A stretch of 44,699 nt of DNA. It comes from Cyanobacteria bacterium MH1_Bin12. GTDB taxonomy: Bacteria > Cyanobacteriota > Cyanobacteriia > Cyanobacteriales > Cyanobacteriaceae. The notes beneath the pieces are model-generated. The model searched no databases, was not told the DNA's origin, and worked only from the letters and a program-made list of their open reading frames with translations. This document shows, one piece after another, positions 1 through 44,699 of the stretch. Positions within the stretch are counted from its first letter, which is position 1; every line of letters starts with the position of its first letter. Location of the stretch: assembly GCA_011088145.1 (NCBI GenBank), contig JAALKG010000003.1, forward strand, positions 1-44,699. Direction: 5' to 3'. Made by a program: the position numbers and the translations under genes.

Positions 1-72
1 CGTGATTCATCCCATGGGCATAGCCGTGGGTCTTCTCAAGGAACACAGATAAAACTTTTGAAGGCAAAAACA

Positions 73-306
73 ATGAATTTAACTTATCGTGGTATTTCTT
101 ATCAAAAATCTGTCTCCTATGTTCAACCTAAAAAAACAGAAACAGTTAGTCAATATAGAGGACAAGTCTATCAAATAACAGCAGACATTAAAACTATAAA
201 CAAACCATCTCAAAATTTGTTTTATAGAGGGATTCAAGCCACAACTTTTTCTACCATGGATTCTGAACAATTAATGTATGAAACTATTGCGATGATGACT
301 TTATAA
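73..306 (+). CDS. DUF4278 domain-containing small protein
   Basis: ATG at 73 inside ORF 58..306 (58 is a TTG). MNLTYRGISY..QYRGQVY..FYRGIQA gives three spaced YRG motifs, typical of the cyanobacteria-restricted DUF4278 family. Confidence 0.7.
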   Translation: MNLTYRGISYQKSVSYVQPKKTETVSQYRGQVYQITADIKTINKPSQNLFYRGIQATTFSTMDSEQLMYETIAMMTL

Positions 307-497
307 TTTTATCGAATGAGAATAGATTGTTATCAATTGATGATTGATCATTATTGTTTTCGTTTGTAAAAATTTCTTGGCAACTAACAGATACAAATTC
401 TTTTTTTCAAACTACGAGTTCATCATTGAGAAATTAGGGAAAAATCTCGTTTCCGAATCAATTTTCAATTTAACCAAAACTTTTAATTTCAGGCATA

Positions 498-1586
498 TCA
501 TTGCAAAATCATCTCAATTACAGATTCAGCAGTAGCAGGAGCAAGTAAAATTCCATTACGGTAATGTCCTGTTGCCAAAATAATATTGCTATAATCACCT
601 AACTTTTCAATTACAGGTGAGGGTTTTCCCTCTGGGCGAGGACGTTTACCAGTCCAAGACATGATGATGGAGGCGTTTTCTAAACTGGGCAAAAAAGATA
701 TTGCCTTTTGATGTAATTTAATTAATAATGCTTCATCGGGCATAAGTAGTGTTTCTTCTGTGGGAAATTCGACGGTTGCCCCTAACCAAAATTCATTATT
801 TTGTATCGGCACAAGATGAATATCATTACCGTTAATTACAGGGTTAAAGTCAACTTTATGTTTCCAGTTTTTATGTTGAATTAATAATGCTTGTCCTAAA
901 ACGGGATTAACAGTGAAATTACTACCTAGTGATTTTATTAAATCAGATGTACCTAAAGCCGTTGCTAGAATAACCCAATCGGCAGATAATGTTTTAGTTT
1001 TAAGATGAATTTCTCGACAATCTTGACGGTTATTGATAGAGGCGATTTTTTCTACTTTTTCACCAAATAAACATTGAACTCCTCTTAAAGAGGCTCCTTT
1101 TACTAAAGCTTTATTTAAAATTGTTGGATTAATTTGCTTGTCATTAGGAGAATAAACCGCACCAGCAACCGAAGAAGTATCAACTTCAGGGCAATAGTCT
1201 TTTAAAACTTGGGGTTGCCAAATATTTAATTCATAACCTTTTCGAGAACGAGCTTGAGCTAGTTTTTCATATATGCCCATTTCTTCTGAGGAAAAAAGTA
1301 ATTTAACAATACCATCATTATTAGACGGAATAGAAATACCTGTTAATTTTTCTAATTCGGGAATTAAAGTGATGTATCGTCGTAAACTAGATTCTCTTAA
1401 TCTCCATCCTCTACCTCTTTTTTTACGGCTAATAATTCCCATGAAAACACCTAATGCGGCTCCTGTTGAGCCTGTCGCAGGATTATTGGCATCAATCAGG
1501 ATTATATCAAATTGTGGATAGTTACTTAATTCGTAAGCAATACTACTACCAACTATTCCGCTACCAATAATTACAACTTTTGTCAT
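498..1586 (-). CDS. FAD-dependent oxidoreductase, DAO family (glycine oxidase ThiO-like)
   Basis: 362-aa ORF. N-terminal dinucleotide-binding motif VVIIGSGIVGSSIAYEL and C-terminal GHYRNGILLAPATA as in the ThiO/D-amino-acid oxidase family. Ends with TGA at 498..500. Confidence 0.75.
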   Translation of the reverse strand: MTKVVIIGSGIVGSSIAYELSNYPQFDIILIDANNPATGSTGAALGVFMGIISRKKRGRGWRLRESSLRRYITLIPELEKLTGISIPSNNDGIVKLLFSSEEMGIYEKLAQARSRKGYELNIWQPQVLKDYCPEVDTSSVAGAVYSPNDKQINPTILNKALVKGASLRGVQCLFGEKVEKIASINNRQDCREIHLKTKTLSADWVILATALGTSDLIKSLGSNFTVNPVLGQALLIQHKNWKHKVDFNPVINGNDIHLVPIQNNEFWLGATVEFPTEETLLMPDEALLIKLHQKAISFLPSLENASIIMSWTGKRPRPEGKPSPVIEKLGDYSNIILATGHYRNGILLAPATAESVIEMILQ

Positions 1587-1740
1587 TCAATTTCTTGTAG
1601 TCTAATTCATTATTTATGTCTGATATCAATTTAAAAAATCCCCTATCCTATAAGAATTTTAGGAATTATAAATATTTATCAATATGAAGTTACCACTCTT
1701 TTGTTAGTAATTGTTAATTAATCGATATCATTATCAACGC

Positions 1741-1844
1741 GGTGTGCAACTTAAAACGAAAGAATAGGGCTTTTAAGGTTAATTTGTGTTTATTCAATTT
1801 TCAAAACCCTTTAAAATCAATGGTTAAAATTTAGTTGCACATGG
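1741..1844. mobile_element. MITE-like ~105-bp dispersed repeat, copy A (inverted termini TGTGCAACT)
   Basis: GGTGTGCAACTTAAAACGAAAGAAT ... TTTAAAATCAATGGT...AGTTGCACATGG recurs at 44044..44148. The first 25 nt and last ~40 nt are nearly identical and the centre has diverged. The two ends are inverted copies of each other. No coding capacity. Confidence 0.6.
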
Positions 1845-1944
1845 CGTATTATTATATTGATAATATTTTGGCAATAACTTTACTTTAAAATCTCGGTATT
1901 TTTATCTAGTGAGAAACTATTTTTTTTATTTTCAAAACTTGTTT

Positions 1945-3339
1945 ATGGCTCGTTTATCGAGACAATTAGCGTTATGGGTTTTTGTCAGCATTATTTTTAT
2001 TGAAATCGTCATTTTGATACCCTCAACTATGCGTCGAGAGAGGGAAAAGCTTCTTGAGTTGAAACAGGCTTGTTATAACATTTGGATAGCAACAATGAAA
2101 TTGAGTCCTCCAGACGCAAGTCCACAAGAATTACTATCCCAGTTTGAAAAAGCTAGACCAAATAATAATATTTTACTTGGAGGAGCAATATTCGATCGCA
2201 ATTTTCAAAATACAATTACTTCTTTCGGTATAAATCCTTCTTTTTCCTTAGATGAAGCAACTCAAGCCTATGATTTTTTCTACATTAAAAACAAAAAACA
2301 ATATAGTATTGCTTGGCAACCATCAGATTTAAAAGGAGATTATTTAGTTATACAGGTAGATGCTTCTTTCATTCAAAAATATCTCAAGCAATATATTATC
2401 AATATTATTCTTTTAATTGCACTTATTTCTGTATTTACCACATTAGGCACTATGTTAGCTTTGAGCTGGATTGTATTATTGCCTATTTTGAAGCTTAGAA
2501 AAGATTTAATGAAAGCAGGTAAGATGACTGCAGAAGGAAAAGAACTTACAAACATCAACTTGAATTCAACTGTTCAATCTAATGAAATAGGAGATGTAAC
2601 TACAGAATTTTTTAATCTGTTACGTATCATTTCCCAATCATTTCAAGCTCAAAAGCAAGCAGAGATGGAAGCCAAAGATGCTCAACAAAATGCCGAAAGC
2701 CAAGCCCAAGATTTAGCCAAAGCCAATCAAGAAATTACTTTTTTAAATAATAAATTACGCCAAGAAAACCTGCGTATGAGTGCTGAATTAGACATTGCTC
2801 GTCAATTACAACAGATGGTTTTACCGAATAAAGAAGAACTAGTTATTAAAGGAATTGATATTGATGCCTATATGAATCCTGCGGATGAAGTGGGAGGAGA
2901 CTATTATGATATATTACAAGCTGATGATGTAGTTACTATTGGGATTGGTGATGTGACAGGACATGGTTTAGAAAGTGGTATTTTAATGTTGATGACTCAA
3001 ACTGCCGTGCGTACTCTTCAAGAAATACGAGAAAAAAATCCAGTAAAATTTTTAGATATTCTTAACCGTACTATCTATCAAAATGTACAACGGATGAACT
3101 CTCAGAGAACACTGACTTTAGCTATTGTGAGTTATTGCAAAGGAAAGGTAAGTATTAGTGGACAACATGAAAACATTTTAGTCGTTCGTTGCGATGGTGA
3201 ACAGGTATTTTTTCTGCCAATAAATAAGCTAAACGAGGTGAGCCTGTGGTTAAGGTTGACAAAAATTGTAAGACAGGACTTTTTAACAAAGTCGTCAAAC
3301 CTTGAGAAGTTGCCATTTGAAAAGTATATTTATCGATAA
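1945..3339 (+). pseudogene. SpoIIE/PP2C-family serine phosphatase with N-terminal membrane sensor region, apparently 3'-truncated
   Basis: Likely ATG at 1945 (MARLSRQ) inside ORF 1909..3339. Has TM segments, a coiled coil (QAQKQAEMEAKDAQQNAESQAQDLAKANQE), then PP2C motifs EVGGDYYD and GDVTGHGLESG. Recognisable similarity stops near 3200 (ILVVRCDGEQ), roughly 90-100 aa short of a full SpoIIE domain. The last ~45 codons overlap the convergent ORF and do not look like protein. Confidence 0.6.
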
Positions 3340-4861
3340 TTTTGGCGGGAGCTACACTTCTGGCTTCCAGATTACGGAAAAAACGAGCTAGTCTTATTTG
3401 TTTAGCAGGTTCGATCGCATCTAAGATTTTCAATGCTAAAATATCATCATACCAAGATTGTCGAGGACTATCCCCATAACTTGCTGTCACAATTGGTAGA
3501 AAATCTTCACAGTATTCTCCTAAAATTTCCTGACGATATTTAACTGCCTCTCGGATAGAGATTTCTTTGGGTGCATCTCCTATAAGCCAATTGTAAGGAG
3601 GTTGCCATTCCCTGACAGGACGAAGACGATCGACTTGAGTGATTACAGTTATGATAGGTATATCGGGTAATTGTTTGAGCATATCCAAATCCATCTGTAA
3701 AGCAGGATCAAGAGCGGGATTTAATAGTAAAATCACATCAACTTCATTACTATAATCAATCACCTGTGCTTGAAATTCAGGGCGATCGACTTGTTCATAT
3801 CCGGGGGTATCATATAAATATAAAGCCTCACCTGTTTTAGTTTCCCATTGATAATTTTTAATATCTGTCGTATTAGGTAAGATATTAACCTCAGCAATTT
3901 GGGCATTAAACAAAGTGTTAATTAAACTGCTTTTGCCTGCACCTGTTCTCCCAGCTAATAAAATCTTAATGGGTTTTTGCTCAATTTTGTCTGGTTTTTC
4001 TGTTTGGGCAAAAATTTCTTGTAACGTTTGAGTTTTTGCACTGGGTAAACTAAAAGTAGTCTGTTCAAATTTATCTTGGGGCAGGTTATCCCCTCCATAG
4101 AGTAACGCTGCCTGTCGTGCTAAATTTCTGAGGGCAACTTCTTTTAATACTTGGTTGAGATTGATTAATAATTCTTGATTAGCCTGTTGATTTAAAGGTT
4201 GACTGGCTAATTTGGCCGCTGCTGTTACAGGATTGATTAACCATTGCGCCCAACCCCAAGCTTTTATAAGTTTACGAGCAGAAGGTTCAAGTTTACGATA
4301 GAGTTGATAACCTTGATAACCTTGTCCAACAGTAATTTGGTTGAACACAGGAGATAATTGTTGCATCCAACGATCGAGATCATCGGTGGTGTTGCGTATT
4401 AAACTATAAGCTTGAGGGATATATATATTTAGTAAAGGATATTCTACTTCTGGATGATAAATTAAAGCGATCGCTTCTACTAAATTTCGGCATTTTTGCC
4501 CAAATCAAAGGATATCTTCCCAAAAAAGAGGTTCATCTTTACTTTCCTTGACAATTGTATTGATAACTTCTTCTAACTTAGTTAATTGATCTGAATTACT
4601 TTGAATGAAGGTAGTAGATGAGGTTTTATTTTCTAGCTCTTTTTGGGCATCAGCAATAATATTTTCGACATTATTAAATAGAGATTGCGTCCATTTAACT
4701 AACAACCATCGCCAAGCAACAAAGATTAGAACAAAAACACCCCATATCCAATTAATACCCCAACGGTGAATTTGTCAACCCGTAGCGATCGCAAAAAAAC
4801 TAATTACACCAAAGACAGGAATACTTAAAATTGCCCACTGCCACCACTTTAAACGAATCAT
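3155..4861 (-). pseudogene. Membrane-anchored P-loop GTPase (MMR_HSR1/Era-like G domain) interrupted by two in-frame TGA codons
   Basis: One reading frame runs from ATG 4859..4861 to 3155 and joins ORFs 4505..4705 and 3155..4366. In-frame TGA at 4775..4777 (IATG*QIHRW) and 4505..4507 (WEDIL*FGQK). Two N-terminal hydrophobic helices. G1 GRTGAGKSSLIN, G3 DTPG, G4-like TQVD. The 3' end abuts or overlaps the truncated SpoIIE gene. Confidence 0.7.
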
Positions 4862-5046
4862 TTATTTATTTCATAGATTAATCTCATAACTATTATTTTA
4901 CAGTTAATGTCTTAGATGTTGATTATTGGCTAACGGCTAAGGCTTTGGGCATTTTTGGCTAAATGGCAAATAATGGGTGCAACAAATTTATCTGTAACCT
5001 TTGTAGTGATGTTGCATGCAACGTTACTACGGATTTGAATTCATTG

Positions 5047-5865
5047 TCAATTAAAAACGCGGTGTCGTAAAGAAGGCATTTGTATTCTCACCTGTTGTAA
5101 ACGTTGAGGATTAATCTCAGCTAAAGCGATACCAATTTGTGAACCAGTACTATTTAAAATACAACCCCAAGGATCTATAATCATGGCATGACCATGACTA
5201 CAGCGACGAGCATAATGATTTCCTGTTTGGGCTGGAGCAATAATATAAGCAGTATTTTCGATCGCTCTAGCTTGTAATAAAACCTGCCAATGATCTTTAC
5301 CCGTATAAGCCGTAAAAGCTGCTGGAATAAAGATTACCTCAGCACCTTCTTGAGACAAATGACGGAAAACTTCAGGAAAACGAACATCATAACAAATAGA
5401 TAAACCCAATTTACCTAAATCTCCCACATCACAAACTGACGGAAAAGTATTTCCAGCCATGACAGTGCTAGACTCGTCATATTTATTCCCATCAGGTACA
5501 TTTACATCAAATAAATGGACTTTTTGATAACGAGCTAATTCTAAACCATTAGGAGCAACTAAAACAGCAGTATTATGTACCTTAGACTTGTCTTCAACTA
5601 AAGGAGTAGGAAAACCACCACCAAGAATCGTAACTTGAAAACGTTGTGCCATACGAATCAAAAACTTTTCGCTTTTCGAGGCAATATTATCTGCTTGAGC
5701 AATTTTTTCTTCGTTTTTACCCAAAAAAGAGAAATTTTCTGGCAAACCGATTAATTTTGCTCCTTGATTTACTGCTAACTCGATTAATTCTTCTGCCTGA
5801 GCTAGATTGTGATCTATATCAGGAGTACTCGTCATGCAAACTGCCGCTGCCAAATATGGTTTCAT
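5047..5865 (-). CDS. Carbon-nitrogen hydrolase family protein (Nit/omega-amidase-like)
   Basis: 272 aa. Has the C-N hydrolase Glu-Lys-Cys signature contexts LPENFSF, RYQKVHLF and LSICYDVRFPE. Confidence 0.8.
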   Translation of the reverse strand: MKPYLAAAVCMTSTPDIDHNLAQAEELIELAVNQGAKLIGLPENFSFLGKNEEKIAQADNIASKSEKFLIRMAQRFQVTILGGGFPTPLVEDKSKVHNTAVLVAPNGLELARYQKVHLFDVNVPDGNKYDESSTVMAGNTFPSVCDVGDLGKLGLSICYDVRFPEVFRHLSQEGAEVIFIPAAFTAYTGKDHWQVLLQARAIENTAYIIAPAQTGNHYARRCSHGHAMIIDPWGCILNSTGSQIGIALAEINPQRLQQVRIQMPSLRHRVFN

Positions 5866-5900
5866 ATGAGATGATTCAGATTAATGAAAATTTGTCTAAT

Positions 5901-6641
5901 TTATTGGATAAACTCCCCGTAACTTTCACTTAATTCTTCCACTGCCAACTCGTAGAACTGTTGACCGTGCTCAGGAGTAGCTAAAGCTGGATTAGATCCC
6001 ATTCTACCATCTGGGTAGCAGTTACGAAAGTTCTTTGCTCCATAAATAGGATGACCTGTGGATACATCTGGGTTTAAAGGTGCTGTTTTAATCGCTGACG
6101 GGTAGGCAAATTGTGTCACGGCAACTTCCGAAGGAGTAGCATGAGAACCTTCTTGGTTACCATAAAGAGTCTTCGCTAATTGATATACTTCCCGACACAT
6201 AAACCAATTGGCTATCTTGCATTTTACCTGTTCATGATTAGGTAAGTTTAAACTATCTAAATGATCGTAAGTTTGAGAAAAAGCAGCTTTTAAAGTCGCA
6301 ATGTTACCTCCATGTCCATTGATAAAAAAGAATTTACGAAAACCAGCTTTAGCTAAAGAAGTTAGATAATCTTGGACATAAACAATTAAAGTTGTCGGAC
6401 GTAGGCTAATACTACCAGGGAAGGCTGTATGATGGAGAGCCATACCTACATTCATTGTGGGGGCAACTATTGCATCGGTTTTTTCTCCTACTCCAAGGGC
6501 AATTTTTTCAGCACAAATAGCATCAGTACCAATTAAACCTGTAGGCCCGTGTTGTTCTGTAGAGCCGATGGGTATAATAATAGCATCTGACTTGGTTAAA
6601 TAGGTTTCTACTTCTTGCCAAGTACATAAATGTAATTCCAT
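5901..6641 (-). CDS. Creatininase (creatinine amidohydrolase) family protein
   Basis: 246 aa. Family motifs IIPIGSTEQHGP and FINGHGGN. Confidence 0.8.
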   Translation of the reverse strand: MELHLCTWQEVETYLTKSDAIIIPIGSTEQHGPTGLIGTDAICAEKIALGVGEKTDAIVAPTMNVGMALHHTAFPGSISLRPTTLIVYVQDYLTSLAKAGFRKFFFINGHGGNIATLKAAFSQTYDHLDSLNLPNHEQVKCKIANWFMCREVYQLAKTLYGNQEGSHATPSEVAVTQFAYPSAIKTAPLNPDVSTGHPIYGAKNFRNCYPDGRMGSNPALATPEHGQQFYELAVEELSESYGEFIQ

Positions 6642-6734
6642 AATTTTTTGTTACTATACAAACCTTTAAAACACTTTTATCTTAAGTTAGAATTACAGCA
6701 AAATGATTTTGAACGATTTCAACAGGTGATATCT

Positions 6735-7109
6735 ATGGTTGTTACTCAAGTTTCTAAAAATAAAGCTGATGTTTCTGAAACTCGCCCTTGGGGTACTTTT
6801 ACCACTTTAGAAGAAGCATCAGGTTATAAAATAAAGCGTATCGAAGTTGAGCCTGGACATAGATTGAGCTTACAAATGCACCACCACCGTAGTGAACATT
6901 GGATTGTCGTTTCTGGCACCGCCAAAGTAACTTGTGGTGATGAGCAGAGGATTTTAGGAGCAAATGAGTCTACTTATGTTCCTCAATGTACCGCCCATCG
7001 TTTGGAAAATCCTGGGGTAATTAAGTTAATTTTAATTGAAGTTCAAAATGGAGAATATTTAGGGGAAGATGATATTATTCGTTTTCAAGATGATTATTCC
7101 CGTAAATAG
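6735..7109 (+). CDS. Cupin-domain protein, mannose-6-phosphate isomerase type II C-terminal-domain-like
   Basis: ETRPWGTFTTL..YKIKRIEVEPGHRLSLQMHHHRSEHWIVVSGTA matches the cupin G-x5-HxH-x3-E motif. ATG at 6735 is preferred over the TTG at 6648, which abuts the divergent gene's start. Confidence 0.7.
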   Translation: MVVTQVSKNKADVSETRPWGTFTTLEEASGYKIKRIEVEPGHRLSLQMHHHRSEHWIVVSGTAKVTCGDEQRILGANESTYVPQCTAHRLENPGVIKLILIEVQNGEYLGEDDIIRFQDDYSRK

Positions 7110-7117
7110 GATGTTGG

Positions 7118-7159
7118 GGAGAATGGAGAATGGAGAATGGAGAATGGAGAATGGAGAAC
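7118..7159. repeat. Heptamer tandem array (GGAGAAT) x5 perfect plus 1 variant, followed by a T-run
   Basis: Direct reading: ggagaat repeated from 7118, ending ggagaac, then gagatttttttt. Starts 9 nt after the stop codon at 7107..7109. Confidence 0.9.
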
Positions 7160-7305
7160 GAGATTTTTTTTAATTGTCCTCGAATATATCCCTGTTGATT
7201 TGTCCATGCTTATTTCATGTTTGAAATTGTGCAATACTCTCGTAAACAGAACTGATATAATTGTGGATTAATGGTTAATAATAAGTCTGTTTTCAGGCAA
7301 AAATC

Positions 7306-7338
7306 AATTATTAATTATTAATTATTAATTATTAATTA
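7306..7338. repeat. Heptamer tandem array (AATTATT) x4 plus a partial unit
   Basis: Direct reading. Ends 7 nt before the ATG at 7346. Confidence 0.9.
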
Positions 7339-7345
7339 AATATAT

Positions 7346-7684
7346 ATGATTAATGTTACCCAAAGAGCGATCGCAGAATTAGAAAGATTAACAAAAAATT
7401 ATGATTCATCCCCTAATTATCTGAGAATTAAAATTGTTGAGGGGGGTTGTTTAGATCTTCTATATCAATTAGATTTTAGTGAAGAATGTAGCGATCGAGA
7501 TTTACAATTTACTCATGATTCGGGTATGGTCATCATTACTGATCAAAAAAGTTCTGAGCATTTGCAAGATTTGACGATCGATTATTTAGAAGACATGATG
7601 GGAGGTGCTTTCCAATTCGATAATCCAGAAATTGACCATCATTGTAATTGTGGTCTTTCTTTTTCGGTGGAATCTGAAGAATAA
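7346..7684 (+). CDS. HesB/IscA-family iron-sulfur cluster insertion protein
   Basis: 112 aa. Internal Cys in VEGGCLD and C-terminal CNCGLSF, the IscA/ErpA three-Cys signature. Confidence 0.8.
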   Translation: MINVTQRAIAELERLTKNYDSSPNYLRIKIVEGGCLDLLYQLDFSEECSDRDLQFTHDSGMVIITDQKSSEHLQDLTIDYLEDMMGGAFQFDNPEIDHHCNCGLSFSVESEE

Positions 7685-7800
7685 TCAGTTAAAGTCAAAA
7701 TTCAAGGGGCAAAAACCAAAAGCCATTAGTAATAGTTTTAGTAATTCTCGTCTTGGTAAGCATTCCTTTGCGTCTTACGCCGACGAGGGTTTTGACCGCA

Positions 7801-7835
7801 ATTCTCAATTCTCAATTGTTCATTCTCAATTCTGA
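7801..7835. repeat. Heptamer tandem array (ATTCTCA and variants) x5, complement of the GAGAATT family
   Basis: attctca attctca attgttc attctca attctga. Ends 2 nt before the ATG at 7838. The same motif family occurs at 19743, 25251 and 37612. Confidence 0.85.
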
Positions 7836-7837
7836 TA

Positions 7838-9103
7838 ATGCCTAATCTAAATAGTTTCTCTCTATCCTTAGACCACGATTTGTTTGCCCAAAAATTGATC
7901 AACACTAAAAATTTACTTATCATTCAAGATTTGGATGGTGTTTGTATGGGTTTGGTTAAAAATCCTTTAAATAGAATCATTGACTATGGTTATGTCGAAG
8001 CGACTAGAAAATTGGCAGGACATTTTTTTGTATTAACCAATGGTGAACATATTGGTACATTTGGAGTTAATTCGATCGTCGAAAAGGCTTCATCTAAGGC
8101 GAATGTAAGCGATACAAACTACATACCCGGATTAGCAGCAGGAGGAATTCAGTGGCAAGATACTCACGGTAACATTAGTTATCCGGGGGTAATGGAGAGT
8201 GAATTGATTTTTTTGACCAAGATTCCGCTTTTTTTCAGAGAAAGATTAAAAAGTTTTTGCCATGAACATGCTTCTTTTTTGTCTTCGGAAGTAGTGGAAG
8301 ATGCTTTAGATGCAGTTGTTCTCGATAATTTAGTTTCTCCAACCGTTAACCTCAATACTTTCTTTTCTCTATTAGAATCTCAACCTAAAATCTATATCAA
8401 GTTGCAAGAAAGCGTTCAGGACATTATGACTGAATTATTTGCTCAAGCCAAAACTCAAAACTTAGATGATTCTTTTTTTGTTCACTATGCCCCTAATTTA
8501 GGACGTAATGAACAAGGAATGGAAATTATGCGTCCTGCGACTATGAGTGATTCGGGGACGACTGACTTTCAATTTATGTTACGAGGTGCGGTGAAAGAGG
8601 CAGGGGTTTTATATTTACTCAATAATTATTATTTCCTTCGTACCGGCAAATATCCTCTCGGTGAAGATTTTAGTCCTCGACAAGTGTCTTTTCAACATGA
8701 TGAGTTATTGAATCTTATTGATGATAATTTTCCTCCTGAAGATATGCCTATGATAATGGGAGTAGGAGATACAGTTAATAGTCAATCAGCTACCAAAGAT
8801 GGCAAGAAAGTCTTTTTGAGAGGCGGAAGCGATCGCAATTTTTTACAATTAATTCAAGATATTGGTAAAAGATATAATACAGATAATATCATTACCTATG
8901 TTGACAGTTCTCAAGGAGAAGTTAAAAATCGTAGACCAATTAAAGTTAGTTCTGTCGATGGTACTCTCTCAGTAGTAGAAGGAGTAGGACATCCAGAAGA
9001 TACGGAAGATCCTTTAAATGTTAATCTAGTGTTTGCTCAAGGACATCAACAATATTGTCAGTTTTTCTCTAATATTGCGGACAATTGGCATGGAAAAACT
9101 TGA
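7838..9103 (+). CDS. stpA: Glucosylglycerol 3-phosphatase
   Basis: 421 aa. Blocks LLIIQDLDGVCM, VLTNGEHIG, PGLAAGGIQWQD, FFVHYAPNLGR, DSGTTDFQFMLRGAVKEAGVL, GGSDRNFLQLIQD and YVDSSQGEVKNR match my memory of Synechocystis StpA (slr0746), which is of similar length. Confidence 0.8.
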   Translation: MPNLNSFSLSLDHDLFAQKLINTKNLLIIQDLDGVCMGLVKNPLNRIIDYGYVEATRKLAGHFFVLTNGEHIGTFGVNSIVEKASSKANVSDTNYIPGLAAGGIQWQDTHGNISYPGVMESELIFLTKIPLFFRERLKSFCHEHASFLSSEVVEDALDAVVLDNLVSPTVNLNTFFSLLESQPKIYIKLQESVQDIMTELFAQAKTQNLDDSFFVHYAPNLGRNEQGMEIMRPATMSDSGTTDFQFMLRGAVKEAGVLYLLNNYYFLRTGKYPLGEDFSPRQVSFQHDELLNLIDDNFPPEDMPMIMGVGDTVNSQSATKDGKKVFLRGGSDRNFLQLIQDIGKRYNTDNIITYVDSSQGEVKNRRPIKVSSVDGTLSVVEGVGHPEDTEDPLNVNLVFAQGHQQYCQFFSNIADNWHGKT

Positions 9104-9136
9104 TAACAATTAACAATATCCCAAAATCTTAAACTA

Positions 9137-11377
9137 TTAATTAATTTTTTTCATATATTTTCCCCATAACAAAGCCGCCTGTGAACTACTACTATTGGTT
9201 GGTTTATTATCATCATTACCCAACCAAACACCTGTCACTAAATTATCTTGAGGCACATAACCAATAAACCATAAATCAACACCTTTATTCGTTGTACCTG
9301 TTTTACCAGCTTCTCCTCTACCTAGATAAGCAGCTTTACCTGTACCAGAGCTGACAACTTGTTGCAACATTCTATTCATATTACTCGCAATATTTTTGTC
9401 TAATACTTGTTTTTGCTCATCTCCAAGTTGATTAAAATGATATACCTGTGTGCAGGTGCGATAATCATCAAAATCTTGACAATCTCTCCCATCTCTAATC
9501 ACATTAATAGCATGGGGGCGAGACCACAATCCTTCGTTAGCAAAGGCTGTATATGCCCCTGTAATTTCCAATACATTTACTTCACTTTGACCTAAAACTA
9601 ATCCGGGTACAGGATTTAAGGGTGATTGAATTCCTAACCGTTGTGCTGTATTGACTACCTTGTCTAAACCTACTTCTTGAGCTACTCTTAATGCGATCGC
9701 ATTTTCAGATAAAGCCAAACCTTGAGCCATACTTACTGCCCCGGATAATCTTTCACAGGCTTTATATTGAATCCCTTGCCAACGCAAACTAGAACAGGAA
9801 TAAGTTTTACTCGGACTCGCTTTATTTTCTAATGCCGCAGTATAAGCAAACACTTTAAAAGTTGATGCGGGTTGTCTTTGAGCTTGAGTCGCTCGGTTAA
9901 ATTGGCTTTGCCCATAGTCTTTACCACCAACTAAAGCAATGATTTCCCCGTTACGACTATCAACAGTTGCGATCGCACCTTGAGAAAAATTATATCGTTT
10001 ACCATTACTATCAATATGAGTTTTCAGACTTTCTTCAGCAAAAGCTTGTATCTTAGGATTTAAACTTGTTTCAATAATGTAATCCCCTTCTTGAATCAAA
10101 TCTTTGCTTAATACTCGACTCATTTCATCAAAGACATAGCTATAAAAGTAAGGAGCAATAATTTGAGATAAAGTTTGTTTAGCTTTAGGACTAATTTTAA
10201 TGGTTGAACGTCTTGCACTAGAAGCCTCCTTGTCGCTAATCATCTTTAACCGTAACATTCTCTGAATAACACGATTACGCAATCCAATAGCGGTTTTATA
10301 ATCATTTACAGGATTAAAACTATTTGGTGCGGGTAACATTGCCACCAAAGTAGCTGACTCCACTAAATCCAAATCTTGAGCTGATTTATCAAAATAAAAT
10401 TGGGCAGCATCTTCAAAGCCATATAAATTAATGCCTAAATAAACTCGATTAAGATAAGTTTTTAAAATATCATTTTTGCTATAAACTGTCTCCAATTTCT
10501 TCGCTACCATCATTTCTCGCCATTTACGAGCTAGATTGTTTTCTCTCCCGACATCTGGATAAATACTTCTGGCGACTTGTTGGGTTATAGTACTCGCACC
10601 CTGTTGAACTCCAGTATCTCTTTTCACTAAGATTGCCCTTAAAATACCAATAGGATCAACTCCAAAATGCCAATAGTAACGGCTGTCTTCTGAAGCGACT
10701 AATGCTTTGGGTAAATAGGGTGAAAATTCTTGTAAGCTATTTAATTCTCGATGAGGTGTATCAATACGAGGAGCGAGTAATGTTTTACCATCATCACTGT
10801 AAACTACAGTTGCACCACCTGTGTGAAAGGGTATGGGATCAACTTTATATTTCAGCCACTGTATGGTAATTAAACCCATAATGGCAATGATCATAATCAT
10901 TATGGCGATTAATCCATACCTAACCAAAAGTAACCATTTTGCTGGAGAATTTTTGAAACTTATTTCTACCGCATCAGCTAAGTCTGGAGGGGCGAGGGTA
11001 ATGACATCGTTGTGACTGAGATTGACTGATTGATAACGTTTTTTGCCTAAATAAATACCGTTGGTTGATTTTAAGTCTTGGATAATAAATTGTTTAGGAT
11101 TATTTTCATCTCTTTCAATGGCACAGTGGCGTGTGCTAACAATTTCACTACGAATAGCTATATCACAATTACTACGACTACGTCCTATAATATATCGATC
11201 GCCGAGTAAAGGGCGAGAAAAAGAGTAATTTTTTCCATCCCTTATATATTTAATGTGAACAGTTGGTACTTTTGCATTAGCCTTGAGAGCGGGGAAATTT
11301 AATTTTACTTGTATTGTTTGCAAAACCCCCGTAAATATTTGACTCACAGGAGAGGAATCAGTCGATTTTTTAGGCAT
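9137..11377 (-). CDS. Bifunctional class A penicillin-binding protein (GT51 transglycosylase plus transpeptidase) with N-terminal FHA domain
   Basis: 746 aa. FHA signature YIIGRS..CDIAI....VSTRHCAIE....FIIQDLKSTNGIYL, then one TM helix. GT51 motifs ASEDSRYYWHFGVD, GASTITQQ and RKWREMMVAKKLE. Transpeptidase motifs STFK, SEN and KTGTT. Confidence 0.85.
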   Translation of the reverse strand: MPKKSTDSSPVSQIFTGVLQTIQVKLNFPALKANAKVPTVHIKYIRDGKNYSFSRPLLGDRYIIGRSRSNCDIAIRSEIVSTRHCAIERDENNPKQFIIQDLKSTNGIYLGKKRYQSVNLSHNDVITLAPPDLADAVEISFKNSPAKWLLLVRYGLIAIMIMIIAIMGLITIQWLKYKVDPIPFHTGGATVVYSDDGKTLLAPRIDTPHRELNSLQEFSPYLPKALVASEDSRYYWHFGVDPIGILRAILVKRDTGVQQGASTITQQVARSIYPDVGRENNLARKWREMMVAKKLETVYSKNDILKTYLNRVYLGINLYGFEDAAQFYFDKSAQDLDLVESATLVAMLPAPNSFNPVNDYKTAIGLRNRVIQRMLRLKMISDKEASSARRSTIKISPKAKQTLSQIIAPYFYSYVFDEMSRVLSKDLIQEGDYIIETSLNPKIQAFAEESLKTHIDSNGKRYNFSQGAIATVDSRNGEIIALVGGKDYGQSQFNRATQAQRQPASTFKVFAYTAALENKASPSKTYSCSSLRWQGIQYKACERLSGAVSMAQGLALSENAIALRVAQEVGLDKVVNTAQRLGIQSPLNPVPGLVLGQSEVNVLEITGAYTAFANEGLWSRPHAINVIRDGRDCQDFDDYRTCTQVYHFNQLGDEQKQVLDKNIASNMNRMLQQVVSSGTGKAAYLGRGEAGKTGTTNKGVDLWFIGYVPQDNLVTGVWLGNDDNKPTNSSSSQAALLWGKYMKKIN

Positions 11378-11513
11378 AACTCAAGGTGACACTATCCATA
11401 ATAACAAGTACAAGTATAAACCATGTCAAAAAAAGTTCATGGTCGATCGAAGGACAAAAGACAAAGGTCATTTGTGAAAATAGCTTGAAATCTTTGATCT
11501 TTTGGTCAAATGT

Positions 11514-12275
11514 TTAAAAGAATAAAGTTAAAGCTGAGAGGATCAAAGCTTCACTCCACTCTACTGTCGCTCCATAGGTATCTCCTGTATGACCTCCCAA
11601 TTTATAATTGAACCACCATCCTGTAAATAATGCGATCGCACTAGCTATTGAATTAATCATTAAGATCATTATTAAAGAGTGATGAACATAAAAATATTCC
11701 CATAACCCCACAGGAACAATAAATAAAGACGCAAAAATTACATCTAAGGGTAAATCTAGATTTTCTTTCAAAAAAGCACCTTTACCTTCTTTTCTTAAGT
11801 AATCATATAAGACGATCGTCATTAATTGTCCCCAACGAGCCCAACTCATTGCCAAAATCAATCCGCACAAAATCTGTTCTTGAAGAGAAAACAAAGCCCC
11901 AAACTTTAAAGCTATTAAAATAATTGCTGACATAACTCCAAACGCACCTGTACGACTATCACGCATTACTTCTAATTGCCTTTTTTGATCTCCTAGTATT
12001 GCTAAACCATCTGCCGTATCCATTACCCCATCTAAATGTAAACCTCCTGTCAAATAAATACCTAAAGCAACCAGAAAAATTGCAATCATCAAAGAGGAAA
12101 AACCAATAATATAAAATATATTGGATATCAAACCTAATACAGTAGCTAATAAAATTCCTATCCCAGGTAGCCAAATAGCAATGGAAAGAAAATCTATAGG
12201 AAAAAAAGCAGGAACATTGATTGTGGTGTAAAAAAGAACAGCACCAAAAAAAGAAGGGATTAATTTTTTCATCAT
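11514..12275 (-). CDS. cobS: Adenosylcobinamide-GDP ribazoletransferase (cobalamin synthase)
   Basis: 253-aa polytopic membrane protein with the CobS signature GGLHLDGVMDTADG and C-terminal GGHTGDTYGA. Confidence 0.85.
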   Translation of the reverse strand: MMKKLIPSFFGAVLFYTTINVPAFFPIDFLSIAIWLPGIGILLATVLGLISNIFYIIGFSSLMIAIFLVALGIYLTGGLHLDGVMDTADGLAILGDQKRQLEVMRDSRTGAFGVMSAIILIALKFGALFSLQEQILCGLILAMSWARWGQLMTIVLYDYLRKEGKGAFLKENLDLPLDVIFASLFIVPVGLWEYFYVHHSLIMILMINSIASAIALFTGWWFNYKLGGHTGDTYGATVEWSEALILSALTLFF

Positions 12276-12781
12276 GCTCCAAGATTTTTTAAAATTAACC
12301 TGAACAAAAACTTAATTTTAGGTTAAGATTAGGTGGTAGTGAAAAAAGAAAATTTATTACATATCTAAATTCGCTATTAGAATTAAAATTGCTATATTAG
12401 GATTAAAATGAATCTTGACTTTTTTGTCGAAAAGATTATAGTCCAAAGCGGTCTTCAGTGAACAGATTCTGTATCTGTATCTGGACGTGAGCAAAATACC
12501 CATATTAATGTTATTTATTTACTATTAGTAGGTAGAGTAACATAGCTGTCTGCTGCTCAAAAATAATTAATTACCTCTTTTAATAGTAAAGATGCATTAA
12601 TTATAAAAACATTATCTATCAATCACAACAATCAAAAAATAGCTGATTTGCTCCCTAAAATTAAATAAGAATTATTGTTGAACTACAACAAACATCGAAA
12701 AAAAAGGGGCAATTTGATAACCTATATTAAGTTTAATAACCAGTAATTAGTCAGCATAGAGAGTTCAAAAGGTCAATAACT

Positions 12782-13240
12782 ATGAATCATCAAACCAACA
12801 ATTGTCAACTACCAGCACCTTGCATTATTGAGTCAGGTATTTTAGTTAATAACGAAGATATAAGAAGATTAATCAATGATTTAACTCAAGTACGTTACAT
12901 ACACGATATTGATGGTGTTGTGCAGAATCAAGGACAAGGTTGGATTTTAGAAGTATTTAATAATCCTAATCAAGCGACTATCGTTGTTAATAATAGTTTA
13001 TATATCAATATTCAAAGCTTTGACTATCTCAAACTTAATCAAGTATCTCCCTACGAAACCTACTTTGATTTAATTCAAGATAATCGTACTCTTCGCTTAA
13101 TTCCTCTCGCCACAGTCCATCAAGAACAACAGCAACAAGCCTCTAAAAATCTAGGTTTTGATCAGGATAATTTCGATGAAATGTTAGGAGAAGTATTTTC
13201 TGCTAAATGGGATGTACAATGCGACGATGATTTTATCTAG
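12782..13240 (+). CDS. Hypothetical protein
   Basis: Clean 152-aa ORF with ATG start, preceded by a ~500-bp AT-rich spacer. I recognise no family. Confidence 0.45.
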   Translation: MNHQTNNCQLPAPCIIESGILVNNEDIRRLINDLTQVRYIHDIDGVVQNQGQGWILEVFNNPNQATIVVNNSLYINIQSFDYLKLNQVSPYETYFDLIQDNRTLRLIPLATVHQEQQQQASKNLGFDQDNFDEMLGEVFSAKWDVQCDDDFI

Positions 13241-13383
13241 AACGAATACTAATATTTATAGCAAAATTCAGATATTTTTTCTTAGTAAATCTTGAGCAAA
13301 CACGAAGACGATAGTTTGTTTGTATTAAATACTGGTATATTTTGTACCATAGTGGTCATCAGTAAATCCTTCGTAACTGAATT

Positions 13384-13418
13384 AACTATCAACTATCAAC
13401 TATCAACTATCAACTATT
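13384..13418. repeat. Heptamer tandem array (AACTATC = CAACTAT phase) x4 plus 1 variant
   Basis: Direct reading. Ends 2 nt before the GTG start of tgt at 13421. The same unit forms the array at 21265..21320. Confidence 0.9.
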
Positions 13419-13420
13419 AA

Positions 13421-14524
<1,104 letters not shown>

Positions 14525-14526
14525 AA

Positions 14527-14559
14527 GAACTCAGAACTCAGAACTCAGAACTCAGAACT
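14527..14559. repeat. Heptamer tandem array (GAACTCA) x4 plus a partial unit
   Basis: Direct reading. Begins 3 nt after the tgt stop codon. Confidence 0.9.
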
Positions 14560-14576
14560 TTTAACTTAGACTAAAT

Positions 14577-15041
14577 CAGGACTTACGCAAAAGACATGAT
14601 AATAGAAGGAGATTTTAATTCTTTTTTCAAATAATTAGAAAGTAAAGAATGCTTAACTTCATAAATCGTTTTACCTGTTGAATACGCTATTTGTTTTAAT
14701 TTTAACCAGACAAATATTGCACAATTTATATGATTTCTCTGAATCCTTTCCTTTCGACATTGACAACATTCTATCCCCGTTAATTGCTTTTCTTCTCGGT
14801 GAAATTCCTCAATTTTCCAACGAATGCTACACTCTTTTCGTACACCATTTGCCGATTTTTGAGCTTTGTCATTTGTTATGACAAAATCCGTCCTATTGGT
14901 AGAAAGATGATAAAAAATAGTTTTAACGTAATTTTACCATGAGCAGATTCTAATACTATAGTTAATCAATACTGATTCACTGTAACTATTAATAAATAAG
15001 GGCTATGTTCTTATTTTTTCTTTTTGTTTGCGTAAGTCCTG
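14577..15041 (-). mobile_element. Internally deleted IS derivative (465 bp) with intact 15-bp terminal inverted repeats
   Basis: CAGGACTTACGCAAA at 14577..14591 is the exact reverse complement of TTTGCGTAAGTCCTG at 15027..15041. Only the C-terminal part of a DDE transposase remains inside. Confidence 0.75.
14583..14933 (-). pseudogene. DDE transposase C-terminal fragment (IS4/IS701-like)
   Basis: Minus-strand translation NYVKTIFYHLSTNRTDFVITND...CSIRWKIEEFHREEKQLTGIECCQCRKERIQRNHINCAIFVWLKLKQIAY...SPSIIMSFA*. The stop codon lies inside the terminal inverted repeat. The RWKIEEFHRE.KQ block is the region carrying the last catalytic Glu in this transposase class. The N-terminal two thirds are missing. 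Confidence 0.65.
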
Positions 15042-15178
15042 TTCTTAACTTTTGTTCGTATTTTAATTTTTCGGCATATTTACCCAGCTTTTTATCATTT
15101 TATTCTCAAGAAAAACTCATTATCGATCGCTATAATCAGTCTATATATTAGTTGAATGGTAATTTTCCGACTAAAGTC

Positions 15179-16024
15179 ATGAAAGGTTTTCGTAAATGGA
15201 TTTTCGTCACTACAATCGTGACTATCTCCGGATTAACTGGTTTAGTTTATCAAGCAGGAGGTTGGGACGATTTCAAATTAAAATATTTTCATGTGAGCAG
15301 TGTTCTTCATAACCAAGAAAAAGAATTAAATGATATTAGAACACAAAACATTGATGTCCAAGAAAATAGCAGAATTAATTTAGACCAATTGCTCAATGGA
15401 GACCCTCCCAAAGATGGTATTCCTAGTCTCGATAATCCTCAGTTTGATAGTGCGAGCAACACACCATTTTCCTCGAAAGAATTGGTAATTGGGATCATGG
15501 TAAATGGAGAAGCAAAAGCTTATCCTATTGGAATTATGAATTGGCATGAAATCGTTAACGATACTGTAGGAGGTCTCAATCTGACTATTTCTTATTGTCC
15601 TTTATGTGACACTATCGTTGCTTTTGAAAGAGGAAATTCTACTTATGGAGTCTCAGGAAAATTATATCAAAGTTGTTTGGTAATGTTCGATCGCTCTGAT
15701 GACACTCTTTATGCTCAACCTTGGGCATTAGGAATTATTGGTAAACAGGTTAACAGTTCTCTCCAAAGAATACCTGCGATTCAGACTACTTTAGAAAATT
15801 GGTTAAATAAATATCCAGACAGTAAAATTTTGTCGACCAAAACTGGATATAGTCGGGATTATTTTCGCTACCCTTACGGTAATTATAAAACTAATCAAAA
15901 TATTATTTTTCCCGTCAGAAATCAAGATAAGCTAACTTTCCATCCCAAAGCGATCGTCACTTATATTTGGAAAAATGATGGTAAAATAGTTCAAAATAAA
16001 TTTTCAGGCACAAGTTATTCGTAA
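15179..16024 (+). CDS. DUF3179 domain-containing protein, probably 3'-truncated by a TnpB remnant
   Basis: ATG at 15179 (MKGFRKW, signal anchor). DUF3179 blocks PPKDGIPSLDNPQF, KAYPIGIMNWHEIVND and SYCPLCDT. Similarity ends around 15990-16005, where a TnpB-derived frame begins. Confidence 0.65.
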   Translation: MKGFRKWIFVTTIVTISGLTGLVYQAGGWDDFKLKYFHVSSVLHNQEKELNDIRTQNIDVQENSRINLDQLLNGDPPKDGIPSLDNPQFDSASNTPFSSKELVIGIMVNGEAKAYPIGIMNWHEIVNDTVGGLNLTISYCPLCDTIVAFERGNSTYGVSGKLYQSCLVMFDRSDDTLYAQPWALGIIGKQVNSSLQRIPAIQTTLENWLNKYPDSKILSTKTGYSRDYFRYPYGNYKTNQNIIFPVRNQDKLTFHPKAIVTYIWKNDGKIVQNKFSGTSYS

Positions 16025-16358
16025 CTCTTGTTTGAGATATTGGATGGATGGTAAAAAAGAGGATAAAATTAATCGCTTTGCTTTAAATAAATATACAAAA
16101 GTATTAGCTGATCATCCTCATTTTCCTTGGGCAGCTAAATTAAATTCAATGGCTAGACAAGCATCAGCCGAAAGAGCTTGGTCAGCTATCTCTGGCTTCT
16201 TTGATAACTGTAAGAAAAAGGTATCAGGAAAAAAGGGATACCCTCGCTTTAAGAAGAATAGTCGTTCTGTGGAATATAAAACTTCAGGTTGGTCATTATC
16301 TGATGAGAGAAAATATCTCACAATGACCGATCACTTTGGTATCGGTTATTGCTTCTGA
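16005..16358 (+). pseudogene. IS200/IS605-family TnpB (OrfB) fragment, N-terminal ~115 aa only
   Basis: QAQVIRNSCLRYWMDGKKEDKINRFALNKYTKVLADHPHFPWAAKLNSMARQASAERAWSAISGFFDNCKKKVSGKKGYPRFKKNSRSVEYKTSGW matches the conserved N-terminal region of TnpB proteins. The first ~25 aa and the whole RuvC/zinc-finger part are missing. Confidence 0.75.
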
Positions 16359-16571
16359 AATATTGTAAAATGATATTAAGAATTATTGAATCATTGTATT
16401 AATAAGTAAAACCACTTAATTAAACATAAAATATCTTAAGCTTTTTTTACAAGAGCGTTATAAACTCAAAGCGAATTTACGACTTAAGTTGACTAACTTG
16501 TTTGATTAATTGGATTAAACAATTATGATTCAAGGCAGTTATTACAAGAAGAGTACGAGGCATTAGTGATA

Positions 16572-17738
16572 ATGGGTGTATCAAACAACAAGTCAGAATT
16601 TTTCTCGTCTCCATTCTATTCAGATAACAATACTCTACTAATATTGCTATTTGTAGATAATCGTCATAGTTCACGAAAAAATATTGAACAAATTAAATCA
16701 TACTTACAAACACTCAGTAAAGATTATCATTTTGATTGGCGGATATTGGAAATTAGTGAATATCCCCATTTAGTTGAACATTTTAAATTGGTTGCAACTC
16801 CTGCTCTCGTTAAGGTTAATCCACCACCACAACAAACTTTAGCAGGTAATGATTTAACTGCAAAATTACAAAAATATTGGTATAAATGGCAAACTTCACT
16901 ACAAGAAAATCATGATATTTTTCAAGATTCCTTTGATGAAGATATTTTACTTAAAACCTGTTTGCCTTCATCGGAATTAATACGTTTGAGAGATGATATT
17001 TTTGGATTAAGAACAGAAGTAAAGCAATTAAAACAAATCCTCAAATTCAAAGAGGAAATGTTAGCAATGTTAGCTCATGATTTGAGAAGTCCTTTAACTG
17101 CCGCGTCGATTGCCGTAGAAACCATAGAATTAGCTCATAAAAAAACAGATTCAGTACCAAACGAAAGATTGTATGGAAAGCTGTTCAAACATGCGAAGAC
17201 TCAGTTGTCGACCATGAATACAATGATAACTAATTTATTACAAGTTTCTCAAGATGTTAACTATCAACTCAACATAGTACCTGTGAAAGTAAATTTGTTA
17301 AATCTTTGTCAAGATATTATAAATAACTTACCTTCAGAATTGAAAGAACAAGAACGCTCAATTCTTCAAGACATTCCTCAAGACTTACCTGAAGTCTATG
17401 CTGATTCTCAATTAATTCGACAAGTTATCATTAATTTACTCGAGAATGCGATTAAATATAGTCCTATTTCAGCTCCAATTATTCTATCAATTATTCATAA
17501 AACAACACCAAAAGTACAAATTAGTATAATTGATGAAGGTTCGGGTATCCCTGACAAACAGAAAAAATCAATTTTTCAAGGTGGTTTTCGATTACAAAGA
17601 GACTCTAATGCTGAGGGCTATGGCATTGGTTTGGCTTTTTGTCAGCAAATAATTAATGCTCATTACGGGCAAATTTGGGTTGATGATAATGGTAATCAAG
17701 GTAGTTGTTTTCGTTTAACCCTACCTGTTTACCGTTGA
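16572..17738 (+). CDS. sasA: Circadian clock output histidine kinase SasA (KaiB-like N-terminal domain plus HisKA/HATPase)
   Basis: N-terminal thioredoxin-like KaiB-type domain LLILLFVDNRHSSRKNIEQIKSYLQ...LVATPALVKVNPPP. H-box LAMLAHDLRSPLTA. N-box LLENAIKYSP. G-boxes DEGSGIP and GYGIGLAF. Confidence 0.85.
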   Translation: MGVSNNKSEFFSSPFYSDNNTLLILLFVDNRHSSRKNIEQIKSYLQTLSKDYHFDWRILEISEYPHLVEHFKLVATPALVKVNPPPQQTLAGNDLTAKLQKYWYKWQTSLQENHDIFQDSFDEDILLKTCLPSSELIRLRDDIFGLRTEVKQLKQILKFKEEMLAMLAHDLRSPLTAASIAVETIELAHKKTDSVPNERLYGKLFKHAKTQLSTMNTMITNLLQVSQDVNYQLNIVPVKVNLLNLCQDIINNLPSELKEQERSILQDIPQDLPEVYADSQLIRQVIINLLENAIKYSPISAPIILSIIHKTTPKVQISIIDEGSGIPDKQKKSIFQGGFRLQRDSNAEGYGIGLAFCQQIINAHYGQIWVDDNGNQGSCFRLTLPVYR

Positions 17739-17795
17739 ATGTGATACCCATATTAAGATAAAATATAGCTGAAAAGAGCTGGAGAATAGTCTATT

Positions 17796-18251
17796 ATGAA
17801 TAAATATTTTTTGACTACCATTGCAATTTTAACGAGTTTTCTAATTACCAATTCTAGTAAAGCAGAGAATCCTGCTCACGTGCAGCAATTATTAGAAACA
17901 AATCAATGTATGGGATGTGATTTGCAAGGTGCTGATTTATCAGAAACTCATTTAATTGGTGCTGACTTGAGACGGGCTGACTTGCATAATGCTAATTTAG
18001 CAGATGCGAATTTAGAAGGTGCCGATTTAGACGGTGCTAACTTACAAGGTGCTAATTTAGATCATGCTTTTCTAACCAATGCAACCATGAATTACGCTAA
18101 CCTTAATAACGTAACTTTAACTTATGCGACAATTTATGATGCTCAACTATATGGGGCAACGATGAATAATATGAATATTCAAAATGCTTCTATCTTTGAA
18201 ACCAATATTGGTGTCGGTGGTGAATACCAAGAGTTGATTGAGAATGAATAA
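17796..18251 (+). CDS. Pentapeptide-repeat protein with signal peptide
   Basis: 151 aa. Hydrophobic N-terminus, then consecutive A(D/N)LxG-type pentapeptides (GADLSETHLIGADLRRADLHNANLADANLEGADLDGANLQGANL). Confidence 0.85.
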   Translation: MNKYFLTTIAILTSFLITNSSKAENPAHVQQLLETNQCMGCDLQGADLSETHLIGADLRRADLHNANLADANLEGADLDGANLQGANLDHAFLTNATMNYANLNNVTLTYATIYDAQLYGATMNNMNIQNASIFETNIGVGGEYQELIENE

Positions 18252-18346
18252 TTGCTTTTAATATCGACGGCATGACTGAAGGAATAACTGGAAGTTAAAT
18301 TAAGATAGAATTGTTGTTGGCAATCAAATGGGTATTATCTACAATA

Positions 18347-19729
18347 ATGGTTACAACAAATTGTTCTATTAAAAATTTTTTAAGCAAACAAAAAAACTAT
18401 TTTTCTACGGATGTCACTAAACCTTGGGGTTTTCGTTTACAACAACTAAAAAAATTAAAATCAGCTATTATTTCTCGACAGGATGAGATTTTAGTTGCTT
18501 TGAAAGCAGATTTAGAGAAGCCCACTTTTGAGGGTTGTTTTGAGTTAATGGTTGTACGAGACATTGATTATGCCATTAAAAATTTATCAAAATGGGTTAA
18601 GCCTCAATCCGTAAAAAGTGATCTTGCTTTGTTTCCTAGTAGTGCGAAAATTTATCCTGAGCCGTTAGGTATCGTTTTAATTATTAGTCCTTGGAATTAT
18701 CCTTTTTCTTTGATGATTTCTCCTTTAATTGGTGCGATCGCTGCGGGTAATTGTGCTATGTTAAAACCATCAGAATTATCTCCCCACACATCGACGGTTT
18801 TAACTAAATTAATTAGAGATACCTTTGCTCCTGAATATATTTACATTCAAGAAGGCGGGGTAGATGTTGCCCAAGAATTATTATCCTTAAAATTTGACCA
18901 TATTTTCTTTACAGGGGGAACCAAAGTTGGTCAAATTGTCATGTAAACCGCCGCTAAAAATTTAACTCCTGTCACCTTGGAATTAGGAGGAAAAAGTCCC
19001 TGTATTGTAGATAAAGATGTCAACTTAACCGAAGCTGCAAAACGAATTACTTGGGGTAAATTTATTAATGCTGGACAAAGCTGTATTGCACCAGATTACA
19101 TTCTAGTAGATAGTCAGATTAAAACAGATTTAATTATAGAAATTAAACAATGTATTGATAATTTTTTCGGTGATAATCCTGAACAAAGTGATGATTATGC
19201 CCGTATTATTAATCAAAAACAATTTGAAAGATTATGTCATCTTTTAACAGATGGCAAGATAATTGTGGGAGGAGAAAACAATCTTCAGAATAAATATATT
19301 GCACCGACAGTTTTAGATGATGTGTCCCTCGATTCATCTGTGATGGCAGCAGAAATTTTTGGGCCTATTTTACCAATTATAAAATATACAACTCTAGATG
19401 AAGCGATCGCTTTAATTAACAGTAAACCCAAACCTCTGGCTTTATATTTCTTCTCCAATAACAAGCAAAAACAAAACCAAATATTAAGACAAACTTCCTC
19501 AGGTGCATTATCATTCAATGAAACAATGATGCATGGAAATATAAACGATTTACCTTTTGGTGGTGTTGGAAATAGTGGTATCGGTGCATACCATGGCAAA
19601 GCTAGTTTTGATATCTTTTCTCATCAAAAAAGTATTTTTTATCGTCCATTTTGGGGGGATTTGAATTGGCGTTATGCTCCCTATAAAGACAATATTGTCA
19701 AGATATTTAGACAAATATTTACACGGTGA
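18347..19729 (+). pseudogene. Aldehyde dehydrogenase (ALDH3-like, NAD(P)+) with one in-frame TAA
   Basis: ORFs 18311..18946 and 18977..19729 are in the same frame. Read-through gives [34 protein letters not shown] with TAA at 18944..18946. Catalytic region NAGQSCIAPDY and EIFGPILP are present. The stop falls inside the conserved VM-x-AAAK-x-LTP block. Confidence 0.8.
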
Positions 19730-19757
19730 GAAAAAGCCATCAGAATTGAGAATTAAG

Positions 19758-20018
19758 AACTGATGTTACGCAAAAGACTTCTGGAAAAGAGACAACACTT
19801 GTAGGGGCAGAATATAATGTTACTCATAATAGAAATAGGTGACAAATTTTTGAGTACTCTGTCTTATAGTTAACAAATCCAGATCAAAAATGTTAATTTT
19901 CAGTGTCCTCTGCGTTCTCTGTGGTTAAATAATAAACAAAGGTTAGAGATTCCCACCAGATTTGAACGAAAATGCCAAGACATCGACAATCAAAAAAGTT
20001 AAGTGCGTAATATCAGTT
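19758..20018. mobile_element. 261-bp MITE with 15-bp terminal inverted repeats AACTGATRTTACGCA
   Basis: AACTGATGTTACGCA at 19758..19772 versus the reverse complement of TGCGTAATATCAGTT at 20004..20018 (14 of 15 match). No ORF. Flanked by AAG on both sides. Removing it restores a GAATTGA GAATTAA GAATTGG heptamer array. Confidence 0.65.
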
Positions 20019-20262
20019 AAGAATTGGAATTTTCTTTTTAAAAGACAATGATTAATTTACTCGTAAACTGGATTTAAAAACGATAGAGATATATACAACA
20101 TCTCTAAATTTATACCCTTTGATATAAATGTTAGTAATCAGAGCAATATTGAGAACAAACAAAAATGTAATAATCATAAAGTAAATATTTTGCCAGTGAG
20201 TAAAATATCCTAACTAGACTATCTCTGTAACAACTATAGAAGCTCAGTTATAAATATCAAAA

Positions 20263-21126
20263 ATGAAAAATTTAAGAGAATTATTATTTCCAAAAAAAAC
20301 AAAAAATAAAAAAAGTAAAAAAAGTAAAGGACTTCCTCCGATGAAAAGGAGTCCTCGTGGAGTAGAAATTAAAACCGACGCTGAAATTGAAATTATGCGT
20401 ACCTCTGGCAAAATAGTTGCCATTGTTTTAAAAGAAATTAGTGAAATTGCTCAAGCAGGGATGACAACTGCTGATTTGGATGCCCATGCAGAAAAAAGAA
20501 TTAGAGAAATGGGAGCAACTCCTAGTTTCAAAGGTTATCATGGGTTTCCTGCATCTATTTGTTCTTGTATTAATGATGAAGTCGTTCATGGCATTCCTAG
20601 CGATGAGAAAGTGATCAAAATGGGAGATATTATCAAAATTGATACAGGTGCTTTTTATGAAGGTTATCATGGGGATTCTTGTATTACTGTTCCCATTGGT
20701 AAAGTAAAACGTAGTACTCTGAAGCTATTGGAAGTAGCAGAAAATGCGATGTATAAAGGAATTGCTCAAGTAAAATCGGGTAATTGCTTGATGGATATTG
20801 CTGGTGAGATTCAAGACTATGTAGAAGCTCATGGTTTTTCGGTGGTGGAAAATTTTGTCGGCCATGGTGTAGGACGTAATTTGCACGAAGAGCCTTCAGT
20901 TTTTAATGTGCGAACTAGAGATTTGCCTAACGTACAATTAAAGACTGGAATGACATTAGCGATCGAACCAATTGTTAATATGGGTAGTAAACAGACTCGT
21001 ACTTTAAAAGATCATTGGACAGTCGTAACAATTGATAAACAACTATCTGCACAGTTTGAACATACTGTTTTAGTGACAGATAATGGTTATGAAATTTTGA
21101 CAAATCGGGAAAATCTGGAAAAATAA
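20263..21126 (+). CDS. map: Type I methionyl aminopeptidase with Lys-rich N-terminal extension
   Basis: 287 aa. MetAP blocks [36 protein letters not shown] and EHTVLVT. The N-terminus [12 protein letters not shown] is encoded by an A-rich tract. Confidence 0.9.
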
Positions 21127-21264
21127 TTTATTTTTTTTGCCAATAGTTTTATTTTAGACAATAATAAAATCTAAGCGTTATTTTTTTGTTTTCATATTCT
21201 TTAAACCTACTAAAGAGCAATGATAAACAAGAAAATATTCGGAGAAATTAGACGACTAATCGAT

Positions 21265-21320
21265 CAACTATCAACTATCAACTATCAACTATCAACTATC
21301 AACTATCAACTATCAACTAT
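21265..21320. repeat. Heptamer tandem array (CAACTAT) x8, perfect
   Basis: Direct reading. Ends 4 nt before the ATG at 21325. Gives the artefactual QLSTINY repeats in ORF 21220..22038. Confidence 0.9.
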
Positions 21321-21324
21321 CAAA

Positions 21325-22038
21325 ATGTCCTCAATTAAAATAGTACCCGATCGTCAAATATTAGTAGATCAAGCCTCAGAATTAATTATTACCAAAATAA
21401 AAGAAGCGATCGCTAAAAAAGGAATTTGTACCATAGCCTTAGCAGGTGGTAGCACACCTAAACCCATTTACGAAAATATTGCCAAAGCCAAGTTATCTTG
21501 GGAGAAAATCCATGTTTTTTGGGGTGATGAACGTTATGTATTACCAACTCATCCTGATAGCAATTATAAAATGAGCGATGAGGCATGGTTAAGTAAAGTT
21601 GATTTTCCAGCTAGTAATATTCATCAAGTACCCACCGATGCTAATAATCCCCAATTAGATGCGGATAAACATAATCAAGAATTGTTAGACTTTTTTGATG
21701 TTGCCCAAGGTAATCCTTGTTTTGATATCATTTTATTGGGCATGGGTGATGATGGGCATACTGCTTCTCTTTTCCCTTATACAGATGCTTTAAAAGTTAG
21801 CGATCGTCTAGTTACGGTTGGTAATAAAGGAGATAATCAACGTATAACCTTTACCGTACCATTAATTAACAACGCCAACTGTGTAATTTTCTTGGTATCG
21901 GGAGCGAATAAACAACAAGCCTTACTCGAAGTTTTTAGTCAAGAAGCTGATAGTAATCAATATCCCAGTAAGCTAATTCAACCTCAAGGAGAATTAATTT
22001 GGTTGATCGACCAAATAGCAGGAGCTAAAATAGAATAA
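21325..22038 (+). CDS. pgl: 6-phosphogluconolactonase
   Basis: From MSSIKIVPD. Blocks LAGGSTPKPIYE, VFWGDERYV and LLGMGDDGHTASLFP. The upstream in-frame extension is only the heptamer array. Confidence 0.85.
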   Translation: MSSIKIVPDRQILVDQASELIITKIKEAIAKKGICTIALAGGSTPKPIYENIAKAKLSWEKIHVFWGDERYVLPTHPDSNYKMSDEAWLSKVDFPASNIHQVPTDANNPQLDADKHNQELLDFFDVAQGNPCFDIILLGMGDDGHTASLFPYTDALKVSDRLVTVGNKGDNQRITFTVPLINNANCVIFLVSGANKQQALLEVFSQEADSNQYPSKLIQPQGELIWLIDQIAGAKIE

Positions 22039-22365
22039 TTTAAAAAAATATTGATAGCAGAATTCTCAAATATGAAGAAATTGTAAAAGTTCAAAGTAAA
22101 ATAGGTATAGTATTTTCTTTTTTGAAAAGCATTTTAAACCCTTGACCAAAATATTTCATCCTGTTGCTGAAGCATTCATATCGTCTTCGTGGGAGGCATT
22201 ATGCTTCGCACTCAAGATGAGGTTTGAAATCGCCTTTATTCTATAAATAAAAATATTTTCTTGGTTTCAGAACTAAAATCCTTGTTTTATAATAGTTTCA
22301 AATTAAATTATCAATAACTTCATAAATCTTAGCAGCGCTATATAAAAAATTAAAATAAAAAAATC

Positions 22366-22833
22366 ATGAATAATTCTGCTAATGAATCTAATAATTCCCC
22401 TGAAATAATTACCAATGTAGTTAAAGATTGTAATACTTTACCCACAAAACCCATTTCATCACAGACTAATCCTTTGGGCAGCCCACCTACACATATTCAA
22501 ACCTTGTTAGCCACTTTAGTTCATGTACAAACGAAAGTAGAATTAGAACTACCCATTCATTTTACCGTAATTCATATTGGTAAACCCAATGAAGAAGTAC
22601 CTCCAAACGTTGATGTATCTGGGTTTCCCCATTCACAAGTAGTGTCTCGTATTCATGCGAATATTATTCGAGACGGAGATGATTTTTATATTGAAGATAA
22701 GGGCAGTGCCAATGGTACTTACATTAATCATACTCCTTTACCCGTGGGAAATCGTCATCGTTTAAAAACAGGCGATCGCATTGCCTTAGGAAAAGAAGAT
22801 AAAGTTAGTTTTATCTTTCAATTAAAAGTTTAA
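22366..22833 (+). CDS. FHA domain-containing protein
   Basis: 155 aa. C-terminal FHA signature IHIGK....VSRIHANIIRDGDDFYIEDKGSANGTYINHTPL...HRLKTGDRIALG. Confidence 0.8.
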   Translation: MNNSANESNNSPEIITNVVKDCNTLPTKPISSQTNPLGSPPTHIQTLLATLVHVQTKVELELPIHFTVIHIGKPNEEVPPNVDVSGFPHSQVVSRIHANIIRDGDDFYIEDKGSANGTYINHTPLPVGNRHRLKTGDRIALGKEDKVSFIFQLKV

Positions 22834-23095
22834 CGACTCCTCACCGTAAACAGTCAAGGATTCAAATTTAGTAATTACTGGCTAAAAACTACCAATAACC
22901 TGAAAATTGATTTTGAACAAAATCTGATAATTAATAGTTTATATAGCAGAGAACTGGTTAATTCGGATATTGATAATTCCTAAAAGTATTGCTGTATCGA
23001 GATTTTAACCTTTGTCCTTTGCTATAGTTAATGGTGACAGACCTCAATTATTAATCTTAGAATTGTGTCTATTCCCATCTATATTGTAAAAAGTA

Positions 23096-23124
23096 TTGAC
23101 ATTGTGGCAAAAAAAAGAGATAAT
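23096..23124 (+). promoter_or_regulatory. Sigma70-type promoter candidate for purA
   Basis: TTGACA (23096..23101), 17-nt spacer, GATAAT (23119..23124), about 36 nt upstream of the purA start. Confidence 0.4.
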
Positions 23125-23159
23125 AATAGTTTGTGTAAACTTTAGCACTATAAAAAATC

Positions 23160-24494
23160 TTGGCTAACGTTATCATAATCGGAGCCCAGTGGGGCGACGA
23201 AGGAAAAGGAAAAATAACCGATTTACTCAGTAAGTCAGCAGACGTAGTGGTTCGCTCTCAAGGGGGAGTGAATGCTGGTCATACCGTCGTAGTAAATGAT
23301 CAGACCTTTAAGTTACACTTGATCCCCTCAGGAATCTTATATCCTGAAACCGAGTGTATTATTGGTTCGGGAACTGTAATTGATCCAGAGGAACTTTTAC
23401 AGGAAATAGATCAACTCATCGAACTGAACATCTCTATAGATAATTTATTTATCTCTCAAACTGCTCATTTAACGATGCCCTACCATCGTATTTTAGATCA
23501 AGCGGCAGAAGAGAAAAGAGGAAAATATAAGATTGGCACTACAGGTAGAGGTATCGGTCCTACTTATTCGGATAAAGCCGAAAGAATTGGTTTGCGTATG
23601 CTCGATTTAATCGAGTGCGATCGTCATCCCGATAAAATAGAATGGACAGTTAACTATAAAAATGCGGTTCTTGAAAAATTATATGGGTTACCGCCCCTCA
23701 ATGCTAAAGAAATCCTTGAAGAATATAGAGGTTACGCCGAACGTTTACGTCCTTATATCATTGACAGTTCATTAAGAATTGATCAAGCTGTTAGGAAGAA
23801 AAAAAATATCTTATTTGAAGGTGCTCAAGGAACACTTTTAGATTTAGATCATGGTACTTATCCTTATGTGACATCCTCCAATCCTATTGCAGGCGGAGCT
23901 TGTGTCGGTGCAGGTGTAGGGCCTACTATTATCGATCGCATCATTGGTGTAGCAAAAGCTTATACCACTCGTGTAGGGGAAGGCCCTTTTCCTACAGAAC
24001 TAGATGATGATATTGGTCTTCATTTAGGCGATCGAGGAGCCGAATTTGGTACAACTACAGGTCGTCGTCGTCGTTGTGGTTGGTTTGACGGCGTAATTGG
24101 TAGATATGCCGCTAGAATTAACGGTTTAGACTGTTTAGCGATAACCAAACTTGATGTACTCGATGAATTAGATGAAATCAAAGTTTGTGTTGGCTATGAA
24201 ATAGATGGTGAAATATCGAAAGAATTTCCCACCCATGCAAGTCAATTTGCCAATTGTAAACCACTGTATGAAACCCTAGAGGGGTGGCAACAGTCCACTA
24301 GTGATTGTCGTACTTTGGATGAATTACCGAAAAAAGCATTAGAATATTTAAAATTTTTGGCTGGATTGATGGGATTGCCCATCGCCATTGTTTCTTTAGG
24401 AGCTAGTAGAGATCAGACTATTATTGTCGAAGATCCCATTCATGGTCCCAAAAGAGCATTGTTAAATGCCAACGGAGACCCGATTAATTCTTGA
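23160..24494 (+). CDS. purA: Adenylosuccinate synthase
   Basis: 444 aa, TTG start. [12 protein letters not shown]-loop, GTTGRGIGP, and [22 protein letters not shown]. Confidence 0.92.
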
Positions 24495-24603
24495 GTAACT
24501 CCCATTATATAATTTAATTTTGTCGTCATAGTTAGCCTGAAAATTAATTTCTGCCGAGAAATATTAATAACATTAAAACTTATAAGGAAATTAGGTAAAA
24601 AAA

Positions 24604-25167
24604 ATGGAAATAACCTTAGAATGTCAGGCTAGACCTGAAGCTAGTAAACCTCGAGCATTACGTAGAGAAGGATTGATTCCTGCTAATTTATATGGTCATA
24701 AAGGTGCAGAATCAATGTCTTTGGTATTCGGTCAAAAACAAGCCATTAATCTGTTAAAAAAAGCATCTTTGAATAATACTTTAATTGACTTAACCATTTC
24801 TGATCTTGATTGGAAAGGAACAGTTTTAATTAGAGAAGTTCAATCCCATCCTTGGAAACGTACTGTGCATCATATTAGCTTTTTCTGCCCTTCTGCGGAT
24901 AAAGAAGTTGAAGTAATTGTACCGTTAAAAATTGTGGGTAAATCAGTTGGTATTGCTCAAGGTGGTATCTTAGAGAAATCATCAACACAAGTCAAAATTC
25001 GCTGTTTACCCGATCAAATTTTAGACTTTTTGGAGATGGATATCACTAATATTGATATTGGTCAACGCTTTCAAGTTAGCGATTTAGTTCTTCCTGAGGG
25101 ACTGGTTGTATTAGATGACCCTAATAAGAATTTGATCGGTATTGCTGCACCTCGTAAAAAAGAGTAA
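24604..25167 (+). CDS. rplY: 50S ribosomal protein L25 / general stress protein Ctc
   Basis: 187 aa. RALRREGLIPANLYG at the N-terminus and the two-domain Ctc-type length. Confidence 0.85.
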   Translation: MEITLECQARPEASKPRALRREGLIPANLYGHKGAESMSLVFGQKQAINLLKKASLNNTLIDLTISDLDWKGTVLIREVQSHPWKRTVHHISFFCPSADKEVEVIVPLKIVGKSVGIAQGGILEKSSTQVKIRCLPDQILDFLEMDITNIDIGQRFQVSDLVLPEGLVVLDDPNKNLIGIAAPRKKE

Positions 25168-25200
25168 AGCTCAATACTTTGATCTTTTCCAATATAGAAG

Positions 25201-25234
25201 CCGTTTACTAAAATTGTTTAGTAGACGGTTTTTT
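25201..25234 (+). terminator. Rho-independent terminator after rplY
   Basis: CCGTTTACTAAA / TTTAGTAGACGG 12-bp stem (one G-U pair), 4-nt loop, followed by TTTTTT. Confidence 0.7.
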
Positions 25235-25250
25235 ATCATCAAGGTCAATC

Positions 25251-25271
25251 AGAATTGAGAATTGAGAATGA
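25251..25271. repeat. Heptamer tandem array (AGAATTG) x2 plus a variant
   Basis: tcAGAATTGAGAATTGAGAATGAat. The same 25-nt motif occurs at 37612, 19743 and (complement) 7801. Confidence 0.8.
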
Positions 25272-25444
25272 ATGGTCGATAACCTCTTTTCTTTGGGTAT
25301 AAACTATCTCTGATTATTATTTCAATAAATGAAAATCTTGCATTGGTAAATATTGGCAAATATATTACTCTGATTAAGTTTTAATACTTTATCCAGTTAA
25401 GATGAAAGACGCTATAGTAAAAATAAATTTTAAAAATCAAGCAG

Positions 25445-25687
25445 ATGGATAATCCTTTTTTTGACCCCAATAATCAATCAGATGTTATACAGGATGATAA
25501 TTCTTTTGACAGGGAAGAAGATAAACCTATATCCCCACAAACGAAAAAAACCATGCAAAAATTATTTACTGTTCTTATCAGTATTGGTTTAATTATCGGA
25601 ATTATTTCTTCTTGGGTAATTGTTAAATTGATGAACAAATATGGTTTAACAGAAAAAACAAATCAATTAGAACCAATCCAAAAATAA
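25445..25687 (+). CDS. Hypothetical small membrane protein
   Basis: 80 aa. Acidic N-terminus and one clear TM helix (LFTVLISIGLIIGIISSWVIV). No family recognised. Confidence 0.45.
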   Translation: MDNPFFDPNNQSDVIQDDNSFDREEDKPISPQTKKTMQKLFTVLISIGLIIGIISSWVIVKLMNKYGLTEKTNQLEPIQK

Positions 25688-25940
25688 TAAATATGAATTC
25701 AAAATTACTATTAATCGATCGACTAATTAACTAAATTAAAATCAATTATATATTTCTTTTCTATTGTCCTATTGATCGATGTAAACTTTTATCTGTGTAC
25801 GTTTAAAATACTTTTTTAATAATTATTGCAAACAAATTATCTACGGTTCATAAATCTGAGAAACGCTATATAATGAAGGTTAAAATCACCAAATTTTAGA
25901 ATTTGTTAGTTTTTTTGATTACTTAATTGGGAATAATATT

Positions 25941-27182
25941 ATGCCTCAATATGAAGGTATTAGAGTGAGTAATGAATTTATTAATCTTTGTGAAGCTCAA
26001 TTAAGTTTACTATTTCATGATTTTGTTGTACAGGAAACTGCAATTTATTTAACGGATAATTATCATCAAGAACCTAAATTGATTCCAATTATCGTTTATC
26101 CTGATTCTTCTCGTACATCAGAAAACAATTTATTGCCTTCTTTTTCTCAAACGTTAATAAATGAAGGGGTGATTGACGTATTGGATAATACTTTGGAAGA
26201 ACAAATTTTTTCCGAGCAAGAGATTAATAGCGATGCATCCAATCAATTAGTTTTACCCCTAATGTATGAAGATATTGTTTTTGGTTTACTCGCTACTACC
26301 AGAAAAAATCAGTCTTGGCAATCCCATGAAATTTTAAAAATCAAGGAAATGGCCCAAACTTTAGCCATTGCTCGTTTACTCGAACAAAAACAACAAGTAT
26401 TAGAAACTAAATATAATAATTTACAAGAGTTACAAGATTTAAAAAATGAGCATTTGGATGATTTTCTTCATCAACTAAAAAATCCTCTTACTGCTATTCG
26501 TACGTTTGCTAAATTGTTGTTAAGAACTATTTTACCTGATGATCCTAGTCACCATACTAGTCAAAGTATAATTCGAGAAAGCGATCGCTTAAAAGATTTA
26601 ATTACAGATTTTAATCAACAATGGCAACGACCTCACAGTAATACTGTCACCCTAGCTGGAAATCAATCCACTAGTTTTTTCTTGACCGAACATATAGAAT
26701 TATTAACTAAATTTGACATAATTGAAGTTCTCATTCCTATTATTGAAACCATCGAAATTATTGCCGCCGAAAAAAATATTCAAATTTATCGTAATCTAAA
26801 TAATTCTTTACCTTTAGTAATTAGTAATCAAAAAGCTCTAACTGAAATAATCAATAATTTGCTAGAAAATGCGGTTAAATATACTCCTGAAAAGGGTTCA
26901 ATTTTAATAGAAATAGACATCAATAAAAATAACTTAATCCAAATTAAAATTTTTGATACAGGTTATGGTATTCCCTTAGAAGATCAAGCTCATATATTTG
27001 AAAGACATTACCGAGGATTCCAAGAAGCAATACAGATAAAAGGTAGTGGTTTAGGACTTGCGATCGTCAAAGAACTATGCGACAAAATCAATCTCAATAT
27101 TACGATGATTAGTCCTTATTTTTGGTTACAAAATCAACAATATAACGGGACACAATTTTGCTTAACTTTTATGGAAAAATAA
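25941..27182 (+). CDS. GAF-domain sensor histidine kinase (Hik2/CSK-like)
   Basis: 413 aa, soluble. N-terminal GAF-like region, H-box FLHQLKNPLTAIRTFAKLL, N-box LLENAVKYTP, G-boxes DTGYGIP and GSGLGLAIV. The Hik2 resemblance rests on architecture and the H-box, from memory. Confidence 0.7.
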   Translation: MPQYEGIRVSNEFINLCEAQLSLLFHDFVVQETAIYLTDNYHQEPKLIPIIVYPDSSRTSENNLLPSFSQTLINEGVIDVLDNTLEEQIFSEQEINSDASNQLVLPLMYEDIVFGLLATTRKNQSWQSHEILKIKEMAQTLAIARLLEQKQQVLETKYNNLQELQDLKNEHLDDFLHQLKNPLTAIRTFAKLLLRTILPDDPSHHTSQSIIRESDRLKDLITDFNQQWQRPHSNTVTLAGNQSTSFFLTEHIELLTKFDIIEVLIPIIETIEIIAAEKNIQIYRNLNNSLPLVISNQKALTEIINNLLENAVKYTPEKGSILIEIDINKNNLIQIKIFDTGYGIPLEDQAHIFERHYRGFQEAIQIKGSGLGLAIVKELCDKINLNITMISPYFWLQNQQYNGTQFCLTFMEK

Positions 27183-27292
27183 TTTTTAAAATAAAATTAT
27201 AAAAATAAATACTCAATTTAAAAAACTCAATTTATCCTTGAATTAGCAATGCATTGTTAAACTAATAAAATAAATAATTCACAAAAAATTAT

Positions 27293-28165
27293 ATGGAAAC
27301 TTACAAAATCGGTATTATTGGCGGTAGTGGCTTATATAAAATGGAAGCCTTGGAAAATGTCAAAGAAATAACTCTCAATACACCCTTTGGTAAACCCTCC
27401 GATAGCTTTATCGTCGGTACATTAGATGGAGTAGAAGTCGTTTTTTTAGCCCGTCATGGTAGAAATCATCATTTATTACCTTCGGAATTGCCTTTTAGAG
27501 CTAATATTTATGGTTTAAAGCAATTGGGAGTAGAATATCTCATTTCTGCATCGGCAGTGGGTTCATTAAAAGCTGAAATTAAACCTCTAGATTTAGTTAT
27601 ACCAGATCAATTTATCGATCGCACTAAAGATAGAAAAGCAACTTTCTTTGGCAATGGAATAGTTGCTCACATCGCTTTTGGTCATCCAGTATGTAACATA
27701 TTAGGTAATGTGTTAGCCCAAGCCATAACCAGACTTGATTTACCCAAAATTGACTTACATCATGGTGGTACTTATGTTTGTATGGAAGGGCCCGCCTTTT
27801 CCACCATAGCCGAATCTAACCTTTATCGTAGTTGGAATGCAAGTATCATTGGCATGACCAATTTAACCGAAGCTAAACTAGCCAGAGAAGCCGAAATTGC
27901 CTATGCAACCCTCGCTCTCGTTACCGATTATGACTGTTGGAATCCAGACCATGATCATGTCACCGTGGAAACAATTATTGATAATCTTCATCAAAATGCC
28001 ACCAATGCTCAGAAAGTGATTAGGGAAAGCATCAGATTAATTACTGAAAATCCTTTTGTTAGTCCTGCTCATTCCGCCTTACAATCAGCTATTTTTACTC
28101 CTTTAGATAAAGCACCAACAGAGACTAAAGAGAATTTATCCGTCATATTGAAAAAATATCTGTAA
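27293..28165 (+). CDS. mtnP: S-methyl-5'-thioadenosine phosphorylase
   Basis: 290 aa. [34 protein letters not shown] and [16 protein letters not shown], as in MTAP/PNP family 2. Confidence 0.88.
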
Positions 28166-28407
28166 ACCATTACTTTTAAAACTTGGAATTGACTGACAAA
28201 AGTAATGATTGAATCGAAAATCAACTCGAAAATAGCAGAAATTTTCTCAATGAATTTGAGATGGATTCTAATTTTGCATAGAGAAATAACAAAGCAAAAA
28301 CTATTTAAGTAATCAAGCGGGTACAAGTAATTGTAAAATTAAACAAGTTTTTAACAAGGAAATCTTTGTTGTCAAACTATGTCTGTGTCTGTCTATTGAT
28401 TTAAGAA

Positions 28408-29247
28408 ATGCTTGTTAGAAAAAAAATTGATTACTATTTAATCACTGCCATTTTATTAATATTCGGGATTGATTTGTTAATTTTCTGGTTCAGTCCCTCG
28501 GTTTTAATCCCTATTACTTGGACAATCCTTAGTCTTAATATCAAAGGATGGATATGTAGTTGGAACCATCATCATCAACATTGTAAGTTTTTTAATCGCC
28601 CTTGGGCAAATCGTTTGCTGGAATTAATGATGGGCTTACATACAGGAATTGTGGGAGAACTTTGGGTTTTACACCACAATCTTGGTCATCATGTTAATTA
28701 TTTAGACCAATCTAAAGATGAATCTGGTTGGAAGACTCGAAAGGGTAAATTAATGTCTCAGCTTGAATACACGATTAAAGTTTCGATGATGGCTTATCCT
28801 ACCGCCTTAACAGTTGGGAAACGTCATCCTAAATCTCGTCGAAGATTAGTCGAAAATATGATCTTGACGGCATTTGTCTTAACCTTATTATCTTGGATTA
28901 ATTGGGTTAACACTGTCATTATTTTCAGAATTCCCATGGTTTTTTTATTACTTATGACAGTTTATGTGACTTATGATCATCATGCGGGATTAGATGATCA
29001 AGATCCTTACCAAGCAACTTATAATATTACTGATCGCTGGTATAACTTTTTTACTTGTAACTTGGGATATCATACTGCTCATCATATTCAATATGGTCGT
29101 CATTGGAGTGAGCTACCAGAATTTCATGAACAAATTAAGGCTAATATTCCTTCTCACTTATACAAAAAAGCTGGGTTTCCTTTTGCTTTAATGACTAGAA
29201 TGGAAAACAAATTTTTGAGATCACGAACAAAAGTATCTAATGTTTGA
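28408..29247 (+). CDS. Fatty acid desaturase-family membrane protein
   Basis: 279 aa with several TM segments and three His boxes (WNHHHQH, HHNLGHH, HTAHHIQ). Confidence 0.7.
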   Translation: MLVRKKIDYYLITAILLIFGIDLLIFWFSPSVLIPITWTILSLNIKGWICSWNHHHQHCKFFNRPWANRLLELMMGLHTGIVGELWVLHHNLGHHVNYLDQSKDESGWKTRKGKLMSQLEYTIKVSMMAYPTALTVGKRHPKSRRRLVENMILTAFVLTLLSWINWVNTVIIFRIPMVFLLLMTVYVTYDHHAGLDDQDPYQATYNITDRWYNFFTCNLGYHTAHHIQYGRHWSELPEFHEQIKANIPSHLYKKAGFPFALMTRMENKFLRSRTKVSNV

Positions 29248-29274
29248 TTAACTTTTTATTTGTATTAGAAATTA

Positions 29275-29299
29275 GGGTGTAAGTTTTGCACCCTTTCTT
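29275..29299 (+). terminator. Rho-independent terminator candidate
   Basis: GGGTGT / GCACCC stem with a short loop, followed by TTTCTT, 28 nt after the stop at 29245..29247. Confidence 0.5.
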
Positions 29300-29483
29300 A
29301 ATAGAATTTTATATTAGTGCGATCGCCAAAAATGAATTGGTGAGTCAAACCAAGATTTTATCAGATTTATCTTTGTCCCTTACTATGTTTTGTTTGGCTC
29401 TGATCTATTATTCGACAATATATAGCAGAAAATGGGTTGATTAGGACATTGATTATTTCTGAAAGTATTGCTATGCCTAGACT

Positions 29484-30875
29484 TTAATCTTTATCCTTCG
29501 CTATATCTACTCTTAACAGATAAGTAAGAATTGCCGCGATAATACAAAAAGCCCCTAAACTATACAACAAGATTGATAGTCCCACTTTCTCTTGCAATAT
29601 TGGTAACAGAAAAACCCCGACAACGGCTCCACTTTTAGCGATACCAGCGGATAAACCTGCACCACTAGCACGAATTGCCGTAGGAAATACTTCTCCAGAT
29701 AACAAAAAAGTGGTAGCGTTAGGTCCTGCATTCATGGATAAATTAAAGAGGAAAAAACCTGAAAAAATGAAAATTAAATTATGAGTTTCTAGCAAATTAT
29801 TATTTCCTGATATTGCTAGTAAATAAAGTCCGATTGCCATTCCTAAAAAACCAATTATTTGTAAAGCAAATAGACCAATTTTGTCTACAAATAAAACCGC
29901 TATTAAAAAACCAATTATTAAAAAAATATCGACGATCGCAGAACCTTGAGCCAAATGTACTTGACGTAATAAAAAATCATCCTGACTTTGAAAAGCTAAA
30001 GTAGCAATAATCGTGGGAGTAAAGATCCCAATACCATAGGTTGCTATATCTTGAAGAAACCAAGGAACAGAAGCTAACAGAGTATTTTTCAAGTATTTAG
30101 ATGACAATAAATCAGTATAATTAACTTTTTTATTTTGAGGTTGTGGATCAGTTTTAGGAGTTATTTTAATCTTTTTTCCTAACAATTCTGTTGCCGCTAA
30201 TTGAGCTTCTTGATATTCTCCTCTAGCAATATGATAAATAGGACTTTCTAATAAAAATTGTAAGCGAAAAATACCAATTAAAATGGCAAATAATAAGCCA
30301 ATTGCAAATATAAATCGCCAACCATATTGAACGATAAATAGACTTGTAGTTGGTAGAAAAATTTGACAACATTCAATAGTAATAATTCCTGTTAATGCAC
30401 CCAACAAAGCACCAACTGCCTGAAAAGTGAATGCACCAATAACCATTTTTCCTCGTAAGCGGGAGGGGACATTTTCGGTGATATAAGAGACGGTAATGGG
30501 ATAATCTGCCCCAATACCAATGCCCACTAAAAAGCGAAAGAAAATCAATGAATATGCGTCCCAAGCAACAACAGTTCCTGCACTAGCAACTATAAAAATG
30601 AATACATCAATTAACAGCATTTTTTGTCTGCCAATTTTGTCTGTAATGGGGCCTAAAACTAATGAGCCTATTAACGAACCTGCGATCGCAGCAACAGCAA
30701 TTGAACCAATTTGAGTAGAAGACAAATTAAAGTCTTTTTCTAAAAAAGGTAAAGCAATTCCAATAATAAAAAAATCAAAACCATCGAGGGCGATTAATCC
30801 TGCTGATAAAATCCATAGTAACCACATCGATCGAGTTAATTTAGATTCATCTAAAACTTTGACAAAATTACTCAT
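29484..30875 (-). CDS. MFS transporter (sugar-porter-like)
   Basis: 463 aa, about 12 TM segments. MFS loop motif GPITDKIGRQKM between TM2 and TM3, and a central cytoplasmic loop. Confidence 0.8.
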   Translation of the reverse strand: MSNFVKVLDESKLTRSMWLLWILSAGLIALDGFDFFIIGIALPFLEKDFNLSSTQIGSIAVAAIAGSLIGSLVLGPITDKIGRQKMLLIDVFIFIVASAGTVVAWDAYSLIFFRFLVGIGIGADYPITVSYITENVPSRLRGKMVIGAFTFQAVGALLGALTGIITIECCQIFLPTTSLFIVQYGWRFIFAIGLLFAILIGIFRLQFLLESPIYHIARGEYQEAQLAATELLGKKIKITPKTDPQPQNKKVNYTDLLSSKYLKNTLLASVPWFLQDIATYGIGIFTPTIIATLAFQSQDDFLLRQVHLAQGSAIVDIFLIIGFLIAVLFVDKIGLFALQIIGFLGMAIGLYLLAISGNNNLLETHNLIFIFSGFFLFNLSMNAGPNATTFLLSGEVFPTAIRASGAGLSAGIAKSGAVVGVFLLPILQEKVGLSILLYSLGAFCIIAAILTYLLRVDIAKDKD

Positions 30876-31386
30876 TTATTCTGATAAATTATTCTTTTTG
30901 AAGATGATCAATATTTACGATTCGATCTTATTACTGTTTTCATCTTCTTAGTTAAAGATTCTCTGATGACCTTTGATCTTAGGTTAGATAGACAATTTTT
31001 ATTAAGTCATTATACCTAATATTTCTCAATTTACTGATTAAAAAACATAGAAGTCTAAGTTATATTATCCTTTGATAAGATTATTTAAAACAAGTAATTC
31101 AAGATAAAATTAAGACTTTTTACCACTAATAATAAACAGATAAAAAAACATTTTAACTATTAAATTAAAAAGCTAAAATAAATTTACTTTTTAAAGTATC
31201 AGTAATCAACTGCATAAAGCTTATATTTTTACTAGAAAACAACTAAAAATATGCTAAAATTAAGACTGAAAATATTAGTCTTAAAGGCTTAATTGTTAGG
31301 AGCTATCAATATCTCAGATTCGTATCTGAATCCTAGGAATGAAAACATAGAGTAGCACGAATGTAACTTGCTCTCTAAAATTCATT

Positions 31387-31421
31387 ATCAAATATCAATT
31401 GTTAAATATCAAATATCAAAT
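31387..31421. repeat. Imperfect heptamer array (AAATATC family)
   Basis: atcaaatatcaattgttaaatatcaaatatcaaat immediately precedes the gyrA ATG at 31422. Translated artefactually as [12 protein letters not shown] in ORF 31368. Confidence 0.7.
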
Positions 31422-33995
31422 ATGACCTTTAGCCAAGAACGCATAGTACCGACTAATCTGACCAACGAAATGTCTCAGTCTTACCTCGAATACGCCATGA
31501 GCGTAATTGTTGGTAGAGCATTACCCGATGCCAGAGATGGGCTTAAACCAGTTCACCGTCGCATCCTCTATGCCATGTATGAATTAGGTTTGACCGCTGA
31601 TCGTCCTTTTCGTAAATGTGCGAGGGTAGTAGGTGAAGTGTTAGGTAAATATCATCCTCACGGTGATACAGCAGTGTACGATGCTTTAGTGAGGATGGCT
31701 CAAGATTTTTCCATGCGTAATCCTCTCATTTCAGGTCACGGAAATTTCGGTAGTATCGATAATGATCCTCCCGCGGCAATGCGTTATACCGAGTGTCGTT
31801 TACAGGCTTTATCTTTCGATGGTTTATTACGAGATATTGAAGCAGAAACCGTTGATTTTATCGACACTTTTGATGGTTCACAACAAGAGCCAGTAGTTTT
31901 GCCAGCCAGAGTGCCTCAATTGTTATTGAATGGTGCTACGGGTATTGCTGTGGGTATGGCAACCAATATACCTCCTCATAACTTAGGAGAATTGATTGAT
32001 GGTGCAACCGTCATGATTCATAATCCTGAAGTGACGGATACCGAATTAATGCAATATATCCCTGCTCCTGACTTTCCCACGGGAGCTCAGATATTAGGTC
32101 GTCAAGGGGCAAAAGATGCCTATACCACAGGTAGAGGTTCAATCACCATGCGGGGTGTGGCGACGATTGAAACTGTTAGCGCACCGGGTAGACAGGATAA
32201 AGAAGCTATTATTGTTACCGAATTACCTTATCAGACAAATAAAGCCTCATTGATCGAAAAAATTGCTGATTTAGTCAACGATAAAAAAATTGATGGTATT
32301 TCTGATATTCGTGATGAAAGCGATCGCAATGGTATGAGAATTGTTATAGAATTAAAAAGAGATGCTTACCCTACAGTCGTCTTAAATAACCTCTACAAAC
32401 AAACTGCCATTCAAAGTAATTTTGGGGCAAATATGTTGGCATTAGTCAACAATGAACCACAATTATTAACTATCCGTCAGTTTTTACGAGTATTTCTTGA
32501 TTTCCGTGTCGAAGCGATTACTAGACGTACCCAATATTTAAAACGCAAAGCAGAACAAAGAGACCATCTGTTACAAGGTTTATTAATTGCTTTGAGTAAT
32601 CTTGATGCGGTAATTCGCTTAATTCGTGGTGCGGCAGATACGGCTTCAGCCAAAGAAGAATTAATTACTGATTTTGAGTTATCCACAACTCAAGCTGATG
32701 CTATTTTACAAATGCAACTGCGTCGTTTAACCGCCTTAGAAGCAGAGAAAATAGAAGCAGAACATCAAAGTTTAATGGAGGAAATCGAAGACTTAAAAGA
32801 TATTCTTGCCCGTGAAGAAAGAATTTATGGAATTATCGAAACAGAATTACAAAGCATCAAAGACACCTATGCGACTCCTCGTCGTACAGAAATTGTTCAA
32901 GGAGAAGGTGACTTAGTTGATATCGATTTAATCCCTAACGAGCAGGTGATGATCTTATTAACCCAACAAGGCTATTTGAAAAAAATGTTGGTTAATACTT
33001 TTGAGGCACAAAATCGTGCTACCAGAGGTAAGTCGGGAGCGAAAATTAAGGATAATGACGTTGTTGAACATTTTTTGACAGGATGTGATCACGATAGTGT
33101 TCTATTTTTCAGTGACAAAGGTGTTGTTTATGTCTTGAGTGCCTATCAAATTCCTTCTAGTTCTCGTACAGCAAGAGGAGTACCCATCCTCCAACTATTA
33201 CCTATCTCTTCAGATGAAAAAATCACCTCGATTATCCCTGTAAGCGAATTTAACGAACAGGAATACTTGATAATGCTAACCAAAAAAGGTTTTATTAAGA
33301 AAACAAGTCTCTATGCTTTCCGTAACATTCGTCGTAATGGTTTGATTGCGATATCTTTAGAAGAATCAGATCAATTACGTTGGGTAAGACTCGCCACCGA
33401 AGCAGATAGTGTCTTAATTGGTTCTTGTCGTGGAATGTCTATTCATTTTCATGCAGATAAGAGTCAATTACGTTCTCTGGGGCGTACTGCCAAGGGTGTT
33501 AAATCCATGAAACTACGCAAGGGTGATGAAATTATCAGTATGGATATTTTACCATCACAGATTGTTGCCAATATTGCCCAAGCAGATAATGATGAGCAAG
33601 ATGATGATAGTGGTGAAGAATTGACCAATGATACTAGCAAAGATGCTCCTTGGGCATTAGCTGTAACTACTAGCGGTTACGGAAAAAGAGTGCCTGTATC
33701 TCAATTCCGTCTACAAAGAAGAGCGGGTATTGGAGTTAAAGTGATTCGTTTCCGTAAGGCCACTGAGGAGTTAGCTTCTTTACGAATTGTCAATGGTGAT
33801 GATGAGTTTATGATTATTACTACTCGTGGTATTATCGTTCGTTGCGATGTTAATGCTGTTTCTTTACAGTCTCGTAATGCTAGTGGTGTGATTATTCAAA
33901 AACTGGATAAAGATGATGCGATCGCAACCATCGCTTTAGTGCCTCCTTCTGATCAGAATGACGAAGAAGAGGAACAAGAAAATGAGGAATCATAA
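31422..33995 (+). CDS. gyrA: DNA gyrase subunit A
   Basis: From [43 protein letters not shown], active-site Tyr context AAMRYTE, the C-terminal beta-pinwheel repeats and an acidic tail. Confidence 0.93.
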
Positions 33996-34051
33996 ACGAA
34001 TATTTGAATAAGGAACAAAATATTTTTAAGACCTAAATATTTTGTAATTAC

Positions 34052-34381
34052 TCAACTAGGGGTAAAAAGAGAAGGATTAGGAGAAAGTGCTTTAAAGATA
34101 GCCTCATAAGCAGTTAAACCTTGACGAACACCTGTATTCACTACCGAACGAACTGCGGCGAATAAATCTTTTCCCCAATCAGAACGAAAACCATTGGTCA
34201 CTTTTCGGAACACTGTACTCATCCTGATTGCTTGTTCACTACTATTATTTGTTGGCGGTATGGAACTGTCTTCCAAAAATAAAAACAGGTTTTCCTTTAA
34301 TTCACGATAACGTTTTAATAAACGAATTCCATCATCATGATCAGGATTTAAACTTAAGACTTTGCTCAATCTTCTTTTCAA
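34052..34381 (-). pseudogene. IS66-family-like transposase C-terminal fragment
   Basis: LKENLFLFLEDSSIPPTNNSSEQAIRMSTVFRKVTNGFRSDWGKDLFAAVRSVVNTGVRQG resembles the C-terminal P-x-(T/D)NN-x-(A/S)E-x-x-(I/L)R block of IS66-type transposases. Only ~109 aa remain, and upstream it is fused to an unrelated IS630 frame. Confidence 0.55.
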
Positions 34382-35007
34382 ATCATAACCATAGTTTAAT
34401 ATGGACTCCTTTTTCCTCTAGCTCTTGTGCTTGATGATATAACTTACAAATTCTCCTGACTTGTTCTCTAAATAATTTCTCATCTTCTACTTCATGGTTT
34501 AACCAATATTTACTTCGATGAGGCTTTAATTCTCCCCGATTTTAAAAAACGACCAATGGTAGTTGCAGAAATATTCTCAGCAATACCTCGCTTAATTGTT
34601 TCTCGGACAAGTTCTTTTCTGGTCCAATGACTTAAATATTCAGCCGGAGTTTGGCATGCTAATGGGATTATTTGGCATATTTGCTCGGCTTCAAACTTTC
34701 CTGGACTTCCACTTCGAGGTCTATCTGCCAAGATTTTTTTGACTATTTCTTTCCATTTGTGAGGTTCAGTTATAAATCTTTGCAACTGGGAATAATTCTC
34801 GAGCCATCTTTGTCTCCATTTAGCAATAGTTTCTGGCGATAACCTTAAATTTTGACTAATGGTTTTGTTGTCTAATCCTTCGGATGCTTTGAGTATAATT
34901 TTACTTCTCAAAACTAAGCTGTGGTTTATTTCTCGACTGCGACATAATTGAGCGAGAAGTTCTTGTTCTTTTGGCAAAAGCTGAATTGCTTTAGCTGTTC
35001 TGGGCAT
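34382..35007 (-). pseudogene. IS630-family transposase, N-terminal HTH part with frameshift, truncated
   Basis: ORF 34510..35007 encodes the HTH/winged-helix N-terminus (ISQNLRLSPETIAKWRQRW..., TIGRFLKSG). After a frame change at about 34520 the sequence continues ELKPHRSKYWLNHEVEDEKLFREQVRRICKLYHQAQELEEKG and then breaks off at about 34385. The DDE domain is absent. Confidence 0.65.
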
Positions 35008-35228
35008 ATTTCTCTATTAAACAATTTACTATTTTCTTGCTCAATTATAATCTCAAGTATTTATGGTGCGATGTACTAGTAGGTTTTAATGTACCATCAG
35101 AATCGCTATCGTTAGCTAAAACATTTATCGTGATGTTTTCTCCCTGATTGATAGATATTAAATCATTTTCGTTTACTAATTCATTATCTAAAATTTAAGG
35201 ATCTACCGATTCCCTATCGTTTCATATC

Positions 35229-35354
35229 TTAATTCAGCAACGCCGATTCTAATTCTTCTAACGCATTTAATAACTTTTGATATTCCTCTATTTCGAGAAG
35301 AACAGCTATTTTATTCCCCTCATTATCAGTTACGTATTTTTCTTTTAACTGCAT
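35229..35354 (-). CDS. Antitoxin-like small protein stub (Phd/YefM-like N-terminal motif), orphan
   Basis: MQLKEKYVTDNEGNKIAVLLEIEEYQKLLNALEELESALLN (41 aa from ATG 35352..35354). The motif x-Y-(V/I)-T-D-x-x-G-N-K-x-A-V-(L/I)-L-x-I-E-E-Y-x-x-L resembles short cyanobacterial type II antitoxins. No toxin ORF follows. Confidence 0.35.
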   Translation of the reverse strand: MQLKEKYVTDNEGNKIAVLLEIEEYQKLLNALEELESALLN

Positions 35355-35544
35355 AAAAAATATTTGTTCTAATAATTTAAGTAAATTTAATCTCATTATA
35401 GCTATATTTTTAATGATCAAAGATGATACTCTCAGCTTAGATCAACGAGTGCGATCTCCTAGTGTTAACCTTTCCATGACCGCACTTTGAAAGTAATCAT
35501 TTCAATGTTGAGCATTCCCAGATTGCTTCAGACTTGAATTAAGA

Positions 35545-36843
35545 TTAGAAATTAAATTTTGCAGATAATCCATAATGGTCAGATAAATCTCGATGATTAG
35601 TTCCCTTATCAAATACTCCTAAAGGATCTCCCACGGCAGGCATGTTATAAGTTGTCGAATTTTTAAACTTCATCACACTATAACTGACATTAGATGGCAT
35701 CGCTCCGTTTTTGCCGACAAAAATGTAATCTAACCACTCTTGTTTTTCTCCTTTATATCGATATTTTGCTACTGAATTGTTTTTAGGATCAAAAGTATAT
35801 CCAGAGGGGCGATTACCATAAAGACTAGCATTTAATGTTGACAGAGCATTTACATATTCATTACCATCTAGTTTTGGATCGAAATTAAGATCTCCAGAAA
35901 CAATTATTATTTCATTTTTAGCCTTGGCATTGGGAGCTTTACTTTTGATAAAACTATTAAGTTGTCGCAGTTGTTTAGTTCTTACTTGTGCTTCTTTTCT
36001 TCCTCGACTTGACTGAAGATGCGTACCAAAAATATGAATTATTCGGCTATTTTTTTGCACTTTCGCATACATCACACCTTTATTGGATAAACAATCACTA
36101 CCACTACAATCATTGAAAACTAACATATCAGTGGCTAATATCGGTAAGCGACTTTGGATGAAAACACCTCCATCATCCAAATTTCCACTTTTGTCAACTA
36201 CTTTAGTCAGAAATGGATAGCCAATTAGAAGGAGTCCTCCTTGCAAGGTTTGTCGTGCTGAGTTGAGAAATGCTTCGTTGATAACAATTACATCCCACGT
36301 CCCATTTTTTTGAATGGCTTTGGGTATGGCACCAGCACGGAATTTTTGTTTGTGGTTAGGAAAAGTTGTACTATCTAACAACATGGCATTGTAATTGAGA
36401 ATCGAAAACTGTATCTTTTCTGCTGGACGATTAGTTGTTGTGGCAACATTGCTACTAGAAAAGCTTGTAATGGTATAAAGTTTACCTTTTCCCACCCAAA
36501 TTACTGCTTTATTACGAAGATCAAGTTGTATTTTTAGACCATCGGATTTGGTTAAATATACAGATCCATCATCTCTACCTGTTTCTTTAAAAGTAAATTG
36601 TCCATCAGCATTTTTTTCAATCCAAGAACCATCTGACTGTTGTCGAAAAAATCCTCCTGAATTGCCATATTTTACCTCCGTTACATTACGACCATTGACA
36701 TTATTTTGTGCGATCGTCAAAGCAGATGAAGTATTTGTTAAAGCTTCGGGTAAGAATGAAGTACTTATTCCTCCATAGATAAATATTGTAGAAAAAAGCA
36801 GTGGTAAATATTTCTTTAATGTCATAATGTTTTTGACCGCCAT
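35545..36843 (-). CDS. Secreted endonuclease/exonuclease/phosphatase-fold enzyme, sphingomyelinase C-like, with extra N-terminal domain
   Basis: 432 aa, signal peptide (LPLLFSTIFIYGG). The C-terminal ~290 aa carry the neutral-SMase catalytic contexts VIVINEAF (Glu), IFGTHLQS (His), SGDLNFDP (Asp/Asn) and DLSDHYGL (Asp-His). GYTFDPKNNSVAKYRY...WLDYIF parallels Bacillus cereus SMase (YTWDATTNSIAKYNF...YLDYII, from memory). Confidence 0.7.
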   Translation of the reverse strand: MAVKNIMTLKKYLPLLFSTIFIYGGISTSFLPEALTNTSSALTIAQNNVNGRNVTEVKYGNSGGFFRQQSDGSWIEKNADGQFTFKETGRDDGSVYLTKSDGLKIQLDLRNKAVIWVGKGKLYTITSFSSSNVATTTNRPAEKIQFSILNYNAMLLDSTTFPNHKQKFRAGAIPKAIQKNGTWDVIVINEAFLNSARQTLQGGLLLIGYPFLTKVVDKSGNLDDGGVFIQSRLPILATDMLVFNDCSGSDCLSNKGVMYAKVQKNSRIIHIFGTHLQSSRGRKEAQVRTKQLRQLNSFIKSKAPNAKAKNEIIIVSGDLNFDPKLDGNEYVNALSTLNASLYGNRPSGYTFDPKNNSVAKYRYKGEKQEWLDYIFVGKNGAMPSNVSYSVMKFKNSTTYNMPAVGDPLGVFDKGTNHRDLSDHYGLSAKFNF

Positions 36844-37194
36844 AAATTATTGAATCTTGAAATAAATATACTGAGTAAGATGATTAAAAAATTGAAATTT
36901 TATTCATCCATTAAGAATTATTCGATCGATAAGTTAGGGAACAATAAAATATTCCTCACAATTAGAAAATAATGCTATAAATAAATCTAATCTATTCTAA
37001 TCGTAAATGAAATGATTAAAATAGCCCAAAAATTTTGTCAACTTTAGATAACCTTATTTTTGTTTTTGAGAATTTTATTTTACCGAAAAACTAGATATAA
37101 CAATACTTTTAGCTGATTTTTGATTTCAATAAATTATCGGTATTCAAAATAATAATTAAAAAATGTAACAAATTGAACAGAAAAGTTGACAAAG

Positions 37195-37223
37195 TTGACG
37201 TTTTAATGTCTGTATGTTAATCT
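37195..37223 (+). promoter_or_regulatory. Promoter candidate for nblA
   Basis: TTGACG (37195..37200), 17-nt spacer, TAATCT (37218..37223). The -35 lies in a tandem AAAGTTGAC AAAGTTGAC direct repeat (37182..37199). A GTA-N8-AAC near-NtcA motif is at 37165..37178. Confidence 0.35.
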
Positions 37224-37255
37224 TAAACAACTAGGCCTATTAAGGAGTGAATGAT

Positions 37256-37423
37256 ATGGATATGTCAGCCAGTCTTACCTTAGAACAAAAATTCAAGTTA
37301 CAAGTACTCAAAGATCAAGTAAAAGATTTGAGTAGGGAACAAGCTCAAGATTATTTAATTGAAGTGTTTCGGCAAATGATGGTTAAAGATAATGTAATGA
37401 AGCAACTATTCAAGAATGCTTAA
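37256..37423 (+). CDS. nblA: Phycobilisome degradation protein NblA
   Basis: Not in the ORF track (55 aa). MDMSASLTLEQKFKLQVLKDQVKDLSREQAQDYLIEVFRQMMVKDNVMKQLFKNA matches the NblA pattern LSLEQ.F.L......V..MS.EQA...L.....QMM. AAGGAG Shine-Dalgarno 7 nt upstream of the ATG. Confidence 0.85.
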   Translation: MDMSASLTLEQKFKLQVLKDQVKDLSREQAQDYLIEVFRQMMVKDNVMKQLFKNA

Positions 37424-37611
37424 ATTTTCGGACGTTGTTGTATTCAAAACAGCATTTAAGAGATAACTTTACTCAAATAAGAAGTATCTTTTACCTAATT
37501 TAGATACGCTGTCAGTTAATTATTTTGTCAACCCTTTATTTAAATTCAATCTCTTCTTTAAAATAATTGTCATGATTATTTGTTTATGATTAACTAGCAA
37601 CAACGTCATTC

Positions 37612-37632
37612 AGAATTGAGAATTGAGATGAA
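37612..37632. repeat. Heptamer array (AGAATTG) x2 plus a variant
   Basis: tcAGAATTGAGAATTGAGATGAAt. Same dispersed motif as at 25251. Confidence 0.8.
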
Positions 37633-37873
37633 TCCCTACTTCCCAAGTCTTCGGTGAAAATTACCGACCGCTGAAGTTGGAGGCTTGAAATTTAGATTTT
37701 AATTTTTCTTCTTTTCTTCTTAAAAGAAGAGACTTGTATCCTTATGTTTCTGGTCATTCTCAAAAAATTTAATCACTGATTTTTTTGCTATTTTAAGTTT
37801 TAAGTTTATTCTGAAAGATTATCGCTTATGATTTTTCTCAGTTAATCAGCCAAGATTTAGTGAGAAACAAAGA

Positions 37874-39331
37874 ATGAATAACAAACAAATAGAAACTCCT
37901 TTAATTAAGAGATTAAAAATATTAGCTGATAGACAAGAAGCACCTTTTTACGTACCAGGTCATAAAAAAGGTAATGGCATCAGTAAGCAATTACAAGAAT
38001 TAATGGGTAGTCAAGTTTTTCGTGCAGATTTACCCGAATTACCTGAATTAGATAATTTATTCGCTCCTGAAGGAGTAATTAAAGAAGCTCATGATTTAGC
38101 TTCGGAAGCTTTTGGGGCTGATCAAACTTGGTTTTTAGCTAATGGTACAACTAGTGGTGTCATTGCTGCTATTCTGAGTACTTGTGGAGAAACAGACAAA
38201 ATAATTTTACCGAGAAATGTTCATCAGTCAGCAATATTTGGTTTAGTTTTATCAGGGGCAACACCAGTTTTTCTTGAACCCAAATATAATTCTGATTTTG
38301 ACGTTTGTGAAGCTGTGTCTGTGGAACAAATTACTCAAGCTTTGCAAATTCATAATAATATCAAGGCAATTTTACTTGTTTCTCCTACTTATCATGGTAT
38401 CTGTGGAAATTTGACCCAGATTATTGATCTGGCTCATCAATATAATATTCCTGTAATAGTTGACGAAGCCCACGGTGGACATTTTTATTTTCATCCCCAA
38501 TTGCCTTTATCTGCATTAGAAGCAGGGGCAGATGTAGTAATACAATCAACTCACAAGGTATTAGGGGCAATGACTCAAGCATCCATGCTACATTTACAGG
38601 GTACTTTAATAAAACCTAGTCGTATCAATCAAGCTTTACAAATGATGCAATCTTCTAGTCCTAATTATTTATTGTTGGCTTCTTTGGATGGTGCTAGACA
38701 ACAAATGGCGATGGAGGGAAAATATTTATTAGGCAGAACTTTAAATTTGGCAATGATTGCCAGACAAGAGTTGGCTAAATTAGATTACCTGTCCGTTTTA
38801 GATTTTAAGGAAAGTTCATCAAGTTTCTGTGATTTGGATCAGACTAGATTGACTGTTAATGTTAGTCAGTTGGGCTTGAGTGGTTATGAAGCTGATGAGA
38901 TTTTTAATGAACAATTAGGGGTTACTTGCGAATTACCTTCGTTGCAAAATCTGACTTTCATTATTTCTATTGGTAACACACAAGAAGATATCGATCGATT
39001 AATTGAGGCTTTTCAACAACTGAAAACTTTTGCTAAATGTGATTACAAATCTTATTTTTGTTTACCAATATTACCTGCATCTCAATTAAAATTAACTCCT
39101 CGTCAGGCTTTTTGGACAGATAAAAAAATTGTCAGTAAGGATTTGGCTGTAAATCAAATTAGTGGTGAAACTATTTGTCCTTATCCTCCTGGTATTCCTT
39201 TGATTATGGCAGGAGAAGTGATTTCGATCGAAGCTTTAAATTATCTGACCAAGATTATCAATCTCGGAGGTGTGGTTACAGGTGTTAGTGATAATAGTTT
39301 AAATACCTTACAAGTTTTAAATTTTGAATAA
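37874..39331 (+). CDS. Orn/Lys/Arg decarboxylase-family PLP-dependent enzyme
   Basis: 485 aa. PFYVPGHKKG at the N-terminus and PLP-lysine context IQSTHKVLGAMTQASMLH, typical of the OKR_DC_1 major domain. Confidence 0.8.
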   Translation: MNNKQIETPLIKRLKILADRQEAPFYVPGHKKGNGISKQLQELMGSQVFRADLPELPELDNLFAPEGVIKEAHDLASEAFGADQTWFLANGTTSGVIAAILSTCGETDKIILPRNVHQSAIFGLVLSGATPVFLEPKYNSDFDVCEAVSVEQITQALQIHNNIKAILLVSPTYHGICGNLTQIIDLAHQYNIPVIVDEAHGGHFYFHPQLPLSALEAGADVVIQSTHKVLGAMTQASMLHLQGTLIKPSRINQALQMMQSSSPNYLLLASLDGARQQMAMEGKYLLGRTLNLAMIARQELAKLDYLSVLDFKESSSSFCDLDQTRLTVNVSQLGLSGYEADEIFNEQLGVTCELPSLQNLTFIISIGNTQEDIDRLIEAFQQLKTFAKCDYKSYFCLPILPASQLKLTPRQAFWTDKKIVSKDLAVNQISGETICPYPPGIPLIMAGEVISIEALNYLTKIINLGGVVTGVSDNSLNTLQVLNFE

Positions 39332-39352
39332 TTGTTAATTGTTAATTGTTTG
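39332..39352. repeat. Heptamer array (TTGTTAA) x2 plus a variant
   Basis: ttgttaa ttgttaa ttgtttg. Fills the 23-nt gap between two convergent stop codons (39329..39331 and 39355..39357). Confidence 0.85.
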
Positions 39353-39354
39353 AC

Positions 39355-41238
39355 TTATACCTGACTTCTTTCAAGACGATGAAGAATAATATTAGCAAGT
39401 TGTTTGCCTCCAAGAGGTTTTTGGACAAAGTCATCAGCACCGCTGGTTAACAGTTGGGCAATAACATCTCGATCAGTATAAATACTGATATATAAGATTG
39501 GTAATTTGTACCAGTAAGGATGACTACGAAGGACTTTACACAATTCAATTCCGCTCAAGTAAGGCATTTCAATATCTAGTAAGAGTAAATCAGGATTAAC
39601 TGCTTGAAGTACATCCCAAAATTGTCGAGGATCATCTAGTGTTGTGAGTTTAAATCCCCAAGGTTGGAGTTGAGAAGGTAAAAATCTTAATAATTCCACA
39701 TCATCATCAACTACCATAACTTTTTTACCTAAAGTAGAACGTTGAAGGGCTTGTTGGCAAAAATTAATCGCTTGTTCGGGAGTTACTGGCTGTTTGAGGT
39801 AAAAAGTACCACCATGTTGAGCAACTAATAGTCGATCGAAAAAGCGATCGCGATCAGCCATAATCACCACTGGTATTGATGGGCTGAAAGAATTTAGTTC
39901 TGTAATTAAAGACAAATTCTCCTCCACATATATAGAATCGGATGTAGATTCAGCAAAAGATAATCTCAGGAAAACAACATTAGGAAATTCGTAACTTTTT
40001 AAACTTTTAAGCCAATTTTTTGCCCACTGAATAGAAGAAGTGATCTTGGTACGCATTCCTTCATGAATAGCTTTTTGTTTTAACAATCGAGTAAATTGTT
40101 GATCATCATCAATAATTAATAACAAAGGAGAATTTTCTGTTATTTGTCCCGATATTTGATTAAATAAATTGTCTTCAGTAGTTAATTCTATTTGTAGATC
40201 ATTTAAAATATTTTCAAATTGCAATACTTGTTGGGTATCATCTTCAATATTGTGGTGTAACAGTTGTTCTAAATCTTTAGCTAAATTAGAACCTTCGTCA
40301 AAGCCAAAAATACCCACTGTTCCAGCCAATTTATGAGCGATAGATCGAGCTTCTTCTTTTTTATTATGAGTCAATTCGCCTGCTTTTAACGCCTGTAGAG
40401 TTTCTTGTAAAGTGTTCAACTGCTGATTACTTTGGTGTCGATATTTTTCCCAAGCAGTCGCCAAAGCGGCTAGATGTCGAGTTTGCTTTTGAAACATCTC
40501 TGGTAATGTTTGTCTATCTTCGATGGGACAAGATAGAAAATTGTCTGCCAAATTATGATCTTGAGGTAAAGATTTTAGACAATATCCTCTACCCCGTAAA
40601 GTTTCAATGGGATCCTCTGATATACCCACTAACTTTAATTTTTGTCGTAAATATCTCAGATGCGATCGCACTGTTGCCTCTGATGGATATTCTACTGATG
40701 ACCAAAGATTTTCGATAATATCTTCAATACTAAAAACCTCTTGACTATGGCTCATAAACAGTTCTAGCAATTGATATTCTTTACTCGTCAATAAAATTAA
40801 TTCTCCTTTGTAAGTCACTTGACAACTACAAGTATCCAATTGTAAATCACCCCATTGTAATACAGGCACAGGATTAAAATTTGAACGACGTAATAACGCT
40901 CTTATTCTTGCCCCTAATTCTTCTACATTAAATGGTTTACACAGATAATCATCCGCTCCTGCATCTAATCCCATAATTTTTTCTTGATTGCTATGACGAG
41001 CAGTTAATAAGATAATGGGCATCTTATAGCCATAAGAACGAAAACGTTTACATAAACTAATTCCATCGAGTTTAGGTAAAGACCAGTCAAGGATAATTAA
41101 ATCATAATTATAGGTAGAACCATAAGTCCATCCATGTTCTCCATTAAAAACGGCATCGAAGTTATAGTTTTTTTCACCCAGAGTTTTTTGAAGTACATCA
41201 ATTAAAATTTCATCATCATCAACTAGTAATATTCTCAT
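39355..41238 (-). CDS. rcaC: RcaC-like multidomain response regulator: REC - OmpR winged helix - HPt - degenerate REC - REC
   Basis: 627 aa. REC1 with acceptor Asp at residue 51 (LIILDWSLP) and KPF. wHTH (LTSKEYQLLELF...ETLRGRGYCL). HPt (SIAHKLAGTVGIFGF, His about 302). A receiver-like segment lacking the acceptor Asp (VVFLRLSF). C-terminal REC (LLLLDIEMP...KPL). Same layout and similar length as Fremyella diplosiphon RcaC. Confidence 0.7.
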   Translation of the reverse strand: MRILLVDDDEILIDVLQKTLGEKNYNFDAVFNGEHGWTYGSTYNYDLIILDWSLPKLDGISLCKRFRSYGYKMPIILLTARHSNQEKIMGLDAGADDYLCKPFNVEELGARIRALLRRSNFNPVPVLQWGDLQLDTCSCQVTYKGELILLTSKEYQLLELFMSHSQEVFSIEDIIENLWSSVEYPSEATVRSHLRYLRQKLKLVGISEDPIETLRGRGYCLKSLPQDHNLADNFLSCPIEDRQTLPEMFQKQTRHLAALATAWEKYRHQSNQQLNTLQETLQALKAGELTHNKKEEARSIAHKLAGTVGIFGFDEGSNLAKDLEQLLHHNIEDDTQQVLQFENILNDLQIELTTEDNLFNQISGQITENSPLLLIIDDDQQFTRLLKQKAIHEGMRTKITSSIQWAKNWLKSLKSYEFPNVVFLRLSFAESTSDSIYVEENLSLITELNSFSPSIPVVIMADRDRFFDRLLVAQHGGTFYLKQPVTPEQAINFCQQALQRSTLGKKVMVVDDDVELLRFLPSQLQPWGFKLTTLDDPRQFWDVLQAVNPDLLLLDIEMPYLSGIELCKVLRSHPYWYKLPILYISIYTDRDVIAQLLTSGADDFVQKPLGGKQLANIILHRLERSQV

Positions 41239-41449
41239 TAGTTTTAAATTAATTAGGACTTATCAAGGACATATGGCAATTGAAAATATTGAAAATTGAG
41301 TATCAAGTTTAGAAGTAGTATTAAAGATTTGAAAAAACATAATTAAAAATTAAATTATCTTCTTTGCTTATTGATAAAAAAGTTTTTAGGGTTTACATTT
41401 TTAATCTCGGTATAAAATAAAACATTCTGTTTTAACTCCTATGGTTAGT

Positions 41450-41830
41450 TTACTTATCCCAATTCAACATTTTGCTCACTCTACCGGCTAAAGTCATAGA
41501 GTTAAATGGTTTGGTAATGACACCAGCTACCCCTAAATTTTGAAACTGTTTTTTGTCTGCTGCCTGGGTTTTAGCTGTCAGAAAAATCACTGGAATTAAT
41601 TGAGTTTGAGAATTCGCTTTCAAATTAGATAAAGTTTTTATTCCGTCCATTTCTGGCATCATTACGTCTAAAAGAATGGCATTGGGCTGTTGATTTTCAG
41701 CGATCGCAATTCCTTCTATTCCCGAAGAAGCAATCAAAACTTGCCAACCAACTTCAATTTCAATCCCTATTTGGACAACTTCTCGAATTGCTTCTTCGTC
41801 ATCAATTAGTAAAATACATTTATCACTCAT
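41450..41830 (-). CDS. Single-domain CheY-like response regulator (RcaF-like by position)
   Basis: 126 aa. DDEE, ILLDVMMPEMDG, TAK and KPF receiver motifs. Its start overlaps the kinase stop (ATGAGTGA). Confidence 0.8.
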   Translation of the reverse strand: MSDKCILLIDDEEAIREVVQIGIEIEVGWQVLIASSGIEGIAIAENQQPNAILLDVMMPEMDGIKTLSNLKANSQTQLIPVIFLTAKTQAADKKQFQNLGVAGVITKPFNSMTLAGRVSKMLNWDK

Positions 41831-43925
41831 CGAATGAACCTCCTTTATTAATTAATAAGGGCAGAGTAAAATAAAAAGTACTACCTTTTCCTAAACAACT
41901 TTGAGCCCAAATTTTGCCGCCATGCCCTTCGATAATCTGACGGCAAATTGTTAATCCTAAACCTGTACCTCCTTTTTTACGAGAATCAGAAGAATCAACT
42001 TGTTGAAAACGCTCAAAAATTGTTTCTAGTTGGTTTAGAGGAATACCTTGTCCTTGATCTCTGACTTTAAAGGTGACATAGTTGATCGATGTCTGTCTTT
42101 TTTCTTTTTGTTCGATGGATTCAACACTTGCAGATAGAAAAATCATGCTTTCTGGTGGAGAAAACTTGATCGCATTACTCAACAAATTGGTTAAAGTTTG
42201 AACTATATAGTCATAGTCAGCCCACACCAGAAAATTGACTGTTTGACTAAATAATGTGACTCCTCTTTCATTGGCCATAGTCTGCATCGCCTGACAAGCT
42301 TCAAGCATTAATTCATTTGCCTGACAGGCTTTTTTGTTCATTTTGACTTTGCCTGATTGGATACTTTGTAAATCAAGAACGTTATTAACTAAGCGAACGA
42401 GGCGATCAGTTTGTTCGTCAGCGATGGTAAGCATTCTGTGTCCTTTCGGGGAAAGATTACCCAGTTTTCCTGTGGCTAAAATTTTCAGAGAACTATGAAT
42501 CGAAGTTAAAGGAGTTCGCAATTCGTGACTAACTACAGAAATAAACTCATCTTTCATTCTTTCGATCGCTTTTCGATCACTAATATCACTAGTCAGAGCA
42601 AAAAATCCTTTGATAACCGCTTTTTTTTGTTTATGAATATGGGGTATGTAGGTCACATTAACAGTGTGAATATTCCCATCTTGAAAAGTCATATCTTTTT
42701 CGTAGGTTACTGTTTCTCCTGATAAAACTTTATCAATATACTGTTTCATTTTTTGGTATTCTTCTTTGCCATGAACTTCTTTCAAATGAGAACCGTAAAT
42801 TTTGTGAGGAGAAAATCCGAACCATCTTTGGTAAGCTTGATTATTAAAACGATAAGATTGGTGTTTATCAACATAAGCGATTAAAACTGGTATACCATTA
42901 GCAATCAAACTCAATTTTTCTTCGCTACGACGCAAGGCGGCTTCCGCCTTTTGACGATCGTTAATTTCTTCTTGTAAACTGCGGTTGGCTTCTCTTAATT
43001 TTGCTGTTCGCTGGGCGACTAATTCTTCTAAATTTCCTCTTAACTCGGCTTGAGATAAAGCAATGCCAATTTGAGCGGCTAGTTGTTGCATTAATTCCAA
43101 CTCAAAGTTTTGCCATTGCCTAGTATTTGTACATTGATGAGCAATTAACAAACCCCAAAGTTTGGGCGTTCTTTTTCCTTTGCCTTTTTTGGGATTCAGA
43201 TTTTGTAATATGGGTACGATTAATTTAGCTTTTACATTCCATTCGTGGAGAAATTCGATCAGACAATCAATTAAATTAGCTTGTTGACTTTCTACATCAG
43301 CGATCGCTTTTACTCTTCCTTTTTCATAAAGTTCTCTGTATTCTTCAGGAAAAACTTCTTCAGGAAACTCAACACCTAAAACAGGGCGACAATTAGGTAA
43401 AACAGCTTCGCTAATTGCCATACCAGTACCATTAGCAAAAAGTTGGTAAATCAGCACTCGATCGGCTTTGAGGATTCTTTGTACTTCGGTAACAGCAGTC
43501 TGGAGAATCTCTTCAAGTTGAAGGGCTTGACTAATTTTAAAGGTAACTTCAGAAAATAATTTGACTCTTTGATGTTGACGGTGAAGTTCTTCTTCAGCTA
43601 GTTTAAGTTGAGTTATATCTGTGAGAATTAACAGTTTATAATTCGGTAATAGATCCTTAACCAGTTTATATTTTAAGGTTTTATTTTTACCATCGAGATA
43701 GCGAATTTGAATTCGTTCCTTATTGTTACTATTTAAAGTACCAATTAAAAAATCGAAAATCGATCGTCCTAATAATTCTTCTTTTGTACAACCAAATAAA
43801 TTACAAGCACAACTATTAACTTCTACAAAACAATCATGATCATCGACAATCATAATGGCTTCAAAAGAATTTTCAAATATAGCTTGAAATAATTTTTTTT
43901 CTGGAAATGACTCTAATCCTTCCAT
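41823..43925 (-). CDS. PAS-GAF-PAS sensor histidine kinase with phytochrome/cyanobacteriochrome-like GAF (RcaE-like by architecture and synteny)
   Basis: 700 aa, soluble. N-terminal PAS. GAF with ADRVLIYQL...AISEAV...YEKGRVKAIADV...IDCLIEFLHEWNVKAKLIVPIL...WGLLIAHQC. Second PAS. H-box SVVSHELRTPLTSI. N-box LLSNAIKFSP. G-boxes DQGQGIP and GTGLGLTICRQI. Confidence 0.7.
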   Translation of the reverse strand: MEGLESFPEKKLFQAIFENSFEAIMIVDDHDCFVEVNSCACNLFGCTKEELLGRSIFDFLIGTLNSNNKERIQIRYLDGKNKTLKYKLVKDLLPNYKLLILTDITQLKLAEEELHRQHQRVKLFSEVTFKISQALQLEEILQTAVTEVQRILKADRVLIYQLFANGTGMAISEAVLPNCRPVLGVEFPEEVFPEEYRELYEKGRVKAIADVESQQANLIDCLIEFLHEWNVKAKLIVPILQNLNPKKGKGKRTPKLWGLLIAHQCTNTRQWQNFELELMQQLAAQIGIALSQAELRGNLEELVAQRTAKLREANRSLQEEINDRQKAEAALRRSEEKLSLIANGIPVLIAYVDKHQSYRFNNQAYQRWFGFSPHKIYGSHLKEVHGKEEYQKMKQYIDKVLSGETVTYEKDMTFQDGNIHTVNVTYIPHIHKQKKAVIKGFFALTSDISDRKAIERMKDEFISVVSHELRTPLTSIHSSLKILATGKLGNLSPKGHRMLTIADEQTDRLVRLVNNVLDLQSIQSGKVKMNKKACQANELMLEACQAMQTMANERGVTLFSQTVNFLVWADYDYIVQTLTNLLSNAIKFSPPESMIFLSASVESIEQKEKRQTSINYVTFKVRDQGQGIPLNQLETIFERFQQVDSSDSRKKGGTGLGLTICRQIIEGHGGKIWAQSCLGKGSTFYFTLPLLINKGGSFDE

Positions 43926-44043
43926 AATTCTTAAAAAAGATTAACAAAGCTTAAATCATTGTAACTCAAGGATACTTTTCTTAAAAGGATTTAAGAAATT
44001 GGGCAATCATCTTTACATAACTGAAATATTATCCATAATACTT

Positions 44044-44148
44044 GGTGTGCAACTTAAAACGAAAGAATTAGGTTTTCAGAAAAAAATTTAAATTTATTGA
44101 TTTTTAAAAGCTTTTAAAATCAATGGTCACAATTCAGTTGCACATAGG
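44044..44148. mobile_element. MITE-like ~105-bp dispersed repeat, copy B
   Basis: Second copy of the element at 1741..1844, with the same TGTGCAACT inverted termini. Lies between the kinase start (43925) and the pcyA stop (44180). Confidence 0.6.
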
Positions 44149-44179
44149 GTATGGTTACTAATTTTATAAGGTTGGTTTA

Positions 44180-44699
44180 TTAATGAACATAGGGAAAATC
44201 AAATAACATTTTACTCATATATCGATCAGTCCAGACTTCACCTAAAGACTTTTCTAGAACCCTTCTGGTTTTATCATTCTGTTGCTGTTTATTGCAGTAA
44301 TAATGCTGTGCTGACAAAATTTCGTCTTCTTCAATCTCAGATATTACCGCAGGTGTAGAAGTGGCAATTTGACAGTGTAGATTTAAAATATCATTAACGC
44401 GATCGAGAAAAAGTTCTTCTTCTTGATAATCAGCTAAACGGGCAAATAAACAAAATTGAGAAAAAATATCTCCCCACTTTGGTAAATCACGAGGATGAGC
44501 AAAATTAATGCTAGATAAATTGCTTAAAGCTTGTTGATAAATTGAAGGTAAAATTCGTTGCCGATTCATAGGTGAAAGATCCACTATTGCCGCCCCAATT
44601 CCGTCTTGGCTCCCGACTAAATCGACTCCAAATATCGGTCAAGGATAATTAGGGTCTGCTGAAAAAGTATCAACTTTCATCTGGTACTACAACTGTGAA
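44180..44699 (-). pseudogene. pcyA: Phycocyanobilin:ferredoxin oxidoreductase, 5' end outside the window, with in-frame stop codon(s)
   Basis: The C-terminal half matches my memory of Synechocystis PcyA (LPKWGDIFSQFCLF, HYYCNKQQQNDKTRRVLEKSLGEVWTDRYMSKMLFD). The same frame continues upstream of ORF 44180..44584 as ADPNYP*PIFGVDLVGSQDGIGAAIVDLSP, with TGA at 44639..44641. A further in-frame TAG lies at 44687..44689, near the window edge. Confidence 0.75.

Follow-up and report, generated by a model that had tools for sequence, protein, structure and literature searches.

A probable RcaE-RcaF-RcaC relay of chromatic acclimation beside a broken pcyA gene in an uncultured cyanobacterium from sponge metagenomes

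RcaE, RcaF and RcaC form a well-known cyanobacterial relay by which green and red light are told apart and the antenna for light harvesting is adjusted accordingly. A contig of Cyanobacteria bacterium MH1_Bin12, analysed here over its entire length of 44,699 bp (the window), carries three adjoining genes that resemble this relay, next to what is left of a bilin reductase gene, and the locus therefore raises the question of whether these genes are still the intact controller of type 3 chromatic acclimation, a decaying remnant of it, a different green/red system, or a relay whose kinase senses something other than light. We consider an intact RcaE-RcaF-RcaC orthologue to be the probable answer, at roughly 85%. 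The assignment of orthology rests on the comparison of sequences, domains, residues and synteny, on a repeat conserved in relatives and on a common DNA-recognition helix. The sequence was found in four runs, all of DNA, and in no RNA run.

The three genes and their products

The genes lie in the order kinase, receiver, regulator, with the kinase stop and the receiver start overlapping by 8 nt (ATGAGTGA); coordinates, order and overlap are exactly those given in an earlier, sequence-only reading of this DNA, with whose domain layouts for all three products the Pfam calls also agree:

41823..43925, minus strand: sensor kinase of 700 aa, soluble, probable rcaE orthologue; domains PAS, GAF (of green/red cyanobacteriochrome type), PAS, HisKA (H467) and HATPase_c
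43056..43517, minus strand: GAF (bilin-binding) domain of the kinase, aa 137-290, with the chromophore Cys221 codon at 43263-43265 and the triad E190, L222, K234
41450..41830, minus strand: single-domain receiver of 126 aa, acceptor D55, probable rcaF orthologue (Response_reg, 85 bits)
39355..41238, minus strand: probable rcaC orthologue, 627 aa (Pfam: Response_reg, Trans_reg_C, Hpt, Response_reg)
40903-41232, minus strand: RcaC REC1, aa 3-112, D51 (Pfam)
40576-40803, minus strand: RcaC OmpR winged helix, aa 146-221, recognition helix EATVRSHLRYLRQKL (Pfam)
40192-40452, minus strand: RcaC HPt, aa 263-349, H302 (Pfam)
39739-40125, minus strand: RcaC pseudo-receiver, aa 372-500 (Pfam scan of the segment alone, AlphaFold2)
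39361-39723, minus strand: RcaC REC2, aa 506-626, D555 (Pfam)

The kinase (Pfam: PAS, GAF at aa 137-290 with 69 bits, PAS_4, HisKA, HATPase_c) carries its phospho-accepting H467 in the H-box SHELRTPL, and full-length homologues reach 84% identity, at least 120 of them standing at 63% or more. Its GAF domain is 64% identical over 186 aa to that of the crystallised RcaE of Fremyella diplosiphon (Fd), and in a PDB search it matched the RcaE entries 8k9o and 7ckv (E 2e-71 and 6e-61; 242 and 208 bits) ahead of the next-best cyanobacteriochrome (E 2e-39, 138 bits) and of the phytochromes, which reached 60 bits at most. Twelve of the 14 named pocket residues are identical to those of Fd RcaE (Y187, F214, E217, F219, P220, Y223, Y227, C248, L249, F252, K261 and H285 in Fd numbering), among them the chromophore Cys as well as the protochromic Glu/Leu/Lys triad; the two changed positions are L209 to V and R233 to K; the roles of these residues are taken from bioRxiv 10.1101/2020.12.08.414581. 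C221-L222, E190 and K234 of the window correspond to Cys248-Leu249, Glu217 and Lys261 of Fd, where the chromophore Cys belongs to helix H4. The GAF peptides and the Cys-Leu pair quoted in the sequence-only reading are indeed found in the kinase, but its suggestion that Leu in place of His marks a divergent or non-photosensory protein does not hold: because the crystallised RcaE itself has Leu249, the pair is a hallmark of RcaE and no sign of divergence, and Leu249 is one of the three protochromic residues, its replacement in L249H perturbing the photocycle (bioRxiv 10.1101/2020.12.08.414581). For annotation, Cys-Leu in such a GAF is thus a positive marker of RcaE rather than a defect.

The small receiver has D10, D11, D55 and K107, shares 77-78% identity with its positional counterparts in the related loci L082 and L083, and holds this place between rcaE and rcaC in 13 related loci.

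The regulator had been read as a five-part protein with a degenerate receiver lacking the acceptor Asp, and this description is borne out by Pfam, by an alignment of 18 homologues and by an AlphaFold2 model (mean pLDDT 79.7). Scanned alone, aa ~370-500 matched positions 2-106 of the 111 in the Response_reg profile, with E 7e-5 and 23 bits, under the gathering score; in the model, aa 372-500 form a (beta-alpha)5 unit with pLDDT 83-92. The end of its beta-3 strand falls at R425-L426, where the 18 homologues have R, K or N and never Asp; D51 is invariant in that alignment, and H302 and D555 are kept in at least 90% of it. As a smaller novel point, this pseudo-receiver without acceptor Asp is a fifth domain that is strongly conserved in RcaC and its paralogues, and the published four-domain descriptions of RcaC are not known to mention it.

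The same layout had been called rare and characteristic of RcaC, and neither part of that claim survives. At least 120 full-length homologues exist at 54% identity or more, tblastn confirmed 590 stretches encoding relatives in species-representative genomes, and of 80 loci that share the layout, 69 lack an RcaE-type GAF in their vicinity. Similarity of GAF domains to Fd RcaE is bimodal among these 80 RcaC-like loci, 11 scoring 232-262 bits and the rest 136 bits or less, and in all 11 the RcaE-type GAF is encoded directly upstream of the regulator gene. What does tell the regulators apart is the recognition helix: ATVRSH(L/I)R is common to all RcaE-linked regulators and to four close relatives (L008, L009, L010, L027), the window RcaC reads ATVRSHLR, and the 35 aligned paralogues without RcaE linkage have another helix. 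In a rough neighbour-joining tree the window RcaC clusters with the RcaE-linked regulators, within a marine/benthic subclade (Pleurocapsales, Trichodesmium-like, Mastigocoleus, Rivularia) whose regulators are ~36-41% identical to those of a second RcaE-linked clade (L015, L036, L040). Kinases of this second clade align from about residue 100 onward only, so their N-terminal region is divergent; judging by its higher GAF identity only, F. diplosiphon probably belongs there. It follows for annotation that the REC-wHTH-HPt-REC layout by itself has no power to identify RcaC, whereas the ATVRSH(L/I)R helix together with an adjacent RcaE-type GAF does.

The phycocyanin operon of relatives and the pcyA remnant

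Relatives show what the neighbourhood of such a relay looks like when it is complete. The conserved layout is cpcB-cpcA-linkers-cpcD-pcyA-rcaE-rcaF-rcaC, found as cpcBA-linkers-cpcD-(pcyA)-rcaEFC or rcaEFC-pcyA-cpcBA in L001-L005, L011, L015, L036, L082, L084 and L085; the cpc operon and pcyA stand upstream of rcaE in the window's subclade and downstream of rcaC in the other clade, the linked pcyA is absent from L002, L004 and L011, which keep cpc-rcaEFC, and the cpcB, cpcA and pcyA products of L082 score above the NCBIfam equivalog cutoffs. Upstream of the linked cpcB, 120-430 nt away, relatives carry the direct repeat TTGCACA-N4-TTGCACA. We take this repeat to be the published L-box. Its relaxed form YTGCAY-N5-YTGCAY is found a single time ahead of every visible linked cpcB (eight exact matches, one more in L085 and a G-variant in L036), as well as upstream of pcyA in L015 and L036. 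Other loci, 1.23 Mb in all, gave only four matches, and the one in L027 is again upstream of a cpcB beside an rcaC. The form TTGTTA-N5-TTGTTA, proposed as the L-box in the sequence-only reading, fared worse: it gave degenerate matches only, with 1-2 mismatches, which are enriched upstream of cpcB and differ between loci. As an annotation rule, the phycocyanin/pcyA targets, with their TTGCACA-N4-TTGCACA repeat, usually stand in physical linkage with the relay. With this linkage, the GAF match to Fd RcaE, the photochemical residues and the E-F-C order, the RcaE-RcaF-RcaC-type identity that had been proposed from the letters is upheld.

In the window itself the corresponding side of the cluster is damaged:

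44180..44653, minus strand: pcyA (phycocyanobilin:ferredoxin oxidoreductase) remnant, ~ codons 92-252 of intact relatives
44645..44699, no strand assigned: contig end, a higher-depth assembly unitig joining two different contexts, with an in-frame TAG at 44687-44689

A bilin reductase gene had been placed directly beside the cluster; the position is right, yet instead of an intact gene there is only this remnant, which runs off the contig. Compared with the translations of L082, L084 and L085, it has an in-frame TGA at 44639-44641 at a conserved Leu (PNYP-stop-P against PNYPLP in the relatives), and contigs assembled from three runs agree on these letters. It covers positions 96-228 of the Pfam Fe_bilin_red profile and scores 157 bits with the NCBIfam PcyA model, under the cutoff of 206. 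No PcyA similarity was found in 44645..44699. The depth of this end unitig is 80, that of the main contig 29, and an alternative unitig of depth 47 departs at 44645, of which the part shown, its first 30 nt, gave no PcyA coding upon hand translation; since the segment joins two contexts at higher depth, it is a repeat or a strain branch point. The broken pcyA means that the ancestral cluster is disrupted in MH1_Bin12.

Because the contig ends inside pcyA, the expected target phycocyanin operon is not visible and the window has no repeat: neither phycobiliprotein genes nor the TTGCACA repeat were found in its 44.7 kb, which confirms the earlier statement that no phycoerythrin or inducible phycocyanin operon is present in the window, here the whole contig. 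The antenna targets of MH1_Bin12 would thus lie off the contig. Elsewhere on the contig there are further signs of pseudogenes, namely a split aldehyde dehydrogenase and IS fragments, and by these genome erosion could be under way.

Weight of the competing readings

The damage beside the relay gives some substance to the view that the three genes are themselves an orphaned or decaying remnant, near loss or rewired, in which the break of cpc-pcyA-rcaEFC has ended antenna control. The truncated pcyA with a stop backed by contigs of three runs, the contig end at a repeat or branch point, the other pseudogene and IS fragments, and the 44.7 kb without a binding repeat all fit this view, but the relay genes do not look like decaying ones: all three open reading frames are full length, the catalytic and chromophore residues are intact throughout, the kinase is 83-84% identical to that of relatives with the full cluster, and the ratio of kinase to regulator conservation equals that between other intact pairs. 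Moreover, L002, L004 and L011 also lack the linked pcyA yet keep cpc-rcaEFC, so that loss of this pcyA copy need not matter, and we regard decay of the relay as quite unlikely. A related scenario, in which a repeat broke the ancestral cpc-pcyA-rcaEFC supercluster and the linked pcyA is dead, yet the intact relay was kept to control something besides the linked phycocyanin operon, is offered tentatively and as a rather doubtful one; if it were true, the outputs retained might be, for example, phycoerythrin repression only, or non-antenna genes, where host tissue filters the light.

Two further readings concern the sensor. CcaS has a GAF of the same green/red subfamily with the same protochromic residues, and the locus could in principle be a CcaS/CcaR-like or other green/red cyanobacteriochrome system that is active in green light and controls only phycoerythrin or rod-membrane linker genes. 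The company that the kinase keeps makes this highly improbable, as its partners are a single-domain receiver and a REC-wHTH-HPt-REC regulator rather than a simple CcaR, its GAF falls with those of Fd RcaE type by a margin of ~100 bits among the 80 loci scored, and it is phycocyanin genes, not phycoerythrin or cpcL, that form the operon linked to it in relatives. CcaS also has a transmembrane helix, whereas none was detected in the kinase (maximum Kyte-Doolittle 19-residue mean 1.1). That the GAF is non-photosensory and the kinase responds to a signal other than light would agree with the missing His after the chromophore Cys, present in phytochromes and most cyanobacteriochromes; it is hardly credible given that the crystallised, photoactive RcaE has the identical Cys-Leu pair, that L249H perturbs its photocycle and that the pocket residues are conserved. 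An intact RcaE-RcaF-RcaC orthologue remains the reading that we prefer.

Proposed mechanism and comparison with known systems

By analogy with F. diplosiphon and the published RcaEFC mechanism (PMC4752607, PMC8256508, PMC13492139), the RcaE GAF would bind phycocyanobilin at Cys221 and switch between a green-absorbing and a red-absorbing state in a protonation-based (protochromic) photocycle dependent on E190, L222 and K234. Red light would activate the kinase, leading to autophosphorylation at H467, from which the phosphoryl group is predicted to pass to D55 of RcaF and on to RcaC via HPt H302 and receiver D51. Phosphorylated RcaC would then bind the TTGCACA-N4-TTGCACA direct repeat in target promoters, turning on the phycocyanin-plus-linker operon, together with pcyA, and turning off phycoerythrin genes, with the reverse in green light. 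For MH1_Bin12, bilin binding, photocycle, order of phosphotransfer and targets are all assigned by this analogy. The present understanding of the RcaEFC system is left unchanged by what is an ordinary further example of it; its range is extended to an uncultured, low-GC (34%) cyanobacterium of sponge metagenomes, which suggests that sponge symbionts of this kind can match their antenna to whatever colour of light arrives.

Among the known systems the closest likeness is to RcaEFC of F. diplosiphon (Fremyella / Microchaete), which shares the gene order E-F-C, a GAF 64% identical with conserved Cys248, Glu217/Leu249/Lys261 triad and hydrophobic lid Phe252, the GAF-PAS-kinase core, the single-domain receiver, and a regulator with REC, OmpR-type DNA-binding domain, HPt and C-terminal REC; in the window's relatives the cluster is linked to the targets published as induced by red light, namely a phycocyanin/linker operon and pcyA. 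The window differs in that its linked pcyA is a pseudogene, its targets are off the contig and its regulator falls in the marine/benthic subclade. For Synechococcus sp. PCC 7335, RcaC is described as binding to L-boxes once phosphorylated, with pcyA and cpc2 as its activated targets and a green-light operon as the repressed one (PMC8256508); likened by description, this is the same published logic, although the operon repressed there is pebAB and the window has no visible phycoerythrin-related gene. RcaC-like paralogues without RcaE linkage, which occur in many genomes of Nostocales, Oscillatoriales and Leptolyngbyaceae, share the length and REC-wHTH-HPt-(pseudo-REC)-REC layout of the window regulator at 36-43% identity, but have no RcaE-type GAF within 10 kb, form separate branches in the rough neighbour-joining tree, and read, for example, ENAVRAHIK or EEAVTAHIK where RcaE-linked regulators read EATVRSHLR. 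The CcaS/CcaR systems (type 1/2/7 chromatic acclimation) have in common with the window the green/red protochromic GAF, the histidine kinase output and the control of antenna genes; CcaS, however, acts in green light through a simple OmpR-type CcaR that binds a G-box, whereas the window has RcaF, a five-domain RcaC, a soluble kinase and, in relatives, linkage to phycocyanin. RfpA/RfpC/RfpB of far-red light photoacclimation is likewise a set of three, in which a photosensory kinase is joined by a small receiver and by a DNA-binding regulator with multiple receivers, but RfpA is a red/far-red knotless phytochrome within the FaRLiP gene cluster, and the GAF of the window matches RcaE instead.

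The kinase, receiver and regulator

The three genes under study lie on the minus strand where the sequence-only reading had placed them, and its assignment of a kinase, a single receiver and a regulator is borne out by the Pfam domain content.

Genes of the relay, with Pfam domains
41823..43925, minus strand: rcaE, kinase of 700 aa (PAS, GAF, PAS_4, HisKA, HATPase_c)
41450..41830, minus strand: rcaF, small receiver of 126 aa (one Response_reg)
39355..41238, minus strand: rcaC, regulator of 627 aa (Response_reg, Trans_reg_C, Hpt, Response_reg)

The start of rcaF does overlap the kinase stop, as ATGAGTGA, and the two genes are translationally coupled. The conserved phospho-sites are H467 of the kinase, D55 of the small receiver, and D51, H302 (within IAHKLAG) and D555 of the regulator. 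An RppA identity was dismissed, the NCBIfam RppA score of 257 against a cutoff of 250 bits being a sum over two receiver domains. No hydrophobic segment was found in the kinase, which is therefore soluble.

Searched against all PDB sequences, the kinase GAF domain matched the RcaE GAF of Fremyella diplosiphon best (8k9o, E 2e-71; 7ckv, E 6e-61), with the next cyanobacteriochrome at 2e-39, and the two domains are 64% identical over 186 residues. The replacement by Leu of the His that usually follows the chromophore Cys had been taken as a possible sign of a divergent or non-photosensory protein; this worry is inverted, because F. diplosiphon RcaE itself reads AECLVEF, Cys then Leu, and because Leu249 forms the protochromic triad with Glu217 and Lys261, makes up with Phe252 a hydrophobic lid over the bilin, and perturbs the photocycle when changed in L249H (bioRxiv 10.1101/2020.12.08.414581). 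Cys followed by Leu is the signature of RcaE. The F. diplosiphon numbering used here was validated by the 13 of 13 residues named in the structure paper that have the stated type, the chromophore Cys248 being added by inference; Y187, F214, E217, F219, P220, Y223, Y227, C248, L249, F252, K261 and H285 are kept in the window, and the sole differences at mapped residues are V in place of L209 and K in place of R233. In these comparisons every residue with a known role in the RcaE photocycle or in phosphotransfer is conserved, and the three proteins are orthologues of RcaE, RcaF and RcaC.

The degenerate receiver without an acceptor Asp that had been read into the regulator is real. Residues ~370-500, searched alone, match Response_reg over profile positions 2-106 of 111 (E 7e-5, 23 bits, below the gathering score), and in an AlphaFold2 model that drew on 18 homologues (mean pLDDT 79.7) residues 372-500 are predicted to form a (beta-alpha)5 unit with pLDDT 83-92. 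Its third strand ends at R425-L426, where homologues vary among R, K and N, with Asp in none, and its motif SIPV..IAD.D.F..RL.VA..G is among the best-conserved stretches of the protein.

Related loci and their linked genes

The five-part layout of the regulator, described as rare from sequence, proved neither rare nor diagnostic, because homologues are abundant and few accompany an RcaE-type kinase. At least 120 full-length homologues (at least 54% identity, 96-100% of length) come from Pleurocapsales (Stanieria, Xenococcus, Hyella, Pleurocapsa), Trichodesmium/Okeania/Dapis, Mastigocoleus, Rivularia and many metagenomes, one of them annotated 'Protein RcaC', and a scan of species-representative genomes gave 590 tblastn-confirmed stretches encoding relatives. 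Among the best 80 of these 590, an RcaE-type GAF (232-262 bits against F. diplosiphon RcaE) occurs in only 11 loci, always directly upstream of the regulator gene and on the same strand, the best GAF in the remaining loci reaching at most 136 bits; the layout by itself is thus not diagnostic of RcaC. Paralogous regulators in L012-L080 (loci in other genomes, as are all L handles; e.g. L016, L025, L051, L058) share the order REC-wHTH-HPt-pseudoREC-REC at 36-43% identity to the window's regulator, have no RcaE-type GAF nearby and form a large family in many cyanobacteria.

RcaE-linked regulators fall together in a rough neighbour-joining tree, in which the window's protein sits beside those of L082 and L083, the two nearest to it. 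The recognition helix ATVRSH(L/I)R is common to all RcaE-linked regulators and to four close relatives, L008, L009, L010 (upstream side cut by the contig end) and L027 (no rcaE or rcaF within its 2.35 kb upstream flank), whereas 35 aligned unlinked paralogues carry a different helix, e.g. ENAVRAHIK or EEAVTAHIK. Since the window helix, EATVRSHLRYLRQKL, matches that of the linked regulators, the window protein should recognise the same DNA. The regulators of L008 (10001-11854) and L009 (7002-8822) have the RcaC-type helix, and the flanks retrieved around them hold no rcaE, rcaF, cpc or pcyA; at times, therefore, rcaC is not linked to its partners.

Among the matches listed, the nearest kinases share 83-84% identity with the window's. 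For one of them, L082, on a 1.42-Mb contig, the order is cpcB-cpcA-linker-linker-cpcD-pcyA-(DUF4288)-rcaE-rcaF-rcaC, and its cpcB, cpcA and pcyA products score above the respective NCBIfam equivalog cutoffs (C-phycocyanin beta, C-phycocyanin alpha, PcyA); the same order, with pcyA present or absent, is found in L001-L005, L011, L084 and L085, and a second clade (L015, L036) has rcaEFC-pcyA-cpcBA-linkers. In the literature these linked genes, the phycocyanin/linker operon and pcyA, are the very ones that phosphorylated RcaC activates in red light (PMC8256508, PMC4752607, PMC5737509).

The L-box (RcaC-binding repeat) proposed earlier, TTGTTA-N5-TTGTTA, fared poorly: it matches only with 1-2 mismatches, in sequences that differ by locus, enriched upstream of cpcB and, at that tolerance, absent upstream of pcyA. 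It was replaced as candidate by the clearly conserved direct repeat TTGCACA-N4-TTGCACA, exposed by aligning cpcB upstream regions; this heptamer repeat we take to be the published L-box. Nine loci (L001-L005, L011, L015, L082, L085) match the form YTGCAY-N5-YTGCAY exactly, each with a single coding-strand copy that precedes the linked cpcB by 120-331 nt; in L036 a G-variant, GTGCACA-AGAT-CTGCACG, is found ~430 nt upstream of cpcB, and where pcyA heads the array (L015, L036) a second copy lies ~60-90 nt upstream of it. No other copy was found in the rcaE-linked loci, and RcaE-negative loci hold 4 occurrences in 1.23 Mb, one of them, in L027, upstream of a cpcB adjoining an rcaC. Linkage to phycocyanin and pcyA genes is conserved in the relatives, as is an OmpR-type direct repeat, which is absent from the 44,699 bp of the window.

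In the Pleurocapsales-like L007 (2074-6256) and L005 (5623-6621), a divergent allophycocyanin-like alpha/beta pair, both members below NCBIfam cutoffs, lies between pcyA and rcaE, joined in L007 by a catalase and a PerR-like regulator. The contig of the closest relative, L083, also begins inside pcyA (1-444); its first 13 codons, KILATGKLGNLSP, are identical to part of the window RcaE, in the HisKA region immediately behind the H-box, and are fused to pcyA at ~codon 117. A rearrangement or a chimeric assembly would account for this.

The contig and its pcyA remnant

The window is an entire contig of 34% GC, and the four runs found with its sequence are all sponge-metagenome DNA, no RNA run among them. 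The rest of it carries cyanobacterial housekeeping genes (sasA, gyrA, purA, glucosylglycerol-phosphate phosphatase and others); no Rfam matches or tRNAs were found, and promoter and terminator scans of 39000-44699 gave counts indistinguishable from those in shuffled sequence. As noted earlier, no phycobiliprotein genes are present, the contig ending inside pcyA. The bilin reductase gene reported beside the cluster stands as pcyA similarity and falls as an intact gene:

44180..44584, minus strand: pcyA remnant ORF, covering the C-terminal half of PcyA only

Read in frame upstream, it gives ...FSADPNYP*PIFGVDLVGSQDGIGAAIVDLSPMN, where intact relatives have ...MFPHPNY(P/A)LPIFGVDLVG..., so that a TGA (44639-44641) replaces a conserved Leu; PcyA similarity gives out at about codon 92, with a TAG (44687-44689) still farther upstream. 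Contigs from three runs (two samples) match the window at every base of the disruption. The last 55 bases belong to a unitig of 2.7-fold higher depth that, in sponge assemblies, connects to this contig or, alternatively, to another unitig, whose first 30 bases, translated by hand, do not encode PcyA; an exact 35-mer from the remnant had no match in JGI metagenome contigs. From the TGA, the end of similarity and the higher-depth joining unitig, the linked pcyA is a remnant and the contig end a repeat or strain branch point. Beyond pcyA every relative has the phycocyanin operon, a region before which the window stops. The linked copy seems dispensable, because L002, L004 and L011 lack it and L005 has a fragment only.

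Elsewhere on the contig, an aldehyde dehydrogenase is split into adjacent plus-strand ORFs (18311-18946, 18977-19729; Pfam Aldedh positions 36-222 and 234-461), probably a pseudogene. Mobile-element fragments lie on the minus strand at 34052-34381, where 109 aa match an IS66 transposase at its end alone, and at 34510-35007, which encodes 165 aa with the domains HTH_32, HTH_29 and HTH_23; a gene-poor stretch follows. A 432-aa protein with a hydrophobic N-terminus (35545-36843, minus strand) has a clear, though sub-cutoff, match to TIGR03395, the model for bacterial sphingomyelin phosphodiesterase (E 1e-43), and could be a host-interaction enzyme in a sponge-associated cyanobacterium; the adjoining ~1 kb (36844-37873) holds no ORF of at least 80 aa. 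Mostly intergenic, perfect or near-perfect tandem heptamers at 7118-7158 (GGAGAAT), 7306-7338 (AATTATT), 13384-13417 (AACTATC), 14526-14559 (AGAACTC), 21263-21323 (ATCAACT) and 31386-31423 (TATCAAA) look like the short tandemly repeated sequences known in filamentous cyanobacteria; because the repeat at 21263-21323 lies within the 5' end of ORF 21220-22038, that start is probably miscalled. ORFs 1909-3339 (plus) and 3155-4366 (minus), a SpoIIE-type phosphatase (partial profile match) and a GTPase, overlap by 185 nt; probably one end is miscalled or one gene degraded.

Proposed relay and its standing

On the model of the F. diplosiphon literature, red light would yield the green-absorbing, kinase-active form of RcaE, and phosphate would pass from H467 to D55 of RcaF and on to the HPt H302 and D51 of RcaC. 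Phosphorylated RcaC would then bind the repeat, activating the phycocyanin operon (and pcyA) and repressing phycoerythrin genes, and green light would reverse the outcome. For the steps inside RcaC and the part played by D555, this model draws on work from the Kehoe laboratory.

A relay that has lost its role or is decaying, in a symbiont whose genome is eroding, would fit the dead pcyA next door and the other pseudogene signs on the contig, yet all three ORFs are intact and their residues conserved, and we consider an orphaned or decaying relay unlikely. A CcaS-like system is harder still to credit, given the partner genes, a kinase that is soluble and the operon linked in relatives, while a GAF without a photosensory role, contradicted by the comparison with RcaE, is the most improbable reading.

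Published figures put RcaE and/or CcaS orthologues at about 15% of cyanobacterial genomes, and one survey of 65 genomes counted 27 with RcaE homologues. The relay belongs to this already known RcaEFC kind and is only mildly unusual, in its sponge habitat, its broken pcyA and its conserved pseudo-receiver.

Follow-up and report, generated by a model that had tools for sequence, protein, structure and literature searches.

The stretch of DNA analysed here (44,699 nucleotides, hereafter the window) is contig C91 of the MAG Cyanobacteria bacterium MH1_Bin12 (G000), which comprises 190 contigs and 2.57 Mb at 34% GC and is 67.5% complete. At the end of the window, the minus-strand frame 44180-44698 translates as SQL-stop-YQMKVDTFSADPNYP-stop-PIFGVDLVGSQDGIGAAIVDLSP...DKTRRVLEKSLGEVWTDRYMSKMLFDFPYVH-stop, in which the second stop is followed by PIFGVDLVG...FPYVH. 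The genes and features of this region are as follows.

39355-41238: REC-wHTH-HPt-REC regulator, after the single receiver (from Pfam domains)
41450-41830: single receiver, after the RcaE-like kinase (from Pfam domains)
41823-43925, minus strand: RcaE-like kinase with PAS-GAF-PAS-HisKA-HATPase domains (from Pfam), directly downstream of pcyA2
44180-44649, minus strand: 3' fragment of a pcyA gene, here pcyA2 (from its translation, NF002760, alignment to PDB 2d1e/2g18 and identity to the G001 orthologue)
44639-44641, minus strand: TGA, a nonsense mutation in the codon equivalent to Leu99 (from the G001 alignment, a column of 118 sequences and a second assembly)
44644-44649, minus strand: right copy (TAATTA) of a 6-bp target-site duplication (a direct repeat; the left copy, TCATTA, lies at the C37 junction)
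44650-44699, minus strand: right end of an IS5-family element, with terminal inverted repeat ...TTCAGCAGACCC and containing TAG at 44687-44689 (from sequence shared with C147 and the JAAHTH010023494.1 extension)

The pcyA2 3' fragment consists of (N/H)Y-P-stop-PIFGVD...FPYVH, ends in a TAA stop at 44180-44182 and corresponds approximately to residues 96-246 of Synechocystis PcyA. It matches NF002760 with 191 bits over profile positions 96-242 and shares 75% amino-acid identity with an intact 252-aa orthologue in the sister species G001 (MAG MFD03250.bin.2.83), and PebA/PebB models give less than 36 bits on the pcyA2 pieces. Because the PDB PcyA chains align with the window fragment from residue 100 (2D1E), the TGA falls on the position of Leu99 (Synechocystis numbering). 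In the G001 orthologue the sequence is cct aac tat cct TTA cct where the window has cct aat tat cct TGA ccg, and the Leu99 column holds 111 Leu and 7 Ile among 118 PcyA sequences. An identical TGA is present in a separately deposited metagenome contig, JAAHTH010023494.1 (GCA_011087705.1), which matches the window over 1797 nt at 100% identity. Recoding of the TGA was considered and rejected because the insertion sequence (IS) splits pcyA2 regardless. Equally, the residues PNY before the TGA were not accepted as authentic upstream pcyA; they are the duplicated target (AAT TA) placed after the CC of the IS end.

The right end of the IS continues beyond the window. The contig JAAHTH010023494.1 runs 574 nt past the window end, and the added sequence codes for the last 163 aa of a DDE transposase. 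The fragment scores 88.8 bits against PF13586 (cut-off 29.2) and 115 bits against NF033578 ("IS5 family transposase"; profile 275-418 of 419), the latter being a fragment score below the 275-bit whole-protein cut-off, and is 58-60% identical to annotated cyanobacterial IS5 and ISMae6-like transposases (tblastn). Both hallmarks of the IS5 family are present, a DDE transposase of the IS5 type and terminal inverted repeats with a target-site duplication.

Several points of the initial annotation can be settled on this basis. Extending the contig, which it had recommended, leads into the transposase, as described above, and its central observation, that the TGA replaces a conserved Leu through one change, is borne out by the TTA in G001 and the Leu in 111 of 118 sequences. 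The continuous PcyA-like frame that it described holds from PIFGVD onward, but the 50 nucleotides at 44650-44699 are IS. Because the extension past the window encodes a transposase, the TAG and the peptide KVDTFSA are IS sequence rather than pcyA; the second in-frame stop is thus real but belongs to the element, and KVDTFSA is no counterpart of the catalytic His region, which lies on contig C37 and reads LDILQCVMFP. It had also offered a choice between alignment breakdown at the window edge and degeneration of the N-terminal half: the gene is indeed degenerating, but the edge effect is the IS insertion and not a set of further point lesions.

The last 55 bases of the window (44645-44699) recur with 100% identity as the opening 55 bases of contig C147; past them the sequences diverge, a pattern of C91 and C147 ends that we read from the sequences as an assembly-graph junction at a repeat. 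Contig C91 breaks at the window edge because the IS element is repeated. The length of the element is approximately 1638 nt, a composite value obtained by overlaying the window-side copy with the second-locus copy (92% identity over 167 nt). Because this is shorter than the smallest contig of the MAG (3012 nt), the IS interior is missing from the MAG, and no single contig spans it. Searches of G000 and G001 with the IS end (3 mismatches allowed) and with the transposase fragment found no further IS copies. Compared with IS5-family elements of cyanobacteria (e.g., the ISMae6-like elements of Microcystis aeruginosa), the element is alike in transposase family, in the GGG at the start of its inverted repeats and in duplicating a short target that contains TA, but here it is seen only as ends and as a composite of two copies about 92% identical, and its 6-bp TA-NN-TA duplication is deduced from the genome's own copies rather than from a curated IS record.

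The second IS copy (92% identical in the overlap) is represented by C147:1-60 together with JAAHTG010012852.1 (L158) and JAAHTH010020347.1 (L157). On C147 it lies just upstream of a gene for a hybrid REC-GAF-HisKA kinase. The sequence that probably flanks it on the left is intergenic and AT-rich and contains a matching TAATTA repeat. In the L157 copy, the transposase is interrupted by in-frame stops.

The 5' part of pcyA2 was identified at the very start of contig C37, where a fragment reads MIATTQ...KLHLELARIGDRLDILQCVMFPRAH-stop and then directly ATTAGGGGTAGCTGAATAAATCC..., with the contig end 55 nt on; the gene piece itself terminates ...LDILQCVMFPRAH-stop and passes into ATTAGGGGTAGCTGAATAAAT... 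This piece matches NF002760 with 107 bits at profile positions 5-91. Each piece alone falls below the 206-bit whole-protein cut-off of this model, but combined they reach 298 bits and span profile positions 5-242 of the PcyA equivalog (NF002760/PF05996 Fe_bilin_red), compared with 328 bits for the intact G001 orthologue. Along PDB 2g18, the C37 piece extends up to residue 100 and the window piece begins at residue 105. The gene-IS junction of C37 is also present in a Logan contig of SRR10987118 and in JAAHTG010001640.1. Exact-product look-ups matched contigs for the 129-aa and 93-aa products and returned no match for the 134-aa GTG-start product and the 700-aa kinase.

The left junction, on C37, reads ...ccc cgt gc/TCATTA/GGGGTAGCTGAA..., and the right junction, in the window, ...TTCAGCAGACCC/TAATTA/t cct tga ccg.... 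The IS ends TAGGGGTAGCTGAATAAAT and TAGGGTCTGCTGAAAAAGT are imperfect inverted repeats that match at 14 of 19 positions, adjoining TA included, and the direct repeats TCATTA and TAATTA agree at five of six positions. Related MITE copies share the CAGCAGACCC terminus (44 matches in the genome), and at the five loci where both MITE ends are visible (C37, C46, C61, C126, and C163), perfect 6-bp direct repeats of the form TA-NN-TA lie on either side of them, for which reason we interpret TCATTA/TAATTA as a target-site duplication. The same 6-bp repeats led us to reject two alternatives, an IS630/Tc1-like element that duplicates TA and has lost 4 nt at the junction, and a target duplication of 2-4 bp; all three duplication models yield an identical rejoined reading frame. 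Excising the element and one repeat copy restores gct (c/a)at tat cct TGA ccg ata ttt gga and with it the in-frame ...CVMFPRA(H/N)YP-stop-PIFGVD.... The gap between the pieces is exactly four residues, H/N-Y-P-stop (NF002760 profile 92-95; 2G18 residues 101-104), which matches the spacing of the family. That both halves of pcyA2 flank one and the same IS copy is suggested by the 5/6 direct repeat and by the synteny in relatives.

The MITE family is approximately 190 nt long, carries the IS5-element termini (GGGCTTGGGCG...CAGCAGACCC) and 6-bp TA-NN-TA duplications, and has at least 20 copies in G000 (e.g., C46:~10850-11057, C61, C126, C163, and C37:~14290-14485). Several other short repeat families in G000 share only the CAGCAGACCCTA end. 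A further MITE-like repeat of approximately 110 nt, at 44037-44152 of the window (also 1741-1849), occupies the greater part of the interval that separates the pcyA2 stop from the start of the rcaE-like gene; at least 12 copies with 69-81% identity are distributed over C15, C119, C188, C13, C65, C88, C101, C163, and C106.

A third lesion lies 30 nt inside the C37 piece, where the codon for His88 has become Gln (caa; cat in G001). His88 is present in all 118 other PcyA sequences and is, along with Glu76 and Asp105 (Synechocystis numbering), one of the catalytic residues stated to be essential (PMC9800206). Glu76 and Asp105 are both present in pcyA2, and the equivalents of His74 and Ile86 are likewise retained. 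In place of an uninterrupted frame of approximately 245-255 codons, the gene is broken by the IS after codon 93 and by the TGA, which is codon 96 of the rejoined gene. Insertion site and TGA are only two codons apart, which is taken as coincidence. Otherwise the gene is nearly pristine: only three of 81 columns conserved at 97% or more deviate, one of them in common with G001; the pieces contain no frameshifts; dN/dS against G001 is 0.23 (0.11 for pcyA1); and the terminal branch in the maximum-likelihood tree is 0.17, compared with 0.21 for the G001 counterpart. These features indicate that the inactivation is recent. Compared with known PcyA (Synechocystis Slr0116, PDB 2D1E; Nostoc PcyA, PDB 2G18; NF002760), pcyA2 belongs to the same family and has the same fold at the sequence level, but differs in that an IS interrupts it, a stop replaces Leu99 and Gln replaces His88; it also belongs to a separate cpcD-linked paralogue lineage outside the canonical clade.

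A search of the whole MAG with PF05996 gave matches at five places.

C29: two tandem intact genes, of the pebA and pebB types according to the tree
C63: intact 245-aa PcyA
Window: the pcyA2 3' fragment, profile 69-228, with one TGA
Start of C37: fragment, profile 2-72

The PcyA of C63 scores 358 bits against NF002760 (cut-off 206 bits) and has all catalytic residues. In a maximum-likelihood tree of 119 PcyA and 10 PebA/PebB sequences, it groups with its G001 counterpart among the canonical pcyA genes of the same family (100/100). The window copy pairs with the second copy of G001 (100/99) in an assemblage that is separate and basal; among its other members are the second copies found in further two-copy genomes, as well as the single pcyA of G076 and that of G045. 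All 96 other PcyA sequences, canonical copies included, form one clade (support 87/80). Because its GC content (34.7%) and its nucleotide identity to G001 (78-82%, like the rest of the genome; 78% for pcyA2) match the genome, we regard the C63 gene as resident rather than as a contaminant. The sister species G001 has the same four-gene set, with both pcyA genes intact and 18 kb apart, and its pcyA2 orthologue carries TTA and His (CAT) at the two lesion positions. In G001, one of the tandem pebA/pebB-type genes (C4:414779-415449; L152/L153) is split, with two in-frame TGA at the join, which could be a frameshift error of the long-read assembly or a real lesion.

The initial annotation had named a second intact pcyA as the finding that would make the window gene a redundant decaying paralogue, and the canonical copy on C63 is such a gene. 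It had also pointed to a tension between the loss of an indispensable pcyA and an intact nblA; this tension disappears because synthesis of phycocyanobilin (PCB) is not lost, the C63 pcyA being intact.

On C37, pcyA2 directly follows cpcB-cpcA-cpcC-cpcC-cpcD. In the window it is followed by a PAS-GAF-PAS kinase, a single REC and a REC-wHTH-HPt-REC protein, the architecture of the RcaE-RcaF-RcaC relay, and such a relay is predicted from these domains. An orthologous kinase follows the pcyA2 orthologue in G001, in G028 and in approximately 15 of the 24 loci of the pcyA2 lineage, and a cpcD-like gene lies immediately upstream in all 24 (including L029-L047 and L059-L061). At six other pcyA loci that branch early, those of a Phormidesmis group and of a second copy in Chamaesiphon, a cpcD-like gene and in most cases an rcaE-like gene too occur several kilobases away; the pcyA loci outside the pcyA2 lineage and these six have neither nearby. 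The pcyA2-lineage gene is the only pcyA in G076 and G045, and a second copy in the source genus, in Xenococcaceae/Pleurocapsaceae-like genomes, in G028 and in G210/G240. Homologues of the cpcD-linked type also occur in records of Stanieria and Xenococcus. A description of a named second pcyA paralogue ("pcyA2") was not found in the literature searched. On C37, cpcB and cpcA (2645-3758), both linker genes and cpcD are intact, so that the loss is confined to pcyA2, which ends the cluster.

In Fremyella diplosiphon, the RcaE-RcaF-RcaC relay acts through the L-box and pcyA is induced by red light; in type 3 chromatic acclimation, RcaC switches on the genes for phycocyanin and PCB synthase (PMC5737509). 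From this role of RcaC, we infer that pcyA2 would supply extra PCB alongside phycocyanin and, more generally, that a copy of this type may normally do so with phycocyanin expression under a light-colour relay. The association of pcyA with phycocyanin genes and an RcaE/F/C-type relay is the same as in F. diplosiphon; here, however, it is physical (cpcBACCD, pcyA2, rcaE-like, rcaF-like, and rcaC-like genes) and concerns a second copy that stands beside a canonical one and is dead in this organism. A bolder proposal, which we hold only tentatively and consider somewhat less probable than its opposite, is that the cpcD-linked lineage represents a functionally distinct, light-colour-regulated PCB synthase for inducible phycocyanin, carried across families in a mobile cpcBACCD-pcyA-rcaEFC module. 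If so, its recent loss from an otherwise intact module would mark relaxed selection on chromatic acclimation of the pigment supply. The consistent cpcD-pcyA-rcaE linkage of one lineage is only a mildly new point, and offers a testable link between pigment synthesis and a chromatic acclimation cluster.

Taken together, the window very probably contains the 3' two-thirds of a second pcyA paralogue that is a young pseudogene with three lesions, while PCB supply is kept by the pcyA on C63. An IS5-family element of about 1.6 kb has split the gene between codons 93 and 94, duplicating 6 bp of target sequence; the TTA equivalent to Leu99 has changed to TGA two codons past the insertion point, and the essential His88 to Gln. 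The 5' third is found on C37 because the repeated IS breaks the assembly exactly there. Phycocyanobilin supply is not lost, since C63 carries an intact canonical pcyA of vertical descent and pebA and pebB are intact too; the pcyA2 copy thus appears to be dispensable.

Three other explanations were weighed. A reader of the window alone, where one pcyA is visible, might suppose this gene to be the organism's only one and phycocyanobilin synthesis to be lost or dependent on read-through, the more so since a search of 300 genomes from the order found just one pcyA in most of them. This is scarcely credible given the intact canonical pcyA on C63, which has every catalytic residue, is placed with the pcyA of its family and relates to G001 at the genome-wide level of identity, G001 itself having the same two-copy set. 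It is also very improbable that the TGA, the junction or both are assembly or consensus artefacts in an intact gene. The site does lie at a contig end beside a repeat, where misassemblies are common, but both junctions show the target-site duplication and the inverted repeats expected of a genuine IS5 element, the C37 piece has an independent third lesion (His88Gln), and assemblies built separately contain the same junctions and the TGA, although these assemblies probably come from the same study and perhaps partly from the same reads.

Somewhat more plausible, yet still unlikely, is a polymorphism in which only some members of the population carry the IS, the TGA or both, alongside others with an intact pcyA2 allele. 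A MAG stems from a population, and assemblers drop low-coverage branches; against this, C91, C37, JAAHTH010023494.1 and the Logan contig all pass the gene-IS junctions without a branch. Moreover, among 5.8 billion proteins, only the truncated 129-aa product is more than 77% identical to the pcyA2 product, whose closest full-length relatives show 77%, 74% (G001) and 74% identity.

Under the preferred reading of a young pseudogene, the pigment gene that appeared to be essential and broken is in fact a redundant paralogue, put out of action by an IS insertion, and for this reason there is no physiological paradox; the locus is an ordinary, recently formed pseudogene. In the annotation of this MAG, it should be called a pseudogene split over two contigs, with the C63 gene as the functional pcyA. 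The case also illustrates how an alignment that fails at a contig end may have reached the boundary of a repeat.
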